From a virus, in IMG/VR virus record IMGVR_UViG_3300028388_003330, positions 1 to 64,000 of that record: a DNA stretch of 64,000 nucleotides, one strand, 5' to 3'. Positions 1-64,000 of the stretch are shown here, one piece after another. Under the pieces are notes generated by a model that worked only from the letters and a program-made list of their open reading frames with translations, ran no database searches and was not told the origin of the DNA. Numbering within the stretch: the first letter of the stretch is position 1; each line of letters starts with the position of its first letter. The translations under genes were made by a program, and so were the position numbers.

Positions 1-469
1 TTGCTTTGTCGGTCTCCGCCAACTTAGAATAAAGCATCTCGTCAAGCTGCTTGTTAAGCTCTTCTCTCAATGCCTGTTGTTCGCTAGATGCCTGTGATAG
101 AAGGTCTGAGGCGTTCAGAGAGACGTTGTCGCCCGGTATAGGTACATTGCCTCCAAACTTACCTCTAATCTGCCCTAGAGTCTCTTTTGAGAGTGCTAGA
201 GCGAATCTTCTGATCCATTGTTGTCCAACAGAGTTAATGCTTTCAAATGGAATGTTCTCCATTGGCATTGTGTTCATGTTATTCACACCAGTTACGCCGT
301 TGTCTCCATTTGATTCTTCAAAGGCATCGTTCCCACCAACTGTAAATCTAAACCAGAATCTTTCTGGTGATACGCTTTGCGGTGTTGGGTAAAGCTTAAG
401 CTTGTTGTCTACAATTTCATATGAATAGTGTGACGTTCTCGTGTAGAGATGGTCTTCGTATGCAATTGC
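1..469 (-). other. Fragment of a T4 gp13-like neck protein gene from a different phage (probable chimeric join)
   Basis: Translates to YEDHLYTRTSHYSYEIVDNKLKLYP...QWIRRFALALSKETLGQIRGKFGGNVPIPGDNVSLNASDLLSQASSEQQALREEL, which matches the gp13 C-terminal pattern; more AT-rich than the adjacent DNA. Confidence 0.7.
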
Positions 470-1195
470 CGCTGCAGCGCCAGATACAGGAAGGAAGGAT
501 GCGGCAGTGCTGCCAATCGCATCAAGGGCGCGCTGACGACCCTCGTCCCATTCCTGCTTCACATACTCGTCCAGATCTGCCATCGCATTCAGATCGGACT
601 CTTTTACGGGCTTGCTGCCCGGTGCATACATCGCGTCGTACTTGGTGTTAAGCCGCCCACGACCTTCTTTCGTAATGAAGATGTCGTAACCGTTTTCAGG
701 ATCAACCATCACGCCAATAGAATTACGATATTCTTTCAGCAGGCTGATGATCTTCTTAAACACTGATGGACGCAGTTCAAGAATCACAGGGCCGTCATCA
801 GAATCGTCAACGCGCACCGCGTTGACGAGAATGGAACTGTTTGCCCGAGAGTCTTCAAGCGCCTTGATCACGTCGTCGTAGTTCTTGCCGTCTTTTGGAA
901 CGCTGGCTTTCGCCTGCGAAATCGCATCACAGATGGCGCACTTCTGTCCGAAAGTCTCCTTGCGGCACATGTAGACGGCACGCAACGTACGACCTTCTTG
1001 ATCGGGTTCAGGGGAGTGGATGAAGTGCTGCCCCCAATCATGCCAAAACACACCGTTAAGATAGTCACCCTTCCAGTTCGGAAGGATGCGCCAGCGAGAC
1101 TTTCCAGAAGGCACGCGAACAGTTTTTTCCCGACGCCCAGACCGCTCGTCCAACTGCTGCTGCTTCTTTTCGATGAGGTCCATCAAGTTAGCCAT
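1..1195 (-). CDS. T4 gp32-like single-stranded DNA-binding protein (frame open off the left edge; C-terminus probably chimeric)
   Basis: Own translation from ATG 1195: MANLMDLIEKK...RWRILP...FWHDWGQHFIH...C..ETFGQKCAICDAI...DPENGYDIFITKEGRGRLNTKY, a gp32-like pattern; no stop before position 1; adjacent to UvsY-like gene and dnaE. Confidence 0.75.
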   Translation of the reverse strand, partial: MANLMDLIEKKQQQLDERSGRREKTVRVPSGKSRWRILPNWKGDYLNGVFWHDWGQHFIHSPEPDQEGRTLRAVYMCRKETFGQKCAICDAISQAKASVPKDGKNYDDVIKALEDSRANSSILVNAVRVDDSDDGPVILELRPSVFKKIISLLKEYRNSIGVMVDPENGYDIFITKEGRGRLNTKYDAMYAPGSKPVKESDLNAMADLDEYVKQEWDEGRQRALDAIGSTAASFLPVSGAAAAIAYEDHLYTRTSHYSYEIVDNKLKLYPTPQSVSPERFWFRFTVGGNDAFEESNGDNGVTGVNNMNTMPMENIPFESINSVGQQWIRRFALALSKETLGQIRGKFGGNVPIPGDNVSLNASDLLSQASSEQQALREELNKQLDEMLYSKLAETDKA

Positions 1196-1287
1196 AAACA
1201 CTGTTTCCTATTAAAAGGGCCTTTTCGTTAAATAACTTTTCAGCCGTTAGTAAGTGCCGTTTCGTCATCGAATGACTTTTAGGCGGT

Positions 1288-1305
1288 TAGATCACGCATT
1301 ACTTA
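1288..1305. promoter_or_regulatory. 18-bp operator-like palindrome (TAGATCA-CGCA-TTACTTA)
   Basis: Matches consensus TAAGTMA-N4-TKACTTA; upstream of SSB gene. Confidence 0.55.
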
Positions 1306-1785
1306 TTGTTGCATGACATCTTTGAGGGAGTCGCGCTCCCTGCGAGAAAGCTCATCGGCAATTTGAATCCGAAGCTCTCCCTTCATTTCTTCATGGACGT
1401 TCTTACTCACCTGAACGATCATGTCCCGACGCTGACGGAACGCATCAGAAGCCACCTTGCCAATGTCCGATTGATAAACCGCTTTTGCGTATTCGTTATT
1501 GGCGCTAATGACTGTGGAATCTGTGGCGACAAGCTTTTCCAGAAGAGCTTCGGTGAACTTCTCACCCTTTTCCTTTAACTCTTCGCGGATAGCCAGATAA
1601 CGATTAGCCTCTACCGTCTTGAGATGCGTTTTGTATAAGGACGCTTGCAAAGCGGCTTTGGATGCCATCATTCCATAGTGGCTGGACAGTGACGCTTGCT
1701 TAACCATCGCGTCGTCTAGCGTCGTCTCGTCGAACGCCAGATCTTCTTCCAATTCATCGGGGTTGATGAAGCTTTTCACCTGCAT
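1303..1785 (-). CDS. UvsY-like recombination mediator protein
   Basis: Helical ~160 aa with KFTEALLEKLV..D...(F)RQRRDMI pattern; strong RBS before ATG 1785; lies between dnaE and SSB. Confidence 0.65.
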   Translation of the reverse strand: MQVKSFINPDELEEDLAFDETTLDDAMVKQASLSSHYGMMASKAALQASLYKTHLKTVEANRYLAIREELKEKGEKFTEALLEKLVATDSTVISANNEYAKAVYQSDIGKVASDAFRQRRDMIVQVSKNVHEEMKGELRIQIADELSRRERDSLKDVMQQ

Positions 1786-1844
1786 GGATTCTTCCCTCCT
1801 GCTCCTGTTCCTGCTGTGGATCAACTATAGTAAGAATCACGCGG

Positions 1845-1862
1845 TAACGCAACGCTTACTTA
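1845..1862. promoter_or_regulatory. Operator-like palindrome (TAACGCA-ACGC-TTACTTA)
   Basis: One perfect half-site; intergenic upstream of the uvsY-like gene. Confidence 0.5.
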
Positions 1863-1872
1863 CTCTTTGCCG

Positions 1873-4800
1873 TTAACTAATCACTTCCGCCACAAGCTCA
1901 AAGGTCTTGTTCAAAATCTCTTGATGGGCGCTGTGATGATAGATCGTCGCCGGGTTGATTCCGACAATGATTGTGGCGTCCAAGGTCTTGTCATAGATGA
2001 CCTTGTTGGCGATATCCGTGTAGCCACCCTTCAGATCAGGAACCAATTTCCTAGCAATCGTAGCACCTAGTGCCACAATTACTGGCGGTTTCAGGTACTC
2101 AATTTCCCGTTCCAAGAACGGGTAACAACCATTAATCTGTTCGTTCGTCATCACCTTGCCGTCCTTCTTTGCCTTCAGCAGCGTGGTGAAGTACATGTTC
2201 CTCATAGACAGGTCCGCATGCTTCATCGCTTCCCTGACGTACTTGCCGCTTTTTGCTGCCATCAACTCCCCGGCTTCTTCCTCAATCCATGTCGGGCAGT
2301 CTGTAATCACCATCACTTTCGGTGACTTGCCCATCCTTGGTTTTAAATGAGGTCTGCCAGCAAGATTGCAGTTCTCGCAACCGTCAAACTCTTTCGTAAG
2401 TCTGATGATTTTGGCGGAAACGAACTTGTCGATTTCCATTTTCCGGTCTGTCTTGACCATCTGAACGATCAGCCCCGGAATAAACTCAATCTGGTCGCGC
2501 AAACGATCAGGGTGCAAGACAGGAAGCCCGCCCTCAATCTCGACAAAGGAACCAATCCTTTGCAAACGCTCACGCACCGTCTTGTTGATGCGTTTGCCTT
2601 CCATAAAATTCTCAAAGTCGGCATAGCTTTTGAAGCGACCGCCCGCCTGTGTCCGCGCTTCAATGATCCGGTGACAGGAGCGTTCTGAAATCCCCTTCAC
2701 ACGATTGAAGGGAATAATTAGCTTATACTTATCAGCCTTTGTATCGAACACCACTTCAAACACGTCGCTGGACCGATTGATGTCAGGCGGAACCACCATG
2801 ATGTCCTTGTTTGCAGCGTCCTGAACCAAGCCCTGCAGCTTGTCTTCGTCCAGAATGGACAGGGAAGCCGCGTAGAACTGCGCTGGGTAATACTGCTTAA
2901 CCCACATCGCCCAATAACTGATAATCGAATACTCAACCGAGTGTGACTTGTTGAAGGCGTATCCGGCGAACTTCTGGATCTTATCGAACAGCATTTGGGC
3001 GCGGCGCTCCAACATATCAGAATGTAATTTGCAGCCCTCAACCCACTTAGATTCCTGCTTCGCCATCATTTCCGGGTCTTTCTTACCCATTGCTTTACGC
3101 AGGTGATCGGCGTCCGACATGGAGAAGCCCGCCAAGTCCTGCGCGATCTTCATGACCTGTTCCTGATAGACGATAACGCCGTAGGTTTCCTTAAGCGCCT
3201 CAACCATGTTGGGATGCTCGTAATGGATCGGCATCACTCCTTGTTTGGTCGCTACGAAATCCTCCATCAAGCCAGAGTCCATAGGGCCAGGTCGATACAA
3301 CGCTGTTGCTGCCGCGATATCCTCAAACGTCAAGCCGCGTACACTGATGTCCCGCAACAGCTTCCGCATACCCGGAGATTCAAACTGGAACACGCCAATG
3401 GTGTCACCCATTGCGAACGCGTTCAGCACCTTCTCATCGTCCAGCGGTAGCTTTTGATAATCGACCAGAACACCGTGATCGCGCTTGATCATATGCTTGG
3501 CGATGTTGAGAATATCCAAGGTCGAAAGACCCAGGATATCCATTTTCACCAAACCCTGTTCCTCGACAACGCGCTTGTCCCAGTTGACCGTGACATCATC
3601 GCCCCGCGTTTCCACAACGGCACGATTAACAATCGGTTCTCCAGCAACAACGATACCCGCTGCGTGTCTACCCAGACTGCGCATCTTGCCCTGTAACTTC
3701 TTCGCGTGTTCCCACACAACAGGGTGGTTTGTTTTGAAGGCATCAATTTCCGGAACAACCTCTGCCGCTTGTTCCATTTCATATGATTTGCCGTGTAACG
3801 CAGGAACCAGCTTTGACGCGGAATAGGCGTCTCTCTCCAGATTGAACACGCGGGACACATCACGGATTGACCCTGCGGCTCCAAGACTGGTGAAGTTGCT
3901 TATACCCGCAACGCAATCTCTGCCATAACGATCCACAAGGTATTGAACAACCTCTTGCCGTCTGGATGACATGAAGTCGAGGTCAGCATCAGGAAGATCC
4001 AGACGATCCGGGTTGATGAACCGTTCAAAAATCAATCCAAACCGCAGAGGATCGACATCGGTAATACCCAACAGGAATGCGATCAACGAGCCGCCTACTG
4101 ATCCTCGACCTGGGCCTACGGTGATATCGTTGCGCTTGCTCCACTGCACCAAGTCCTGCACCAACAGGAAGTAGCGTTCAAAACCCATCTGACGCAGCAC
4201 TTTCAGTTCGGTTTGCAGGCGTTCCTTATACTTTGGCAAGTCTGCGGGGTCCGGCTTGAATCCTAGCTGTTGTTGACCAAGTCGCTTAGTCCAACCCTTC
4301 TTAACTTCAGAAACCAGCGTCTCGCGCTCATCATCAGCCATCTTTGGAAGCGACACATCCGACGGCTTCCAGACATAATTAATCTGGTTAACGAAGAATT
4401 CCTGGTTTTGAATAGCCTCAACCCAGACAGCGCCCGACCAACTGTCGAGCTGTGCCATACGCTTGTTCAACCTCTCAGATGCCGCTTCCGCTTTGTTCAC
4501 TAATTCGCCATGTTCGCAAAACGTGAACGACCGTATTTGTTGAACAGGACGCCACGCATCCGTGATCTTGGCGTTCATTGCAATGGCTGACATCACATCC
4601 AGCGTGTCGGCATCCTCTTCTGTAAGGTACATCGCCGGATATGTCAGCAGCACCGGAAGCGATAATTCTCGGGAACAACTGATGGCACGGATGTTCAGTG
4701 TATCGAACAGCACACTGTCGATGGGGCACAATTCCACAAACGTCTGAGAGCTTCCACAAGCGCTTGCCATTCTCTGGATATATCCGCAGTAGTCTTCTTT

Positions 4801-5259
4801 ATGGCAGACGCTTAGAAAGTCTCCTGTAGACGCTAGCAAATGCCCCCGAGATAGCTCGCTTAGCAGTTCTTCGAATCCGATCCGAGAGTGATGGTAGAAG
4901 TGATCTGCTTGATTGGCGATGGACAGCAATCGATACAGCGACCGGATTCCTTCTTCGTTCTTGGCGTAAACCTTCACGAAGAACTCTTCATTGGGCTTCG
5001 TGCGCTGCTTCTTTGGGGTCTTGTCGAGCGGGTCGTCAACGATTCGAATCTTGCAGCCGATAATCGGCTTGATATCGTTCTTCAGACACGCCTTAGTAAA
5101 AGGGATCATTGACGAAATGCTCATGAGGTCCACAAGCGCCACAGACTTGTAGCCTCGCTCTTTCGCCAATGCTGGAATTTCTGTAGGGCTTAACAGCGAA
5201 TGCCCGATACTGAAGTCGGACATTACCGAAAGCGCATGCTCAGCTTTCAACTCCCCCAT
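1873..5259 (-). CDS. dnaE: DNA polymerase III alpha subunit with C-terminal uracil-DNA-glycosylase family-4-like domain
   Basis: GPGRGSVGGSL, FERFINPDR..LPDADLDF, HAAG, KMDILGL, GVFQFES, YQEQVM, FNKSHS motifs; C-terminal CENC...KVMVITDCP...EREIEYLKPPVIVALG. Confidence 0.95.
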   Translation of the reverse strand: MGELKAEHALSVMSDFSIGHSLLSPTEIPALAKERGYKSVALVDLMSISSMIPFTKACLKNDIKPIIGCKIRIVDDPLDKTPKKQRTKPNEEFFVKVYAKNEEGIRSLYRLLSIANQADHFYHHSRIGFEELLSELSRGHLLASTGDFLSVCHKEDYCGYIQRMASACGSSQTFVELCPIDSVLFDTLNIRAISCSRELSLPVLLTYPAMYLTEEDADTLDVMSAIAMNAKITDAWRPVQQIRSFTFCEHGELVNKAEAASERLNKRMAQLDSWSGAVWVEAIQNQEFFVNQINYVWKPSDVSLPKMADDERETLVSEVKKGWTKRLGQQQLGFKPDPADLPKYKERLQTELKVLRQMGFERYFLLVQDLVQWSKRNDITVGPGRGSVGGSLIAFLLGITDVDPLRFGLIFERFINPDRLDLPDADLDFMSSRRQEVVQYLVDRYGRDCVAGISNFTSLGAAGSIRDVSRVFNLERDAYSASKLVPALHGKSYEMEQAAEVVPEIDAFKTNHPVVWEHAKKLQGKMRSLGRHAAGIVVAGEPIVNRAVVETRGDDVTVNWDKRVVEEQGLVKMDILGLSTLDILNIAKHMIKRDHGVLVDYQKLPLDDEKVLNAFAMGDTIGVFQFESPGMRKLLRDISVRGLTFEDIAAATALYRPGPMDSGLMEDFVATKQGVMPIHYEHPNMVEALKETYGVIVYQEQVMKIAQDLAGFSMSDADHLRKAMGKKDPEMMAKQESKWVEGCKLHSDMLERRAQMLFDKIQKFAGYAFNKSHSVEYSIISYWAMWVKQYYPAQFYAASLSILDEDKLQGLVQDAANKDIMVVPPDINRSSDVFEVVFDTKADKYKLIIPFNRVKGISERSCHRIIEARTQAGGRFKSYADFENFMEGKRINKTVRERLQRIGSFVEIEGGLPVLHPDRLRDQIEFIPGLIVQMVKTDRKMEIDKFVSAKIIRLTKEFDGCENCNLAGRPHLKPRMGKSPKVMVITDCPTWIEEEAGELMAAKSGKYVREAMKHADLSMRNMYFTTLLKAKKDGKVMTNEQINGCYPFLEREIEYLKPPVIVALGATIARKLVPDLKGGYTDIANKVIYDKTLDATIIVGINPATIYHHSAHQEILNKTFELVAEVIS

Positions 5260-5852
5260 ATTTTATACCGCCCCCTCTCTGTTCTAACGACCGACAACGC
5301 TAGCAGTGTGTGAACCACTATCAAAACATGCGAGTTGGCTGTTCCATAGGACCAGTCGTTCTCCTTCATTAACCTGCTGCGCAACTCTGAATTGGTGAAA
5401 CCCTGATCCAGCAGCATTTTGCAAGCCACATACATGTAGCGATGCGATTGACGGTACTTGAAAGGATTGACGCCTTGAATCAGATTGGCATGCAAATCGA
5501 TGCCGTGTTTGTACATGTATTTTAGAAGCCGTTCTGCTTTGGAATAACGACCTTTAATTTCTTCAAGCGCCTGCTGTTCACGCTTGGTAATTTCCAGCGT
5601 GTAAACTTTGGTTTTGCGCTGAACTTCGGGGCTTCCAACTAGTTTGATTGTGTGGCTAACTTCCGCGCCTTCTCTGCGAAGTGCCGCAATGTAGTCTTCA
5701 ACGTTCATTTTAACCGAAATGCATGACAGGTGTTCTGCAGTCTTCTGCTTACAGCGGGTAAAGAACTCGCAGTTTTGGCACTGTTGAGACTTGGTTGACA
5801 AACACACAACCAAGCCAAAACAGTTAGGCGTTTTATTGCTTATCACCGACAA
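5247..5852 (-). CDS. Hypothetical protein with N-terminal Cys cluster and C-terminal winged-helix-like segment
   Basis: PNCFG...C...CQNC...C motif; overlaps the dnaE start. Confidence 0.7.
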   Translation of the reverse strand: MSVISNKTPNCFGLVVCLSTKSQQCQNCEFFTRCKQKTAEHLSCISVKMNVEDYIAALRREGAEVSHTIKLVGSPEVQRKTKVYTLEITKREQQALEEIKGRYSKAERLLKYMYKHGIDLHANLIQGVNPFKYRQSHRYMYVACKMLLDQGFTNSELRSRLMKENDWSYGTANSHVLIVVHTLLALSVVRTERGRYKIWGS

Positions 5853-5865
5853 CTCCTAGAGCTAA

Positions 5866-5883
5866 GCGGGGCAAATGCCCCGC
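5866..5883 (-). terminator. GC-rich hairpin downstream of the CobS-like gene
   Basis: GCGGGGC-AAAT-GCCCCGC; weak U tract. Confidence 0.4.
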
Positions 5884-5891
5884 ATGTGGAA

Positions 5892-7055
5892 TTAGAAGGT
5901 GATGAAACGCTGTGCGAGGTTTTCCGCTATCTCCTTATCGATGGGAGTCATACGATTGGTGATAGCGAATTGAACACCTGCGATGATGCTGCCCTTCATC
6001 GATCCGATTTTGGCAGCGTGTATGAGTTCGCGAGGACCAACAGTAGCGCCGATCTTTTTGCTATCGAAAGCCTTCCTGATCTCTTGTGCCCAATCAATGA
6101 GCATTTCGGCGTCTTCCTTAGTGACACCACCCTGACCCTGTACGACGCTTGTTTCATGCCGCTTGGACATGTACTCGACAGGAATCGTCATGCCGAAACG
6201 CGAGTAGTTCGCCGCGTTTTGGATGTTTGTACCAGAGTATAGTCCATGTTCGTCGCCCGTTCCGTTGGTGTTTCCAGTTGCGACGAAGCGGAAGTTGGGG
6301 TGCGGCTTGATGATCCTGTTCTCGCGATCAGCCTCTTTTATAACAAGCGGCTTTCCTTCAAGCACCGGTTGATAAATCGCAAGGATCGATGGGTACGCGA
6401 AATCGTATTCATCAGCGAGATACAGCCATCCGTACTTCATCGCTAGCGCTAGCGGACCCAGTTCGAAGATCGTTTCTCCGGCCTTCACTGTCCACTGCCC
6501 GACAACATCGGTTTCCAGCATGTTTTCAGTATGTTGCACCCGCATGAACGGACGATGTGTGTAATGGCACATCTGCTCCACGACCGTCGTCTTTCCGGTT
6601 CCAGCGTGTCCGTACAGATACGTCGGCGTATTGATTTCGATGCCGAGAAGCAGGTTTTTGAGAACATCGATGTCCCAAATGTAGTTTTCGTCCTGCTCCG
6701 GAACTAAGTGGTCGTTTTCTGATGCACCGCAAACAGTGATCGGAATTCCTTCGCCTTTGATGTTCCGCGCCGCCTTCATTTTGCCCAATCCGAACACGTC
6801 ATGAAGGTGGGCAGTACGCTGCGATGACGAAAGCTGAACCACCTTGTCGTCATCATCATTGATGATCGGTGCTGCTCCGATCATCCGCGTCATCTGGCGC
6901 TCGCGGATTTTTTCTTCCGCCTCGTCGCTCAGCACCGGATGACCCGGATACGTCTCGCGATAGGTTTCCAGGCTGACTTCCGGATGCGCCTTAATCAGGT
7001 GCAGTTGAACGCTGTGAACCAAGTCTCCACAGATTTGACAGGTTATCTTACCCAT
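5892..7055 (-). CDS. CobS/MoxR-family AAA+ ATPase with N-terminal C2H2-like zinc finger
   Basis: Walker A GHAGTGKT, Walker B YLADEYD, HPNFRFVATGNT, N.A...RF; N-terminal CQIC...HL...H. Confidence 0.9.
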   Translation of the reverse strand: MGKITCQICGDLVHSVQLHLIKAHPEVSLETYRETYPGHPVLSDEAEEKIRERQMTRMIGAAPIINDDDDKVVQLSSSQRTAHLHDVFGLGKMKAARNIKGEGIPITVCGASENDHLVPEQDENYIWDIDVLKNLLLGIEINTPTYLYGHAGTGKTTVVEQMCHYTHRPFMRVQHTENMLETDVVGQWTVKAGETIFELGPLALAMKYGWLYLADEYDFAYPSILAIYQPVLEGKPLVIKEADRENRIIKPHPNFRFVATGNTNGTGDEHGLYSGTNIQNAANYSRFGMTIPVEYMSKRHETSVVQGQGGVTKEDAEMLIDWAQEIRKAFDSKKIGATVGPRELIHAAKIGSMKGSIIAGVQFAITNRMTPIDKEIAENLAQRFITF

Positions 7056-7070
7056 ATTCTTCCCTCCTGC

Positions 7071-7088
7071 TCAGTTGCCACTTACTTA
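7071..7088. promoter_or_regulatory. Operator-like palindrome (TCAGTTG-CCAC-TTACTTA) abutting the RBS of the CobS-like gene
   Basis: Consensus match. Confidence 0.55.
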
Positions 7089-7127
7089 TTGCTACAAGTA
7101 AATAGTATCGCGTTGAGTACGGTCAAT

Positions 7128-9224
7128 CTACTTTCCTTTGAGACTTGCCAAAAGGATCGTCTTTAGCTTACCCATTACAGCGCTGGGCAAGTCCTCGACC
7201 TTATTCAAAACTAGATTGTCGGTGTAGTAGTCCTCAACTGCCCGACTCAAGATACCGATTCCAATGATATTGGTATCAGTCTTTTCGATATCGCGGATAA
7301 CCCTCCGAGTGTATTCCCGAATATCATACGAACTACCCATCGCAGCAGGAGCACCGTCGGACAGAACGATCATCAACTTACCGTTCTCTCTGCGACTCTG
7401 TAAACGCCGATAGCACAGTTCAATCGACTCACCATCAACGTTGTTCCACAGATGACCGTTTTCTGGATAGTCCGCGAACCGATATTTGACTTCAGGGGTA
7501 AAGCGCTCATCGAAGGTCTTGAAGATCGGAAGATAGATTGCTTCGCCTCGTGAGAAGAGATTACCCTTCTCCTGCGCTTCGAAGAACTCCCTATGAACTT
7601 CTTCAGTGAAAGGCTTCGTCGTAAATCCGATCACTTCATGCGGCACGTCGATGCGCTCCAGCACAGAAGCCAGCGCGTATGCAGCCTGTGCAGCGGTCAG
7701 CATCTTGAAACCCGCCATCGATCCAGAGCAGTCAACAACCAACTGAACAGCAACATCGTTGGTGATCTTCTGTTCCTTCTGACGGAACACCCGCATATCC
7801 ATTAACTCGGGGTGCTGCTTACCAATTGCGAGTTTAGATAGCGACCGAGAGTTAAGCGAACCTTTGCGCTTTCCTCCTGCCCAGCGGATCATGCTTTGCG
7901 CTTTGATAAGGCGTTCCAGTTCCTTCTCCATGACGCCAAGCATGTGATCGACGGTGTCTTCCATGAGCCCAACTTGACCTCGCTCTGGATACTTAGGCTT
8001 CCAGATTTCGACCACATCTTCGTCCGTTGTAAACGCCCTGTATGTTGCGGACTTGCCAATTTCTTCTGCTTCCTCAGAGATTGCCGCTGATACACCCATA
8101 TCGAAGTCGTTAACAGCGTTTTCCCAATCCTCTAGCGAGAAGTGGTAATCGTTGTCATCGGTGTTCATTTCCTTGTCTGTGTTGGTCATGACAAGCTGAT
8201 CGTCGTCATCACCATCGGAGTCGTCAGAGTCGGATTCATCGGACGATGCGCCGTCAGAATCTATTCCATCATTAGAAGGCGTCGTATCTTCATTTTCCGA
8301 TCCGGGTTCATCATCCTGACCAGATTCCTCTTCGTCACCGTCTTCTTCGCCTTCGTCGGAGCTTCCGCCTTCGGATTCCTCTTCGTCACCGTCTTCGTCG
8401 GAATCAGAATTATCGCCACCAGATCCACCTTCCTGCTCTTCATCACCCTCGTCCTGATCCTCATCCTGACCAGACGCGCTACCCTGCGTTTCTTCCTCGT
8501 CGTCATCCGGGGAGTTATTGTCGGGCGACATTTCCTCATCACCCGATCCAGTCGGATTCGAAGGAGGCGGTGGAGGGGTTGCTGCGCTGTCTTTGAGGCG
8601 ACGATGCATCTCTTTGGCGATTTCGTAGGAGTCTTGGGTAGATGCGATATGACCGATGCGTTCAATGATGTCATCACCAACGATCTTGACGAATCGCTCC
8701 AAGTGCTCCCACTTGTCTTCCATGAACCGCTGAACATCACGCTGCCCGCTCCACGCACGAACCGCTGGAACGAACAGGATGCCTTCGATTGCCTCCTTGT
8801 CGTTGTTCTGAATCGCTTCAGCGAGCTTGGGGGAGATGAACTTGCGCAAGAAGAAGTCCCGCACGTTGTCCAAATTGTATTCGGACCCTCGAAACCGCTT
8901 CTGCATGCATCGCTCAACAAACGGGTCTTCAAGGATGTTGTGCTCCTGACCGAAACCCTCCTGCGAGGACTTCATCAGAAGGTCGAAGTCGGAGAACAGC
9001 AGATGACCAACTTCGTGATCCAGAAACCCCTGAATCGCGTTTAGCAGGTCATCGCTCGCGTTGTCCGGAATATAAGGAATGTTGACGCGACGAACTTCAC
9101 CGTTTCCGTGATGCTCGACATACGCCTGCGAACCCCGCTGAGTGACTTCGATATCCCGTCCACTCAGGATTCGAGTCACCGACTTAACGGCTTCGCGAAT
9201 AAGAAAAATACGGTCATTAAGCAT
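7128..9224 (-). CDS. CobT-like protein: N-terminal HExxH domain, acidic linker, C-terminal vWA domain
   Basis: DHEVGH...NILED; D/E-rich linker; MIDAS DCSGS, NVDGE, LSDGAP; adjacent to its AAA partner. Confidence 0.88.
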   Translation of the reverse strand: MLNDRIFLIREAVKSVTRILSGRDIEVTQRGSQAYVEHHGNGEVRRVNIPYIPDNASDDLLNAIQGFLDHEVGHLLFSDFDLLMKSSQEGFGQEHNILEDPFVERCMQKRFRGSEYNLDNVRDFFLRKFISPKLAEAIQNNDKEAIEGILFVPAVRAWSGQRDVQRFMEDKWEHLERFVKIVGDDIIERIGHIASTQDSYEIAKEMHRRLKDSAATPPPPPSNPTGSGDEEMSPDNNSPDDDEEETQGSASGQDEDQDEGDEEQEGGSGGDNSDSDEDGDEEESEGGSSDEGEEDGDEEESGQDDEPGSENEDTTPSNDGIDSDGASSDESDSDDSDGDDDDQLVMTNTDKEMNTDDNDYHFSLEDWENAVNDFDMGVSAAISEEAEEIGKSATYRAFTTDEDVVEIWKPKYPERGQVGLMEDTVDHMLGVMEKELERLIKAQSMIRWAGGKRKGSLNSRSLSKLAIGKQHPELMDMRVFRQKEQKITNDVAVQLVVDCSGSMAGFKMLTAAQAAYALASVLERIDVPHEVIGFTTKPFTEEVHREFFEAQEKGNLFSRGEAIYLPIFKTFDERFTPEVKYRFADYPENGHLWNNVDGESIELCYRRLQSRRENGKLMIVLSDGAPAAMGSSYDIREYTRRVIRDIEKTDTNIIGIGILSRAVEDYYTDNLVLNKVEDLPSAVMGKLKTILLASLKGK

Positions 9225-9242
9225 TTTTATCCTCCCTCCTGC

Positions 9243-9260
9243 TCAGTAAGCTGATACTTA
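9243..9260. promoter_or_regulatory. Operator-like palindrome (TCAGTAA-GCTG-ATACTTA)
   Basis: Consensus match lying between a putative -10 (GATAAT, minus strand) and the RBS of the CobT-like gene. Confidence 0.6.
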
Positions 9261-9322
9261 TCATTATCGTCAAAAAAAACGGCCCTTCAATCGCGCCGTT
9301 TAAGTTGCCGTAAAAACGCTTC

Positions 9323-9610
9323 TTAAACCGCATACAGCGTCGGTCTGCGTATGATGGCCGCATGAGGCTCAGTTAAAAGAAGATGTTTGTCGGCAACAGA
9401 ATTCGCAATCAGCACGCCTCTTGCTCCGTTCAGGGCGCACTCGACAGAATGCACCAAGAAAGACCCGCAGTCGTGGGTTTCACGAATCACCAACCGCTCT
9501 AACGCCCCGTACAACTGATTGTCTGCCAAGTGAAAAATCTGAATTTCCGCCGACGCGATATTGGCAAACGACATTAAACTCTCTAAGCGCACCTTCGTCC
9601 TCCTTTGCAA
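9323..9610 (-). CDS. Hypothetical protein (start uncertain)
   Basis: ORF divergent from the repressor; no recognisable motif. Confidence 0.4.
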   Translation of the reverse strand: MQRRTKVRLESLMSFANIASAEIQIFHLADNQLYGALERLVIRETHDCGSFLVHSVECALNGARGVLIANSVADKHLLLTEPHAAIIRRPTLYAV

Positions 9611-9704
9611 TTTTTAGCGCCAGAAACCTGACATCGCTCCTTGCGAGCGAAAGGAATTTGACAGTTTTTTTGACGTAGCGCAACACGCAGACATGGTGAA
9701 AAAA

Positions 9705-9722
9705 TCGGTAAGTTGTGAGTTT
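9705..9722. promoter_or_regulatory. Weak operator-like palindrome (TCGGTAA-GTTG-TGAGTTT)
   Basis: In the divergent control region. Confidence 0.4.
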
Positions 9723-9740
9723 TTCCTTGCTTGCCCTGGA

Positions 9741-9784
9741 AAAGTCAGTGTTTACTTGATCTAGAAGAAAGTTATTACTACAGT
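9741..9784 (+). promoter_or_regulatory. Operator (AAAGTCA-GTGT-TTACTTG, 9741-9758) overlapping the -35 of a putative repressor promoter TTGATC-17-TACAGT
   Basis: Direct reading; upstream of the HTH gene. Confidence 0.55.
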
Positions 9785-9835
9785 CCCCACCAGAAAAGCA
9801 GCACCACTATTAAGCCGAGACACAGGAAAACTGAC

Positions 9836-10258
9836 ATGACCAAAGCCACAGGAGCGCGTGCCAGTACATCAGGCAAGCAGAGCAAAGTTGCCCAATTCAT
9901 TGCCGCGCAGATCGAATTGAGCGAACTATCTCAACGGGAAATCGCAGAAATCTGCGGCTTCCCAAACCCAAACGTCATCACCATGATCAAGCAGGGGCAT
10001 TCAAAGCTCCCCATTGATCGTGTTGCGAACATGGCAAAGGCTTTACACGTTGATCCCATACGTCTGTTAAAGATCGTTCTGAGCGAGTACCAACCCGGAA
10101 TGCTGGAGGTTGTCGATAGCATCGTCGGATTTGGCTGCACGGAGAACGAGAAAGCCATCATCGAACTGTTTCGAGACGCAACCAACGACACCGATCCGCG
10201 AATTAAGACCGAAGCAGATCGGCAAGCCATCAGAAATGTGTTCGCCAAAATGGCCTGA
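9836..10258 (+). CDS. XRE-family HTH transcriptional regulator (putative phage repressor)
   Basis: LSQREIAEICGFPNPNVITMIKQGHSKLP HTH; ATG 9836 with AGGA RBS; upstream of xis-int. Confidence 0.85.
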   Translation: MTKATGARASTSGKQSKVAQFIAAQIELSELSQREIAEICGFPNPNVITMIKQGHSKLPIDRVANMAKALHVDPIRLLKIVLSEYQPGMLEVVDSIVGFGCTENEKAIIELFRDATNDTDPRIKTEADRQAIRNVFAKMA

Positions 10259-10292
10259 CAGCCCAGAGACCTCTTGCGGAAGAGCTAGCGCC

Positions 10293-10310
10293 TAAGTAAG
10301 CTTTGACTTA
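10293..10310. promoter_or_regulatory. Operator (TAAGTAA-GCTT-TGACTTA) overlapping the -10 of a putative xis-int promoter TTGCGG-17-TAAGCT
   Basis: Near-perfect palindrome. Confidence 0.7.
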
Positions 10311-10328
10311 ACCGCAGGAGGTCATGTA

Positions 10329-10538
10329 ATGAAACTCATTCCCGTCTCGGAATACCGAGAGTTGCGTTTTGTCGGCAACAAAAAACCAAGCGTCAAAACC
10401 ATCAAGCGCTGGATTCAATCGGGAGATCTGCCCGGAAAACGGATTGGAGGCTTATACTTCGTCAATGTGGCCGAAGAAGAATTGATGGTCACAAACGATG
10501 ACGTGGTTAACAGCATCCTGAACGATTATGAGGGCTGA
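10329..10538 (+). CDS. xis: Excisionase (MerR-like wHTH)
   Basis: PSVKTIKRWIQSGDLPGKRIGGLYFV; TGATG overlap with int. Confidence 0.85.
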   Translation: MKLIPVSEYRELRFVGNKKPSVKTIKRWIQSGDLPGKRIGGLYFVNVAEEELMVTNDDVVNSILNDYEG

Positions 10539-11701
10539 TGGGCGCACGACGCAGACGAGTTAACCAGTTCCTTCCCCCTAACCTGTACCGCACTTCCAAT
10601 GGCTACTACCAGTATCGTGACAAACGTACTGGTAAGTATCACTCGCTCGGCAAAGACAAAGCCAAGGCGATTCGACAGGCGCAAACTCTAAACGCCATTA
10701 TTGAGCCGCAACTGGAGGCTCAGGCGACTCACATCCTTGAAACCGCCATCAGGGAAGAGTCCAGCGTGACACGGGTACGTCGATCAGCCTCCATTACGGT
10801 GAAGAAGCTGATTGACGAATACATCGAAAAGCGGGTTCCCCAGAAAAACTGGTCGAAGGGAAGCCTCAACAATTACTTGGGGTATTTCAATCGCTATCAG
10901 CGTGAATTTGGTCGAGAACCGGTATCAAAGATCACCGTACGGTTTCTCAGCGATTGGATGGAGGACAACCTAACCGACAGTGCCTATGTCCAGCACCGCG
11001 TTCGACTGAATGACATCTTCGCGTATGCGGCATCCCGTGGTTACTGTAAGGACAACCAGGCGGCGCTGTTGTTGGTGAAAAAGCAGGGCAAATCCAAACG
11101 CAGACGCCTAACCGTCCAGCAGTTCTGGGCCATTCACGCGAAGGCACCCCAGTGGATGCAGATTGCCATGGAAATCGGCTTGATCACCCTGCAGCGCGGG
11201 GTGGACATCCGCGCCATGAAGTATGACCACATCAAGGAGTACCCGGACGGCAGTCAAAGAATTGAGGTTGCCCAGCAGAAAACGCGTGACCGTTCCGAAG
11301 CGGCATTTCTTGCCATCCGCGTCACGCCCGCACTGCAAGAGTCCATTGCGCGATCACGGGACGGCATTAAATCACCGTTTATCGTCCATCACCGCTTCAC
11401 TCGTCATGCTAAGGACAAAGAGCATTGGACGCAGGTGCTTAAGAAATACTTCACCGACACCTTTCTGGAGGCACGGGCAGCGACCGGATTGTTTGACGGT
11501 GTTCCAGACGAGGAACTTCCCGGCTTCCATCAGATCCGCGCACTGGGGATTCACTTATACGAGAAGCGCCACGGCAAGGATTACGCCCAAGCGCTAGCAG
11601 GACACGAAGACCCGAAGATGACCGAGTTATACGCTGCCGGTCATGAAGTCTCTTACACTCCGGTTGATGCGGACCTTGATCTGGTAACGCTGGAGAAATA
11701 A
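10538..11701 (+). CDS. int: Lambda-type tyrosine integrase with N-terminal arm-binding domain
   Basis: LPPNLY...YYQYR..RTGK arm domain; catalytic R (TLQRGVD), K (QQKT), HQIR, LAGH...MTELY. Confidence 0.95.
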   Translation: MGARRRRVNQFLPPNLYRTSNGYYQYRDKRTGKYHSLGKDKAKAIRQAQTLNAIIEPQLEAQATHILETAIREESSVTRVRRSASITVKKLIDEYIEKRVPQKNWSKGSLNNYLGYFNRYQREFGREPVSKITVRFLSDWMEDNLTDSAYVQHRVRLNDIFAYAASRGYCKDNQAALLLVKKQGKSKRRRLTVQQFWAIHAKAPQWMQIAMEIGLITLQRGVDIRAMKYDHIKEYPDGSQRIEVAQQKTRDRSEAAFLAIRVTPALQESIARSRDGIKSPFIVHHRFTRHAKDKEHWTQVLKKYFTDTFLEARAATGLFDGVPDEELPGFHQIRALGIHLYEKRHGKDYAQALAGHEDPKMTELYAAGHEVSYTPVDADLDLVTLEK

Positions 11702-11799
11702 CCCTGCGGTATTGGAAAAATATCGGAAATTTTTTGGAAACCGTTTTCGGAAGACCTTCCAGAATCACCTGAAAACTTCCCTGTTCTCAGTGACTTAGA

Positions 11800-11845
11800 T
11801 GGTCGGAGCGGGGAGATTCGAACTCCCGACCCCCACAACCCCATT
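11800..11845 (-). other. attP core: 3' half of tRNA-Pro(GGG) from anticodon loop to CCA
   Basis: Minus strand AATGGGGTTGTGGGGGTCGGGAGTTCGAATCTCCCCGCTCCGACCA has the T-arm, 3' acceptor strand and CCA; 5' half absent; ~100 bp from the int stop. Confidence 0.9.
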
Positions 11846-11892
11846 ATCGAGTAAGCCTTACGCAACTACCTGTTTTCATTAGAAAACATTGG

Positions 11893-11910
11893 TCAGTAAC
11901 GACTGACTTT
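11893..11910. promoter_or_regulatory. Operator-like palindrome (TCAGTAA-CGAC-TGACTTT) in the attP arm
   Basis: Consensus match. Confidence 0.55.
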
Positions 11911-11975
11911 TTTGGTGATTTTGGAAGGTCAAGATCAATACCTTACAAAGCGGTATTTGCAGTCGAAATAGGACA

Positions 11976-12470
11976 TTACGACCAGATCCGGTCAAGAATG
12001 GAAAACGTGTAATGAATGCCATTATCGACGCCAAACTGCTGATGCGTTGTCTTCCACGCAAGCGTTCGCCAGCTATCGAACCGAGTGTCGCCCTGCGGAC
12101 TGCAATGAACCTCTGTCAGATAGAGCCGATCTATCTCGGAAATAGATTCGCGGTAAATCTGTGCGCCCCCAATTACAAAGCCCTCTACACCATCAATGTG
12201 TATGGCTTGCTCCCAAGCTTCGCTCATGGAACGAGCGACAAAGACGCCCTTTTCCCAGATATAACCAAGCGGGTTTTGGGTAATAACAATGTTGTAACGA
12301 TTAGGCAGCGGACGACCAATCGATTCGTGCGTCTTGCGACCCATAATGATGGGATGACCTGTGGTGATTTCCTTAAACCGCTTAAGGTCTTTTGGCATGC
12401 GCCAGGGGAGATCGGAATTTACGCCGATCACCCCATTGTCTGCCGTAGCCATGATCATTGACTTAATCAT
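11976..12470 (-). CDS. folA: Dihydrofolate reductase
   Basis: NGVIG..LPW..PKDLKRFK..T.GHPIIMGRKTHESIGRPLPNRYNIVIT, VIGGAQIY, GDTRF. Confidence 0.95.
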   Translation of the reverse strand: MIKSMIMATADNGVIGVNSDLPWRMPKDLKRFKEITTGHPIIMGRKTHESIGRPLPNRYNIVITQNPLGYIWEKGVFVARSMSEAWEQAIHIDGVEGFVIGGAQIYRESISEIDRLYLTEVHCSPQGDTRFDSWRTLAWKTTHQQFGVDNGIHYTFSILDRIWS

Positions 12471-13063
12471 TACCCACCATTCATTTTTCTGGCGATATCC
12501 AACAGCGAGTTTCCCGTCACTGAACGCTTTGGTTCTGACTTGGGCTCTTCCTTGCTGTCCGCCATCATTTCATTCACCACTGCCGAGTAATCCATTTCCA
12601 TGATTGCTGGCTTTTCTGGCTTCTTCGTTTCGCCTGTGACCTTACTCCTTTGAATAGGAGCGGGCTTTGAAACCCCTCGTAAGGTCGGAAGATCATCCAG
12701 CTTGGGGTGATCCAGTTTGGCCCCAACAGAATTCCAGCCGCGAGCGTAGGAAGAATCCTGTTTGTTGAATTTCACCACACTAACTGGTGACTTAGGACGC
12801 GGCTTATAAAAAAGAGCCTCTTCTGCTTCCAACTCCTGCCTACGCATAGCAAGCGCGGGGCAAACTCCCCGACGGATCGCGTTAAAGCATTCGAAGTACG
12901 GGTGTTTGTCAGCGTGTTGAACCTCATCAAACAGAACCCGAATGTGCAGACAGGCCGCGTACGCCTTTTTCTGCCCCAGAACATCGCAGTTAACGTAATG
13001 GGAGTTATCTCCGCCAGCAGACATGCCGACGGGTATCTTGGAGATCTCGTCGCTCATGACCAA
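12470..13063 (-). CDS. Conserved phage hypothetical protein (Cys-containing)
   Basis: Coupled ORF with C..YAACL...C..AI..G.CPA.AMR pattern. Confidence 0.7.
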   Translation of the reverse strand: MVMSDEISKIPVGMSAGGDNSHYVNCDVLGQKKAYAACLHIRVLFDEVQHADKHPYFECFNAIRRGVCPALAMRRQELEAEEALFYKPRPKSPVSVVKFNKQDSSYARGWNSVGAKLDHPKLDDLPTLRGVSKPAPIQRSKVTGETKKPEKPAIMEMDYSAVVNEMMADSKEEPKSEPKRSVTGNSLLDIARKMNGG

Positions 13064-13515
13064 GTACCGTAGTGTTTGGGGCGGGTTTCGAACGCCTTCG
13101 CGGGCGGCTCTTCTTCAGACGTAACGGCGACGGATTCAGAAGACCCGTTTATATCAAGAATATCTTTCTCGTCAACGCCAATTGAAACCCAATCGGTCAC
13201 AGTGACGCTCTTACGCAGACCTTCCGGAATGATGTTCCAGACATCGCCAAACCACTCAATGCCTGTCGTTTCATCCTTCGTGATGTCGTAGCCGTTATAC
13301 GTCTTGCTGTCTAGAATCTTCTGGGCGTAGTTGTTAGCACGACTTGTGTAGCCAAAGATTTGAGTCTTACAAGTACCGACTGTTTCAACCTTACCCCAAC
13401 GACGAATCATCAGAGCCTTTCCGTTTGGACCCGTGATGATCAAGATGTCGTAGTCTTTGGTTAAACCGTTATGCGCCAAGTGAATATCGCGCTTTACAAA
13501 TTGCATTGTTGACAT
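13054..13515 (-). CDS. WGR-like domain protein
   Basis: TKDY.I...LMIRRWGKV...G...K...GY pattern. Confidence 0.65.
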   Translation of the reverse strand: MSTMQFVKRDIHLAHNGLTKDYDILIITGPNGKALMIRRWGKVETVGTCKTQIFGYTSRANNYAQKILDSKTYNGYDITKDETTGIEWFGDVWNIIPEGLRKSVTVTDWVSIGVDEKDILDINGSSESVAVTSEEEPPAKAFETRPKHYGTWS

Positions 13516-13572
13516 ATCCCCACTCCTGCGTTTCTCTCTGTAGAGTTAGATTAGCGTCGCGCTTTTGGCGTA

Positions 13573-14655
13573 TCAAGTCAGCCCTGACTGAAGTTTCAGC
13601 TTTGCCTCAAATTGCAATGTCAACGACTCTGCACTCTCAAATGTTTTGATTACCTCGTCTGGCATCGCTTCATTTGGGTCCATGCCTCTAGGAAGAATGG
13701 CAATGTTTACCTCCAATCCAATGCTCTTTAATAATTTTCCAGCTTTGATTGCGGCATTGATAGCGGAAGATTCCGAGTCCCACATCATGGTTACTTTTTC
13801 CAAGCCTAGAGATTTCAGCCTAATAAACTGACTAAATTGATCAGTTTTATCGGCGTGAGAAAGGTGCTTACCAAAGGTCGCTATCGGAACAACCTGCCGC
13901 AGAATAGGATTGGGTTTAAACGCCTGCCAAACGGCTATCGTGTCAAAGACTCCCTCGGTTACTACAACATGCTTAGCGCCCCTGGCGTTATGGGCGTTGT
14001 AAAGCAGCTTACTGGTTGAGGCGAACCCAGGTGGGAACAGATACTTACGGTCAGCATTCCCAGTTGTATCCCTGCCTTGAAAGGAAACCAAGTCGCCATC
14101 TAGGTCGTGAATCGGAATGATTACCCGCTCTGTATACCGCTGTACAAATTTCTTCCCTTTTATACGGTATGGAAAGACGCCAGATTTTGAAAAGCGTAAG
14201 GCAAAATGTTTAGCGGCTTCTGAAGTGATGCCCCGAACTTCCAAGTACGCCAAGTTCCTACCCTTATATGGAATTGGCACCGATTCTGGAAGCTGCAACG
14301 ACGGCACACTTTCCTGAACTGGTTCCGCCTTGATCTTTTTCGGAAGCCAGCCAATCTCAGCCACAATCCCCTTCAGATGATCCACCACCTCCCTGTTGGA
14401 ACCACCCAGTTCTGCTTTGATGAATGACCACTTATTGAAGTTTTCACCCTCAGGGTGGTCGCCTGCGAAACAGTTACCCAACCCTGTTTCTGCGTTGAGG
14501 TAAACCTTCCATTTGTTACTACCACATACAGGGCAATCGCGTACGTTAATCTGGGTTCCTCTGGAACCGTGAGTTATCCGATAATCAATACCCTGCATAT
14601 CTAGCCATGACTCCATGTCGATGGCCTCCAATATATCAGTAATATCGTTCATCAT
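13573..14655 (-). CDS. DNA primase (Zn finger + TOPRIM)
   Basis: CPVC...NCF zinc finger; RVIIPI...FQGR; VTEGVFD; MWDSE; DPNE. Confidence 0.9.
   Translation of the reverse strand: MMNDITDILEAIDMESWLDMQGIDYRITHGSRGTQINVRDCPVCGSNKWKVYLNAETGLGNCFAGDHPEGENFNKWSFIKAELGGSNREVVDHLKGIVAEIGWLPKKIKAEPVQESVPSLQLPESVPIPYKGRNLAYLEVRGITSEAAKHFALRFSKSGVFPYRIKGKKFVQRYTERVIIPIHDLDGDLVSFQGRDTTGNADRKYLFPPGFASTSKLLYNAHNARGAKHVVVTEGVFDTIAVWQAFKPNPILRQVVPIATFGKHLSHADKTDQFSQFIRLKSLGLEKVTMMWDSESSAINAAIKAGKLLKSIGLEVNIAILPRGMDPNEAMPDEVIKTFESAESLTLQFEAKLKLQSGLT
13574..13591. promoter_or_regulatory. Operator-like palindrome (CAAGTCA-GCCC-TGACTGA) at the primase 3' end, upstream of the WGR gene
   Basis: Consensus match. 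Confidence 0.55.
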
Positions 14656-16043
14656 TCCCTCTTGAGAACTTTCGTAACAAATTTCATTTTGGCGAGGTCT
14701 TGCTTGACGTAGAGCATGAACCCGCTGGCCTGATTTCGCGAAGCGGCGAAGTACAACCTTGCCTCGTCCTTCATCGCTTCGTCTTCAGATTTGTTAATCG
14801 AAATAACCAAGTCGGCAATACGGATTTTATTGAAATCCTCGGCAACGTGTTCGGCCTTGGCGACGGACGCTTTGAACCCATCGCGGTTGGTCTGAGTTGC
14901 CGAAAGAATGGCGACGTTCTCCTGCTGTGCAATGGCCCTTACATCAACCCACACGCTTTTCGAATTCTCAATGGCGTCGTTCGTTCGATAGCTGGGGGCC
15001 ATAATGTCCAGATAATCGATTACGATAAGCTCAAACAACAGGCTCTTTGCCTTATAGTGTTCGATCAAGCGCCGCAAATCAGTCGGCGTCATGGTTCCAG
15101 ACGGGTACTCATGGATCTTGAACGCGCCAACCTTCTCCGTCTCCCTGATATGTTCCACAGCGGTTTTAACCGCATGAGGCGACACCTTCAGATCGTTCAT
15201 CGTAATGTCTGCGAGATTCGCATCCGCTCTGGTGGCCGCGATTTCCTTCGAAACCTCCAAGGTGACATAGAGAACGTTGTAACCAGCTAACGACGCGGAA
15301 AGTGCAGAATTTATTAAAGCGGTGGTTTTTCCAGTTTTGGCACCGCCCATATAAATACTGAGTTCTGACTTTCCCCACCCTCCGTGATAGAGGTTGTCAT
15401 CGATCTGAGGAATGCCGGTCGTTACCGAATCAATCTTGGAACCGGAGAGTGATTCCAGCCTTGTTGCCGTCCTGCTTTCGATCTCATCGTAGAAATCATA
15501 AGTTGGCGATTGCTGCGCACCAACCTGCATGGCTTCCTTAACCACCTTTTCGATGTTTTCGAAATCCTTTCTGCCAAGGTACTCGACAGATTTCAGAATT
15601 GCCTTTTCAAGAGCCTGATGCTGTGCAAAGGCCGCAACCTCATCGATAACGTAATCCCGATCTGAGATGTCCTCGACGCTAAGGCGCTTCCAAGCGGCGA
15701 GAATTTCGGGTTTTAAATCCTCTCTGATAACCTTCCTTTTGATACCCTCCTTCAGCAGTTTAAGTAAAATGGAATTCGCCGGAATACGGCGATACTTGTT
15801 GAAGTATTTCAACGTCAGCGAAACCAAGACGGCTTCACCTGAGTGTTCAAAATACTCAGGTTGAATCAAACCCTCTGAACGCTCATTGAAAACCGGGTCG
15901 CGAAGCACCAGCGCAGCGATCTTGGTTTGAAAGCTGGAGTCGAAATCATACCGCCGAGTTTTCTCGGTCTTGAGTTCCTCCTGTGCGCCCCCGGTGAAAG
16001 ACCTGCCAATATCTTCCGCAAGGGATTCTTCTGTCACGCCCAC
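14652..16043 (-). CDS. Replicative DnaB/gp41-like helicase
   Basis: GGAKTGKT Walker A, YVTLE, IVIDYLD, SATQTNR, AEDFNK. Confidence 0.92.
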   Translation of the reverse strand: MGVTEESLAEDIGRSFTGGAQEELKTEKTRRYDFDSSFQTKIAALVLRDPVFNERSEGLIQPEYFEHSGEAVLVSLTLKYFNKYRRIPANSILLKLLKEGIKRKVIREDLKPEILAAWKRLSVEDISDRDYVIDEVAAFAQHQALEKAILKSVEYLGRKDFENIEKVVKEAMQVGAQQSPTYDFYDEIESRTATRLESLSGSKIDSVTTGIPQIDDNLYHGGWGKSELSIYMGGAKTGKTTALINSALSASLAGYNVLYVTLEVSKEIAATRADANLADITMNDLKVSPHAVKTAVEHIRETEKVGAFKIHEYPSGTMTPTDLRRLIEHYKAKSLLFELIVIDYLDIMAPSYRTNDAIENSKSVWVDVRAIAQQENVAILSATQTNRDGFKASVAKAEHVAEDFNKIRIADLVISINKSEDEAMKDEARLYFAASRNQASGFMLYVKQDLAKMKFVTKVLKRE

Positions 16044-16297
16044 TATTCAACCTCCAACGATTTGATAGCGTGTTTGAACACCAATACCTTTCGGTCGTCA
16101 TCATCCTTCTTGTATTTGAGGGTGACCGTGTATTTGTCGAACTCAATCAAGATGACTTGGTAGTAAACAAAACCTTCGATTGTCTGCACCACAAGGCTTT
16201 TGCCCAAGCACTCACGCAAGAAATTTTCATGATTCCTTACACCAGAAGCGGCCTTCGGTCGGTTCTTCAACCTAATGGTTTCTCGCTTTTTTTCCAC
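16043..16297 (-). CDS. hfq: Hfq-like Sm-fold RNA-binding protein
   Basis: HENFL...IEFDKYTVTL...LVFKHAIKS aligns with Hfq QDPFL...ESFDQFVILL...MVYKHAIST; AGGAGG RBS. Confidence 0.75.
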   Translation of the reverse strand: MEKKRETIRLKNRPKAASGVRNHENFLRECLGKSLVVQTIEGFVYYQVILIEFDKYTVTLKYKKDDDDRKVLVFKHAIKSLEVE

Positions 16298-16305
16298 AAT
16301 ACCTC

Positions 16306-17046
16306 CTACGGTTTGCTAAGTGACTTGGCTGTGTTAACCAAGTCTTGACCAAAGAATTTAATTGCCAGTGGCTCCAGAAGAACCCGAGCCTCATACAGAA
16401 CATGGCAAAGCACATAGCGCTTCTCTCGCCGCTTCGATATCACGGACAACAGATAGCGCTGAAAACCCTTCTGCTCGGGTCGACCTTGGTAGTTTTCAGC
16501 CAGATAGAAGGGGTCGTTCGGAAGCACCAAGTCATACGTCAGACGTTCAGCCCAAGCCGTAATGACAGGCTCCCTCACCTTCTCGGAATACATCTGCGAA
16601 GGTCTTGGGCATCTGGCCCAGCAGGTTTCTTCCGCGAATCGAATAATGGTTTTGCAGTAAAAGTCGTAAGGGACGCCAAGCTCGTCTGCAGATTGACGCC
16701 CTTTCCAGTAGGCGGTGTAGTCGCGAGACTTGCCCTCAAAAATATTCTCCGTGTAACCCTTAACGGGTTTCATGTACTGGGAACGTTCAAGGTCAAGTCG
16801 AATTCTGTGGAAAAGCTGGTACGCCAGCAGATATTCATGGGCGTACAGTAGGGTGGCCTTGGTTGGATGAAGCCTGCGATAGTCAAACCACTTGGTTTGG
16901 AACAGCGGAGCTTCTTTCCCGAGGAAATGACGCCGCTCAATGTTCTGCAGGGCAAGAATCTCACACTCTTCTTGGGTTAATTGATCCCCGAAGAAGGGTC
17001 CAGTAACAGACCGTGAGTCGTCCAGCGTTGGCAAAAACGCGGGCAT
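16306..17046 (-). CDS. Conserved phage hypothetical protein (replication region)
   Basis: TKWFDYRRLHP..AT, WKGRQSAD.LGVPYDFY, PRPSQ motifs; good RBS. Confidence 0.75.
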   Translation of the reverse strand: MPAFLPTLDDSRSVTGPFFGDQLTQEECEILALQNIERRHFLGKEAPLFQTKWFDYRRLHPTKATLLYAHEYLLAYQLFHRIRLDLERSQYMKPVKGYTENIFEGKSRDYTAYWKGRQSADELGVPYDFYCKTIIRFAEETCWARCPRPSQMYSEKVREPVITAWAERLTYDLVLPNDPFYLAENYQGRPEQKGFQRYLLSVISKRREKRYVLCHVLYEARVLLEPLAIKFFGQDLVNTAKSLSKP

Positions 17047-17085
17047 TTCCGTCTTCCTCTCCTGTGTCTATACCAGTAAGAGTAT

Positions 17086-17103
17086 TCAGTAAGTGCTTAG
17101 TTA
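17086..17103. promoter_or_regulatory. Operator-like palindrome (TCAGTAA-GTGC-TTAGTTA) upstream of the replication operon
   Basis: Consensus match. Confidence 0.6.
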
Positions 17104-17146
17104 TTTCAAGAGAGCAGCACTTATGCCCGTGTTTCTGCCGTCTGGA

Positions 17147-17902
17147 TCAGTCTCGGTAAGCTAGGAGAATTTCGCGGGCAAGCCCAGAACGGACCACGTC
17201 ATCGACATGAAACTCGACCACGGAGACGTAACCGGAGTTTCTGAGCCTGCAGACAGCGTCCTCAAGGCCAGACCTTCCTTCGATGTCGCGCTGCGAAGGG
17301 TCGCCATTGACCACCACCTTGGCATTCTTACCGATGCGAGTGAGAAACATTTTCATCTGCATCGGAGTGCTGTTCTGCGCCTCGTCCAAAATAACCCAAG
17401 AATTATCGAAGGTTCTGCCTCGCATGTAAGCCAAAGGAACGCATTCGATTTTCTTGTTCTTAAGCATGTACTCTATGGTGCCGGGATTCATTCGTTCATT
17501 AAGAACATCACGGAACGGTGCGATATAAGGCTCAAACTTTTCATCAATATCACCGGGAAGGAACCCTAGCGAATCACCAGTTTCAACTGTTGGACGAGTA
17601 AGAATGATGCGGTCAACTTCTTTACTCAGCAAAGCGTCTGCGGCCATTGCGGCGCAGACATATGTTTTCCCTGTTCCTGCTGGACCCAAGCCAAACGTCA
17701 GTTTGCTATTTTGAATGGCAATAATGTAATGCCCTTGAGCTTCAGTTTGTGCTTCTAACGGTTTAACTCTAGACGGTATATTTTCCATCCCCGATACGCT
17801 AGCTAGCCTTAGTCTGTTACTGTTCAAGCGATCCCTTTTCTCTAGTTTACGAAGTCGTCGGCGTTCGGCTTTTGTCAGGTAACTACTATTTGCTGAAGGC
17901 AT
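17147..17902 (-). CDS. phoH: PhoH-family ATPase
   Basis: GPAGTGKT, LTRP.VE.G..LGFLPG, PLAYMRGRTF, DEAQN, KMFLTRIG, GDPSQ.D. Confidence 0.95.
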   Translation of the reverse strand: MPSANSSYLTKAERRRLRKLEKRDRLNSNRLRLASVSGMENIPSRVKPLEAQTEAQGHYIIAIQNSKLTFGLGPAGTGKTYVCAAMAADALLSKEVDRIILTRPTVETGDSLGFLPGDIDEKFEPYIAPFRDVLNERMNPGTIEYMLKNKKIECVPLAYMRGRTFDNSWVILDEAQNSTPMQMKMFLTRIGKNAKVVVNGDPSQRDIEGRSGLEDAVCRLRNSGYVSVVEFHVDDVVRSGLAREILLAYRD

Positions 17903-17943
17903 ATATTTCCCCTGGTGGAAGAAACAATTAGCCCCTCTACTGT

Positions 17944-18240
17944 TTAACCAAGAGCTTGCTTTACGTTAACCGTAATCGTTGTACCTCTCAGTTTTTTCAC
18001 CACGCCTTCGAGTGTCACTACCTGTAACTCATGCTCACCGACGATGGAGAAATCGCCCTGCTCTACAGCGTATGAAACAATCCCTTTTGCTGGATCGGTA
18101 ATGCTGACCGCAGAATCTTTTGTAACAATTTCCCGGTTGGGCTTTTTAATAATAACCTGCGCATCCGTAGCGCTGGTAAGATCAACATCGGTTTCGAAGT
18201 TGATAAGAACGCCGTAAGTGTCGGTGTAAATATCAATCAT
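17944..18240 (-). CDS. BppU-N-like Ig-fold virion protein (paralog of 32588-32890)
   Basis: DLTSAT...KKP...D...G.VSY...DF...G...LQV pattern; ATGA overlap with the upstream gene. Confidence 0.7.
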   Translation of the reverse strand: MIDIYTDTYGVLINFETDVDLTSATDAQVIIKKPNREIVTKDSAVSITDPAKGIVSYAVEQGDFSIVGEHELQVVTLEGVVKKLRGTTITVNVKQALG

Positions 18241-21200
18241 TTGTGTCTCCAATACCTTTGGCGCTTCAACTTCAGGTTGATCTGATCTTTGAGGTCTATT
18301 TTAACTTGAGCGTGAATCGGCCACCAAGTTGAAGTTGCCCAAATACCCTTAATTACTTGACCTTCAGCATCAAAATTCGAATCTGCGGTAATTGACGCCG
18401 TCGCATTGGAAAGCTTGTAACGGTTTGCTGTAAGACTACCATCCGCTTCTATCAATGCGGTGCTGGGCTTGATCTTATACCGCTCAACGGTTAAGCCGCC
18501 TTCTGCATTGATGTATAGGGTAATAAGCCCTTTCGCTACGCTCGAAACCGAGCTTTCACCCTCAGAAGATGCTTGCCTTACATAAATCTTATAGTGCGTG
18601 CTACTTTGAGAACCTTCACCATTAAAGATGATGGTGCTAACACCATGAATCTTGGTGAATTCACTACTAACAACCGCACTGGCTGTAATCGAAGCAAGCG
18701 CCTGCTTAAGCTTGTAAACCTGCGAATTGAAACTCGCCGTACTGGTAATCGACGCCGTTTTCGGCTTGATTTTGTACCTTATAGAGCTGACAGATGCGCT
18801 TGCCGAAGAGCTTGAATCGCGAACGCGAATCACCGTCCGCGTTGTAGAAACCCCGCCCTGCGCAAGAATGTTGACCGTTCCAGAGCTGGAAATTTCAGTA
18901 TAAGAACTGTCAACCGACGCTTGTGCAGCGATGCTGACCGTTCTGGTAATGAACTTCTCGTAACTGGAATCAACCGTTGCGCTTGCAGCGATAGCCGCTG
19001 TGCGTACTCGAAAGATATTCGGAGTGGTTGCAACAACGCCTGTACCAGCAATGCCGGAGGCCGCAGGCTTGATGACAAAGCGATTTGCAGAAACCGCACC
19101 GGCCGCAGCAAAGCTCGCTGTTCCTTCTCCGGACTTGTTTGCAGCGGCAGTAACGCTAGAAGACGCTGTAACGCTCGCTGAGCGCACCTTGATAACGTGC
19201 GTACTCGCGTCGTTAGTGCTAACAGAAGCGCTGGCAGAAACGCTTACAGAGCGTCCCTTAACAACGAAGCGGGCTGCAGTAACGCTGGCTGTAGCGGCGA
19301 AGGAAATCTGCCCAGCAAGCGGAATAACTTCACCCGAGATACTGACTGTATCCGGGCCGTCTTCAGCGGCAAGATCGCCTTGAACCAGTACCGATCCATC
19401 GACACTGGCAGAGTCTTGACCCGACTCCCTGACGTTGATGGAACCAAGTATTCCATTTCCACCGTTCAGGGCTACTAAGTCTGAACCAACCTCTTGGACA
19501 GCAAGGTCACCCTGTATAAGAACAGAGCCGTCAACACTGACCGTGTCAGAGGTCGCTTCTTGGGCGGCAATGTCGCCCTGAACCAGTACCACTCCATCGA
19601 TTGTCGCCGTATCAGAGCCAACCTCTTGAGCGACCAAATCACCGGAGACAATCAAAGAGGCGTCGATTGTCGCTGTATCGGAGCCAACCTCTTGGGCAGC
19701 GAGGTCACCCTGAATCAGTACCGACGCATCGACAGAGACAGAGTCCGCACCGGCCTCTTGGGCAGCAAGATCGCCTTGGATAATTGACGCTGCCGAAATG
19801 GTAACGTCGTCAGATCCAACCTCTTGGACAGCAAGGTCACCCTGAACCAGTACCGATCCATCCAAGGAAACAGTGTCGGAACCCGTCTCTTGGGCGGCAA
19901 GACTACCGGCTATCAGTACATCGCCATCAAACGATACGGTATCAGATCCGGTTTCCTGTACAGCTAGATCGCCTTGAACAACAGCGATGACGTTACCGCT
20001 AAGCGATACAACGTCAGAGCCAACTTCTTGGGCGGCAAGATCGCCGCTGACGAGCACGTCACCATCAATAGAAACGGTGTCAGCGCCAACCTCTTGAGCA
20101 GAGAGATCACCCTGAACGATGAGAGAGGCATCGATTGCTGCAGTGTCAGCACCAGACTCTTGAACGGAGAGGTCGCCAGAGACAATCAGAGAGACGTCAA
20201 TCGATACACTGTCAGCACCAGACTCTTGTGCGGTCAGAGTGCCTGTAATTGCGCCTGAAGTTGTTGTGAATTCAGCGGTTTCGACGCTATTGGTATAAGC
20301 GCCATCGGTGTTCTGCCAAACAAACGCTGCCTTATAGCTAGTGTCCGCTTGAAGCGCGTTGGCATCAAACGCAACCGCGTCTGTAAAGGTCGCCTGTTGG
20401 CTATCACTGAACGCTGCAGCGCTGCCATTAACATCCAAACCAGCAACGATTTGATCGTCAGACGGCTTTGCTAAGGCGCTGTCATAGACAACCACATACA
20501 GAATGCCGGGTACTGCCGTACTAAAGTGCGCAGTATCGGAGCCGGTTTCCTGAACCGCCAGATCACCCGATATTTCAACGCTTCCTGTAAGGCTTGCAAC
20601 GTCCGCAGTTGCCTCTTGGGCGGAAACATCACCTTGTATAAGAACATCACCAGCAAGCGATGCGATGTCCTGCGCCGATTCCTGTACAGAAATCGAACCC
20701 GAAATAATGACATCGCCTGTAATAGCGATGGTGTCACTGCCGGATTCCTGTATTGAAATCGTTCCGCCAGCATATGTTCTGAAAGCGACGGTTTCAGAAA
20801 CACTGGAATCATTGCTTCCGTCAGACCAGACGGCAGCGGCTTTGTATTCGACGCCCTGTGTTAGAGCGGAAGGGTCAAAACTGTAGGTGTTATCGACATC
20901 CGCCGTTTTATCAAATGCGTAAACAGCAGCGCCATCTAATGCATCTGTCCCCGCTTTAATTTGTGCAGCAGTTGGCGTTGCTTTCTCACTGGTATAAACA
21001 ACGCAATAAATTCGATTGGTGGAGGGTTGTTCAACGGAACCGGTAATGTTGCAGGAATCAGAACCCGATTCTTGTGCAGCCAAATCCCCTTGAACGAATA
21101 CATCGCCGTCAAATGCAGCGGAATCTGCGCCGGTCTCTTGTACAGAGAGGTTGCCAGTAATATCTCCATCAGAAACGCTTCCACTAAACGAAAGCGAATC

Positions 21201-22037
21201 TGAACCTGTTTCTTGAGCGCCTAAATCTCCTGTTACCAGTACATCGCCGCTAAAAGATAAGGAGTCTGAACTAGCCTCTTGCGCTGATAAACCACCGCTT
21301 ACTAGCACATCACCATCGAAAGAGACGGAATCTGAACCTGTTTCTTGGACAGAAACATCGCCAGATATAAGTACATCACCATCGAAAGCCGCTGTATCTG
21401 CACCGCTTTCCTGCGCTGACAAGCTACCGGTAATAGGCGCATCAGTGACGGCACCATCGATTGAAACACTGTCAGAACCCGTTTCCTGTGCTGACAGATC
21501 TCCGGTGATTGTTGCAGCACCCGCCGTATAGACGCCAGTAACTTCAGCAGCCGTAATGCGTTTTTCGAGAGTGTCGCCGCCTTTGACCTTAGTGACGACC
21601 ATCGTAATATTGACGATGGCACCATCCCAATCAGCTTTGGTCGCGCTGGTATCAACGCCAGTGAGCGTTATCGCCCCAGAGTTTGTTGGCGTGGTCGTCG
21701 TGATATTAGTGGCAATGGAAACAGCATTGGTTAGCGGCGTCGTACGATCAGATTTAAAAATCTGAACCGTAATGCTGTCCCAGGTGTTTACCTGCGTGCC
21801 AGTTTGCCAGTGATAGCGCAGGTTGATTGACACCGAATCCATGGTGCCAAAATCGGCAGGCGTATCACCCAGCGCGAAGAAGCCAGATATCGCATTGTTG
21901 GCGTTATCAGTAGTATAGAAGTAGGTTGAATCGTTACTGGATGCAATAGCCTCCAGTACCGGCTCGGTACCCGTGATGGAGCACGCGGTCGAATTGACCG
22001 TGTCAAATGTACCCAGTAATAAAGTAAGATCAGCCAC
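18237..22037 (-). CDS. Repeat-rich fibre scaffold protein (~25 x 22-aa GDLxxQExGxD repeats, 2 Fn3-like domains, ~16 x 20-aa A/S-rich repeats)
   Basis: Repeats counted directly in the translation. Confidence 0.8.
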   Translation of the reverse strand: MADLTLLLGTFDTVNSTACSITGTEPVLEAIASSNDSTYFYTTDNANNAISGFFALGDTPADFGTMDSVSINLRYHWQTGTQVNTWDSITVQIFKSDRTTPLTNAVSIATNITTTTPTNSGAITLTGVDTSATKADWDGAIVNITMVVTKVKGGDTLEKRITAAEVTGVYTAGAATITGDLSAQETGSDSVSIDGAVTDAPITGSLSAQESGADTAAFDGDVLISGDVSVQETGSDSVSFDGDVLVSGGLSAQEASSDSLSFSGDVLVTGDLGAQETGSDSLSFSGSVSDGDITGNLSVQETGADSAAFDGDVFVQGDLAAQESGSDSCNITGSVEQPSTNRIYCVVYTSEKATPTAAQIKAGTDALDGAAVYAFDKTADVDNTYSFDPSALTQGVEYKAAAVWSDGSNDSSVSETVAFRTYAGGTISIQESGSDTIAITGDVIISGSISVQESAQDIASLAGDVLIQGDVSAQEATADVASLTGSVEISGDLAVQETGSDTAHFSTAVPGILYVVVYDSALAKPSDDQIVAGLDVNGSAAAFSDSQQATFTDAVAFDANALQADTSYKAAFVWQNTDGAYTNSVETAEFTTTSGAITGTLTAQESGADSVSIDVSLIVSGDLSVQESGADTAAIDASLIVQGDLSAQEVGADTVSIDGDVLVSGDLAAQEVGSDVVSLSGNVIAVVQGDLAVQETGSDTVSFDGDVLIAGSLAAQETGSDTVSLDGSVLVQGDLAVQEVGSDDVTISAASIIQGDLAAQEAGADSVSVDASVLIQGDLAAQEVGSDTATIDASLIVSGDLVAQEVGSDTATIDGVVLVQGDIAAQEATSDTVSVDGSVLIQGDLAVQEVGSDLVALNGGNGILGSINVRESGQDSASVDGSVLVQGDLAAEDGPDTVSISGEVIPLAGQISFAATASVTAARFVVKGRSVSVSASASVSTNDASTHVIKVRSASVTASSSVTAAANKSGEGTASFAAAGAVSANRFVIKPAASGIAGTGVVATTPNIFRVRTAAIAASATVDSSYEKFITRTVSIAAQASVDSSYTEISSSGTVNILAQGGVSTTRTVIRVRDSSSSASASVSSIRYKIKPKTASITSTASFNSQVYKLKQALASITASAVVSSEFTKIHGVSTIIFNGEGSQSSTHYKIYVRQASSEGESSVSSVAKGLITLYINAEGGLTVERYKIKPSTALIEADGSLTANRYKLSNATASITADSNFDAEGQVIKGIWATSTWWPIHAQVKIDLKDQINLKLKRQRYWRHK

Positions 22038-22290
22038 CGCTTACCCCACAGGTTGCACAGGTCATGCCAGCCGGAGGCCAATCCCCGCAGTTATTAACAA
22101 AACTAGGCATCAAAGGCTTGACGTTAGTTATGTAACGCGGGTCAGTATATACCGCTTTCCATGTGCCGTTCTCACGAAATAAACCGCAAGCCCAACGTCG
22201 ATTGGGTACGGTATTTTCTTCTAGGTATTGACAAACACCTCCACCGATATAGCAGCAGTGATCATCCGAATTGCCGGTGCAGATACTCAT
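22030..22290 (-). CDS. Small Cys-rich (8 Cys) putative metal-binding protein
   Basis: MSICTG...HCCY...C.YL...AC...CGDWP...CATC; TGATG overlap. Confidence 0.7.
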   Translation of the reverse strand: MSICTGNSDDHCCYIGGGVCQYLEENTVPNRRWACGLFRENGTWKAVYTDPRYITNVKPLMPSFVNNCGDWPPAGMTCATCGVSGG

Positions 22291-24305
22291 CAGAATGTCA
22301 CATCCCAACTAAGTGTTGCACTTGTTAATCCAGCAATTGTAACCGTTGGATTGTCTACTGTTGGCGTAGTGCTGACGTAGTAATCGAAACCGATGTCCCA
22401 CGCGCCAGCAGCGGGCCATTCGTCGCCGTCGATGTCTGCGGTGAAGCTACTGTAGAGGTTAGCGCCCGCACCGATCAGCGACGATCCCGCTGCTAGGTGA
22501 TAGTCATCGTTCGCAGCGTCGGCAAAGTCAGTGCTGACGATGTTGGTCGTCAGGGGGTTGGTGCCGGGAGGCGTGTAAGTGCTGGCAACATCTGACGCAT
22601 TATTGCTGCTGTTTGACGTGTCTATTGCGCCTTCTGTGTCGTACCCAACAGTTGCCCCATAGGCGACACAGTTTTTCAGAACGATAGGGCCAGTCGTTAA
22701 ACACTCTAAAGCCGTAGTGTTTCCACCAGACACGAAAACACAGTTGTAATAATCCTGGTTTGTAAAATTTCTAACATAAACAGCCGGCGAATCCGACGCT
22801 TTATTTATAAACGCACAGTTTTTCGCAACGAAATAATCGCCAGTTGAAGCGGTATTAAAATTAAGCGCAGTGTTGATGCGCGATGAACTATCGTTTGCCA
22901 CTCTACAAAACACGGCATCAAACGAAACATAGTTTGCCTCAACATAAATACTGCTGTTTGCCGAGGAGGTTGCGCCGATCTCTCCGCAAAAGCCCTCAAC
23001 GACTGTATAATTTTGGGACACTTTCAACGGGTATCCATAGTTCTGATCGGTATAAACGTAAAACCCAGTAGCGGGTGTGCCATTGTGACGCTCTGCGCTT
23101 GGCACATACACCTTCACATAACGCTCGGAGTCCGTAGTCCATCCAGCTATAGTGGGGACATCGTTCAACCCACTCGGCCAGTCGTCGTAACACTCGGCGA
23201 CTGCAATCTCGTCGGCAGCGACGAGGTCCACCTGTTCTCCAGACTCCCATGCTGACAGCGTCGTGTAGTCGCCACTGGACGAACGGATAGTCTTGGTAAC
23301 GGCGATAGTCCCCCTGTGGGCACCTATGGGCCAGTGCTCTACACCATCACTGTCAGCGATAGGAACGCCTGTGATGTCGTAAATGGTAGTGCCATCACCG
23401 AGGTCACCCCCGGCTTCAAATAGCTGACTGGTTGTTGGATCAAGTGGTAGGCGGTAATCGTCGTTCGCAGCGTCTCGGAAGTCAGCGGACGTGACGTTGG
23501 TCGTCAGGGGGTTGGTGCCGGGAGGCGTTACCGTTGCGCCGTCGCTAGCGGCGTTATTAAAAGTACCCGCAGTGTATATCGCGCTCGCGCCATAAGAAAA
23601 AGAGGTTCCGCAGTTATACGCCACACAGTTCGCCCACGACACTCCCTGGTTGATGTCGTTAGAACCAGTGGAAGCCATGTAAAAACCTATGTCTGTGCAA
23701 TCGACCGCGACACAGTTCTGTGCGATGTAGCCATAATAATTGGCGCGGGTCATAAACCCACGATAACCCATCCCGATGCAGTTTATGTAAATAGAACGCC
23801 TGTTTCTAAAGGCCGCGTAGGGTGTGCCGCCGTTAGAAGTGCCGTACCCAACGCAAGCAAAAGCGGTAAAATTATAAGTGCTGCTGTCGCAGTAAAAAGC
23901 GTCGCCATTTGCTGCTGTTTGCCACGCCTCGACGTACTCGATTAAAGTGTCGTTCCCAGTAACAACTTCAACTACCTCGCCGTAGTTGTCTGAGTAATAC
24001 ATCCAAAACCCAGCTTTCGAGACGCCGTTATGCCGATGTCCTTCTGCGACCGTTACTTTCACATACCGCGTCGCATCCGTTGTCCACCCGTCGATTGTTA
24101 GTTTGTCGTTCAACCCACTCGGCCAGTCGTCATAGCACTCGGCTACGGCCATCTCATCAGCGGTAACAAGGTCTTTCTGCTCGCCTGCCTCCCATGCCGA
24201 GAGGGTGGTGTAATATCCATCGACGCCATACAGCGCCTCCATAGCGGACTGATTTGCCGTCCATGCGGCTGCGGTACGGATGGCATGTTTAACCTCGGTT
24301 GCCAT
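22290..24305 (-). CDS. Tandem-duplicated beta-helix (pectin-lyase-like) virion/receptor-binding protein
   Basis: Two copies of YTTLSAWE...AECYDDWPSGLND...RHNG...NNASD...PPGTNPLTTN...AANDDY.L. Confidence 0.75.
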   Translation of the reverse strand: MATEVKHAIRTAAAWTANQSAMEALYGVDGYYTTLSAWEAGEQKDLVTADEMAVAECYDDWPSGLNDKLTIDGWTTDATRYVKVTVAEGHRHNGVSKAGFWMYYSDNYGEVVEVVTGNDTLIEYVEAWQTAANGDAFYCDSSTYNFTAFACVGYGTSNGGTPYAAFRNRRSIYINCIGMGYRGFMTRANYYGYIAQNCVAVDCTDIGFYMASTGSNDINQGVSWANCVAYNCGTSFSYGASAIYTAGTFNNAASDGATVTPPGTNPLTTNVTSADFRDAANDDYRLPLDPTTSQLFEAGGDLGDGTTIYDITGVPIADSDGVEHWPIGAHRGTIAVTKTIRSSSGDYTTLSAWESGEQVDLVAADEIAVAECYDDWPSGLNDVPTIAGWTTDSERYVKVYVPSAERHNGTPATGFYVYTDQNYGYPLKVSQNYTVVEGFCGEIGATSSANSSIYVEANYVSFDAVFCRVANDSSSRINTALNFNTASTGDYFVAKNCAFINKASDSPAVYVRNFTNQDYYNCVFVSGGNTTALECLTTGPIVLKNCVAYGATVGYDTEGAIDTSNSSNNASDVASTYTPPGTNPLTTNIVSTDFADAANDDYHLAAGSSLIGAGANLYSSFTADIDGDEWPAAGAWDIGFDYYVSTTPTVDNPTVTIAGLTSATLSWDVTF

Positions 24306-25099
24306 TAGCTCGCCTTGTCGAGTATCCGGCTAGCGAGTTGTGCAGGCGTCACTTCGATGACCCCGCCCATGCCAAGCGCCGTATCAACGTCAGCGTCGGA
24401 CACCCGCCAACGACGGCGGCGCACCGTCTTGCGCATGGCATCCTTCAGCGCATCGACAAAGTGCTGGCGCACGTCGGTACGAGTGAACTCTGCGGTGATG
24501 ACATCGCCCGTCACATCAGTGATCGTCGCGTTGGCCTCCTGAATCTGGGCCTGCGCATTCTGCACCGTCACGCTAGACGCCGACACATCGACCGTGGCAA
24601 CGTGAACGCCGGTACCCTGGTCGTAGGACTGCTCGGCGATGGTAATGCCCAGCGTCGTGGGGTCTTGCCCCCAGAACCCCTCCGACTTGTAGGCGTCCTG
24701 AACGGTGATGTCGAACCGCACCTCGTTGGTCGTCGTGCTGACAACCGACGCACCCCACTTAGTGAGCCAGTTTTCCACCTGCTCGCGGGTGATGCCGTAC
24801 TCATTTGCCGCACCGGGGGTTTCGGTCCATATCCGTACCCGGACACCATCGACAGCGGCATCAGTAGCGACGATCTCGTAACCAAGTTCACGCCGCCAAT
24901 CATCGCGCCGGTCTTCTACCTGCTCGACCGTGACGCCAGGAACCTTGACGATGACGAACGTAGGCGGGCCTTCTTTACCGCCCCACTCATGCCCATCCGG
25001 CATGACGACCACGATGTCACCCTTTTTGTAGCATCCCTGCTCGTCGGTATCCGGGTCCGGGTGGGTGGCGTCAATTGCTTTTATAAGGAATTCGGCCAT
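24305..25099 (-). CDS. Hypothetical fibre-associated protein
   Basis: YKKGDIVVVMPDGHEWG motif; coupled to the beta-helix gene. Confidence 0.7.
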   Translation of the reverse strand: MAEFLIKAIDATHPDPDTDEQGCYKKGDIVVVMPDGHEWGGKEGPPTFVIVKVPGVTVEQVEDRRDDWRRELGYEIVATDAAVDGVRVRIWTETPGAANEYGITREQVENWLTKWGASVVSTTTNEVRFDITVQDAYKSEGFWGQDPTTLGITIAEQSYDQGTGVHVATVDVSASSVTVQNAQAQIQEANATITDVTGDVITAEFTRTDVRQHFVDALKDAMRKTVRRRRWRVSDADVDTALGMGGVIEVTPAQLASRILDKAS

Positions 25100-25115
25100 T
25101 TTGAACCTCAAATTA

Positions 25116-25448
25116 CTAGAATGTAATTGTACACCCTACAGTCGCACTAGTTGGCCCTGTCACTGTAAACACAGGCAAACTTAATACCGGGTTGCTTACA
25201 TCTGAGACAAACGTTTGGTGAACAGCAGTGCTGTAATCGGTCCCGTCGTACCAGACGGCGCTGACGCGGTAGCTGACGCCAGCCGTCAGGCCAGAGGCGC
25301 TGAAGTTCTCGGTGCCCGATACGTCGGCCAGTTGGTTGCTGGCGTAGGTCGCGGCGTTACCGTCGGCACCCTGTCCTGCGACGATCTGCGCTGCGGTCGC
25401 CGTGCCTTGGCTGGATGGGTAGACCGAGAGGTAAAGCGTATCGGCCAT
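25116..25448 (-). CDS. Small Fn3-like protein (apparently circularly permuted)
   Basis: TLYLSVY...TAAQIVAG...GLTAGVSY is homologous to two domains of 18237-22037. Confidence 0.75.
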   Translation of the reverse strand: MADTLYLSVYPSSQGTATAAQIVAGQGADGNAATYASNQLADVSGTENFSASGLTAGVSYRVSAVWYDGTDYSTAVHQTFVSDVSNPVLSLPVFTVTGPTSATVGCTITF

Positions 25449-26317
25449 TAGAACGTCACACCCACGGCAATATCAGCCGTGGTCTGCCCGATGTTAGTGA
25501 TGACCGGCGTGCCGAGGGTTGGGGCGTTACTGGTCGCGCCGGGGATGCTGAACAGGTAGGGTGCGTCGTTGGCTGGCTTCAGCCACGAATAGAGGTCTCT
25601 TGATAACTGCTTGGCGACGGCAGAAGATGCCCCACGATGGTCAAGCATGAGAAACGATGCTATTTCACCATTAAACGCGGTTATAGGAGGCTCGTTTATT
25701 GCTGTCGCACCAATTTGTGCGAAAGCATCTAAATCCTGTACCTCCACGGAATGTGCGGTGTTATGAACTTCAACACCACCGACAAATGCAACAAGACAAT
25801 TATTTAAACGACCAGCGACTAAATGCTGCCACTCACCGTCACTAAAACCCGTAAATGTATAGTTTATCCCCGTGCTGTTGTGCGTAAGCGATACTCTGAT
25901 ATCGTTCGACCAGTTCACCCTAGATATAACAAAAGAGTCTCCACTGTTGCTATTTATAGCAAAAATTATTCCGTTTCCGTCTCCGCCGGAGTGATTTGAT
26001 TTGAATTCAACCGAAACTAAAAAATCGCCAGTAATGCTCGCCGCATAGTCTATCGGTATAGAATTATCAGAATCGTCCGCTACATCCCACGCAAACCCGC
26101 CGCTTGATGAAGTCCACGATCCAGTGGGACTTGCATACGTTTCGTTAACTTGCGCTGTGGCTAAGTCAAAGAAATCTCTTTGAAAGAGCATCGCGACCTT
26201 TACACCGGGCACGTTTAACGCAACAGGCCCAATAGGCTTCCTTCCAGGCACCAACAAATTCGGCTCGCGCAACGCATACGCCAGTGCGGTCTGGCTGGGG
26301 ACGACTAGCTGGGCCAT
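25448..26317 (-). CDS. LamG/concanavalin-A-like virion protein
   Basis: DGEWQHLVAGR...FVGGVEV...IGA...FNGEIA pattern. Confidence 0.75.
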   Translation of the reverse strand: MAQLVVPSQTALAYALREPNLLVPGRKPIGPVALNVPGVKVAMLFQRDFFDLATAQVNETYASPTGSWTSSSGGFAWDVADDSDNSIPIDYAASITGDFLVSVEFKSNHSGGDGNGIIFAINSNSGDSFVISRVNWSNDIRVSLTHNSTGINYTFTGFSDGEWQHLVAGRLNNCLVAFVGGVEVHNTAHSVEVQDLDAFAQIGATAINEPPITAFNGEIASFLMLDHRGASSAVAKQLSRDLYSWLKPANDAPYLFSIPGATSNAPTLGTPVITNIGQTTADIAVGVTF

Positions 26318-26751
26318 TACGCAGCCGGGGCCATCGTGTACGGCGTCAGGTCAAGGTCCCAGCCAGTAGACGATGCGGTGGCGATCTCGTTCTTCAGAAA
26401 GATTTTGCCTTTGCCCGACGACGGGAGCTTGATGTCGGCGATGCAGATTTGCTCTGTGGCGATGTTGTCCTTCACGCTGAACGAGCCGACGTAGTAGGCG
26501 CTAAAGTCAGCGTCCACGTCCTCGGGGTAGCTACTGCCATCCGCCGCGATGGGCAACAGGTAGATGCTGATCGTGCCGCCGGTCGTCGTTGTGTTGAGTG
26601 TGGCCCGCAGTTCAAGCTCTCCCAGCGGGTAAAGCGACGAACTTGCGTCGAACGTTGCGCCGGAAGTAAAGCCCGACGAGGGAATCGCCGACCCACCAGC
26701 AGTGACGACATTGATGGTCGTCGCTCGTGTGTACTTCGCTTCATTCGCCAT
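26317..26751 (-). CDS. Hypothetical beta-rich virion protein
   Basis: Coupled ORF in the fibre cassette. Confidence 0.7.
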   Translation of the reverse strand: MANEAKYTRATTINVVTAGGSAIPSSGFTSGATFDASSSLYPLGELELRATLNTTTTGGTISIYLLPIAADGSSYPEDVDADFSAYYVGSFSVKDNIATEQICIADIKLPSSGKGKIFLKNEIATASSTGWDLDLTPYTMAPAA

Positions 26752-27155
26752 CAGATGGCCCTCGCTTTAGTCACTTGCCAATCTTCGATCACGCCGAGGC
26801 CAAGCTCGGTCGCACGGCTGATCGTCTCTTCGCGCAGCGAACTGAGGTTAGACACGGTCGTCGAGCCACCACCGTAGATGTAGGTAACAAACGCCTGCGC
26901 GGGTCCGCCAGCCTTGGGGTCGTGCTCGGCAATGCCGCAGAACCCAATCCACTCCTGTTTCTTGGAGTCGGTCAGAGCGGCGTACTCAGCCGAGTCAGTG
27001 GCCTCGAAGACCTCGCGGCCCGTCATGCTGGTGCGGATGCGGGTGATGTCAGCGGTGTTGAGCGCGGCGGCTACCTCGGCGTCAGTCATGCCTGCGTAGC
27101 CCCGCGCACCGGGGTCGTTGCTGATCTCGTCAGCCAGTATTTGATAGTCCATCAA
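26751..27155 (-). CDS. Hypothetical protein
   Basis: Coupled ORF (DP..RGYAGMTDAEVAAALN). Confidence 0.7.
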   Translation of the reverse strand: MMDYQILADEISNDPGARGYAGMTDAEVAAALNTADITRIRTSMTGREVFEATDSAEYAALTDSKKQEWIGFCGIAEHDPKAGGPAQAFVTYIYGGGSTTVSNLSSLREETISRATELGLGVIEDWQVTKARAI

Positions 27156-27427
27156 TCGTTCCTTTCAGTTTGGTAGGCGAGTTCTCGCCGTTCAATTTCG
27201 ATCCTCGTCATGTGCATCATGGCCGCGACGGTTTCTCTTGGGATGTTCATGTTGCAGATGTCACATCGACGAGCGGTTAATTGGTCGAGTTTGTCTAAAT
27301 GATCTGCGAGTCTCGCCACATCGTCGTGCATTTCGTCTTCGAGCCTGACAAGCACGCCGAACAAACGGTGCAAAAAGTCAAGGGGTTGATGCGATAGTAG
27401 GTCAGCGAAAAGTTGAGGGACTCGCAT
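27152..27427 (-). CDS. Hypothetical protein
   Basis: ORF with AAGGAAG RBS. Confidence 0.55.
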   Translation of the reverse strand: MRVPQLFADLLSHQPLDFLHRLFGVLVRLEDEMHDDVARLADHLDKLDQLTARRCDICNMNIPRETVAAMMHMTRIEIERRELAYQTERND

Positions 27428-27439
27428 GGCTTACTTCCT

Positions 27440-27670
27440 TTAGGCGTACTCATCAACGATAATTCCAGCCGTTTCATATCGACCAACCCAGAGGTATTCC
27501 TCTACTATGTAATTATACGATTTTCGTAGATTTATACCATCACGAAGGGCAGCGATTGCTGCCCTTGTTTGTGCGGTAGTACGTCTACTTCCTAAACCGT
27601 GATATTTCTTTCCATTCGGAAATGTAAGAACTATCACGGTAGTCTCAGTAGCCACGGAAATGAGATCCAT
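27440..27670 (-). CDS. Hypothetical protein (AT-richer)
   Basis: ORF filling the gap. Confidence 0.5.
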   Translation of the reverse strand: MDLISVATETTVIVLTFPNGKKYHGLGSRRTTAQTRAAIAALRDGINLRKSYNYIVEEYLWVGRYETAGIIVDEYA

Positions 27671-27689
27671 GCCGCCACAAGGGCGGCAT
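27669..27689 (-). terminator. Hairpin after the lysis-associated genes
   Basis: ATGCCGCC-ACAAG-GGCGGCAT; no clear U tract. Confidence 0.4.
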
Positions 27690-27706
27690 AGATCACTACA
27701 GCGATG

Positions 27707-27958
27707 TTAACGAAGAGCGCCGGGGTAAGGTTCTTTCGCATCAACCTGACCCTGACCCTGCCCTTGAACCGGACCACCCTGCTGCTTCTTTACTTCAGCA
27801 AACTGAGCGATAACACCGTAAATGGCTTGACCCAACGCAAGCGAAAACTGATTCGCCTCTTCGTTGGAATCAAAATACCACTTGGCGTCAATATCGCTCA
27901 GATATTGCCCGTCGGGTCCGACCTGATCCAAGGAAATGCTAACGACCTCTTTGCTCAT
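27707..27958 (-). CDS. Hypothetical protein
   Basis: ATGA-coupled ORF. Confidence 0.6.
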   Translation of the reverse strand: MSKEVVSISLDQVGPDGQYLSDIDAKWYFDSNEEANQFSLALGQAIYGVIAQFAEVKKQQGGPVQGQGQGQVDAKEPYPGALR

Positions 27959-28521
27959 CGGATGCTAGCCCCCGTCTTGGTCGAACCGCCAGAGCGAACA
28001 CCATAGTTCGAACCGGGCTCAGAGGTCTCAGGCAGATCAAGCATCGGGCGAGCCTTGATTTCGTCGAGCATCTTCTGAATCGACAGAATGTTCTGCTTAC
28101 CGCGATTCTCATCGAATTCAGAGAGACCACCACCAAGACCAGCGGACTGCGACATCGCAAGCTCAGCGGCGAAAACCATCCAAGACTCCGCGAGGTACTG
28201 TGCGGCTTCATTCAACGGGACTTCCTCTCCGCCCACATTGGTCGTGAACGTGATGTACGGGTCCGACAGGTTGATGTCGAAGTTCGTCGGATGCGTGGCG
28301 GGGAGGTCCGGAATCGGGCTGGTGCCAAGAGCGTCCAGCATCGACGTAATGTGGTCGATGTAGCTCTGCTGGCGCTCAATTGCCTGCTGAGTCAGACCAT
28401 AGCTGTGCGCAGCAGAGGATTCTTTTGCAATGGTCTTACCGAATTCGTAAGCCTGCTTCGCCACCGTACGCAACTCAAGGTTGCGGTTCGGGTACACCTT
28501 AAACAAATCGTTAAATGCCAT
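27955..28521 (-). CDS. Hypothetical helical protein with internal two-fold repeat
   Basis: MLDAL..SPIPDLPAT / MLDEI..RPMLDLPET. Confidence 0.7.
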   Translation of the reverse strand: MAFNDLFKVYPNRNLELRTVAKQAYEFGKTIAKESSAAHSYGLTQQAIERQQSYIDHITSMLDALGTSPIPDLPATHPTNFDINLSDPYITFTTNVGGEEVPLNEAAQYLAESWMVFAAELAMSQSAGLGGGLSEFDENRGKQNILSIQKMLDEIKARPMLDLPETSEPGSNYGVRSGGSTKTGASIR

Positions 28522-28522
28522 T

Positions 28523-28999
28523 TTAATCACCTTTTACTAGAGTTGATTTAGATAAACGAGAACCAAGTGTCGAAGACACCTTCTCAAGACCGCGAGAGCC
28601 GAAATAGGCGGCGTAAACGGTCAGCAGGATGACCGTAAAAAGATCGGTCCAAGTCGATAGAACAGCGATATTGATCGACTCGCTGTCAAAAATCGTCGCT
28701 GCCGCAATCAGTGTCACCATTACTGTAAGGAACACCACGGTAAGCGGACGAACGTTTTTGGCGAGCCAACTATCTGACTGCGTATCGGCTTGCCATCTTT
28801 TTGTAAGCTCTTGTTGTTCAACTTCATTGGCCTTAATGACAGATTGCTGCATTTCGACCATTTTACCCTGAATCGCCTGTTCGATTTTCAGGCGCTCTTC
28901 ATCGCTGGTGATGTTTTTGTCAAGCGCGTCACCGACAGCATCAACCAAACTTGAAGCGCCAGCCGAGAAAATCTTTCCTAATGCCGCTACAAAACTCAT
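28523..28999 (-). CDS. Holin (3TM / GTA-holin-like)
   Basis: RWQAD..SDSWLAKNVRP, two TM helices, AYFGSRGLEK. Confidence 0.85.
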   Translation of the reverse strand: MSFVAALGKIFSAGASSLVDAVGDALDKNITSDEERLKIEQAIQGKMVEMQQSVIKANEVEQQELTKRWQADTQSDSWLAKNVRPLTVVFLTVMVTLIAAATIFDSESINIAVLSTWTDLFTVILLTVYAAYFGSRGLEKVSSTLGSRLSKSTLVKGD

Positions 29000-29325
29000 C
29001 GCCCTTCTCCATGTTTCCAGACACCATCTTTTGGGGCTTGATAATGATTTCCATCATTGAATCGACCACCCCAAATTCCGCCTTGAGATTCCCACCATTC
29101 GCCAAGCGGACGATGATCTTCGGTTTTCGTTAAGTAAACGCCGTCTTTGAAAAGGTTGAGATCAACTGCCAAACGACTCTTGTGATAGCTTTCTGGATGA
29201 CCGTAAGGACAGCGCGGATCGCGAAAACAATCGCCAAGCGTCACTTCGAAACCCAATTCAAACGCCTTATCTATAAGACGCGGAATCATTTTGGTGAATG
29301 CTATCTGTCGATCTCTTAAACTCAT
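28996..29325 (-). CDS. Endolysin, peptidase M15 family
   Basis: R...SYH..RLAVD...WGGRF.DGNH Zn-peptidase motifs; ATGA overlap. Confidence 0.88.
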   Translation of the reverse strand: MSLRDRQIAFTKMIPRLIDKAFELGFEVTLGDCFRDPRCPYGHPESYHKSRLAVDLNLFKDGVYLTKTEDHRPLGEWWESQGGIWGGRFNDGNHYQAPKDGVWKHGEGR

Positions 29326-30017
29326 TGGTTGTCTACCACTCGCCAACTGACGCCGTAGAACTTATTGTTCTCGGCAACATTTCCAGACACACGATCAGGG
29401 ACGATCCAGCTTCGCAGCGTGACGAAGGGCCACTCTTTTCCGAAGATGAACCTGGGGTAAGGCTGTTTTGGAATATTCCAATTCCATACCCACTCGCCAT
29501 TTAACGTGCAGCCCCAATTGCGCAAGTCGCGCCAGCGACGGCTGCCGAACCAGATCGCGACGTGGTTATTATAAAATTCGTTTTCTAGAATCCAGTTAGC
29601 GACCGCAGGGCGTCGAGGTTCTGACCCGTATTCACCGCAATTAGAATACACCGTCACACCGTTGCCGACGCTATTGAAGACATTCCCTTTAATCAAGCAC
29701 CGACTAGAGCCATCAATAGCGATAGCCTCACGACGACCCCAAGAAATACGCTGATCACCGTTACCAACAAAACGACTGTCCCGAACTGTTACGTTCTCGC
29801 TAAAGGCAATATAGATGCCAATTCGATTCTTTTCGAAATGACAGTTTTCGATAATCAGGTCATCGCTGCGGCGGATATAGATGCCGTGGTCCGGGTCAAG
29901 CAGTTTGCAGTTGATGACCTTGACGCCGGGACTGTCGTGAATCACCAGCGATCTATCAAACGTCTGGTTCTCAATGACTGCGCCGGGTTTGAACTTGTAT
30001 ACCCTTTCTTCGCTCAC
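29322..30017 (-). CDS. Right-handed parallel beta-helix (NosD-like) protein
   Basis: Repeated GIYI...S....I.NC.F..N turns. Confidence 0.75.
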   Translation of the reverse strand: MSEERVYKFKPGAVIENQTFDRSLVIHDSPGVKVINCKLLDPDHGIYIRRSDDLIIENCHFEKNRIGIYIAFSENVTVRDSRFVGNGDQRISWGRREAIAIDGSSRCLIKGNVFNSVGNGVTVYSNCGEYGSEPRRPAVANWILENEFYNNHVAIWFGSRRWRDLRNWGCTLNGEWVWNWNIPKQPYPRFIFGKEWPFVTLRSWIVPDRVSGNVAENNKFYGVSWRVVDNQ

Positions 30018-30097
30018 ACCACTTCTCCGAGAGCTAGGAAGAAAAACCCTAACAACAAAAGCGCGATACTGGCGAGTAGGACATCAGTAATTTTCAT
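30014..30097 (-). CDS. 27-aa single-TM peptide (not in ORF track)
   Basis: MKITDVLLASIALLLLGFFFLALGEVV; ATGA and GTGA overlaps on both sides. Confidence 0.6.
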   Translation of the reverse strand: MKITDVLLASIALLLLGFFFLALGEVV

Positions 30098-30210
30098 CGG
30101 CTATAAAACCCAGCTACAAACGCAAGACCAACAATTACAGCGACAATTAAACAAAGAACCTGCACACCAAAGCACATAGCTTTCAGATAAATGTCGCCGA
30201 GCTTGCGCAC
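30094..30210 (-). CDS. 38-aa single-TM peptide (not in ORF track)
   Basis: MRKLGDIYLKAMCFGVQVLCLIVAVIVGLAFVAGFYSR; coupled at both ends. Confidence 0.6.
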   Translation of the reverse strand: MRKLGDIYLKAMCFGVQVLCLIVAVIVGLAFVAGFYSR

Positions 30211-30428
30211 TATTCACTACCGCCTATTCGTGCGTCCCATTGATCGCACATATAACCAAGAGGCGCACCTTTATTACGATAAGGGTGGTCTTGACGATCC
30301 TTCACCGAATACAAAAGTTGTTCAACCTCTGAAAGACGGTTACGCAACGCAGAAACCTCACTGCGGAGTTCCGAAATGATCACCAGCATTTCGTCAGTAA
30401 CTTCTCTGAAGGCGTTAGGGGACATCAA
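30210..30428 (-). CDS. Hypothetical coiled-coil protein
   Basis: Coupled ORF. Confidence 0.6.
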   Translation of the reverse strand: MMSPNAFREVTDEMLVIISELRSEVSALRNRLSEVEQLLYSVKDRQDHPYRNKGAPLGYMCDQWDARIGGSE

Positions 30429-30790
30429 ATCGCACCCTGCAAATGAGCCAGAATTGCACCAAGAATTGCGCCACCGAACGTGATCATTACCGACCAGAAC
30501 AGTTTTCGCTGTTCTCTGATAATAAGCTTCCGATCTTCGTTTTCTTGGGTAACGTGTGAGTTTAAGGTTCGATCAATACTTTCGATACCGTCTTTCATGC
30601 CATCAAGGCGCTTATCTACACTATCGATACGCGCATCAAGCCTCGCATGAGATTCATGCGTCCTAACATCTTGGGCATCTACACGACCTTCCACCTTAGC
30701 GATACGCGAATCCTGTTCGTATTGGCGTCGCTCAATGTGATGAACGGTGTTTTTGATGTCCTCTATGTCTTGGGCATGCCGCTCATCCAC
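30425..30790 (-). CDS. Coiled-coil protein with C-terminal TM helix (holin/antiholin-like)
   Basis: Heptad-rich body followed by LFWSVMITFGGAILGAILAHL. Confidence 0.65.
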   Translation of the reverse strand: MDERHAQDIEDIKNTVHHIERRQYEQDSRIAKVEGRVDAQDVRTHESHARLDARIDSVDKRLDGMKDGIESIDRTLNSHVTQENEDRKLIIREQRKLFWSVMITFGGAILGAILAHLQGAI

Positions 30791-30801
30791 GACTCACACC
30801 A

Positions 30802-31179
30802 TTAGGCCGCGTGCTGGATCGTGCCGGAGTTGATGGTTACCGTTTGACCGTTCGAAATCGAAACCGAATCAAGAACGATATTTTCGGCACCAGTTCCCAC
30901 CGTCAGACCAGTGATGACATCGTTAGAATCGCTATCGCGAATACGAGCCTCTGCAGCAGTGCCGCCAGCCGAAGCAGTGTTGCTCAGACCAGTTGCGTTC
31001 AGAGTCAGAGTATCGGTAGCAACCGTACCGCACGGGTCATTCAAGGTGATCGTCACAAGAACCTGAGCCATACCAGCGGTTCCGATTTCCAGCGTGCCAG
31101 CGCCAGCGCCAGCATCAATTTGATCGGCAACAGCCTGCATACGACTCGTCTTTACATCTGTAGCGTAAGTAACAGCCAT
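30802..31179 (-). CDS. Small beta-sandwich virion/fibre subunit
   Basis: AGTLEIGT...GTAAEARIRDS...GLTVGT...I..GQTVTI pattern common in phage fibre cassettes. Confidence 0.75.
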   Translation of the reverse strand: MAVTYATDVKTSRMQAVADQIDAGAGAGTLEIGTAGMAQVLVTITLNDPCGTVATDTLTLNATGLSNTASAGGTAAEARIRDSDSNDVITGLTVGTGAENIVLDSVSISNGQTVTINSGTIQHAA

Positions 31180-31202
31180 GATCTTTTCCTCAAGAAACGA
31201 AT

Positions 31203-32048
31203 TTAGACGTAACCAAATTCCGCCATTTGCTCACCAAAGGCGTCTTCAATTGCCTTTACCTGTGAAGTTGACAGAGCGTCTTTCCACCTGCCCACATTCA
31301 CTCTTTCACTGAAGAAACCTGATCCGCTCTCTTTGTGATGACGGGAGGCTTCGTCAAACCCACCTTGAATTTCCTTTTCTCGGAGGTTTTTGAGCTTGCA
31401 GGCTTCAACCGCATGCTCGACTTTCTCTTGTGAAGGTTCGATTCCATACCGCTCCAGAATCCGCGTGAACTGCCCTACGGTGTCATGTACAAGGTCTTCG
31501 TACTTAATCACCCGTGACTTAGGATTGCTGTTCCAACTATAAACATGACTGTCCCAACGAGAGATAAAGCCGTGGGTCGTCATTCTGTCTACCTTCACTT
31601 CTGGTTTTGAACCGGCGTTGGTCTGCATCATAATCTCAATGCAATCATCAAGGCTTATACCTAGATGTTTTGCATACGAAACTGCAACATCACGCGGGTC
31701 ACGAACCAAATAGACGATGGACTCATACAACCCCTCTGGAAAAAGGGGCATGTCCTTGATCATGGCATTGATGTTATGCGTCTTCACGATCAACGGTCGT
31801 CTATCACTTCCAAACAACGCAATTAGGTTGACCAGCGTAGCGGGCCTCAAAAGCGCCCATTGGTAGATATCAAGAAGATCGTAGGGGATTGGTGCAAGAT
31901 GCTGATACAGCGGGGGTCTATTCTCGCCCACCGTAGCCCTAAGATCGTTGATATCTATGTCATCAAAAAAATACGCCTCAATTAATGTCCTTACCCATGT
32001 GTTGCCACTTTTAGGGTAAGAGGCCAACCAGTTAATTTTTTGCTGCAT
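31203..32048 (-). CDS. PAPS-dependent sulfotransferase
   Basis: 5'-PSB WLASYPKSGNTW, VKTH, 3'-PB YLVRDPRDVAVS, KYEDL, FF...VGRWK. Confidence 0.9.
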   Translation of the reverse strand: MQQKINWLASYPKSGNTWVRTLIEAYFFDDIDINDLRATVGENRPPLYQHLAPIPYDLLDIYQWALLRPATLVNLIALFGSDRRPLIVKTHNINAMIKDMPLFPEGLYESIVYLVRDPRDVAVSYAKHLGISLDDCIEIMMQTNAGSKPEVKVDRMTTHGFISRWDSHVYSWNSNPKSRVIKYEDLVHDTVGQFTRILERYGIEPSQEKVEHAVEACKLKNLREKEIQGGFDEASRHHKESGSGFFSERVNVGRWKDALSTSQVKAIEDAFGEQMAEFGYV

Positions 32049-32053
32049 CTCGT

Positions 32054-32476
32054 TTAATCAAGCGAGATGTCAATGCCACCAGCCGCAAACTGGAGCTTTT
32101 CGTTTTGAGCAACGGAGGCGTCTGCCATATCGTTGTCGTAACAAAGCACCTTGTTGGAACTCAGCGTACCGGTCTCGCTGTCCACAATCGCAACACCGAC
32201 AACGTTCCAAGTTGTTGCAGCGTCGTTGGTGAATGTAATTGCAGAGGTATTGGACTTGACAGCAGGAGAGGTGCCACTTGCTGGGTCAAACGTAATAAGT
32301 TGTCGCGCGTAATTTCCGGTGGAGGGCTCTGAGATCGTTGCGCAGGTGTCGGAATCCGCAGCGGGAGAAGTGAGCAGCGCCAAATACAAGCTTGTCGGCG
32401 CTGTCCAAGCTCCACCAGCTCCACCGAAGGCATGATCCAGAAGCTCAGTTTCCAGATAATCGGTAAATTCAGCCAT
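32054..32476 (-). CDS. Small fibre subunit (Gp80-like phage fibre protein)
   Basis: FTDYLE..LLDH...LYLAL...E.S.GNYARQ.ITF...N..AITF...QFAAG.I.ISLD. Confidence 0.75.
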   Translation of the reverse strand: MAEFTDYLETELLDHAFGGAGGAWTAPTSLYLALLTSPAADSDTCATISEPSTGNYARQLITFDPASGTSPAVKSNTSAITFTNDAATTWNVVGVAIVDSETGTLSSNKVLCYDNDMADASVAQNEKLQFAAGGIDISLD

Positions 32477-32540
32477 AATCTTTCACTCTGATGATCCTCG
32501 CCATACGACGAAGCGGTTGAAATTTAAAGCAAGCTAACTC

Positions 32541-32558
32541 TACGTCAGTGCTGACTTA
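32541..32558. promoter_or_regulatory. Operator (TACGTCA-GTGC-TGACTTA) upstream of the fibre/lysis cassette
   Basis: Near-perfect palindrome just downstream of a putative TTGACT...GAAAAT minus-strand promoter. Confidence 0.7.
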
Positions 32559-32587
32559 TTTTCTCACCTTTGCTTTTACCAAGTCAA

Positions 32588-32890
32588 TTACTGCAAAGCC
32601 TGCTTGACATTGAAGGTTACAATATCAGATCGAAGCTTTCGTTCTACACCAAACAACACAACAACCTGCATTTTATGTAGACCCTGGCTTTCAAAATCGT
32701 TCGCCGCAGTCATGTATTTTACAATCCCATTTTGCGAATCATGAATGATTGCGGACTGATTTGTTACCAAACCCTGCGGATTTAGTATATCAACACTTGC
32801 TGATGTTGCCTCTGTAAGATCTGCTCCAGTCTTAAAATAGAGAGCTACACCAAAAGTGTCGGTAAAAAGAAGATCTCTGACAACCACCAC
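32588..32890 (-). CDS. BppU-N-like Ig-fold virion protein (paralog of 17944-18240)
   Basis: TDTFGV...DLTEAT...NGIVKY...DF...G...QVV...KLR...NVKQAL. Confidence 0.7.
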   Translation of the reverse strand: MVVVRDLLFTDTFGVALYFKTGADLTEATSASVDILNPQGLVTNQSAIIHDSQNGIVKYMTAANDFESQGLHKMQVVVLFGVERKLRSDIVTFNVKQALQ

Positions 32891-33132
32891 TACTCTCCTT
32901 CACCGGTATTCAGATATACAGTCCGTTCAAACAGGAAATTCTGCGCCTTAATTTCGCCCCTGATGGGCGCTTCTACGATTGGACTTTCGACCATGTAGGC
33001 TTTCAGATTAATTCCATCTATCGGTGTAAGGTTAACAGATATTTCGCCTGTCAGCGATGCGGAGAGAGCAGATTCATCCCTAAGTGAAAGGTCTATGACT
33101 TCTACATGGGATTCAGTATTTACGTCACTCAC
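32890..33132 (-). CDS. Small protein with ~10-aa beta periodicity
   Basis: Coupled at both ends. Confidence 0.6.
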   Translation of the reverse strand: MSDVNTESHVEVIDLSLRDESALSASLTGEISVNLTPIDGINLKAYMVESPIVEAPIRGEIKAQNFLFERTVYLNTGEGE

Positions 33133-34433
33133 TGTTTTTCCTTACGGCCCCTGTAATACCACTGACCGCCAACTACAGCGATATCGGTTACAGGAATATA
33201 TTCAAAATTCACCAGCTTATTCTGAACGTCGGCGTGAGCTAATGCAAAACCCATGTGCCATTTTTCCCCTTCAGTATAAGATGCTGAACGTTTATGACCG
33301 CAACCTAGTTGATGCCATTCATATGCACCAAAAATGGGCGAAAACATCGGCCAAACCTGATGTGAGTGATGATGTCCATTGCAACCCGGCAGGCCCATGT
33401 TCCGAGCATAGGGGAAATGATGGAACAACATCGTTTCCCAGTAGACCTTATAGTTATTGCCCAATTCCTTGTCATGTTCGCGCTTAGTCCACGCTGAAAG
33501 GTCCGCTTTGGCAATGTAATTAATTTCGTACTCATCAAGCCCCAGGAGCGTCGCTATGCTCATCCCGTGCAGATCCGACAACACTGCGCGGAGCGCTGGA
33601 GTGGCGTCGGCCAAGAGCTTTAAAAGACGCGCCTCGTGATTCCCTTCGATAATGTCGATCTGCGTTGCTGGACACGCTTCTCTCAGAGGACCAAGAATGT
33701 ATTCATGGGCAAATTTGATCCGCCCCACTACATCCCATTCCCGTGGATCGACGTTGTACTTACCGAATTCTGGAAGATCGAACACATCCCCAACCAATAC
33801 AATGACATCGGGATGGACTCGCTCGGCCGTGTCAATGAATACTCTCAACCAGAACTGATCAACCTCAATATCGTGGATATCTGAGGCAATCAGTACGGTT
33901 TTAAAACGATTGTTGTTCTTGCGGTCATACTTGTTAGCGTACAACTCCCGTTCCCTGTTCAACTCACGGTAATGATCGACGCTGGCATGAACGGCAATAT
34001 TCCGTTCTAAGGCGTGCTGCTGACGACTGAGCTTAATACTAGCTTGGCGTTTAAACTCTTCAAACGTACCGAAATATCGGTTCCAAGTAGACTCAGATAT
34101 AAGGGAGTGGACGCGGAAGTAATTTCTGGTGACAACTTTGTCTGGGTCGATCTCTGCTACTCTGCGGAGTTCCCCAATACACTCTTCAGGCCCCCAATCC
34201 TCCATGAATCGGGTGGCATCTTCTGACATTGGGGACTTTGCTAGTGCTGCCCTGCTGACAAGCTTTGGCAGTTCGTCGTCTAGAGCCGCTTTCTTTCTTA
34301 GGCTTGCCGCCTTATTTTTGACGGTCTTCTTCGATAAGCCGAGTTGATCGGCTACATCGCCTATGGTTTCGAAGCTCTCAACGTCGTTATAAACCCTAGC
34401 AAACTCACTATCGCTTACTGGAGGTTTTGACAT
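33129..34433 (-). CDS. Calcineurin-like metallophosphoesterase with N-terminal HTH / HNH-associated repeat
   Basis: SDIH, GDVFD, GNHE, GHHH motifs; N-terminal VADQLGLSKKTVKN. Confidence 0.85.
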   Translation of the reverse strand: MSKPPVSDSEFARVYNDVESFETIGDVADQLGLSKKTVKNKAASLRKKAALDDELPKLVSRAALAKSPMSEDATRFMEDWGPEECIGELRRVAEIDPDKVVTRNYFRVHSLISESTWNRYFGTFEEFKRQASIKLSRQQHALERNIAVHASVDHYRELNRERELYANKYDRKNNNRFKTVLIASDIHDIEVDQFWLRVFIDTAERVHPDVIVLVGDVFDLPEFGKYNVDPREWDVVGRIKFAHEYILGPLREACPATQIDIIEGNHEARLLKLLADATPALRAVLSDLHGMSIATLLGLDEYEINYIAKADLSAWTKREHDKELGNNYKVYWETMLFHHFPYARNMGLPGCNGHHHSHQVWPMFSPIFGAYEWHQLGCGHKRSASYTEGEKWHMGFALAHADVQNKLVNFEYIPVTDIAVVGGQWYYRGRKEKQ

Positions 34434-34489
34434 TGTACTAACTTAAGCAGTCATACCAAACGCAACCGTAGCAGAAATCTCCTGACAGC

Positions 34490-34507
34490 TCAATCACCTG
34501 TGACTGA
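34490..34507. promoter_or_regulatory. Operator-like palindrome (TCAATCA-CCTG-TGACTGA)
   Basis: Consensus match upstream of the phosphoesterase gene. Confidence 0.6.
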
Positions 34508-34546
34508 TCTTTCGATTTCTCTATCAAAAACCGCGTTTAACCTCTA

Positions 34547-34768
34547 CTACGGGCGAAATTCCTGAAATTCCCGACGAGCCAAGACGGACACCACCTGGGC
34601 CAGTTTGATGAGAATTTCTCTGGCTTCCTGTAGATCGGTGACGTTCGTCAGCATCCACGCTTCGATCTCAGCCGGAGTCTTCGTCATCAGCCCACGCAGA
34701 AGGGCGTCCTGACCGACGGTGAACTTGTCTGCCTGTTCGGCGTTACGTTTTATACTAAGTCGCGACAA
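34547..34768 (-). CDS. Hypothetical protein (tail-fibre-associated)
   Basis: Overlapping ORF after the tail-tip genes. Confidence 0.6.
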   Translation of the reverse strand: MSRLSIKRNAEQADKFTVGQDALLRGLMTKTPAEIEAWMLTNVTDLQEAREILIKLAQVVSVLARREFQEFRP

Positions 34769-35156
34769 AGGACAGCTCCTTGGATTTAGCAGGGAAAGTG
34801 TCGATGGAGACGGTGTAGTCGCCGGGAAGCTCGGCAGTTATTTCCAGAACCCCATCGTCCACCGTAACTCGTTCAAGCACGCCCACTGCAGATAGGGTGA
34901 CAACGGCACCAACAGGCACGCCAGACAGCGTGGCAACGTCTACACCGTCAGCGACGATGGACGTCTTATCCAGTTGAGCGGGGTTGTCGGGTCGCAGGAC
35001 AGGCTCGCCGTCAGGAAAATATGTGGACGCTGCGTCGAACTCTCCTTCATAGTGTCCCTCGTCGGCATTTACGTTATTCGCCAACCCGCTTTCAACGCCG
35101 ATGTGTATTTTGACGACGCGCCCGGTATCTGTTTTGTAGATGGTGTAAACGCTCAC
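34755..35156 (-). CDS. Tail-fibre assembly-like protein
   Basis: YTIYK..TGRV...EG.FD...Y...GEPVLRP; directly after the tail-tip gene. Confidence 0.65.
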   Translation of the reverse strand: MSVYTIYKTDTGRVVKIHIGVESGLANNVNADEGHYEGEFDAASTYFPDGEPVLRPDNPAQLDKTSIVADGVDVATLSGVPVGAVVTLSAVGVLERVTVDDGVLEITAELPGDYTVSIDTFPAKSKELSFVAT

Positions 35157-38100
35157 TTCTTCACCTCAAGCGCAGAGATAATTAGGTCGTCCACTTTTAC
35201 TTCTATATCGTTTCGACCGCTTTCATAGGTGTTAGAAACATACAAATCTACTGAGTACCTACGAGTCCCAGCAGGCGGAACGTCCATGTACACAAACGTG
35301 ATAAAGTCGCCGCCCCCTTCGCGATACCTCGCTATTTGAGTGCCACCATATATGTGTACATCATCTCTTTTAAGGTCCATGTACAACGAATCGTACCCAT
35401 CGCCGTTGGCGCTGGATATAACCATCCGCATACTAACTGTTATCAGCGCTTCGTTACCAGTAGCCGTATACGTTAAGTATCCGTACTCCGTCCAAGTGTT
35501 TGCAACAGTAGTAAGAGTTGTGAATTTATTCGTCGTTGGTATGGTGACCGCCCTGTCAGCTATCTTTAACGTAGTGACAGCAAGTTCATCTATCTGAAGC
35601 GTACCAACCGCAAGCTCAGCGATATGCCCTCTTTCCACAATCTCCAGGGAGTCGGCCTTCAGAGAAGAGGCTTCGATATTCCCCCTGGCGTAGATGTCGT
35701 TAAACTGGGCGTTGCCGTTTTTGTTTATCCACCAGCCAGACGTTACGTTGACGAAGTTGGTAGACTGTATCGTGTTGCCGATATAGGCATCACCTATGGC
35801 GCCAGCGGCGATAACAGTAGAAACGTTACTCTGATTAATCTCGTCGATGAACGCGAAAGTACCACTCTCTGAGCCAGCAGACTGCAGGCAGGCCCTGGCC
35901 ATGTTCCAGGCTTGGTCCCTGTTCCAGAACTCGCGGTAGTACCGCGCCTCGGAGAAGATGCCCCCGTAGTACACACCGGAACCGAGAGAAGACGTATCCC
36001 AGTCGCCTTCGCTGTTTCCGCCAATAGCCACTGCACGGGCTGTCGTTGTGAAGCTGGACGTCGTGCCGAGCGTCGAGGTCTGGTATGACCCGTCGGCGTG
36101 GAACATGTAGTAGTGGAGTTCGTTCGCGTCCTTGTCGAACGTGACGATCAGGCAGTGCCACTCGTCCTGGTATATCGCGTCAGTAAGCGTGCTGGGGTTG
36201 CCGAATGCAAGGCTGACATTCATCTTGCCGTTGCCGTCGTACGTGGATTCGGAGGTAGAAACCCCCCAGCCATCTGATAAGTCCCGAGTAACAATCCGCG
36301 CCCCTGAAGGGGGAGGCGTGGACGGGGCTTTAAAGACAAACACCCACGACTGCTGCGGGTAGGTCGCGTACGCCGTGTCCACATTCTTCGCGAGCTTGAC
36401 CCCTGCGCTGTCTATCTGGACGCCTTTGCCAAGGTTGGCCTGGACTACACTTACCGAGTTCGCGCCGTTGCTCAGAGTCACATAGCCAAGTTTGGCGGTA
36501 GCGTCCTTGAACTCTCCGCTGTCGTCATCGCTGTAATCTGTTGCAAACGACCAACGCCCAGCAAGTTTTGTCGGGTTTGGTAGGCTGTCTGGATAGCCGG
36601 TGAAGTTATCCCAGAAGTCAGCACCAACAGTTGCACCGTCTTCGATGTTGTTTAGCTTAGTGCCCTCGGCGGTGCTGATTTCCGACAGCGAGGTGGGAGT
36701 GCCGGAGAGATCGTCGTACTCGGTTGTGCCGCCACCTGGGATCGCATAGGTCGATGGGTTGGACAATGCCCCGACCCGCTCCTCGAACATGATGCCGTCG
36801 AACCACACGTCGCAACCCGCACCGCCTTCGTTGTCTACGCGAAGCAGAAGGCGGGTGGAGGTGGTATCCGCCGAAAGGTCTATCGTGGCCGTGATGCGCT
36901 TCCAATCACCGGGTGTAGCGGCGCAGGTGAAGTTGTAGCCGAGATAGGTATCGTTTAACTGCCGCCGGGTGTATAGCTGCACTGCCGCGTTGGCGGTGTT
37001 GCTGCGGACGTAGCAACTGAACAGCCACACTTTACCCGGCTCTATCGGGATGTTGTAGTTAGTTGCGCCATCACTAAGAAAGACGTACCCATTATCGCCG
37101 GTCGCCGCTATCTTTAGGCTGTGCCCACCGAAATAGCTGACAGTGGCGTCTAGGCTTACGGTAGCCGTCGACGCCTTAGCCAGCGTCGGGAAAATATTCT
37201 CGAACACCGAGTACCGATAGTTGGCAATGTTGACGCCACTACCTGCCGTGTTGTTGTAGGTACTGTCGGCGTCAAGCTCGCCCACGTAGTCGAGGTCGTA
37301 GATCGAACTGTTGGTCTTCGCCAGGGCGCTAACAAGCGGGGCACCCTTGTAGATGCTGAACGGTATGTCGAGCCACGCATCGGGGTCGTCATCAACCTCG
37401 CCAGCGTAGGCTTCAAAACCGTTGCCTTCCCCACAGCCTGGGATGCCGATGAGAACGTAAGCGCTGCGGTTCTTGAACAGATTGGTCGAGCCGTAGACCG
37501 CCTTTGATGCGCCGCAGCGGTACATCGCCGCGTCTAAGCCGTTAGCCAGACGGTTGTTCTCTGGTTCGTCGAAGCCGTAAACGACCACGATCTTGGTGTT
37601 GTCAAGAGCGTTGAGCGCAGCGGCCATCGTTGTGGCGTTAGCGACGCTACCGTAAACATCGTAGGTCTGACCAGACTCTCTGAGTCCGGTTGTGCGGTTG
37701 AACACAACCATGGTATAGGAACGCCCGATGCCCTGGATCTGGGTGTCGTCTTCGTCGTAAAGGCCATGCCCATGGGCGGAATAAGTGGCTTGGTTACCCT
37801 TAGTTACCACCCGGTACATCAGCGGACGACCTGACAAGTTGGCAGTCCAGTCAGCGCCAACGGTCGCTTCAGGCTGTACGCGGCTGACCTCGACGTGGGA
37901 CACCTTGACCGTGCCGGTACACGCGCCAACGATGATCTGCACGCTGACCTGACGGCAGTCAGGCTGCAGCGCGGCAGCAGAACCCTCCAGCCAGTACCAC
38001 TGACCTTTGGTTACACCACCATCGTCGCTTACTAGATCTGGCCACGAGCCAACGGCGGTGCTTGCGCCAGCGCTGGTTTTCTCATTCAGTTCGATCCGGA

Positions 38101-41100
38101 ATCCTGTCCCGTTGTAGTCGGTCGAGAAATACACCCGCGCGCGGCAGTACAGCTTCTCCCCTTGCAGCAGTGGGATGTACTCGCCCCTGTTGGTGTAGCA
38201 TGTCTGACCATAGGCTGTCGCCGTGGGGTTGACCACTTGCCAGCAGGGACCGCCGTCTTCCGCCCCCGTAGCCGATACCGTGGCGCCCCCCGTGACGTTC
38301 CAGAACGACGTGTCGCCGGACGCGTACTTTATGAATCCCGGATCGCCGCAGAAGTTGTAGCCCATCGGCGCGTACTTGTTCAGCAACTGCTCGTCGGGCG
38401 GCATGTTATCTAGGTTAGTGCCCCAGGTTGCACCTACGGTCGCGCCTTTCTCGTATCCACCGATAGGCCGTATCTGCACGGCGTCTACGTCGTAGTAACG
38501 TGACGTTGCCGTCCAGTGGTACACAGCGAATGAGGCAAATTTGGCCCCGGCTGTTGGAGTGTATGTGTAGGTGTCTTCTTGCCACGTCGTTCCGGGGTAC
38601 TGCCCGTTGTTATATACAGAAACGAACGTGGTTCTAGTATCAGTCAACGCACTAGTACCACCAGCTCCTATGTGAGTTTTGCCCTCCGCGAGCGCAGAGC
38701 TTTTCTCGTTGAACCGGAGATACAGCCCAGTAGTGCCTACGCTCTCAGCACGATGGCGAATCGTTACCTCGTAAGTTTGCTTGTCGTCGATGGGTATTGC
38801 GGGCCACCCGTAAGCAACGCTGGCGTCATTCGCGTGGGAAATACGCATCCACGTCTTAGTGGAATCGCCCCAAGCAAATGCAGCCTTGCTATTCGTGCTT
38901 TCAACCGCTTCTATACCAGCAGGTTTGCCGTCTGGGCCGTTTATGGACAGGTTCCAGTTCGGCAGCATCCCTGAAACAGCCGATACGTCCCAGGCCGGAG
39001 TAGCCTTGACGACGATGTTTTCCGTTGCAGCACCGTCGGCGTTTGACGCCCATATCGCGATGGTGTTGGTGCCTTCAACAGCGTCCCCAACGCGGTAAAA
39101 CCACCAGCTTGTGTTATCAGGCTGCGAGCTAACTTCGTTGTAGTGTAGGTTTGCGCCTATGGTCGTTCCATTGAGTGCGAGTTGCACCCCGCCTTCAGCA
39201 TCGCGTATCAGGACGCCGATAATGATCTTACCCGCCACGGGGCAGTTGAATGTCCACGTATCGGCGCTAGCAATCGTCGTGCTCATGGGAATGCTGTCGT
39301 TGATGGCCCCTGTAGTGAACAGAGTGGACCCAGCAGCGAACGCAGCCTCTAGCGCGTCATACCATTCCTGCTTGGTCTGGCCTACAGTCGCACCGTCTTC
39401 GATGTTAGTTAACTTAGTGCCCTCGGCGGTGCTGATCTCCGACAACGAGGTTGGTGTACCAGAAAGGTCGTCGTATAAAGTTGTTCCACCTCCGGGTATC
39501 GCGTAAGACGAGGGGTTGGACAATGCCCCGACCCGCTCCTCAAACATAATGCCATCGACCCACAGATCACATCCTGCACCGCCGTCGTTATCAATACGAA
39601 GGCGAAGACGAGTTGAAGTGTCTGCGCTAAGGTCAAGCGTCCAGGTGATACGTTTCCAATCACCGGGCGTAGCCGCGCAAGTAAAACTGCCACCTGGGGT
39701 AGTGCCGTCGGAGTTCCTTACGGCACGCAACTGCACTGCGGAGTTTGCGAGACTGCTGCGGACGTAGCAACTGAACAGCCAAACCTTACCGGGTTCGATA
39801 ATTACGTTCCAGTCGCTAGCGTTTTCGGCAAGAAGAACATAACCATCATTGTCGGTTGCCGATATTTTCAGACTGTGCCCACCGAAATAGCTGATGGTGT
39901 CGTCGTAACTAACCGTTGCGCGGACAGGTACTAACGTCGGGAAAATGTCCTCGAATACCGAGCAACGGTAGTCGGCAATGTTGACGCCACTGCCTGCCGA
40001 GTTGTTATAGGTGTTGTCGGCATCAAGCTCGCCCGTGTAGCCAAGACCGAGAATAGTTACCTTTCCTCCACCGGCTCCAGACAGCGTCCCGTCGTCGGCT
40101 AGTTCAATGACGGTGTTGTCAATAGATTTATCAAAGAACGCAAACCGCAGGTTGTCGAAAATGACGGTGCCTTGGAACTGCCCACCGGACATGCCGGTAT
40201 AAGACGCCATTAGGTGAATCTGTAATCTATATATCTGCTCGCCAGGGTTAAGGCGGGCGGTAAACGGTACTTTCTGCCAGCCGGTGGTCGTCAGCGGGGC
40301 TGTGAACGGTGTCCGCCTGTAGCTCCCGGAGGTGTTATAGAACAGATCAACCAGAATACCTGGGCGTCCGCCTGCGACATAGTTTTCAATGTATATGTCG
40401 AACGCACCGGAGACGAAGGTATCAGCCGGAAGCGGGGTGTCGTAGAACGACACAGTGCGAACTATGCCGAAGTTAGTGGCAGCCGGTACGACAAACTTCA
40501 CCGCGTAGGGGCCGATGCGCCTGAGCGTCGTCTCTTTTACTGGAGTGCCCACTCCGTAGCTGTTCCACCCTGTTGGCCTAGTCTGACCATCCGGCCAATC
40601 ACTGAACGTCGGGTTGAAGCCTAGAGCAACTGAATCGTCGTTGGTGTAGATGCTGTCGTAGGGGATGTTGGTGACGTTGCTGTTGAAGTCAGCGCCTACG
40701 GTCGCGCCGTCTGCTGGCAGGTTGGTGTTGGTTGCTATCAGCGAACTGAGTACGTCGATGCCAGTACCGGCTGCGGTAGTCCATTTTCTACCAATGGCGA
40801 CAATGCAGTCAGTGTCCAGCGGTGTGAACGTGTATTTCACATTGCCGTTATCAACCGCCTGCCATGTATCCGTGTCAATGTCATAAATCGCGCCGAAGAA
40901 TTCAACGGCAGTTCCGAAATTGTTGGCGAACCGTGTGTTAGGGGACTCGTCCGTATAGATGATGTAGAACGGGTCTTGCTTAATCCCACCTTCCCACGCC
41001 GTGTTTAGCTGGGTGTCGTTGGTTATGCTGCGCTTCGTCCCATCCGGGTGATAGAACGTTGTGCCCGTTATGCGGATCTCACCGGGGTTCGCACTACCAT

Positions 41101-44100
41101 CCCCAAGTTCGTTTTTAAGTAACCTAACATCGCCGAACCCACCAGTGTGCATCGACCCCAGCGCAGCGCGATTGAGAGCAACAGGAACACCAGACACTCC
41201 GTCCCAATTTGCCGTATCACCAAGACCTGCGCCGTCAGTCAGTTCACTAGTGTTTGTGATGTAATTGGCGTTGAGTGCGCCCGTATAGTCGAGGTCAAGA
41301 ACGCTACCGCCAGAAAAATTGATTCCATCCCAATTTATCTTGCCGCCCGACTGCAAGACGATATTGCCAGATGAATCGCGAATCGTTATTTGCGAAAATT
41401 CTGCCGATCCAGATTTATCAATCCTCCAACCACTTGTTGGCGTGTAGTTAAGGCTTTGAATGTAATCGCCGATTTTCGCAGTGGAAATAGTGCCATCTTG
41501 TATATAAGTTTCATCGATATATACAACGCCATTGCGAACAATAAATGGTACAGATACATCAACGCCATTCGGATCAAGAATAGAAAACTGATTCGCAAGA
41601 ATCGCCACCTCTGAACTGGTGGTTCCAGATTGATCGTTTTCAACAGAGAGACCAATACCTGCTATTGCTGTTTTTCCATCAGCGGCACGAGCTTCTACTT
41701 TTACGGTGTATTCTGAGGAAAGAAGCCCGTCTTTATCTGCACGCGCTTTGGCTTCTCGCTGAACTGCCGCTATTCCCAAGCCGTCATAGTCCCTAAGAGC
41801 CCGACGCATACCACGAGCAACATACTCATCGTCGCTCAGGTTGTTAAGCCGCAGCATGAAAGGGGCGGTTCCTTCAAACCGCACCGGGCCGCTGTAGAGC
41901 GTCGGGTCCACGCCGCCGATATTACCAACTTCGACTTTGCCGACGTTGTCGCGAGATGCGTAGGACAGGTCGTGGGTGGCGACTACGCCCGTGGAGTCGA
42001 TAACAGTGATAACGCAGGGCTCTACTGCCGCAACAACGTAGTCAGATACGTTATGGGCAATAAGATAAGTGTCGCCCAGCATCTTCGTCGAGATAGCGGG
42101 TTCGCAGTCGCCACCGGCGCTGTCGCCAATAGCCGTAGTCTGAACGAGTCCAGGGGAAGTGATGTAGTGCGAATTGCCGAGTGATGTTTTCTCGTACGAC
42201 GAGTTTACGCTGTCATAAATAACACTGGTGTAGCGCGCCGCCAGAATCTCACGCGCCATCGGCAACAGACAGGTGTAGTCACCAGCGTTACCCTCGGCGA
42301 AGGCGACGATATCCGAACTGGACTCGATAATGACAAACGCCGGTTCAGTAACCGTCGTTGACCACGTCTGCACCGTGCCGGACGGGACCGTGACCGTAGC
42401 AGTCGGCGAGCTAAAATCATACAGCGGCGTGCCAGCATTGTTTATCTTGACGACTGCAGATCCCGACACCGCATAAAAATACAAAGTTACCGGCGAATAG
42501 CGGTTGTAGTAATGCCCGAAGTATCTGCCGCAATCAGAGAATGCTGGAACCTGATCGCCGCGATCCTGTAGCTCAAACTGCGTGGGCTTGTTCGCCGTGA
42601 ATATGTCACCAAGAGACGCGGTACGAGTGATGACACTCATCGCGTCCAGCGGGCCAGCGGTCTCTACACTGTTTTGGTAGATGTAGGTGCCGTCTTCCAG
42701 CGCTGCGATGCGAATGGTCTGGTCTCCGGAGGACCCGAGCACCACCCTTGGAGACGTAAGCGCCTGCGCATTTATATAAGAAGGTTCATCAGATCGAACA
42801 TCAGTCAATGCCGAAAGCTGTTGAATAGATTCTGCTCGGGCGGTTTGTTCATCAGAGATTACATCGTCGACATAGGTAATTGAGGCTTTGAGATCAATAT
42901 CAGCCTGAAGACCGTCGTCGGCAGTTTGATAATCCGTTTCCAGTTGAGAGATTGCGGTAGCTCTTGCCGTCGTTTCATTAGAGACTGCCGTGTCTACATA
43001 AGTAATAGACGCCTTCGACGATGAAAGGTCGTTATAACCCCAGTCCGAATAAACAGGAACAACCTCATAACCTGCGGGTGTGTAGGTATGATCACCAATC
43101 GCATCTGCAACAGCATCTTGGCGAGTATCGATCCAGCTATTACCTACAACGCCATAGACTGAAACCTGTACTCGACCAGCAATTTCTTTGGCGTTTTCCA
43201 GATTCAGTACATAAATGGTTGTCTTGTTTGCTGTTGGGTCATGATAGACCGCCAACCGATCTGGAATTTCTACATCATTGCGCCAACGATATACAGCGGT
43301 TCCTACAAACGTACCAATACCGTCATGTACAAGACCGTTACTGTTTGTAAAAACAGAAATATCAACGTCTGCTGAATTATCTTGGCGACCAGCCCTTGTA
43401 CCGTAACGGACGCGACCAGATAGAGCTAGTCCGTGATAATTACCGGTATTTGTATACTCAAATATCTTAAACGCCGCTGTTGTGCCACTGCCGTTATGAA
43501 TCTTTAGATCAACGTTATAAACCGTTTCAACTGCAGGTAGCGAAACCTTATCAAAATCACCAATGGGCACACCGTTCTGCAGATCGGTAACATCATCGGC
43601 GATAAGAGAATCGGCAGCTTTATAATCAGCGTCTAACTGCGACAACGCCGTGGCGCGAGCCTGCTGCTCATCAGAAATTACATCGTCGACATAGGTAATT
43701 GATGCTTTGGCATCAATATTGGTCTGAAGACCTGCGTCAGCAGCTTTGTAATCGGTATCTAACTGCGTCAACGCTGTCGCACGAGCCTGCTGCTCATCAG
43801 CGATTGCATCATCGACATAGGTAATCGACGCTCTGGTATCGATAGCGTAATCGGCGGTAGCGTCTTCCAGCATTATTGCGCCGACTTCCGTTGTTCCTGC
43901 TACACCGCCATAGTTGGCAATGAAAACGGGACGCATATAGCGAACGTTTTCGTGAGCAAGATGCGGGGCCTCTGCTGTGCTAGCGCCCGAATAATCTCCA
44001 AGCGGCGAGCCGTACCCTTTGGTATAACCGGTAATAACTTCCCAAGTTGCTGCTATGGTGCTTTTACCACCGCCAGTGGTGTGATAGTGCTGATTGTTGA

Positions 44101-47100
44101 AAACGTTATCGCCATTGATGTTGACATACGTCGTTCCATCGGACGCAATGCCCTCAAAACCCGCGTAGAAAGTACCGGTTCCAGCCGTCCTACGAATAAT
44201 AACGGTCCATTTATAGATACGCTCTGGATCAAACGGAATTAGGCTGTTATGAGCCAACCAGTGAAGATCATCGCCCGAGTTATCACCGATTCTTAGAAAC
44301 TTACCGCCCATATAGCTATCAGCGGCGGTTTGAATCGATAGCTCCCCAGTTCCTTGTCTGGTGATCCAGTAATTCAAGGCATTGGCGTCTTCCCAAGTTT
44401 CTTGGAAAATGAGATTGCCGGAGTTTGACGCCGTCGCTTCAAGCGCTTGGATTGCCTGAGTGTGCGAACTTAAAGTGCCTGCTTGATCAATATAAACTGT
44501 CGTTTCTAGGTTATCGATAGCCTGAGCGCTAGCACTAAGACCCGTTTCCGAGTCGTCAATTGACGCCTGAACAGCATCTAGACGATTGGCGTTAGCAACG
44601 ACGCCTCTTTCACTATCTTCTACCGTCGTTTCAAGATCGCTAATAGCAATAGAATGCGCTGCTACAGCGTCGCCAAGACTGGAGTAATCACCGATTTTCG
44701 TCCAGTAAGCGGTATCGGTAGGAAGAGGCGAAGGTGGAAAAACAGCCGTCGTATCCTGAATACACCGATAAAGCGAACCGTTGTAAGCAACGATATCGTC
44801 TACAAAATATTCAGTATTCGCATCAAAATCAGGCGTACCTTCAAGCGCCGCCACTTGAGTCTGGAGAGTATCTACCGCGCCCTCTAGGTCTGTCGTTCTA
44901 TCGTCAAGACCGGTAGTAGGCGTATCAATTAAATTAATTCTGCTATTGAGCGAAGCGGTTAATTCGCTCTCTGAAATCTGACCCTGAAGATCGGCTAATG
45001 TAATACCGAAGTCTTCAATGACGACACTAACCTCAGAGCTAAACGTTAGATTGTCTTTGCCCCAAATGTCATACGCCGCAACACGGACATACCAAGTTTC
45101 ACCGTTATTGGCGGTTATCAGACAACCATTGCCAGTACCTTCATATACCTTGTTTGTATTTATATTTGGAGTAAAGCCAATGGTTTGAGATGCGCAAACG
45201 ATATATCCGCCAACATCAACATCGCCTACACGATCCCAGCCAGCAGCATACTGCGTCTCAGCGTTATTAACGAAAAGATTGCTTGGCGCAGAACTAATCT
45301 GCGGGTTCGTAACGATAATACTTGCGGAGCTACCAGTGGTTCCGCTATAGAGTCTAGCTTTAACCCTAACCGTGATTGAACGATTAATCTGTCCGTCGTT
45401 CTGAGCATCCGCCCATGTATAGGTGTAAGACGGATCTCCAGTGTATGAAATTCGAACAACGGCTGAATTGATTTCAACCTGAACCTCGTAGTCGTAAGCC
45501 TCTTCCAGCTCGTCCCAGCGAACCGTAAAGCGATCCGAAATGAACGGACTTACCAGACCAAGATTCTGAACCTGACCGGGCGGGGCAACTTGAGTGCCGT
45601 TAACAGCGTTAAAATCACTATAAACGCCATCTGTAGTTACTGCTTTAACCCAATAAAAATAACTGATGCCCTGATTAACTGCGGCATCTGTGAAAGTCGC
45701 CTCTTTTGTACGTCCTATTTCTACCGCCGTACCGTTATCATCACTGGCACTGCGATAAACAACGATTTCGTCGTATATGCCTGTTGGCGGCGTCCAACTA
45801 AGGCTAACGATTGTTCCAATTGCAGTCGCAGTAAGGTTTGTAGGCGTAGTTACATCTGGGCGCGCAGTAGAACTAAACGCGATGGTTGGCGCACCAGCAA
45901 AAGTGGCCCGACGACCAACAATGTCAAAAGCAACGACCTTAAAGAAGACAGAAACGCCAACAGGGATGCGATGACGATACTCCAATGTCCGCATATCAAC
46001 CTGACCAACCTTCTCGTAAGGTGCGCCATCAACGGACATATGAATATCTGCACCGCCATAAACACCTGAAGCGGGATACGACCAATACAGATTTGCAACA
46101 GGAAGATAGCTGTTACCTATCTTCTCATATTCTTGGTAGACGCCTAGATCAACAACCTGCCCAATCTGTTGAGGTGCCTCATATATAGGCAACTCAATAT
46201 TATTGTCAACATTATATATTGCCGAATTATACTCAATGGCCCGGATTGTACGAACTTCATGACCAGAACCATTAATTGCAATAACGCGAAATGGACGCTT
46301 GACTAGGGTAACCGGCCCTAGCATAAATTTTGCGTATTTTGGAGGGGCTGAACCTAACGACGAGGCTACGGTTACCGATGATGTTAAACCCGGCGCGTTT
46401 GTAATATCTCGCTCAATTATTACATCAGTATCGTAAATAGTATAATCATGACCAGCAACGATACCAATGGTGTTTTCTATTTCAACACCATAATTTCCAG
46501 ATCCGTCATCATATACAACGCGACGAATTCGATGATCAACGCCGTTAATAACAGCGCGTGTTACGTTGGTATTGCCGTCATAACTGTTCAACCATACAAT
46601 GCCGCCTCCTACTGCTACGCCAGACACCGTACCGGTTGCGCGAGAAATCTTGTCGTAATTAATAAGCAGTCGGTAAGTAATACCGTCTAGTAACTCAACC
46701 TCTTGATCAAGGTTAACAACACTAACCGTGGAATTCGCTTCCAGCCGACCGCTGTACTCCCAATTCGGGAGATTATGCTGTACAAGTATCTGACTACCAA
46801 CCGTACAAGCAATAGACTCTACCGGCGCATCAAACGTAATGCTTTTGGTAATGTACTTGTTTAAGTTAAGTTGAAATACCGCCTCATTAACGGCTTGTTG
46901 TTTATCGGTACAACCAAATAACGTTATCCTTGCCGTTTTTACGTCATCAGTTGGCAAAAGAGATGGGTCGCGAACCTTTAATGTGGTTCTTTCATAATCG
47001 TTTTCTGAATCAAAGTAGGTAACTTCGATTTCATTTGCCCTGTCAGTCATGGGCAACCAAGTCATCTTAAATGACTTCTCGACAATGTTACCTACGTTGA

Positions 47101-48817
47101 ACATCATTACCGGGTCGTCCGCTTTTTCAAGCGCGACCTGATAACGCGTTCCAACGTTTACGATTTGCGCATGACCAAGGCGAAGGACATACTGCAAAAC
47201 ATCCCAAACGTTTGAGGCTGTATCAAAAACGCCGTTAAATACTAAAGAGTTGTCATCGCAATGATCGGCCCACTCTTGCCAAGAATCGATATCAAGACGA
47301 GACTCATCAATTCCTCCGCCATAACGCTTGTTCGTTAATATGTCATACGTTATCCAAGCGGGATTATTCGAAGCCTCATATGTCCAAGTGCCAACGTTAT
47401 TAACATAACGACGGACCTTTATATATTTGCCACCATGCAGATATGTAACGTTGGGAATTGAATTAACTTGATCTGAGGCGCGAAGCTTGACGGCAAGTAG
47501 AGCTGTGTGTCGATATGCGACCTTGTCATTTACGATTTCAGCCACATCGTCATAATTAACGATGTCAACCGTCTGTTCATCAGAAGACGGTGCATCACTG
47601 CGCCGGACGCGAATCTCATAAAAATCTTCAACCAGTTCTGGTGAAGTAAATGTTCTTTGAACGCGAGACCTTCCGCGACCAGAAATTGTAGTTGGTTCAG
47701 TAAAGTTGCCGATTTCTAACTTTTGACCAACAATTTGAAGAGTGGTGTCATCTTGAATAAGCCCGCTATCTAAAAGTGCGGTTCCCGCTCTAAGCGATGA
47801 CTCATAGGTATCGGTGTCAGTGTAATAATATTGCGTAACGTATGTGGTTACAGCGTCGAAATTATAAAGCGTTATCCACTCTGCATCCCCAAGCCGACGA
47901 TATTGACAATCTAAAGCAACTGTAACGGTTGCGACATCGCCATTATCTTTGTAATGCGCAAGACCAGCAGGCGCAGAGAAATCTACTCGAAATTGATCAA
48001 TTTCGGTTGTAGTTGTGTGAACTATCCAATCAACCTCATTTAATTCGATATTCTTTGCGTGCTCGGTGATATTCTGATTAAACCAAGGAATAACGGTCTG
48101 ACCGCCTGTACCCGGACGTACAGCAGTTTCCCAATCACTGAAATTTTCGATGGGTTGATCATTCAGTTTAATTTCCCCAACGCCAGCAATTGGACCTTCG
48201 CCAGCATTGAGAAGCATGTAAAGAATTTGATCATCGCCAGAATTAACCGTATGCAACGCAATTCGGTTTCCAGCGACTCTAAAGCGCCCATAAACCAAAG
48301 GAATAGGCACTTCTTCAGATGATGTGTTTTTGGGGCCTGCGAATCCATAGGAGGGACTATCGTCCGCATCTTGGAAATTCTTCGGCATAATTGGCTTTAT
48401 TGGCAACAGCGTATTGATCAGCAAACCGCCAATCATCGTGATGCCAGCGGTATACGCATAGCCGATGCCCGTTAGTGCCCCTGCAGCGGTTGCCCCACCC
48501 GGAAGCGCAAGAGCAATTTGGGGAGCAAAAATCGCAACAGCGAGAAACGCAACCAAGCGGAGAATGTTTTTGTCGTCACCGCCCTGCGGAACAGGACAAA
48601 CAACGATACTATCACCCGCCCTGACAGGAACCGAGTAAATTTCCTGCTCAGGAACTAAAGCGCCGTTAAGAGAAACAACAATCTCTTTGTAGGGCGAAGA
48701 AATGTATTCACCGAGATTCTTGCCTGACGACCATTCGGGCTTACTACGCGTATAATCCCGTGGATCAAACGGGTTGTTAATTACGGTGAGAAAAATTGTT
48801 TCAGTTTTCACCGACAT
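35153..48817 (-). CDS. Giant tail-tip / host-specificity protein (lambda I+J-like) with Fn3, carbohydrate-binding-like, ILEI-like and LamG modules
   Basis: GPKNT...IPLVYG, GEGPI, SNNPAW.YDILTNKRYG, ANEIEV.Y.D, DUF1983-like IAGIGL...ANQF; many internal modules. Confidence 0.92.
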   Translation of the reverse strand: MSVKTETIFLTVINNPFDPRDYTRSKPEWSSGKNLGEYISSPYKEIVVSLNGALVPEQEIYSVPVRAGDSIVVCPVPQGGDDKNILRLVAFLAVAIFAPQIALALPGGATAAGALTGIGYAYTAGITMIGGLLINTLLPIKPIMPKNFQDADDSPSYGFAGPKNTSSEEVPIPLVYGRFRVAGNRIALHTVNSGDDQILYMLLNAGEGPIAGVGEIKLNDQPIENFSDWETAVRPGTGGQTVIPWFNQNITEHAKNIELNEVDWIVHTTTTEIDQFRVDFSAPAGLAHYKDNGDVATVTVALDCQYRRLGDAEWITLYNFDAVTTYVTQYYYTDTDTYESSLRAGTALLDSGLIQDDTTLQIVGQKLEIGNFTEPTTISGRGRSRVQRTFTSPELVEDFYEIRVRRSDAPSSDEQTVDIVNYDDVAEIVNDKVAYRHTALLAVKLRASDQVNSIPNVTYLHGGKYIKVRRYVNNVGTWTYEASNNPAWITYDILTNKRYGGGIDESRLDIDSWQEWADHCDDNSLVFNGVFDTASNVWDVLQYVLRLGHAQIVNVGTRYQVALEKADDPVMMFNVGNIVEKSFKMTWLPMTDRANEIEVTYFDSENDYERTTLKVRDPSLLPTDDVKTARITLFGCTDKQQAVNEAVFQLNLNKYITKSITFDAPVESIACTVGSQILVQHNLPNWEYSGRLEANSTVSVVNLDQEVELLDGITYRLLINYDKISRATGTVSGVAVGGGIVWLNSYDGNTNVTRAVINGVDHRIRRVVYDDGSGNYGVEIENTIGIVAGHDYTIYDTDVIIERDITNAPGLTSSVTVASSLGSAPPKYAKFMLGPVTLVKRPFRVIAINGSGHEVRTIRAIEYNSAIYNVDNNIELPIYEAPQQIGQVVDLGVYQEYEKIGNSYLPVANLYWSYPASGVYGGADIHMSVDGAPYEKVGQVDMRTLEYRHRIPVGVSVFFKVVAFDIVGRRATFAGAPTIAFSSTARPDVTTPTNLTATAIGTIVSLSWTPPTGIYDEIVVYRSASDDNGTAVEIGRTKEATFTDAAVNQGISYFYWVKAVTTDGVYSDFNAVNGTQVAPPGQVQNLGLVSPFISDRFTVRWDELEEAYDYEVQVEINSAVVRISYTGDPSYTYTWADAQNDGQINRSITVRVKARLYSGTTGSSASIIVTNPQISSAPSNLFVNNAETQYAAGWDRVGDVDVGGYIVCASQTIGFTPNINTNKVYEGTGNGCLITANNGETWYVRVAAYDIWGKDNLTFSSEVSVVIEDFGITLADLQGQISESELTASLNSRINLIDTPTTGLDDRTTDLEGAVDTLQTQVAALEGTPDFDANTEYFVDDIVAYNGSLYRCIQDTTAVFPPSPLPTDTAYWTKIGDYSSLGDAVAAHSIAISDLETTVEDSERGVVANANRLDAVQASIDDSETGLSASAQAIDNLETTVYIDQAGTLSSHTQAIQALEATASNSGNLIFQETWEDANALNYWITRQGTGELSIQTAADSYMGGKFLRIGDNSGDDLHWLAHNSLIPFDPERIYKWTVIIRRTAGTGTFYAGFEGIASDGTTYVNINGDNVFNNQHYHTTGGGKSTIAATWEVITGYTKGYGSPLGDYSGASTAEAPHLAHENVRYMRPVFIANYGGVAGTTEVGAIMLEDATADYAIDTRASITYVDDAIADEQQARATALTQLDTDYKAADAGLQTNIDAKASITYVDDVISDEQQARATALSQLDADYKAADSLIADDVTDLQNGVPIGDFDKVSLPAVETVYNVDLKIHNGSGTTAAFKIFEYTNTGNYHGLALSGRVRYGTRAGRQDNSADVDISVFTNSNGLVHDGIGTFVGTAVYRWRNDVEIPDRLAVYHDPTANKTTIYVLNLENAKEIAGRVQVSVYGVVGNSWIDTRQDAVADAIGDHTYTPAGYEVVPVYSDWGYNDLSSSKASITYVDTAVSNETTARATAISQLETDYQTADDGLQADIDLKASITYVDDVISDEQTARAESIQQLSALTDVRSDEPSYINAQALTSPRVVLGSSGDQTIRIAALEDGTYIYQNSVETAGPLDAMSVITRTASLGDIFTANKPTQFELQDRGDQVPAFSDCGRYFGHYYNRYSPVTLYFYAVSGSAVVKINNAGTPLYDFSSPTATVTVPSGTVQTWSTTVTEPAFVIIESSSDIVAFAEGNAGDYTCLLPMAREILAARYTSVIYDSVNSSYEKTSLGNSHYITSPGLVQTTAIGDSAGGDCEPAISTKMLGDTYLIAHNVSDYVVAAVEPCVITVIDSTGVVATHDLSYASRDNVGKVEVGNIGGVDPTLYSGPVRFEGTAPFMLRLNNLSDDEYVARGMRRALRDYDGLGIAAVQREAKARADKDGLLSSEYTVKVEARAADGKTAIAGIGLSVENDQSGTTSSEVAILANQFSILDPNGVDVSVPFIVRNGVVYIDETYIQDGTISTAKIGDYIQSLNYTPTSGWRIDKSGSAEFSQITIRDSSGNIVLQSGGKINWDGINFSGGSVLDLDYTGALNANYITNTSELTDGAGLGDTANWDGVSGVPVALNRAALGSMHTGGFGDVRLLKNELGDGSANPGEIRITGTTFYHPDGTKRSITNDTQLNTAWEGGIKQDPFYIIYTDESPNTRFANNFGTAVEFFGAIYDIDTDTWQAVDNGNVKYTFTPLDTDCIVAIGRKWTTAAGTGIDVLSSLIATNTNLPADGATVGADFNSNVTNIPYDSIYTNDDSVALGFNPTFSDWPDGQTRPTGWNSYGVGTPVKETTLRRIGPYAVKFVVPAATNFGIVRTVSFYDTPLPADTFVSGAFDIYIENYVAGGRPGILVDLFYNTSGSYRRTPFTAPLTTTGWQKVPFTARLNPGEQIYRLQIHLMASYTGMSGGQFQGTVIFDNLRFAFFDKSIDNTVIELADDGTLSGAGGGKVTILGLGYTGELDADNTYNNSAGSGVNIADYRCSVFEDIFPTLVPVRATVSYDDTISYFGGHSLKISATDNDGYVLLAENASDWNVIIEPGKVWLFSCYVRSSLANSAVQLRAVRNSDGTTPGGSFTCAATPGDWKRITWTLDLSADTSTRLRLRIDNDGGAGCDLWVDGIMFEERVGALSNPSSYAIPGGGTTLYDDLSGTPTSLSEISTAEGTKLTNIEDGATVGQTKQEWYDALEAAFAAGSTLFTTGAINDSIPMSTTIASADTWTFNCPVAGKIIIGVLIRDAEGGVQLALNGTTIGANLHYNEVSSQPDNTSWWFYRVGDAVEGTNTIAIWASNADGAATENIVVKATPAWDVSAVSGMLPNWNLSINGPDGKPAGIEAVESTNSKAAFAWGDSTKTWMRISHANDASVAYGWPAIPIDDKQTYEVTIRHRAESVGTTGLYLRFNEKSSALAEGKTHIGAGGTSALTDTRTTFVSVYNNGQYPGTTWQEDTYTYTPTAGAKFASFAVYHWTATSRYYDVDAVQIRPIGGYEKGATVGATWGTNLDNMPPDEQLLNKYAPMGYNFCGDPGFIKYASGDTSFWNVTGGATVSATGAEDGGPCWQVVNPTATAYGQTCYTNRGEYIPLLQGEKLYCRARVYFSTDYNGTGFRIELNEKTSAGASTAVGSWPDLVSDDGGVTKGQWYWLEGSAAALQPDCRQVSVQIIVGACTGTVKVSHVEVSRVQPEATVGADWTANLSGRPLMYRVVTKGNQATYSAHGHGLYDEDDTQIQGIGRSYTMVVFNRTTGLRESGQTYDVYGSVANATTMAAALNALDNTKIVVVYGFDEPENNRLANGLDAAMYRCGASKAVYGSTNLFKNRSAYVLIGIPGCGEGNGFEAYAGEVDDDPDAWLDIPFSIYKGAPLVSALAKTNSSIYDLDYVGELDADSTYNNTAGSGVNIANYRYSVFENIFPTLAKASTATVSLDATVSYFGGHSLKIAATGDNGYVFLSDGATNYNIPIEPGKVWLFSCYVRSNTANAAVQLYTRRQLNDTYLGYNFTCAATPGDWKRITATIDLSADTTSTRLLLRVDNEGGAGCDVWFDGIMFEERVGALSNPSTYAIPGGGTTEYDDLSGTPTSLSEISTAEGTKLNNIEDGATVGADFWDNFTGYPDSLPNPTKLAGRWSFATDYSDDDSGEFKDATAKLGYVTLSNGANSVSVVQANLGKGVQIDSAGVKLAKNVDTAYATYPQQSWVFVFKAPSTPPPSGARIVTRDLSDGWGVSTSESTYDGNGKMNVSLAFGNPSTLTDAIYQDEWHCLIVTFDKDANELHYYMFHADGSYQTSTLGTTSSFTTTARAVAIGGNSEGDWDTSSLGSGVYYGGIFSEARYYREFWNRDQAWNMARACLQSAGSESGTFAFIDEINQSNVSTVIAAGAIGDAYIGNTIQSTNFVNVTSGWWINKNGNAQFNDIYARGNIEASSLKADSLEIVERGHIAELAVGTLQIDELAVTTLKIADRAVTIPTTNKFTTLTTVANTWTEYGYLTYTATGNEALITVSMRMVISSANGDGYDSLYMDLKRDDVHIYGGTQIARYREGGGDFITFVYMDVPPAGTRRYSVDLYVSNTYESGRNDIEVKVDDLIISALEVKK
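36624..37289 (-). repeat. Internal module duplication in the tail-tip gene, copy 2
   Basis: Visibly high nucleotide similarity to 39381-40040 (GELDAD.TYNN.AGSGVNIA...SLSEISTAEGTKL.NIEDGATVG). Confidence 0.85.
39381..40040 (-). repeat. Internal module duplication in the tail-tip gene, copy 1
   Basis: See 36624-37289. Confidence 0.85.
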
Positions 48818-49175
48818 ACTCGTATACGCCCATTATTTTATTAGACCAAACGCTCAAAGGCTCAATTACTACACCGCCAGACTTTTCCCATGTGTGAATA
48901 AACTTACCATTACCGATAAAGTAACCCACATGAAGATTGCCCGGTACGCGAAACAAAATTGACGCACCCTCTTTTAATTCACAAGTTTTCCACAGATGAA
49001 GATTACCCATCATCATGGCAGTAATCTCCGCGCCGTTTGAGGAACTTGGAAAATCTTTAATTTCAATGCCACGGCGTCGATGCAGAAGCATCAATAAACC
49101 ATAGCAGTCCAGCGCATTTTCATCGCGACCGCCATAAGCGAATGGAATGCCAATGAGATCTGCGTATTGTGACAT
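48801..49175 (-). CDS. NlpC/P60 tail-tip assembly protein (gpK-like)
   Basis: GIPF.YGGR...LDCYGL...HVG...FIH. Confidence 0.9.
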   Translation of the reverse strand: MSQYADLIGIPFAYGGRDENALDCYGLLMLLHRRRGIEIKDFPSSSNGAEITAMMMGNLHLWKTCELKEGASILFRVPGNLHVGYFIGNGKFIHTWEKSGGVVIEPLSVWSNKIMGVYEYVGEN

Positions 49176-49193
49176 TTATTTAGCCATCGCAGA

Positions 49194-49814
49194 TCAATAC
49201 TGATTAATGCCGGGAAAACCGCCAAAGTTAAGATTATTATCATGCGCGGAGCAGCCATTTGGGCCATCAAGCGTGTAATCGCATGATTCCATGACACCAG
49301 AATAACCACACTCTACGCTCTTATATGCCCAAGAGCATCGGCTTTTGATTTGTCTGCGACGCGGAAACGCCAAAGCAAGATGTGACTCCGTGCCAAGCGT
49401 CCACTTAACCACATAGTCATCAACGTCAGCCGAGATAACACGAAATGTCTCAACAATCTCCGGGTCACCATCAAGATTCCCGGTATTGATAACCATGAGA
49501 CGTACAACAAACCCCACACCACCGCCATAACCTTCCATCCGTTGCTTAATATCGCCAGTAAGGTCTTGAATGGTTAGGGTGACACTACTCTCTTCACCGG
49601 ATTCGGAACGAAGATCCGGAGTAAATGGGAAGGCAGTGTAAGTTTGACCGTTGAAAACGATATCCTCGTTGTTGTTAACGAGATACAGCGTTTCAATTAG
49701 CGTGCCGTTTGATTCGGTGACATCGATCTCAACCGCCGCTAGGAACGGAATATCCGAATCTATTCGGTTCTTTTCTTCAACGGTTGCAACAGAGATGTGG
49801 CTAGAGGATTTCAT
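49194..49814 (-). CDS. Minor tail protein L-like
   Basis: NNEDIVFNGQTY.AFPF; C-terminal C.W.YK..ECGY...C...C..H.N..NFGGFPG. Confidence 0.88.
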   Translation of the reverse strand: MKSSSHISVATVEEKNRIDSDIPFLAAVEIDVTESNGTLIETLYLVNNNEDIVFNGQTYTAFPFTPDLRSESGEESSVTLTIQDLTGDIKQRMEGYGGGVGFVVRLMVINTGNLDGDPEIVETFRVISADVDDYVVKWTLGTESHLALAFPRRRQIKSRCSWAYKSVECGYSGVMESCDYTLDGPNGCSAHDNNLNFGGFPGINQY

Positions 49815-49823
49815 AGGGAAAAG

Positions 49824-49841
49824 TATCTAATTGATGACTTA
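49824..49841. promoter_or_regulatory. Operator (TATCTAA-TTGA-TGACTTA) within a minus-strand promoter TTGACA-17-GATACT
   Basis: Direct reading of the minus strand. Confidence 0.65.
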
Positions 49842-49856
49842 TGGTGTCAAGCCGCA

Positions 49857-50222
49857 TCAAACCTCACGAAGCTTGATGCTCGTAACATCAAAATAATGCG
49901 TACCACCGACGCCCTTATACTTAAAATCCATTTCCTCTTCAAAGCGAACTGTGACCTCTTCAAGCGTTGTCGGAATCGTCCATGTAAAGCTCTTAGAGCC
50001 GCCCAACTGCGTGTTCCAGAACGTTTCCAGTAGCGCTCTATCCGCCTCTGAGATCTGCGTAAAACCCGTTTTAAACACTCTACGAGGGCGTCGCGTGTAT
50101 CGTGGGCGAGTTAGTTGATAGCCGCCATCGGTACTGGTTCGAATTGCGGGGTCTTCTTGACTAACCTCGAAATATTTCGAATCTTCCTTGGATGTCATTC
50201 CAGCAGGAGGGAAATCACTCAT
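49857..50222 (-). CDS. Distal tail protein (gpM-like)
   Basis: IRT..DGGY..TRPRYTR...GGSKSFTW; follows the tape measure gene. Confidence 0.8.
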   Translation of the reverse strand: MSDFPPAGMTSKEDSKYFEVSQEDPAIRTSTDGGYQLTRPRYTRRPRRVFKTGFTQISEADRALLETFWNTQLGGSKSFTWTIPTTLEEVTVRFEEEMDFKYKGVGGTHYFDVTSIKLREV

Positions 50223-53200
50223 CGCACTGCACCCCGAAGACCATCACGGAAACCACCAGGACGATTAGCGGCTTCCAATACAACGTCAAGAATCATCTGT
50301 CGCCCATCAAATTTAGTCTGACCTTGATTGGCTTTAACAGGCTGTCCGCTTTGATTGATGACATTCACCTGAACATTAGGAACCTGTTGACCGGTTAGCG
50401 TAACAGGGATGTTCTTGCCGTCAGGCAAAGGAACGTAGGCTTCGTTCATACGCCCTTCGCCAAATAGCGCCAACTGCGGACTGTCTGCGATACCGCCACT
50501 AGCGTATGAACGCAATGGCAACTTACCCGCAGGCGTCATAATGCCACCATCTGCGAATACAGGCGTTGGACCGCCGCCAAGACTAGAACTACCAATGAAG
50601 CTTCCGCCAAAGTCTGAAGCGCCAAACATTCCAGATACAGCACTCGAAAGAGCCGAAGTCAACGGCCCAACAATGTTTTTCTGAATCTGCAGTCGAATCA
50701 ATTCCCTGAGCATGGAAGTGATAAGATCGGCAAATTCAAACTTACCGGTTTCAACGAAATCCATAATGGCGTCGGTTGCGTTATTCGCAAAATCCACCCA
50801 CGCCTGCTCCATTTCATCCGTAATATCCTGCCAATCACGGTTAAGAGCTTGGATCGCGGTTTCGGTGTCGCGCATATACTGATCTCTGAGCGCATCAAGG
50901 AGCCCATACAGTTCGCGCTGCATGGCAACCTGCGCTTCAGAGTCACCTTCAAAATCAAGAAGGCGCTGTTCCAGTAATTCCTTTTCGTACTCGTATTCGG
51001 CTCTGCGCATCTCACGCTCTGTGAGTAGCCCTTGTCGAATAAGTCGTGCTCGTTCTTTGAAATTGAAGGCGTCCTGTAAAGCTTTCCTATCCTGCTCTAT
51101 CGTCAAGCCTTCCTGTAGTTCGCTGCGCAGTTCAGCGATTGCAGCTTCCGCCGCAGGACTCTTGGCAACTAGCGCATCCAGCCATTCAATCAACCCGCGA
51201 ATACGAGCCTCAACCGCAGTTTCATTGTTATAGCCAGACTCTAACTGACGGCGCATTTGCAACATTTTTTGCAAACCCGCCTCATTGCTTTTCTGTGTGC
51301 TATCAACAAGTTGGGTAATCTGAGTCGCCTGACGACGAGCCTCAATGGCGGCCTTGTAGGAGTTTTCCGCCTCTAAAACTTTCTCTTTTGCCTTATCCCA
51401 GGCTTTCGGATCACCAAGCAGTTGAACACCGGCTTTTCCAAACTGACCACTCTCAAGCATGAACTGGAACTTGGCAAGTTCGCCGTTCATTCCAGCCAGT
51501 TCTGCCTTAGCATCAATCGCTTTGTTCGCGAGACTATTCAGATAGGTTTCCAGCTTGTTGGCTTTCTTTTCTTCACCAGCGGAATCGGTAATAAAGACGT
51601 TAGCCAGCTCCATTGCCTTAAGTTCGCGAGCAGACTGTTCGCGGTGCTCTAGATACATCTCGCGCTCTACCGATAAACGCGCCTCAAGCTTTTTAATGCT
51701 ATCTTCTGCGCCTTGTTTACGCGCAGTCTCTAAAGCGGCTTCCGTTTCTTTCATCTCGCTAAGATATGCTTCGCCCATTTTGGCGTACATGGTCCTAGCG
51801 ATGTTGATCATGTTGGTTTTGTGCTGCTCGTTGGTAATCTCTTTTCTACGCAAGAATTCATCTTGAATTGCAGCGGTTGTCTGATATGCGTTCTTAGCCT
51901 CAACAAGTTGTTCAGACATTGCCTGACGGGCGTTTCGTTTTTCCCGAGTAGTTACTTGTCTAGAAAACGCCTCTTCGATTTGCGCAAATTTAATCCTAGC
52001 ATTCAGATACTTAGACCGAAGATCGGCAAGCTTTCGCATATCATCCTGACTTTTAGCGGTTCCATCGCGCTCTGCCTTTTCGATTCGCGTAAGAACGCGA
52101 TTATACTCACCTTCAATCTCGTTAAGAGCCTGTTTGGCTGTCACCACATCTTGTGAAGAAACAAAATTCAGATCCATTTCGCTGATGGTTTCTTCAGCCG
52201 TTTTAGCGGCGGAATCCAACGCATAGAAAAGTGTGGTGAACGCAATGAGAATCGGCGCTACGAGCCCCAGAGCAGATACCAAACCTCGGATTGCAAAGGT
52301 GAATGCGCCTATAGCAGCGGTTGTGGCGCTCAACGCGGTTGGAGCGGTCCTAATCGCAAACATCGCAACGCTTACATCTACGGCAAACTTTTTCATTGCC
52401 ATGCTAGAAGCGGCAATAGCGGGCACTACCGAAGCTCGTAATGCTCTGGAGAAATTCAACAGAGTGTTTATAGCAAAGGCGGTCGCTAACGCCTTGCCAA
52501 ACACCTTTATGGCATCCCAGTTATTGACAAGGAAATCAATGAATGATCTTAGACCTCTAACCATTGCAGCAAGAGCCTGACCAATGTTCTCTGCGACAGA
52601 TTTAAACTGCCCGTCGGCAAAAGCGTTAATCAGACTTTGAAATTCTTGTTTTGCGGCATCGAAGAAACCCGCTTGACCCACATCGTTCAAGAACACCATC
52701 CACTGTGTTCTCATCTGTTGCGTCATCCCGATCCAAGTAGACATCAGTTCAAAGGCAGCGCCTTCATAGTTACGACGGAACTCGCCGAACATCTTCTCAA
52801 GCGCCGACATTGACTCAACCGTACCCTTTGAAATGGCGTTAACCAATTCTCGGAAGGTCATGTTCATGGAACGGGCAAGCAATTGAATAGCTCTCGGAAC
52901 AGCTTCACCCAACTGCTGCCGAAGTTCTTCCATTGAGATGACGCCCTTACCCGCCATCTGCTGAATAGCGATAGTGGCTCGGTGTAGGATCTGATCGTTT
53001 CCACCGAAACGTGCTACCGAATCAAGAAGCGCCTGCATGCTGCCATTGGTCGGATCGATGCCAACAGAGCGGAATTTAACAAAGGTGTTGCCAAGCTCGT
53101 TGAGTGAGAACGGAGCCTCTTGCGCTTTTGTGATCAACCATTGAAGGTTCTCACCGGCTTCTTTTACACGCTCAGAAGCGGTTGCCGCCTCCGACATACC

Positions 53201-53497
53201 CTCAAGAAGCTTGCCCATACGCTCAAGCGTGGCGTTGGCATCAATAATCTGCTGCTGCCAATCCCAAACAACAGCACGCATGTTAACCAGCGCATGACGA
53301 GCAAGACCGGTGATTGTAACGAAATCACGCATCTTCCCTGAAAAACTAGTGACATGCCGCTCCATGCGACGCACAGAGTTGGCAGTCCTGTCGAGATTGA
53401 CGCCAAGGGTTCGAACCGTTTTACCAGCAACTCGGGTGCGCTCAACAAAACCACTGTCGTTAAGCTCAAGCTCTACTTTGATTCTGCTGGTAGCCAT
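50219..53497 (-). CDS. Tape measure protein
   Basis: APFSL...AIQQMAGKGVISMEELRQQLGE tape-measure domain; C-terminal FADGGI...GEG..EAYVPL. Confidence 0.93.
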   Translation of the reverse strand: MATSRIKVELELNDSGFVERTRVAGKTVRTLGVNLDRTANSVRRMERHVTSFSGKMRDFVTITGLARHALVNMRAVVWDWQQQIIDANATLERMGKLLEGMSEAATASERVKEAGENLQWLITKAQEAPFSLNELGNTFVKFRSVGIDPTNGSMQALLDSVARFGGNDQILHRATIAIQQMAGKGVISMEELRQQLGEAVPRAIQLLARSMNMTFRELVNAISKGTVESMSALEKMFGEFRRNYEGAAFELMSTWIGMTQQMRTQWMVFLNDVGQAGFFDAAKQEFQSLINAFADGQFKSVAENIGQALAAMVRGLRSFIDFLVNNWDAIKVFGKALATAFAINTLLNFSRALRASVVPAIAASSMAMKKFAVDVSVAMFAIRTAPTALSATTAAIGAFTFAIRGLVSALGLVAPILIAFTTLFYALDSAAKTAEETISEMDLNFVSSQDVVTAKQALNEIEGEYNRVLTRIEKAERDGTAKSQDDMRKLADLRSKYLNARIKFAQIEEAFSRQVTTREKRNARQAMSEQLVEAKNAYQTTAAIQDEFLRRKEITNEQHKTNMINIARTMYAKMGEAYLSEMKETEAALETARKQGAEDSIKKLEARLSVEREMYLEHREQSARELKAMELANVFITDSAGEEKKANKLETYLNSLANKAIDAKAELAGMNGELAKFQFMLESGQFGKAGVQLLGDPKAWDKAKEKVLEAENSYKAAIEARRQATQITQLVDSTQKSNEAGLQKMLQMRRQLESGYNNETAVEARIRGLIEWLDALVAKSPAAEAAIAELRSELQEGLTIEQDRKALQDAFNFKERARLIRQGLLTEREMRRAEYEYEKELLEQRLLDFEGDSEAQVAMQRELYGLLDALRDQYMRDTETAIQALNRDWQDITDEMEQAWVDFANNATDAIMDFVETGKFEFADLITSMLRELIRLQIQKNIVGPLTSALSSAVSGMFGASDFGGSFIGSSSLGGGPTPVFADGGIMTPAGKLPLRSYASGGIADSPQLALFGEGRMNEAYVPLPDGKNIPVTLTGQQVPNVQVNVINQSGQPVKANQGQTKFDGRQMILDVVLEAANRPGGFRDGLRGAVR

Positions 53498-53501
53498 TGT
53501 C

Positions 53502-53825
53502 TTACCCCGTTTTCGCCATTCTCTTCAGTTCTGACCAACCCTCTGTGTCGAGCTTTTCTTCCTGTTTCACCACCGACGCAAGCTCAACCTCCAGAGTCTT
53601 CCGGAATTCTTTGGCGGCTTCAGGGTGATTAGAGTGAACGTTTACAGACAGCGACCGTATGTCAGATTCCGCCATGACACGCGTAATTTGCCCATTAAGG
53701 CTCCAAAACGCTTTGACGGGCATGTTCATGACATCGGCGTAATTGGCATGGAAGAAGTGCATGTACCGCGCCAGCAGAAAGGAGAAATCGACTTCTTCGA
53801 CGGCGCTGTCATTTTTCAGTTTCCC
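53502..53825 (-). CDS. Tail assembly chaperone gpGT extension (-1 frameshift product)
   Basis: The -1 frame from G GGA AAC reads KLKNDSAVEEVDFSFLLARY into MHFFHANY. Confidence 0.8.
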   Translation of the reverse strand, partial: GKLKNDSAVEEVDFSFLLARYMHFFHANYADVMNMPVKAFWSLNGQITRVMAESDIRSLSVNVHSNHPEAAKEFRKTLEVELASVVKQEEKLDTEGWSELKRMAKTG

Positions 53826-54124
53826 TTGGGGGATTCCTCTTCGCCAACCTGCTCGCCTCGGGCGAAATCAAGAATCGCCGTAAGTTGAGAAAGATTAAGC
53901 GCGTCAAGCTTTTCTTTCGGGCAAGTTGGAAAGCGCCGCTGAATCATCTCAATACTGAGCCTTACCTGCTCAGACAGCGGCATATCCTCATCCATAAGAC
54001 TCTCGTTGCTTGTTACTTCAACGAATTCCTTGACCGACATTTCGACCATCGGGTACTCGACACCGCCGAGCACCAGAGCACGTTCCTCACCTGCGAAATC
54101 ATCAAGGTTCAGCAATTTAGCCAT
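53816..54124 (-). CDS. Tail assembly chaperone gpG
   Basis: Between tail tube and tape measure; ends in slippery GGGAAAC (53819-53825) just before TGA. Confidence 0.85.
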   Translation of the reverse strand: MAKLLNLDDFAGEERALVLGGVEYPMVEMSVKEFVEVTSNESLMDEDMPLSEQVRLSIEMIQRRFPTCPKEKLDALNLSQLTAILDFARGEQVGEEESPKGN

Positions 54125-54147
54125 TGCTTTTACTCCGTTAGAGTTAC

Positions 54148-54169
54148 AGCCCCTCCTAATGGAGGGGCT
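54148..54169 (-). terminator. Hairpin after the major tail gene
   Basis: AGCCCCTCC-TAAT-GGAGGGGCT. Confidence 0.55.
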
Positions 54170-54181
54170 TGGTTAGGGCGA

Positions 54182-54982
54182 TCAAGCAGCAGCCGGATCA
54201 CCGAACTTGAACAGAAGGTCGTTGTTGGTGCTGTCGGGATAGCCCGTGAATTCGACGTTGTAAACGCGTTCTTCGTCGAGCTTATACGCGAAGGAAACGG
54301 CACCAGCGGTCGCTGCCAGCGGAATGATCAGATCTTCAGATTGATCAGTCACAGGCAGCGAAACCGGATGGATAACCAGTTCCTTAGCGAGAGACAGCAG
54401 ATCAGTACCAACACCGTTGGTAACGTCTACACGCTTGGCACCGGCAGCGGCGGGCGTTGTTTCAACAGCGGCAAGCGTTCCGCCACTGACTGTAACGGTA
54501 GAGGTTACGCCAGATTCACGACCGGTCAGAACAAGAGAAGACCCGCCAGAGGCATCGGCAATCATAGGGGCAGCGCCCGACAGATTGATGCTCGCCTCAA
54601 GACCATCAAGAATCTCGGCTTCATCCGGAGTACCGCTAGCCTCATAGCTGTAAGCAACTCCATCAATCGTAACCGTGTAAGTTGTCGGAACAGGCCCCGC
54701 TTCATCAAGAGTGTAAACCTGCTTGGTTCCGCTATCTACGAGAGTGGCACCCGGCATGATACGAACCATGTTTTCAACGGTTGTTTCAGCCAGAGGGGCT
54801 GTAACGACAATCGAACGCTTGGTAATGAGTTCGTTAATCTCCGACTCACCAAACTGATCAACCATCACCTTATAGGTGTCAGTTGTAACCTCAACCTCTA
54901 CGCCGCCTTTGGTATAGCCCAAATCCACGCCGTCGAACCTGATGTTACATACACCCAATTTCACATTTTGAGTTGATGCCAT
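54182..54982 (-). CDS. Major tail tube protein with inserted domain
   Basis: NVKLG...DLGYTKGGVEV...DQFG...PLAETT; C-terminal ERVYNVEF.GYPD. Confidence 0.88.
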   Translation of the reverse strand: MASTQNVKLGVCNIRFDGVDLGYTKGGVEVEVTTDTYKVMVDQFGESEINELITKRSIVVTAPLAETTVENMVRIMPGATLVDSGTKQVYTLDEAGPVPTTYTVTIDGVAYSYEASGTPDEAEILDGLEASINLSGAAPMIADASGGSSLVLTGRESGVTSTVTVSGGTLAAVETTPAAAGAKRVDVTNGVGTDLLSLAKELVIHPVSLPVTDQSEDLIIPLAATAGAVSFAYKLDEERVYNVEFTGYPDSTNNDLLFKFGDPAAA

Positions 54983-55014
54983 CGAAAGTTCTCCTTTTGC
55001 AAAAGGTCTCTATC

Positions 55015-55398
55015 TCAAATCAAGACGTAAGCCGTCTCGAATGCTACTGCAAACTCTAGGTTGTCACCTGTGGAGTTTGGGTACACGACAGGGTCGTGCT
55101 GTGGGCGAATATATTTAACTAAAACGTCCGCTAGCTTGTCCGTTTCAGCCATGTTCAACAGCGCAGAAATTTCACTGCACAGTGCGAAACCCGTCTGATA
55201 ATCCGCTGCCCGGACAACGACCATAAACATGCCTTTCCGGTAGCCCGGTAGATCATGCTGGATCTGAGTTCCGGACAGCGGATTCAGAAGTAAAATGCCA
55301 GTGGTGGCCTCTTCTGGCATGTGATAGGCAAAGATATCAGTTCCTCGCCTACCGAAGCCTTCATCCTCAAGAAATTCCGCCACAGACTCAAGTTTCAT
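55015..55398 (-). CDS. Tail terminator-like protein
   Basis: Position and size. Confidence 0.7.
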   Translation of the reverse strand: MKLESVAEFLEDEGFGRRGTDIFAYHMPEEATTGILLLNPLSGTQIQHDLPGYRKGMFMVVVRAADYQTGFALCSEISALLNMAETDKLADVLVKYIRPQHDPVVYPNSTGDNLEFAVAFETAYVLI

Positions 55399-55820
55399 GA
55401 CCGCCTGATCGCTTGATTGATCGCCTCCGAAATCTTCCTTCCTATCTCGGGCGAGTACCTGTCTACAGCGTCAGACAAGAAGTGCGTGCGGGAGCCAGGT
55501 TTATTCTTGCCGTAGTTAGCGGTGTCAGGAATACCTTCATGAACAAGAGTGGCGTACTGCCCAACGTACTTTTTGCCATTCTTGATCGACTCATCCACAA
55601 ACACATCGATGACGACCCGGTTTTTAATCCCTTCACGGGATTCCTCAATGCGGAATGAATCTTCCAAAACACCCTTGTCTCGGGGTGCCCACAACTCGGC
55701 AAGCGTTTTGATCGCTTGTGCCCCATCGCGCAACGCCTGTAGCGCTTTTTTGTTCGACAACACACCGACGTTTTCAAGCCGATTTGCCGTTGAACTGATC
55801 CCAGTTACTTTGAGGCCCAT
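55395..55820 (-). CDS. HK97 gp10-like tail completion protein
   Basis: AP.DKG.LEDS...YA..VHEG...FL..A. Confidence 0.8.
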   Translation of the reverse strand: MGLKVTGISSTANRLENVGVLSNKKALQALRDGAQAIKTLAELWAPRDKGVLEDSFRIEESREGIKNRVVIDVFVDESIKNGKKYVGQYATLVHEGIPDTANYGKNKPGSRTHFLSDAVDRYSPEIGRKISEAINQAIRRS

Positions 55821-56164
55821 TGCTTACAATCCACTTGCCAGTGATGGAGATCGCCGTTGACCGTGTGTCTTGGAAAGACCGATTCAACTTCAAGGTTAAA
55901 TGACATTATGGAAATCCTGTCTCCCGGTTCCACGATGTCGGTCGCCTTCATCATCAAGCGAGCAATGACCGTCCTCTCTTCGGCATTGGCTCTGCTGGCT
56001 GAAGCGTCGGTGCGTACCGTAGTTCTCTGTGCTCCAGCCTCAAGTCGGACAATGCCAACCTGCGTTTCGTAACTATCGCCTTCCTGGGTTTGACCATATA
56101 AATCCGTCTCACCATTCATGCGAGTTACGATGCAATTGACATTGGCCTTAAACATACAGGGCAA
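55805..56164 (-). CDS. Head-closure / head-tail joining protein
   Basis: DLYGQ...RTDASASRA.A.E...GDRI; position. Confidence 0.7.
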   Translation of the reverse strand: MPCMFKANVNCIVTRMNGETDLYGQTQEGDSYETQVGIVRLEAGAQRTTVRTDASASRANAEERTVIARLMMKATDIVEPGDRISIMSFNLEVESVFPRHTVNGDLHHWQVDCKQWASK

Positions 56165-56167
56165 TTA

Positions 56168-56185
56168 TAAGTCACTGATTACTCA
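56168..56185. promoter_or_regulatory. Operator (TAAGTCA-CTGA-TTACTCA) overlapping a minus-strand TATAAT
   Basis: Near-perfect palindrome; TTGCGG-18-TATAAT. Confidence 0.7.
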
Positions 56186-56950
56186 ACCCGCAACAACATA
56201 GCAACTGCTGTTAGGGTGAAAAATATCGTCCTTAATATCTTCGTAAAGAGGCAACCCCAGAGTGGGGTCCGCAATAGCGAATTCTATTCCATTATACTTA
56301 TGTTTAGGGTCCGGATGCCTTACATAAGCGGAATTTTTACCGATCATTGCTAAAGAATATAAGTAAACCTCGTTATAGATCTTCATGGCGTAAGACCGGA
56401 ACAATCTATAAACAAAGGTTTCAGCACCCCAACGCTTTCCGCTTCTGTCCAAAAACACCATGTCGGGACGCTGACTTGTTAGCCGTACAGCGACTTGTGC
56501 GCTCCCCTGAGACATTCTTGAACTGTTCATAACGGAGAGCACGCGTAGCGCGAATTCCCGCGCATATCGCAGCACAGAGCGTCTGTCGCGCTCTAACTGA
56601 GCATGATAGAACTCAGCTAGATCCCGTTTCTCGTTGAACAGGAAATCTTCGACTTCTTCCGCCATCAAACCTTCGAAAACGGAGATGGTTTGAACGCCAG
56701 CCTCTTTCTCCACGTTAGCAATTGCCAGCTTTCGCATTTCCTCTGTAAGGTCGGAAATTACCCCCACCATTTCTTGGTAGTGAGTTTCAATGACATTGAT
56801 AACTTTGAGAGAAAACCGCCCCCTGCTCCCCACATTCATGGCGCTCGCGGTGCTGACGTGACCGTCGAGCATTCCTAGAAGGGCGTACTGTAAGGAGCGG
56901 TATTTACGAACTGCGGAATTTGCCTCCGCAGAAAAGAGTTCTGGATTCAT
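56183..56950 (-). CDS. Head morphogenesis / minor capsid-like protein
   Basis: F.DRSGKRW...FHPN motifs. Confidence 0.65.
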   Translation of the reverse strand: MNPELFSAEANSAVRKYRSLQYALLGMLDGHVSTASAMNVGSRGRFSLKVINVIETHYQEMVGVISDLTEEMRKLAIANVEKEAGVQTISVFEGLMAEEVEDFLFNEKRDLAEFYHAQLERDRRSVLRYAREFALRVLSVMNSSRMSQGSAQVAVRLTSQRPDMVFLDRSGKRWGAETFVYRLFRSYAMKIYNEVYLYSLAMIGKNSAYVRHPDPKHKYNGIEFAIADPTLGLPLYEDIKDDIFHPNSSCYVVAG

Positions 56951-57702
56951 GACCGCGCCAAGCGCTTCTTGAGGTATATATAACTAGCGAGATAACGCTG
57001 AGCCCTGCTCCGAATCGGCATCATAATGGGCTTGCCGGGGCGGAACATGTTAGAGCTTTCGCCTACGGTTTCCGACATGAGTCCGTCACGCCGACGATCT
57101 TCGATATATTCGCCGCCTAAAATTACATCGGATTCTGCAATTTGCGCCTTTTTTAGCGCAGAAGTGAATTCCACAGGCAATGAGGCGATATCTTCGTCCG
57201 TCAACTCGCTGAGCATGAAGGGTTCAGACCAATAATCTGAAACCAGGAACTTCATTTTCGCGATGGCGAAATAAGCCTCTTTAAGAGCAACAATCCGATC
57301 TTGTTCGGAAGCCGTATCCCATGCTTCGGTAGCCGGAACATCGAACGCCTCCAGAATCGCGTCGGAGTACGTCATGAAAGTGTTTTCCCAAGTCACCAAA
57401 CCATCGCCGGACTCAATCAAATAGCGATCTTTGATGATATGGACGCCATTGACGGTCGTAACCCGCAATTCAATCATGCGGATATCACGAACCTTCTCTG
57501 CCGGAAGTGTATTGTTGACCGCAAGAACGGTGACAGACACCTCAAGATCATCGGAATCGAAACCAATGTTGGTCGTTCCGATAATTTCTGTCTCCGAACC
57601 GTCCAAAAGACGATAGGAAAGCGCGGTCGGATAAACTTGCGACCCATTAACTGTTAACGGGATGGTCCTTACAATATCAACGCCAGACAGGAAGGTGTTC
57701 AT
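56947..57702 (-). CDS. Head-tail adaptor protein
   Basis: ALKEA...LP.EF..AL..AQ...SETVGESS. Confidence 0.7.
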   Translation of the reverse strand: MNTFLSGVDIVRTIPLTVNGSQVYPTALSYRLLDGSETEIIGTTNIGFDSDDLEVSVTVLAVNNTLPAEKVRDIRMIELRVTTVNGVHIIKDRYLIESGDGLVTWENTFMTYSDAILEAFDVPATEAWDTASEQDRIVALKEAYFAIAKMKFLVSDYWSEPFMLSELTDEDIASLPVEFTSALKKAQIAESDVILGGEYIEDRRRDGLMSETVGESSNMFRPGKPIMMPIRSRAQRYLASYIYLKKRLARS

Positions 57703-57710
57703 GCGTCAAC

Positions 57711-58127
57711 TCATTCCGCAGCCAACTGTTGAGCGTTAATAATACCGGTAATCAGGCCCTTGATGCTGTTGGAGCGGATATCGAACTCTTCGCCAATTGC
57801 ACGCAAACCCTGAATGCCTTTTTCATCGGCAATTTTCTCCAGTTGTGCTCGGTCATATTTAATTACCGGCTTCTTTGGAGGTTCAACAGGATCAGGCTGA
57901 CTTACGCGACTCGAAACAACCGGAGCGGGAGTGCTTTTGTTCGCTTCGTAGGCGCGGCTCGTTAGCTTATTGCCGTCGCCTTCGATAACTTCAACCCTGG
58001 TAAGCGCAGAAAGAAGATTAGCTTGCTGATAGCTAATCGGTTCAGAAACGCCATTTTCGAACTTGGTCATTCCAAGATCGCCGTTGAAATTATCGTATCC
58101 CTTGCCAACCAGTTTCACGCGAATCAT
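57711..58127 (-). CDS. Hypothetical protein with C-terminal HeH/LEM-like helical domain
   Basis: LEKIADEKGIQGLRAIG...SIKGLI..I. Confidence 0.7.
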   Translation of the reverse strand: MIRVKLVGKGYDNFNGDLGMTKFENGVSEPISYQQANLLSALTRVEVIEGDGNKLTSRAYEANKSTPAPVVSSRVSQPDPVEPPKKPVIKYDRAQLEKIADEKGIQGLRAIGEEFDIRSNSIKGLITGIINAQQLAAE

Positions 58128-58148
58128 GTTTTTTCCCCTGTAACGAAC

Positions 58149-58177
58149 AAGGGGGTGAGGAAAACCCCCACCCCCTT
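58149..58177 (-). terminator. Hairpin after the major capsid gene
   Basis: AAGGGGGTGAGG...CCCCACCCCCTT. Confidence 0.55.
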
Positions 58178-58213
58178 TGAGTTTGCTAGGTCATCGCTGA
58201 CATAGCTTATCGC

Positions 58214-59119
58214 TTAGATGTTGGTAACACCCTGCAGACGCGCCAGCGACTTGGTGGACTTCAGGGCGGTGCCGCAGTACCACTTCAGACGCGTGCGAGT
58301 GGCGTCTTTGTTCTGAACAGTACCGATGTCCTCGACAACGATACCGGCAGAGTTGCCACCATAGATGCCGTGCAGACCGTCAACTTCGTTCAGGCGCATA
58401 GCGTAGATGGAGCAACAAACGCCAGTCGAGCTACCCTGATCTTCGTCACCCGGCAGGAAGTCATTGATAATGACCGGAACGCCATTATGGGTGAGCATCG
58501 GACGACCGAAGTTCTCCATCATGACGTGCGCGGGCTCAAGACCGCCAGAGGCACGGAGCAGAGTACGCAGAGCGCGAGCAGTGCCAGAACGCATCATGAT
58601 GGCATCAGCGCCGTTCGGCACCATGTCCAGCAGTTCGTCCAGCATGTCGAGCGTCAGAGCCGCACCATTGACAGCAGCGTCGATAGTCTGACCAACGGTC
58701 ACCAGAGAGGAAACACCATCAAACTCTTTGGCGTTAACACCGCTATCGCCAATAGCGAGAGTAGCGCGGAATTTACGCGCAAGACCCTTGGCTTTAGCAG
58801 CGATCTGAATCGCCTTCTGGTTGTTGGTGTCGCCCATGGTGGCGTCGAGGAATTTATCGACATCCACGTCACCAGCAAGGATCTTCAGATTCGCAGTAAC
58901 CTGCGTGAAGGTGCTCGCCTCTTCGGTCACGGTCTCGTTCGGATCGATGAACGCGCCTTCAGAGATGACGTTCTCACGGTTGTAAACGTAAGCTTTACCC
59001 TCGGTACGGGTAAAGGGCAGTACAGCAAAGAGGTCTTCTTTATCGATGATCTCTTCGATGACGCCTGCCACCAGATCATTGTTAGAAAGCTTTTCAGCTT
59101 CAGTTTTGAGCAGAGCCAT
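58214..59119 (-). CDS. Major capsid protein (HK97 fold)
   Basis: LPF...GKAY.YNRE, GDVDVDKF, FDG, RTRLKWYCG.AL...LARL. Confidence 0.92.
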   Translation of the reverse strand: MALLKTEAEKLSNNDLVAGVIEEIIDKEDLFAVLPFTRTEGKAYVYNRENVISEGAFIDPNETVTEEASTFTQVTANLKILAGDVDVDKFLDATMGDTNNQKAIQIAAKAKGLARKFRATLAIGDSGVNAKEFDGVSSLVTVGQTIDAAVNGAALTLDMLDELLDMVPNGADAIMMRSGTARALRTLLRASGGLEPAHVMMENFGRPMLTHNGVPVIINDFLPGDEDQGSSTGVCCSIYAMRLNEVDGLHGIYGGNSAGIVVEDIGTVQNKDATRTRLKWYCGTALKSTKSLARLQGVTNI

Positions 59120-59158
59120 TGATTTTCTCCCTTAGAAAGAAATAAAAGTCGCAGGCGT

Positions 59159-59176
59159 TAAGTAACTGGGGACTTA
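59159..59176. promoter_or_regulatory. Operator (TAAGTAA-CTGG-GGACTTA) upstream of the major capsid gene
   Basis: Consensus match. Confidence 0.65.
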
Positions 59177-59210
59177 ATCATAACAAACTTTTCGCCGCAT
59201 GCACAAATAT

Positions 59211-60089
59211 TTATGCACCTGCTCGCAAACTGGCTGCAATACGTTCGTGACCACGAAGCTTCGGTTTCTCTTCCGGCGCTTTATCAGTAATGGTTTTCGA
59301 ACCTGCACCCGGCTTTGCTTTGGAGCGAATCAGTTGTTCACGATCAGGATCGGTCTCAATGATTTTCTTAAGGGCCTCTTCAAAACCAAGAGGTTCTCCT
59401 TTGCCATCAATGAGTTGCGTCCGACCCTCTGCGCCTCTCGGCTTGTCGTACCCAACAACCTGACCATCTTCAATATCGAAATGGCTGCCGTATACAATCC
59501 GCGCTTTGTTGGGCGTAAGAGTCAACTCTTCGGCAATGTATTTCGAATTGTCGAAATTATGACCGACGGTTAGCTTTTCGATGACCGAGTCTTTAGTTTG
59601 CAGACCATTTTCCAATTCACTAAGGCGCTCTTGGAGCGACTTGAGTTCGTTCTGGTGCTGCTCGACCATCTGTTGCTTGAGCTTGTCCCACTCACCCCTT
59701 TCCTCAAGTCGCTTGGTTTCGGCCTTCTTTTTGGACTCCACCAGTTCCTTGATTTCCTTCGGGTCGTAACCTTCCCACTGACCAAGAGCCTTTTTCATGG
59801 CATCCATCTCGGAACGAAGTTCCTTAATGGTCTGCTTCTTCTGCATCACCTCTTTCAGGAGTTGAGCGTCGGCATCAGAAATTTTCTTTTTGCCTTCGTA
59901 CTCTTCAGAGGAATCGTCAGAATCATCAGGGGAAGCCGTATCAGCAGAAGCTTTTACCGTATCGTCACCGCCTTCGCTGTCACTTGCTTCGACGGAATCT
60001 TCGGTACCACCTGCTGCATTGGCAGCGGTGTCATCTTCTTTGGCATCCCAGTAGCCACGATTGATCAGTTGTCGGATTGCAAACGGCAT
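59211..60089 (-). CDS. Capsid scaffolding protein
   Basis: Acidic N-terminus, coiled coil, YDKP.G...R..L.D..G.PL; between portal and capsid genes. Confidence 0.82.
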   Translation of the reverse strand: MPFAIRQLINRGYWDAKEDDTAANAAGGTEDSVEASDSEGGDDTVKASADTASPDDSDDSSEEYEGKKKISDADAQLLKEVMQKKQTIKELRSEMDAMKKALGQWEGYDPKEIKELVESKKKAETKRLEERGEWDKLKQQMVEQHQNELKSLQERLSELENGLQTKDSVIEKLTVGHNFDNSKYIAEELTLTPNKARIVYGSHFDIEDGQVVGYDKPRGAEGRTQLIDGKGEPLGFEEALKKIIETDPDREQLIRSKAKPGAGSKTITDKAPEEKPKLRGHERIAASLRAGA

Positions 60090-60109
60090 TTTTTAACCTC
60101 TCGCTTGGT

Positions 60110-61624
60110 TTAGCTTTGCTCAGTTTCTTGAGCCGGAGTTTCATCTTCCTCATTGACCAGTGAACGAGATCCGACCATTAGCGAATCCTGTACGGGCCAA
60201 GATTTAAGATTGGCTTTGATCTGTTCCTTGAGATTTTCCGCAAGGTACGGGAACAGCTTCTCAACCACCTGCTCCATTTGATATCGACGAACATCATCAG
60301 GAGCATCGATAAGCGCCAACTGCGACGCAATTTCGAATTCATCAGAAAGACCGCGAACGTCGAAATCATCCGGATACCGGATCAACGGCTCTTCGGTGTG
60401 TTTGTTGCTTTGACCAGACCACAGATTGATCAGCGCGATCATTTTATTTTCCGCAGCCTCAAGCATTCCTGCCTTGGAGGTAAGCAGCGAATTGACACGC
60501 TCAAAATCGTAAGCCTTGGCGACACCAGAGGAATTATCGATCCCCATAGAGTTGTCTGATTTCGTTCGCTCGCCAGCAACTCCGACCGAATGATAAATTT
60601 CGTTGATAATTTGCTTAACCACCGAAATGATCAGTTCAGCCTGTTTCGGATCTGGCGACAGGAAAAACGGCTTGGCACCGTTTTCACCGTCAAACAGGAA
60701 AATCCTCTTGGTGCCCATTTCCATGAGCTGGTCGTACTCGTCATCGCCAGGAAGAACGCCCTGTGCTGGCATAGCCAACTGCGAGAACGTTTGATCCTGA
60801 ATGATGGCGTCCAAATTTGACAAATAATTGGCTACAGCACGATCAAGATAGGCGATATCGCCAATCAGCGAAGGAGCGGTGTACTTGCTTTCATCGGTTG
60901 TGATGTGATCAACGGGGAATACCGGAACAACGCCAAGATTGTGTACACCACTATCTTCAACGACGTAGTTGGTTTTGTTGCCGTCGGTCATCACACCAAT
61001 AAGAACCCACTCTTCGCGAGTCCAAAGCCGATAACGGCTGGATACCTCACCTGACGATTCAAGCGGATCTTCGTCATCGCGGTATTGCTCACGGATCAGA
61101 ATCCAACGCAATTCACCGTCATCATCGAAACTCATATCCAGCGCATTCTGCGGAGACACCAGATACGAATAGATCCGACCGCTAGATTGTTTCTCGTCAG
61201 CGAGACTAATTGACTCTTCGTTTTTGGAAGAATCCACTACAACCCAAATTCGACCGTAAATCGATGATTTATCAGCAATTTGGCGAATGTAGTGTTCAAT
61301 GTCCATGCCTCCGGGCGTTGCATTACGCCAGAACATTGCCACCGCATCAGAAGCGTCATCTTTGACCCGCTCAATCTTGGCTCGAAAAATATATTTCGAC
61401 ACCAGATCCACAATCTCTCGGGAATGATTGAACCGATAGGCGCGCTCCACCCGATCTGCGTACTCTTCAGGGCCTTCTTTCAGATACTTGAAGATGTTGA
61501 AGTCAAACCAAGCCCTACCGCCTTCATAGGTATCATTGAGAAAATCCCAATGAGAGACTTTATCCTCATATTCAGGATGTCGCCTCTCAACGAGTTGCTT
61601 AAGCTTTTCTTCGGTGGTTTTCAT
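60110..61624 (-). CDS. Portal protein
   Basis: HPEY...W..L..TYEGG, Y..R..RA...N, SGVAKAYDF; follows terL. Confidence 0.9.
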   Translation of the reverse strand: MKTTEEKLKQLVERRHPEYEDKVSHWDFLNDTYEGGRAWFDFNIFKYLKEGPEEYADRVERAYRFNHSREIVDLVSKYIFRAKIERVKDDASDAVAMFWRNATPGGMDIEHYIRQIADKSSIYGRIWVVVDSSKNEESISLADEKQSSGRIYSYLVSPQNALDMSFDDDGELRWILIREQYRDDEDPLESSGEVSSRYRLWTREEWVLIGVMTDGNKTNYVVEDSGVHNLGVVPVFPVDHITTDESKYTAPSLIGDIAYLDRAVANYLSNLDAIIQDQTFSQLAMPAQGVLPGDDEYDQLMEMGTKRIFLFDGENGAKPFFLSPDPKQAELIISVVKQIINEIYHSVGVAGERTKSDNSMGIDNSSGVAKAYDFERVNSLLTSKAGMLEAAENKMIALINLWSGQSNKHTEEPLIRYPDDFDVRGLSDEFEIASQLALIDAPDDVRRYQMEQVVEKLFPYLAENLKEQIKANLKSWPVQDSLMVGSRSLVNEEDETPAQETEQS

Positions 61625-61652
61625 AGACAGGACTTTTTCATGGCGCTAAACA

Positions 61653-61670
61653 TAAGTCATCACCTACTTA
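61653..61670. promoter_or_regulatory. Operator (TAAGTCA-TCAC-CTACTTA) filling the spacer of a minus-strand promoter TTGCAA-17-TATGTT
   Basis: Direct reading. Confidence 0.7.
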
Positions 61671-61680
61671 TTTGCAAGGT

Positions 61681-62976
61681 TTAGATAGACAGACCCCTTA
61701 TATTGGTCAATCGCACCGGATATTCGTACTCAATGCAATAGCCAAGCGCATCTGTGGCGTGTTCCACACTCATCATTTTGTCGATCTCTGGCGACCCTTC
61801 CTTATAGATGGTCTGCTCGAAAGACTGGATGGTTTCCTTGCATTTTTCATCGACCCGCAAACGGACTCGACCGTCGGCTGACATGAGCATGCGATTCACG
61901 GCATTTACTCTGTCTTTGACCTTTGGATGGCTGTAATGATATTTCATTCTCTTGAAACCGCGCTCCCTGAAAATATCCAGATCCGATTCACCCCTGGCGT
62001 GCTGACGATGCCCACCTGCGGGGTCAGGGTAGATGGTCGTACTCCGCAAATAACGCCAAAAGCGTCGCTCTAGCTCATTACAGGTTTCTTCTGTGTTGGA
62101 ACCGTACAGGATCACCTCGTCAACAACCCAAAGTTCGCCATTCCGCTGTGGCTGCATGATGATCGAAGTCATGGGGTCGATGTTGAAGTCCTGACCAACC
62201 CAGATAGGGAGATTCTCGTTAAATTGCAGCTTTCCAACGTGCAAACCGCGATCAAACGGGTAATAAACCCTACCCGACATGGTTTCAAAGCTAGCCTCAA
62301 ACTCCTGCTTGAAGGACTTGGCGTCCATGTCGCGGCGAGCCTGTTCGATCTCGGAATCAGGGATAAAAGGCGAGGAAATGCTCGGAAACTGCCAAGATTC
62401 CCATTGATTTGTCGAAATATATTCGGGCTGTTGACCCAAAACGTACAGATCGTACAGGTGATTAAATGACTTCGGAGTCCCGATAAAAAGTGCATGACCT
62501 CCAGTGCTGGCGAGAGTCGGACGAACCGCTTCTTGCCACACTTCCCACTTCATGTCCTGAAACTCGTCCAAAACCACATAATCCAGACCAACGCCGCGCA
62601 GCGTATCCGGCTTATCAGCGCCCTTACACTCAATCATGGAGCCATTAATGAGCCGAACCGTCATGGTCGTCTCATTCAGCTTTTTGATCCATTGGGAGGG
62701 GATGGCTTCGACAAGTTCATCCCAGATAATCTGTTTTGCCATTCGATAGGTTGGCGCGATGTACCAGACCTTCTGCTTGGCTTTGCGCGTACGATGGATC
62801 ATGGTGGTTTTGGCAAGCTGAGTTTTACCCCAGCGTCGACCGGCAACAACCACTTTAAAGCGCGCCTTAGATCGATAAACGAGTTCTTGACCTGGGTGCA
62901 GAAGAAGATTGTTCTTGGGTTTTTCAACCCGCGCCAATTCCTCCAATACAGGGTCTAAACTAGCCGTTGAGTGCAT
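61681..62976 (-). CDS. terL: Terminase large subunit
   Basis: AGRRWGKT Walker A, LRG..LDYVVLDE, IGTP, GQDFN, YPDPAG, H..DA.GY. Confidence 0.95.
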   Translation of the reverse strand: MHSTASLDPVLEELARVEKPKNNLLLHPGQELVYRSKARFKVVVAGRRWGKTQLAKTTMIHRTRKAKQKVWYIAPTYRMAKQIIWDELVEAIPSQWIKKLNETTMTVRLINGSMIECKGADKPDTLRGVGLDYVVLDEFQDMKWEVWQEAVRPTLASTGGHALFIGTPKSFNHLYDLYVLGQQPEYISTNQWESWQFPSISSPFIPDSEIEQARRDMDAKSFKQEFEASFETMSGRVYYPFDRGLHVGKLQFNENLPIWVGQDFNIDPMTSIIMQPQRNGELWVVDEVILYGSNTEETCNELERRFWRYLRSTTIYPDPAGGHRQHARGESDLDIFRERGFKRMKYHYSHPKVKDRVNAVNRMLMSADGRVRLRVDEKCKETIQSFEQTIYKEGSPEIDKMMSVEHATDALGYCIEYEYPVRLTNIRGLSI

Positions 62977-63631
62977 TCTTGATATCTTCTTCGGATTCCC
63001 GACTGATTTCTTCTAACTCATCAACCGATGTTTCCAACTGCTCAAGCGGCACGACACCCGAACGCAATTCTGCTTCTCTTTGAACCTCTTTGACTTCGTC
63101 TTCGGTCATGCCGCGAATGATCAGTTCCGGCAAATCCCTTTCCTGTTCGTCCTCTTTGTCCATGTCAGTAGCCTTGGCTCTCTGATCAAAGGCTTTCTGC
63201 TGGATGCTCAAGGCTCGCTCAATGGAGCGAAGATCAGGCTCTACTGACGCTAGGCTAACGCCGTTTTTCATAGCATCGGCAACGATCTTCATTCCGGCCT
63301 TAGCCAACACCGTTGCGTTGTTGTAGTGGAACTGTTTGGTGTCGATTTGCCTTTTTGCAATTATTTTTGCATTCCAAACATCGGCGCGAACCAATTCCTC
63401 GTGAACCTTTTTCCGATGCTCTTCTGCCTTCTCACCGTAGCGAATCCCCCATTCCTTCATTTTGCGCGAAACGGTTTCACGCCGAACGCTGTATTTTTCA
63501 GCGATATCCATAAGGCGCATCTCACCCATTGCCCAAATAGCGGCAATTTCTTGCCACTGTTTTTTGGTCAGGCGATTACCTTTGTTGGTGTCTTTGTTTG
63601 TTCCGTCACTCATTCTCTTGGCTCGGGACAA
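62960..63631 (-). CDS. terS: Terminase small subunit (start possibly ATG 63613)
   Basis: N-terminal HTH (LMDIAEKYSVRRETVSRK); directly upstream of terL. Confidence 0.75.
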   Translation of the reverse strand: MSRAKRMSDGTNKDTNKGNRLTKKQWQEIAAIWAMGEMRLMDIAEKYSVRRETVSRKMKEWGIRYGEKAEEHRKKVHEELVRADVWNAKIIAKRQIDTKQFHYNNATVLAKAGMKIVADAMKNGVSLASVEPDLRSIERALSIQQKAFDQRAKATDMDKEDEQERDLPELIIRGMTEDEVKEVQREAELRSGVVPLEQLETSVDELEEISRESEEDIKNALNG

Positions 63632-63681
63632 AAAAATGGGCGTATGCTGGGATACGCCCTAACACAGGAGGGACTGCAATT
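63630..63681 (-). ncRNA. Candidate ~52-nt sRNA / terminated late leader with anti-SD seed
   Basis: Consensus promoter, then AAUUGCAGUCCCUCCUGUGUUA, 8-bp hairpin GGGCGUAU/AUACGCCC and a U7 tail. Confidence 0.65.
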
Positions 63682-63687
63682 AAGGGC

Positions 63688-63716
63688 ATTATAGGTTTGA
63701 GTATAAATATGGTCAA
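63688..63716 (-). promoter_or_regulatory. Strong sigma70 promoter TTGACC-17-TATAAT
   Basis: -35 at 63716-63711, -10 at 63693-63688. Confidence 0.8.
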
Positions 63717-63730
63717 TCATTTATGACTAA
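63713..63730. promoter_or_regulatory. Operator (TCAATCA-TTTA-TGACTAA) overlapping that -35 box
   Basis: Consensus match. Confidence 0.55.
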
Positions 63731-63748
63731 TTTCCCGCAGCGAATGGC

Positions 63749-63841
63749 GTGGGCACTTTTTCGTTTTCCTCTAGTATTAATACTCTTGGTATTAAAATAC
63801 TTAAATAATATTAATACTACGGAAAACGCAAAAGTGCCCAC
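63749..63841. repeat. Long imperfect inverted repeat with AT-rich core
   Basis: GTGGGCACTTTT.CGTTTTCC..TAGTATTAATA ... TATTAATACTA.GGAAAACG.AAAAGTGCCCAC. Confidence 0.85.
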
Positions 63842-63844
63842 ACC

Positions 63845-64000
63845 TCACAGATCGAAGTCCTCGTAGGTAAGAGGAAGACCGCTCGGGGGGAAACAGGTTT
63901 CATCCTTCGGATTAACCATTCCCATGATTCGGTATCCTGCTGCTGTCGGAGCGAGAATAACTCTTCGGCGACCTCTGCGAATCTCTTTTCCGTTTTTCAC
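63845..64000 (-). CDS. 3' end of a basic, winged-helix-like hypothetical protein (partial)
   Basis: ...KNGKEIRRGRRRVILAPTAAGYRIM...YEDFDL*. Confidence 0.6.
   Translation of the reverse strand: MKNGKEIRRGRRRVILAPTAAGYRIMGMVNPKDETCFPPSGLPLTYEDFDL

What the first reader, a model, noticed from the sequence alone, without database searches (positions are those of the whole stretch)
20260..26317. Split Fn3 'plug-and-socket' system: three proteins share a C-terminal tag that looks like the strands missing from scaffold domains
Seen: three different genes end in one motif. The beta-helix protein ends TPTVDNPTVTIAGLTSATLSWDVTF, the 110-aa protein NPVLSLPVFTVTGPTSATVGCTITF, and the LamG protein APTLGTPVITNIGQTTADIAVGVTF. 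This resembles the first two strands (A-B) of an Fn3 domain. The 1266-aa scaffold carries two Fn3-like domains (~20775-21017, ~20260-20510) that begin at the following strand (IY/LYxxVY...xxQIxAG...LxxxxxY) and lack that segment. The 110-aa protein has the same truncated domain followed by the tag. Inference: donor-strand complementation, in which tagged adhesins dock into scaffold sockets and the 110-aa socket+tag protein can polymerise as an extender, like pilus subunits. This would be a swappable receptor-display system with possible protein-engineering use.
Basis: partly seen in the sequence, partly recalled or inferred. Interest (0 to 1): 0.78.

Follow-up and report, generated by a model that had tools for sequence, protein, structure and literature searches.

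The report
Split Fn3 domain joins phage proteins
Three proteins of an uncultured tailed phage end in the first two strands of a fibronectin-type domain and a neighbouring small protein begins exactly where those strands stop, so the proteins most likely clip together by completing one fold; this joint has one solved phage precedent but seems far more widespread and modular than recognised.

Summary
In this 80-kb siphovirus-like IMG/VR record, exactly three ORFs end in a ~25-residue hairpin ('tag') and exactly three Fn3-like domains start at the next strand ('socket').

The domain belongs to a large family with no Pfam model (1173 profile hits). Most members are complete in one chain, and there the tag sequence is strands A-B.

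The LamG protein's tag and the start of the 110-aa protein cut the domain in its B-C loop at a gene boundary. The same tag-stop-Met-socket arrangement recurs in four other viral or metagenomic loci, with different junction frames, so recoding is unlikely.

A complex model places the tag's B strand against socket strand E (score 0.66, best control 0.22). Trans-completion is therefore supported for LamG to the 110-aa protein.

Docking of the other two tags into the 1266-aa protein is only inferred. Its sockets lack a canonical A-B segment of their own, but each is preceded by a tag-like 22-aa repeat. Polymerisation of the 110-aa protein is untested.

Closest precedent: in phage Tuc2009 the BppU C-terminal hairpin completes a BppA sandwich. 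This scan noted split-Fn3 joints before on other phage DNA. Verdict: new variant of a known kind.

The parts
25448..26317 (-). LamG-like protein (P0004, 289 aa) that ends in a tag.
   Evidence: ORF. Laminin_G_3 scores 27.1 bits against a cut-off of 27.6. Homologous LamG-tag proteins occur in L004, L015 and L016.
25451..25525 (-). Tag 1: the last 25 residues of P0004 (A-B hairpin, ends VTF).
   Evidence: +14.2 bits when joined to the P0003 socket. In the complex model residues 280-287 pair antiparallel with socket residues 45-51.
25116..25448 (-). 110-aa adaptor (P0003): socket (residues 1-85) followed by a tag. Its ATG overlaps the LamG stop by one base (TAATG).
   Evidence: No other in-frame start exists upstream. 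AlphaFold2 gives the socket pLDDT 88-98 and the tag about 53.
25194..25448 (-). Socket of P0003: Fn3 strands C, C', E, F, G plus an inserted helix.
   Evidence: for secondary structure. Structural alignment covers residues about 27-97 of single Fn3 domains only. The family profile hits fibronectin at E 6.2e-5.
25119..25193 (-). Tag 2: the last 25 residues of P0003 (ends ITF).
   Evidence: Adds 14-17.5 bits when joined to any of the three sockets.
24305..25111 (-). 268-aa protein between the adaptor and the beta-helix gene. It has no tag, no socket and no family match.
22290..24305 (-). Double beta-helix-type protein (P0002, 671 aa) that ends in a tag. It is an internal duplication.
   Evidence: The two halves are 40% identical, E 3e-55. 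A few homologues carry PF12708 or PF13229. P0002 itself has no Pfam hit.
22293..22367 (-). Tag 3: the last 25 residues of P0002 (ends SWDVTF, with the Trp that is usual in Fn3 strand B by my own recollection).
   Evidence: Adds 6-9 bits when joined to a socket.
22030..22290 (-). 86-aa Cys-rich ORF. Its start overlaps the beta-helix stop (TGATGA) and its end overlaps the start of the 1266-aa gene.
   Evidence: No family match.
18237..22037 (-). 1266-aa repeat protein (P0001): an N-terminal domain, about 25 tag-like 22-aa repeats, two sockets, and a C-terminal region with a second repeat.
   Evidence: No Pfam or PHROG family.
20769..21011 (-). Socket in P0001, residues 343-423.
   Evidence: Matches P0003 at E 1.5e-15. 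pLDDT 95 or more. Its own upstream 40 residues add only 3.0 bits.
20262..20501 (-). Socket in P0001, residues 513-592.
   Evidence: Its own upstream 40 residues change the score by -2.4 bits.
19299..20261 (-). Longest array of 22-aa repeats (residues 593-913). Shorter arrays lie at 21012-21512 and 20502-20768.
   Evidence: The units align with the tags and add 1-9 bits as A-B donors at the best junction.

Best explanation
An Fn3-superfamily domain is divided at its B-C loop between separately translated virion proteins.

The C-terminal ~25 residues of the LamG-like protein, of the 110-aa protein and of the double beta-helix protein are the A-B hairpin. The 110-aa protein starts at strand C and has only strands C-G plus a short helix. 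That leaves one sheet of the sandwich with a single strand.

The hairpin of one protein inserts into the open domain of the next, with B antiparallel to E and A beside G. This completes the sandwich and ties the two proteins together without a covalent link.

How far each step is supported:
- Supported by comparison and modelling: the LamG tag fills the socket of the 110-aa protein.
- Inferred: the 110-aa protein then acts as an adaptor. Its own tag and the beta-helix tag fill the two Fn3 domains of the 1266-aa repeat protein, which lack a canonical A-B segment of their own. The result would be a branched surface fibre carrying a lectin-like and an enzyme-like module.
- Not determined: whether the assembly sits on the tail or on the capsid.
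For: (1) The family is large and usually whole. A profile search found 1173 proteins. In about 300 of 348 internal copies, the copy's own upstream 36 residues add 12-36 bits to a full-domain profile. Their consensus (..TAP.LS....G.TTA..V.TDE.NGTLY) matches the tags.

(2) The socket is Fn3 without strands A and B. The family profile matches fibronectin Fn3 at E 6.2e-5. VIA-align gives Fn3 domains Z 5.0-5.9, rmsd 2.0-2.9 A, 62-69 residues aligned, covering only residues about 27-97 of single Fn3 domains.

(3) The LamG tag plus the 110-aa protein rebuilds the domain without indels, adding 14.2 bits.

(4) The cut is conserved. A tag-ending gene lies directly before a socket gene in L004 (twice, and it includes a 117-aa socket+tag adaptor), L014, L015 and L016. 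Gains are 6-19 bits in L004 and L015. Four of five proteins that start directly with MA.LY have such a neighbour.

(5) Junction frames differ: -1, +1, in frame, +2, and several stops.

(6) Tags and open sockets are equal in number: 3:3 in this record, 1:1 in a 93%-complete relative, 2:2 in L004.

(7) Complex model of socket residues 1-86 with LamG residues 245-289. Score 0.66, best of 3 controls 0.22. The mark was reached by 58 of 80 solved complexes and 2 of 110 mismatched pairs; these counts hold only roughly because my own alignment was used. The runs agree in at least 95% of contacts, and the partner's pLDDT is at least 66. Contacts 47:285, 49:283 and 51:281 show an antiparallel B-E pairing.

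(8) Solved precedent: the BppU C-terminal hairpin completes a BppA sheet in phage Tuc2009 (PMC4742702).
Against: The complex pass may reflect the model's memory of intact Fn3 domains, because the two chains are halves of a fold that is common in the PDB. It shows compatibility, not binding.

AlphaFold2 gives the socket alone high confidence, so a need for completion is argued from topology and was not measured.

Many family members with a free socket have no tag gene next to them (L005, L007-L012). The socket may therefore also stand alone or use another partner.

Both sockets of the 1266-aa protein are preceded by a repeat unit that is among the more A-B-like units. For the first socket the spacing is nearly canonical, so completion in cis is possible, which would leave two tags without a known partner.

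The record is estimated to be 73% complete, so the 3:3 count could change.
Confidence: 0.6

Rival explanations
1. The joint holds only for LamG to the 110-aa protein. The two Fn3 domains inside the 1266-aa protein are completed in cis by the 22-aa repeat unit just before them. The tags of the 110-aa and beta-helix proteins go elsewhere: head-to-tail chains of the 110-aa protein, the edge of the repeat array, or a socket protein encoded in the missing part of the genome.
For: The pre-socket units (starting at residues 322 and 496) rank second and third of 25 units as A-B donors for two of the three sockets tested, and second and fourth for the third. Spacing before the first socket is within one residue of canonical. 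The relative P0023 has the same repeat-socket layout with canonical spacing. The record is 73% complete. The 110-aa tag joined to its own socket gives the largest gain, +17.5 bits.
Against: At native spacing the scaffold's own upstream residues add only +3.0 and -2.4 bits, against 12-36 bits for about 300 domains that are complete in cis. AlphaFold2 leaves these units at pLDDT below 55 next to sockets at 95 or more. Counts of tags and open sockets are equal here and in two other records.
Confidence: 0.3
2. The tags are leftovers of recombination or gene fission at a domain boundary and have no docking role. The sockets are stable truncated domains.
For: The socket alone is modelled with high confidence. 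Many free sockets have no tag gene nearby. Homologues of the beta-helix module carry many other C-terminal ends.
Against: The tags are conserved as protein while their DNA has diverged. They always sit at the extreme C-terminus. They recur before socket genes in distant phages whose sockets are 24-51% identical. Without strands A and B, one sheet of the sandwich has a single strand (established Fn3 topology).
Confidence: 0.08
3. Frameshifting or stop-codon read-through fuses each pair of ORFs into one chain with a complete domain.
For: The ORFs abut or overlap. One L004 junction is in frame.
Against: Junctions lie in the -1, +1, 0 and +2 frames, and in L014 there are four stops between the ORFs. 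I saw no slippery heptamer at the window junction. Each downstream ORF starts with Met-Ala exactly at the loop.
Confidence: 0.02

Closest known systems
BppU-BppA joint of the Lactococcus phage Tuc2009 baseplate (PDB 5e7t; PMC4742702)
   Same: A C-terminal extension of about 25 residues on one virion protein forms a beta-hairpin that completes a sheet of an incomplete Ig/Fn3-like sandwich in another virion protein, which also carries a carbohydrate-binding module. BppA appears as a weak hit of the socket profile (E 0.17).
   Different: In Tuc2009 the sandwich is at the C-terminus of the lectin-like protein and the hairpin is on the structural protein. Here the lectin-like protein carries the hairpin and the socket is N-terminal or internal. 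Here there are three tags, an adaptor with both parts, and a different and much larger domain family. Homology is not established.
Anastellin, a fragment of fibronectin's first Fn3 domain lacking strands A and B (PDB 5j6z)
   Same: An Fn3 without strands A and B that binds strands A-B of another Fn3 domain. The entry is among the structural matches of the socket (Z 5.0, rmsd 3.4 A, 65 residues aligned).
   Different: To my knowledge it is a laboratory-derived fragment of fibronectin that acts on fibronectin assembly, not a genetically encoded two-gene joint.
Donor-strand complementation in chaperone-usher pili and strand exchange in type V pili
   Same: An incomplete Ig-like sandwich is completed by a strand from the neighbouring subunit. 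A subunit carrying both parts can chain.
   Different: By textbook knowledge, one strand (G or A1) is donated, by an N-terminal extension or after proteolysis, and the process depends on a chaperone and usher or on a protease. Here a two-strand C-terminal hairpin is donated. No such accessory genes were found.
Engineered split domains (Fn3 fragment complementation, SpyTag/SpyCatcher)
   Same: A sandwich domain cut in a loop reassembles from two fragments and is used as a protein connector (my own knowledge, not checked here).
   Different: These are man-made, and the Spy system is locked by an isopeptide bond. Nothing here points to a covalent lock.

Membership tests
Fibronectin type III superfamily (fold) | Sequence-profile similarity to known Fn3 domains | tested here: met
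   The profile of the socket family hits fibronectin chains 3r8q_A and 1fnh_A at E 6.2e-5 over the E-F-G region.
Fibronectin type III superfamily (fold) | Structural superposition on Fn3 strands | tested here: inconclusive
   VIA-align gives Z 5.0-5.9, rmsd 2.0-2.9 A, 62-69 residues aligned. Nearly all top rows are Fn3, aligned over strands C-G only. Z below 8 can be a common arrangement. Foldseek gives E of 0.27 or more.
Fibronectin type III superfamily (fold) | Seven strands A-G in one chain | tested here: not met
   The 110-aa protein starts at strand C and no start codon lies upstream. Strands A-B are on other proteins.
Pfam fn3 (PF00041) or any other Pfam family for the socket | Match above the gathering score | tested here: not met
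   No Pfam family at E up to 1 for P0003 or for the socket regions of P0001. None in eight relatives, apart from a Laminin_G_3 match to the separate LamG domain of P0025.
Tuc2009 BppU-BppA type hairpin joint | A C-terminal hairpin of one virion protein completes a sheet of a partner's sandwich | tested here: inconclusive
   Predicted only. Complex score 0.66 against a best control of 0.22, with B-E pairing. No experiment.
Tuc2009 BppU-BppA type hairpin joint | Homology to BppA domain 2 or to BppU | tested here: inconclusive
   5e7t_B at E 0.17. The 102-aa ORF at 17944-18252 matches BppU_N at 16.6 bits, below the cut-off of 23.1.
Chaperone-usher donor-strand system | A single G strand is missing, the donor is an N-terminal extension, and chaperone and usher genes are present | tested here: not met
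   The missing part is the A-B hairpin and the donor is C-terminal. No chaperone or usher family was found among neighbours.
Laminin G / concanavalin-like lectin (P0004) | Pfam match above the cut-off | tested here: inconclusive
   PF13385 scores 27.1 bits against a cut-off of 27.6, E 5.4e-6.
Right-handed parallel beta-helix (P0002) | Pfam Beta_helix or pectate-lyase match | tested here: inconclusive
   None for P0002 and no PDB sequence match. A few of 118 homologues carry PF12708 or PF13229.

The most novel reading that the evidence does not exclude
The parts form a chainable, pilus-like building kit. The 110-aa socket+tag protein polymerises head to tail into a string of Fn3 beads, capped by the LamG protein and rooted in the 1266-aa protein. 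The 1266-aa protein's roughly 25 hairpin repeats are themselves serial docking sites for socket proteins. This would give a programmable, non-covalent fibre assembly system spread across many phage lineages.
Probability: 0.12. Interest if true: 0.85.

Novelty: new variant of a known kind. Interest (0 to 1): 0.62.

Why it matters
If the joint is real, phages have a compact, genetically portable way to hang different modules (lectin-like, enzyme-like) on a virion fibre. It needs about 25 residues on the cargo and about 85 residues on the carrier, and the parts appear in different combinations across lineages.

That would explain many unannotated phage ORFs that begin abruptly with MA.LY.V.Y or end in ..VTF. 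It would help predict which virion proteins bind each other. It would also offer a natural, small, orthogonal connector for protein engineering and for retargeting laboratory phages.

The finding further defines a large Fn3-like family with no Pfam model.

Tried and rejected
Searches that gave nothing:
- PHROGs and Pfam gave nothing for the five core proteins except a borderline LamG match.
- tblastn of P0003 against 50,697 phage records found no match. No phage record matches the replication-gene stretch (14652-18000) over more than 7% of its length.
- The word-based protein search found one relative of P0003 and two of the LamG protein.
- A scan of species genomes found nothing. Further viral scans added only L015-L017.

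Ideas rejected or left unsupported:
- Extended synteny of the two genes upstream of the LamG gene with L004 is not significant (E 0.25 and 12).
- Recent DNA repeat or recombination cassette: rejected, because the tag DNA has diverged.
- Recoding: rejected on junction frames.
- Cis or trans filling of the scaffold sockets could not be settled.
- Tags on beta-helix homologues: only one of 118 (P0200) ends in a tag-like hairpin.
- Foldseek found no match at E of 0.001 or below.
- Four literature searches found no description of this family or of a split Fn3 joint in phages beyond Tuc2009.


Full report
**Setting.** The window is the first 64 kb of an 80,202-base IMG/VR virus record estimated to be 73% complete. 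It encodes terminase, portal, scaffold, major head protein, a 1092-aa tape measure, minor tail proteins and a 4554-aa ORF, so it is a siphovirus-like phage. No phage record matches its replication-gene stretch (14652-18000) over more than 7% of the query.

The genes of the finding lie on the minus strand after the holin and peptidase genes and before phoH. In order they are: LamG-like protein, 110-aa protein, 268-aa protein, beta-helix protein, 86-aa Cys-rich ORF, 1266-aa repeat protein. They abut or overlap by one to a few bases.

**Observation.**
- In the whole record they are the only three tags and the only three sockets.
- The tags differ at the DNA level, so the likeness is kept by selection on the protein.
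- The 110-aa ORF has no other in-frame start. Only eight codons separate its Met from the previous stop.

**What the domain is.** A profile of sockets plus tags found 1173 proteins at E of 0.001 or below in 1.84 billion representatives. No Pfam family covers them.
- In the 150 listed proteins I located 475 copies. Most sit in tandem arrays of up to 28 copies and are about 110-118 residues long.
- In those copies the socket is preceded by ..TAP.LS....G.TTA..V.TDE.NG, which is the tag sequence.
- The family profile matches fibronectin Fn3 domains at E 6.2e-5.
- The AlphaFold2 model of the 110-aa protein has socket pLDDT 88-98 and five strands plus one helix. It superposes on Fn3 domains at Z 5.0-5.9, rmsd 2.0-2.9 A, over 62-69 residues.
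- That superposition covers only residues about 27-97 of single Fn3 domains, which is strands C to G.
- So the socket is an Fn3 without strands A and B, and the tag is those two strands. By standard Fn3 topology (sheets ABE and C'CFG), a socket alone has a one-strand sheet.

**Is the split real and functional?** I built a profile from 166 domains that are complete in one chain.

| Sequence joined to a socket | Change in profile score |
|---|---|
| LamG or 110-aa tag | +14 to +17.5 bits |
| Beta-helix tag | +6 to +9 bits |
| 185 ORF tails of the genome (the three tags included) | mean +0.2 to +1.1, sd about 2.3 |

The LamG tag and the start of the 110-aa protein rebuild the domain with the cut in the B-C loop.

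The same cut at a gene boundary occurs elsewhere:
- L004, a Rubrivivax-associated contig: a LamG-like protein with a tag, then a 117-aa socket+tag protein, then a 380-aa protein that starts with a socket.
- L015, from a 55-kb phage that is 93% complete: LamG-tag, then one base, then a 454-aa protein starting MADLLY.
- L016: LamG-tag, then a second LamG paralogue fused straight to a socket with the hairpin absent.
- L014: a tag, then several stops, then a socket with a short MLLSLL leader.

Gains of 6-19 bits were measured for the L004 and L015 junctions. The junction frames all differ, which argues against frameshifting or read-through.

Tags and open sockets are equal in number in three records: 3:3, 1:1 and 2:2.

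**Modelled complex.** Socket residues 1-86 (with an alignment) were folded with LamG residues 245-289.
- Score 0.66, best of 3 controls 0.22. The mark was reached by 58 of 80 solved complexes and 2 of 110 mismatched pairs. These counts hold only roughly because my own alignment was used.
- The runs agree in at least 95% of contacts, and the partner's pLDDT is at least 66.
- The closest contacts (47:285, 49:283, 51:281) are an antiparallel pairing of tag strand B with socket strand E. Tag residues 268-271 touch strands F and G. That is the Fn3 arrangement.
- Intact Fn3 structures are abundant, so the pass may come from memory. It shows that the halves fit, not that they bind.

**Limits.**
- The two sockets in the 1266-aa protein are each preceded by a unit of its 22-aa repeat (QE.G.D..S..G.V.V.GDL.A, about 25 copies), which aligns with the tags.
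- At native spacing these units add only +3.0 and -2.4 bits. That places both sockets in the minority class of 44 internal copies that gain less than 6 bits from their own upstream sequence. About 300 copies gain 12-36 bits.
- AlphaFold2 models both sockets at pLDDT 95 or more but leaves the repeats below 55.
- Against this, the two pre-socket units are among the most A-B-like of the 25 units, and spacing before the first socket is nearly canonical.
- I therefore rate trans filling of the scaffold sockets as about even. Equal counts of tags and sockets favour it. The incomplete genome and the tag-like repeats count against it.
- Several family members with a free socket have no tag gene upstream, so the joint is not universal for the family.
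- Chaining of the 110-aa protein is possible on sequence grounds (+17.5 bits for its own tag on its own socket) but is untested.

**Where on the virion?** This is unknown. In the 93%-complete relative the pair lies between the major head protein and the head-tail adaptor, a usual place for head decoration genes. In the window it lies at the end of the late region. Of 118 homologues of the beta-helix module, only one ends in a tag-like hairpin. The others carry different C-terminal ends. That fits a cargo module with exchangeable anchors.

**Comparison with what is known.**
- In phage Tuc2009 the last 25 residues of BppU form a hairpin that completes a sheet of the C-terminal sandwich of BppA, and the composite domain resembles a titin domain (PMC4742702). 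This is the same principle in a solved structure.
- PDB 5j6z shows anastellin, an Fn3 lacking strands A-B, bound to strands A-B of another Fn3.
- Pilus donor-strand systems work alike but donate one strand and need accessory machinery.
- Earlier notes of this scan describe split-Fn3 joints in other phages, one of them cut after strand B as here. I did not test those notes. One of them led me to the Tuc2009 paper, which I read.

**Verdict.** The mechanism is supported for one joint and open for the other two. This is a new variant of a known kind: a new, large domain family, a tag on the cargo rather than on the carrier, an adaptor carrying both halves, and several tags in one phage.

Noticed in passing
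window 19299-21512 (minus strand; P0001 residues 176-913): About 25 copies of a 22-residue unit (QE.G.D..S..G.V.V.GDL.A) that aligns with the tags. The same repeat flanks sockets in relatives P0023, P0054 and P0144 and in the L011 protein. What structure the array forms is unknown; AlphaFold2 gives it pLDDT below 55.
   Followed up: partly
window 18240-19298 (minus strand; P0001 residues 914-1266): A second, looser repeat of about 20-25 residues (RYKIKP.TA.I.A type) fills the C-terminal third of the 1266-aa protein.
   Followed up: no
window 22030-22290 (minus strand): An 86-aa ORF with eight cysteines is wedged between the beta-helix and scaffold genes and overlaps both. It matches no family. 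It may be an assembly factor.
   Followed up: no
relatives P0054, P0068, P0112, P0123, P0124, P0130, P0133, P0150; loci L005, L008, L010, L014: Many socket proteins carry a short N-terminal leader MLL[TSL]LL before the socket. Many socket proteins (P0023, P0042, P0059, P0062, P0139) and beta-helix homologues (P0158, P0166, P0244) end in an acidic stretch followed by LLLLMAA or a close variant. These may be another pair of docking motifs.
   Followed up: no
beta-helix homologues P0157, P0193, P0200, P0222, P0245, P0255: Several homologues of P0002 end in ..T.T[ILY]H (for example TITIH, ITLH, VTYH). This may be a different C-terminal strand tag.
   Followed up: no
L016:874-2889: A LamG paralogue is fused directly to a socket with the 25-residue hairpin missing, next to a LamG paralogue that keeps the hairpin. 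This is a natural fused-versus-split comparison.
   Followed up: partly
G001 (L022-L024), 53004-55089: In this 93%-complete phage the LamG-tag gene and the socket gene lie between the major head protein and head-tail adaptor genes. The contig end cuts the LamG gene.
   Followed up: partly
window 22290-24305: The beta-helix protein is an internal tandem duplication: the two halves are 40% identical (E 3e-55).
   Followed up: yes
window 35153-48817 (minus strand): A single ORF of 4554 codons follows the minor tail genes. It was not examined.
   Followed up: no
window 17944-18252 (minus strand): A 102-aa ORF after the scaffold gene has a sub-threshold match to BppU_N (16.6 bits, cut-off 23.1). 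This is of interest given the Tuc2009 precedent.
   Followed up: no

Follow-up and report, generated by a model that had tools for sequence, protein, structure and literature searches.

The window, that is to say the whole stretch of DNA that was analysed (64,000 nucleotides), belongs to a temperate phage whose genome, a single contig, measures 80,202 bp, and covers its first 64 kb. It encodes a lambda-type integrase, an XRE-type regulator, DnaE-UDG, DnaB, DnaG, PhoH, DHFR, and CobS/CobT-like proteins, and it includes a 45-kb virion block on the minus strand that is headed by terS and terL. The terS product is only 33–36% identical to its homologues in SSU5, Cyrano, and the Klebsiella phage-plasmids; therefore, we regard the phage as a distant member of the SSU5-type group. 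No close relative was found with terS in IMG/VR, the protein collection, or the metagenomes. The nearest terL relatives are 57–70% identical (the best reaching only 69–70%) and come from marine and other Proteobacteria as well as from many uncultured viral contigs. A search with cobT led to one distant locus, the phage records contained no match to the phage DNA, and no sequencing run, of RNA or of DNA, was listed for the stretch. The genes upstream of the terS leader encode a phrog_900 protein (winged-helix, PadR/MarR-like), an ATPase-GNAT protein, and two ParB_N proteins. No function emerged when ten early ORFs at 69.9–79.4 kb were scanned against PHROG.

Immediately ahead of terS lies a compact minus-strand unit, which comprises an operator-like palindrome, a sigma-70-type promoter, a short predicted leader, and an intrinsic terminator (Table 1). 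The initial annotation had described a minus-strand promoter and a unit of about 52 nt closed by an 8-bp hairpin and U7 ahead of terS, and we found this arrangement at that very place. The further claim that an operator overlaps the promoter was confirmed in part. The palindrome covers the −35 and agrees with the operator consensus at 11 of 14 positions. Because the operator covers its −35, the late-operon promoter is probably regulated rather than constitutive, and the winged-helix (PadR/MarR-like) signature of the phrog_900 protein makes this protein more likely to be an operator-binding regulator. The U-run is followed by the terS ATG (63613) after a gap of only 16 nt, too short a space for a second promoter before terS. 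Within the structural block (18–64 kb), the terminator of the terS leader is the sole strict intrinsic terminator; the remaining strict terminators are located past the integrase gene, in a gene near 70.0 kb, and past small early genes at 75–78 kb.

The leader RNA is predicted to fold with −15.8 kcal/mol (z = −4.2) into a weak 4-bp hairpin followed by the terminator hairpin. In this fold prediction, a C/U-rich tract that occupies the loop of the weak hairpin and its surroundings, with UCCCUC in the hexaloop, is largely open. The predicted leader thus carries two features of Hfq-dependent trans-acting small RNAs, namely a U-tail of at least 6 nt (U7) at a Rho-independent terminator and a single-stranded seed. 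A search of the window against Rfam 15, the C4 antisense RNA included, gave no match at the gathering score; at E values up to 10, the leader gave only chance-level matches (BSnc140 and mmgR) and the upstream palindrome matched only miRNA models. The layout is of the pR'-tR' type, as a promoter is immediately followed by an intrinsic terminator and then by the first late gene, and the earlier suggestion that the RNA originates as a terminated late-operon leader fits this geometry. Since the geometry places the terminator between the promoter and terS, the promoter–terminator unit probably gates the late operon, provided that both elements work as their near-consensus sequences predict.

Table 1. 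Features of the terS leader unit and predicted target ribosome-binding sites (RBSs) in the window.
Feature	Position	Strand	Remarks
terS (small terminase / DNA-binding protein)	62960..63613	−	phrog_867, E = 5.6e-38; first gene past the terminator
Sigma-70-type promoter TTGACC-17-TATAAT	63688..63716	−	11/12 consensus positions
Operator-like palindrome TTAGTCA-TAAA-TGATTGA	63711..63728	−	11/14 match to TAAGTMA-N4-TKACTTA; right half is the −35
Predicted terminated leader RNA, ~52 nt	63630..63681	−	no ORF; start assumed 7 nt past the −10
Intrinsic terminator	63630..63659	−	8-bp stem (5 G-C) and 6-nt loop at 63659..63638, then A + U7
Open C/U-rich anti-RBS tract GUCCCUCCUGUGUU	63661..63674	−	top genomic 14-mer for RBS complementarity
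RBS of 160-aa 'uvsY-like' gene, CAGGAGGGA	1793..1801	−	predicted duplex −19.7 kcal/mol
RBS of cobS-like AAA+ gene, CAGGAGGGA	7061..7069	−	predicted duplex −19.7 kcal/mol
RBS of cobT-like VWA gene, CAGGAGGGA	9233..9241	−	predicted duplex −19.7 kcal/mol
RBS of 140-aa HTH (XRE-type) regulator, ACACAGGA	9819..9827	+	predicted duplex −18.5 kcal/mol
RBS of 69-aa HTH_17 (xis-like) gene before the lambda-type integrase	10313..10321	+	predicted duplex −22.6 kcal/mol
RBS of WGR-domain gene	13523..13532	−	predicted duplex −20.5 kcal/mol
RBS of 246-aa phrog_2500 gene, ACACAGGAG	17059..17068	−	predicted duplex −21.7 kcal/mol; heads Hfq-like/DnaB/DnaG block

The tract is complementary to RBSs of the phage itself. 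All seven RBS sites cited for this pairing in the initial annotation read as it had claimed, and the 17-mer common to the 'uvsY-like' and cobS leaders is present, the PHROG matches of the 'uvsY-like' gene being all of unknown function. Beyond the window, further matching sites lie at 70719, in an array at 71285–73532, and at 72257, 75461, 76801, 77704, and 78628. In a survey of 97 genes called by a simple coding-plus-SD score, with the RBS window defined as the 25 nt before the start, contiguous complementarity to the tract extended over at least 8 nt in 11 RBS windows, over at least 9 nt in 7, and over 10 nt in 3, and the canonical 16S tail had an 8-nt match in none of the 97. When the flanks of the tract were randomised with the CCUCC (or CUCCU) core fixed, 1.0–1.2 genes were expected (P = 1.5e-4 to 2e-4 for at least 8 nt; P = 7e-5 to 2e-4 for at least 9 nt), although a flank P of about 1e-4 needs a look-elsewhere discount, the element having been picked from very many scanned windows. 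Among about 160,000 genomic 14-mers on both strands, only three reach 11 windows, and the tract ranks first, whereas the direct antisense of any one RBS reaches at most 8. The tract outscores every single-RBS antisense because the two commonest RBS types, AACACAGGAG and CAGGAGGGA, are merged in it. The matched RBSs have only a block of 8–10 nt in common and differ in their flanks; therefore, they are not copies of one cassette. The match to the early, replication, and lysogeny RBSs of the phage thus extends far past the generic SD core.

The predicted pairing is confined to one part of the gene set. A duplex of −18 kcal/mol or better was predicted for 19 of the 53 non-late genes versus 0 of the 44 late genes (Fisher 2.5e-6), which agrees with the earlier observation that the late-gene RBSs checked in the initial annotation (capsid, scaffold, tail tube, and chaperone) lack the motif. 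Part of this contrast arises because late genes have weaker SDs (mean duplex with the 16S tail −5.1 versus −7.0 kcal/mol) and CCUCC pairs with any strong SD; the flank test is independent of this weakness. Across genomes, 20% of the RBS windows of the phage's own genome pair with the leader RNA at −18 kcal/mol or better, versus 3–8% in 12 others.

In at least 22 loci, distant SSU5-type relatives have a module ahead of terS that is made of the same parts, namely an operator over the −35, a promoter, a CUCC tract, and a terminator. These loci were drawn from IMG/VR, genomes, and metagenomes, represent about 14 distinct lineages, and are 57–70% (terL) and 21–38% (terS) identical to those of our phage. 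In the 21 loci in which a promoter was found, the −35 (TTGACA or TTTACA) is the right half of the operator and is followed by a spacer of 16–18 bp and the −10, and the predicted RNA is 47–78 nt long; about 20 relatives have the palindromic operator covering the −35 of their terS promoter. The C/U tracts of the relatives (CACCUCCAA, UCUCCUCC, UCUCCCUCC, CUCUUCUCC, and similar ones) immediately precede a GC hairpin with a U-run, and the start codon lies about 12–35 nt past this U-run. The same 17 genomes contain 147 other predicted terminators, of which 12 have CTCC within 18 nt upstream, compared with 20 of the 22 module terminators (Fisher 1e-15, a value that ignores phylogeny). Because CTCC is kept while the surrounding sequence is unalignable, we consider the tract to be a selected RNA feature. 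The module is missing from the enterobacterial SSU5 group and from several further lineages.

The initial annotation had named co-variation of seed and SD extension in related genomes as a check of its reading. We analysed the records of 15 relatives, most of them whole, one of which (215 kb) was split into two genomes to give 16; genes were called in the relatives, and every leader, including the terS leaders of 14 relatives, was crossed with every RBS set. The outcome was divided. In 13 of the 14 relatives' terS leaders, the match to the own RBSs was indistinguishable from that of random flanks, and since an own-genome match was found in only one of the 14, the extended match is lineage-specific and not a rule of the family. 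The exception is G013, a 103-kb phage-plasmid element of Chitinibacter tainanensis, whose tract GUUCGGUUCCUGUUUGUG differs widely from that of our phage and mirrors its own RBSs CACAAACAGGA (twice), AACAGGAACC, and AGGAACCG(AAC). These matches include the RBS of the orthologous cobS, and none lies in the G013 late block (P = 0.002–0.016 with the core fixed; genome rank 2e-4). Besides G000 and G013, significant matching to the own RBSs was seen in two tract-plus-terminator units of G006 that are not associated with terS. Both read CCUCCGUGUG, which matches the frequent RBS 7-mers CACGGAG, CACACGG, and ACGGAGG of that genome (P = 0.001–0.02). One of the two units is 3'-UTR-like; in the other, a leader, the tract and the SD of the next gene downstream are perfectly complementary over 10 nt, which shows that such tracts can work in cis. 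Anti-RBS tracts beside terminators thus recur in the clade, and at least one instance looks cis-acting.

We see roughly an even chance that the unit is a terminator-gated leader of the late operon whose released RNA masks early RBSs. In this scheme, the late-operon transcript would start at the near-consensus sigma-70 promoter, whose −35 lies under a dispersed palindromic operator, and would then reach the strong intrinsic terminator 16 nt before terS. Because a strong terminator precedes terS, most initiations should release the RNA of about 52 nt, and the late mRNA would need read-through, by leakage or by an antitermination step. The released RNA would expose GUCCCUCCUGUGUU and pair with the SDs of about 20 early, replication, and lysogeny genes, the targeted RBSs being of the types AACACAGGAG and CAGGAGGGA. 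Translation initiation of these targets would be blocked as late transcription rises, and the SD-poor late genes would be spared. What the sequence shows directly is the anatomy of the unit, its conservation, and how specific and how far from chance the complementarity is; whether the unit is transcribed, how efficiently it terminates, whether the RNA pairs and represses in the cell, and when and with which chaperone, if any, we infer, and the expressions 'late promoter' and 'shuts off early translation' are to be read in that sense. An RNA acting in trans best accounts for three observations, namely that the open C/U tract is conserved, that it ranks first in the genome, and that it has echoes in G013 and G006. 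We keep our confidence midway, because most relatives are negative and the element was selected from a very large scan; the fact that a single RNA would have to titrate about 20 mRNAs also counts against a trans-acting RNA.

A chaperone for such an RNA had been proposed in the form of a phage Hfq, for which the case proved weak. The candidate, an 84-aa ORF (16043–16297), scores 22.7 bits on the Pfam Hfq model, below the cut-off of 27, and matches the Staphylococcus aureus Hfq in the PDB weakly (E = 0.36); it has an FDKY...FKHAI pattern that resembles the Sm motifs of Hfq (FKHAI similar to YKHAI). No homologue was found among 1.8 billion representatives or in the 16 relative genomes, module carriers included, so that the ORF is a sub-threshold ORFan unique to this genome. 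Its single-sequence AlphaFold2 model (pLDDT 45) was too poor for a fold search. The module could therefore not be linked to a phage Hfq, as the ORF was not detected in the relatives that carry the module, and no conserved RNA chaperone was found.

The main rival, a serious one although we rate it as less likely, is that the unit acts in cis only. The terminator would then keep the late operon shut against leaky firing and against read-through from the upstream ParB/wHTH operon, the tract would be a switch site or the landing site of an antitermination or processing factor, and the short RNA would be a by-product whose match to RBSs is incidental. Several observations fit: (i) with this geometry, no terS transcript can bypass the terminator; (ii) the tract is conserved even in relatives whose RBSs lack a special match; (iii) in the L012 group, L018, and L042, the stretch behind the −10 can pair with the 5' arm of the terminator (permutation P = 0.015), which would let RNA initiated upstream read through; and (iv) the G006 leader unit pairs its anti-SD tract with an SD in cis. 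However, a gate of this kind leaves the top 14-mer rank of the tract and the flank P of about 1.5e-4 unexplained, and the alternative pairing is unremarkable in the element of the window (rank 7 of 18). Moreover, no antiterminator or Q-like family was found among about 45 proteins scanned, and no Q-, N-, or put-like component was recognised, whereas the upstream gene resembles a winged-helix DNA binder. Pairing between the tract and the terS initiation region is also not own-specific (P = 0.6–0.87).

Two specific forms of cis action were considered and rejected. Sequestration of the terS SD was not favoured by the pairing energies, which averaged −5.9 kcal/mol for own pairs versus −6.0 kcal/mol for cross pairs (P = 0.60; P = 0.87 in the non-redundant set); pairing of the tract with terS codons 2–34 gave P = 0.03, which we deemed non-significant after three tests. 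A putative antiterminator formed by GCCCUUAA and UUAGGGC is unremarkable in the window and would precede the probable transcription start.

We think it improbable that the RNA is a generic mimic of the 16S anti-SD directed mainly against host mRNAs, with the early genes of the phage hit as a side effect. In favour of such a mimic, the part of the tract conserved throughout the clade is only CUCC or CCUCC, and in one subclade the tract AUCACCUCC is identical to the 16S 3' end over 9 nt. In the phage studied here, however, the flanks of the core (5' GUC and 3' UGUGUU) differ from the 16S tail and fit the flanks of the phage's own RBSs. The notion that late genes are SD-poor across the clade was discarded, as it is true in only 3 of the 17 genomes (G000, G001, and G011), which also speaks against a generic anti-SD RNA.

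We give very little credence to the view that there is no functional RNA and that the site is either a decayed plus-strand RBS with a micro-ORF or the terminator of the upstream operon beside an unrelated promoter: the plus strand does resemble a typical phage RBS (AACACAGGAGGGA) with ATT 7 nt on and a 15-codon frame, and L005 has a 19-codon antisense frame from ATG, but no ATG, GTG, or TTG stands at proper spacing in the window, L004, or L011, no peptide is conserved because the frames of the window and L005 differ, in at least 21 loci the conserved promoter precedes the terminator rather than following it, and the conservation of the tract argues for a function.

The trans-acting leader RNA that we favour resembles several known systems in part: StxS and lambda 6S RNA come closest as precedents, being terminated pR' leaders that can act as sRNAs, whereas the resemblance to P1 C4 and to sRNAs with UCCC loops concerns the mode of action and that to T4 RegB the outcome. 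Functional small RNAs can be released by termination just past a phage late promoter, as is the case for StxS, a by-product RNA that can bind Hfq and regulates mRNAs in trans by base pairing (PMC7547250). The pR'-tR' leaders of lambda 6S and StxS likewise have a late-operon promoter followed at once by an intrinsic terminator, which yields a short RNA. By contrast, our unit has an operator over the −35, and no Q-type antiterminator gene was found upstream of it, where the neighbour is winged-helix-like; it has no sequence relation to StxS, and instead of rpoS or stx1 it is predicted to target some 20 early RBSs of the phage itself. The C4 antisense RNA of P1/P7 (immI; RF01695) and sar of P22 are also phage small RNAs that mask the RBS of a regulatory gene and thereby control the lytic programme, and P1, too, has many operators dispersed over its genome. 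C4, however, arises by processing of its operon transcript, on which its one target also lies, and sar is a true cis-antisense RNA, whereas the RNA proposed here would be released by termination and is predicted to act on multiple targets in trans.

RsaE/RoxS and other Rsa RNAs of Staphylococcus have, similarly to our leader, an exposed C/U motif in or beside a hairpin loop and SD complementarity, and they control several targets, as our leader would; unlike it, they are Gram-positive chromosomal RNAs of unrelated sequence with several C-rich loops and are not derived from a phage leader. The T4 endoribonuclease RegB cuts mRNA at the SDs of early genes (GGAG), which ends early translation but lets that of the late genes go on. 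The selective inactivation of early SDs would be the common outcome, although the agent in T4 is a protein nuclease, whereas here an RNA would cover the site. By sequence or defining partners, the unit belongs to none of these known systems, and we found no description in the literature of late-gene control in the SSU5-type group or of an RNA of this type.

We tentatively suggest, as a possibility that we would not yet expect to hold, that SSU5-type phages and phage-plasmids share a clade-wide, undescribed family of anti-RBS riboregulators derived from leaders. The RNA released from the start of the late operon would be complementary to an extension of the early SDs that is private to each lineage, RNA and RBSs would co-evolve (G000, G013, and G006), and rising late transcription would shut off the translation of early, replication, and lysogeny proteins. 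The module is a concrete regulatory element for the little-studied SSU5-type phage-plasmids, the enterobacterial members of which carry resistance genes, and its setup of one RNA and several reporters would be a compact one for the study of the co-evolution of SD flanks and riboregulators. If the cis-only reading alone holds, the conserved terminator would still pose an antitermination problem. If the trans-acting RNA is real, one small RNA, a by-product of attenuation that is matched to a private RBS code, would control about 20 genes, which goes beyond StxS with its host targets and C4 with its single target, and a temperate phage would time its switch from early to late expression partly by translation control.

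Two further units consisting of a C/U-rich tract followed by a terminator were found in the genome of a relative from the SSU5-type group (G006, IMG/VR 3300040801_002731). The tract of both units reads CCUCCGUGUG, which matches ribosome-binding site (RBS) 7-mers that are frequent in this phage (CACGGAG, CACACGG, and ACGGAGG). One of the units is a leader, and its tract is perfectly complementary over 10 nt to the Shine-Dalgarno sequence of the gene that follows, which encodes 291 aa; the other, downstream of an 88-aa gene, is part of a 3' UTR. Over-represented RBS blocks were also found in 3 other relatives, with a different block in each phage: GGAGCTAGACA in G009 (7 genes), AAGGTAAACA in G008 (6–11 genes), and AAGGAGAGCA in G001 (7–9 genes). 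The leaders upstream of terS in these 3 genomes do not match the over-represented RBS blocks of their own phages. The record of another relative (G003, IMG/VR 3300046694_000296; 215,656 bp) holds two related but differing genomes of ~107 kb arranged end-to-end, with two copies each of terL, cobS, and the leader; the two leader sequences are not identical.

In the window phage, the 9-mer core of the leader tract, UCCCUCCUG, has one further occurrence, in the part of the late mRNA that separates the 1092-aa gene from the next. This one extra copy, compared with 0.6 expected by chance, is at about chance level. Beyond the window, the same genome (G000) carries a row of small early genes, all ORFans, none of which matched a PHROG family. 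Most of them have an RBS of the type CACAGGAG or AGGAG; an ACTCACT-like or TTCACTG motif stands upstream of five, and four have an intrinsic terminator of their own downstream. The ORF of the DNA polymerase III alpha subunit (DnaE; window positions 1873–5142) encodes a C-terminal domain of the uracil-DNA-glycosylase superfamily.

Locations of the features described in this part (L001 is a stretch around and beyond the window end)
Feature	Position	Strand	Location
phrog_900 gene (113-aa product)	window 63845-64000, continuing to 64186 (= L001:845-1186)		directly upstream of late promoter
Inverted repeat with AT-rich core	window 63749-63841		between phrog_900 gene and terS promoter
UCCCUCCUG, same as leader-tract core	window 50204-50212	minus	
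Row of small ORFan genes	G000 74000-79500 (= L001:11000-16500)	minus	beyond window
C/U-tract-plus-terminator unit, leader	G006 53435-53457	minus	
C/U-tract-plus-terminator unit, 3' UTR	G006 45015-45039	minus	

Of the 16 relative genomes, 12 share the phrog_900 gene. Its product looks like a winged-helix DNA binder of the PadR/MarR type, as judged from atlas TM values of 0.6–0.7, and is a candidate binder of the dispersed palindrome TAAGTCA-N4-TGACTTA. The inverted repeat next to this gene has 21-bp arms with one mismatch, and three repeats resembling AGTATT(A/T)TAATA lie in the 51-bp core that the arms enclose. Five relatives (L028, L047, L051, L054, and L172) have large palindromes, likewise with AT-rich cores, at the equivalent position, and a search of the window palindrome against Rfam gave only spurious miRNA matches. 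Possible roles for the palindrome are those of a packaging site, an origin, or a terminator of the upstream operon.

In the terS leaders of other relatives (the L012/L004/L007 group, L018, and L042), the 7–10 nt directly after the −10 element repeat the 3' arm of the terminator. Pairing of this stretch with the 5' arm of the terminator is possible (permutation P = 0.015), at energies from −10 to −15.6 kcal/mol. In these phages, an RNA that started upstream would carry the stretch and might therefore read through the terminator, whereas an RNA from the leader promoter would not.
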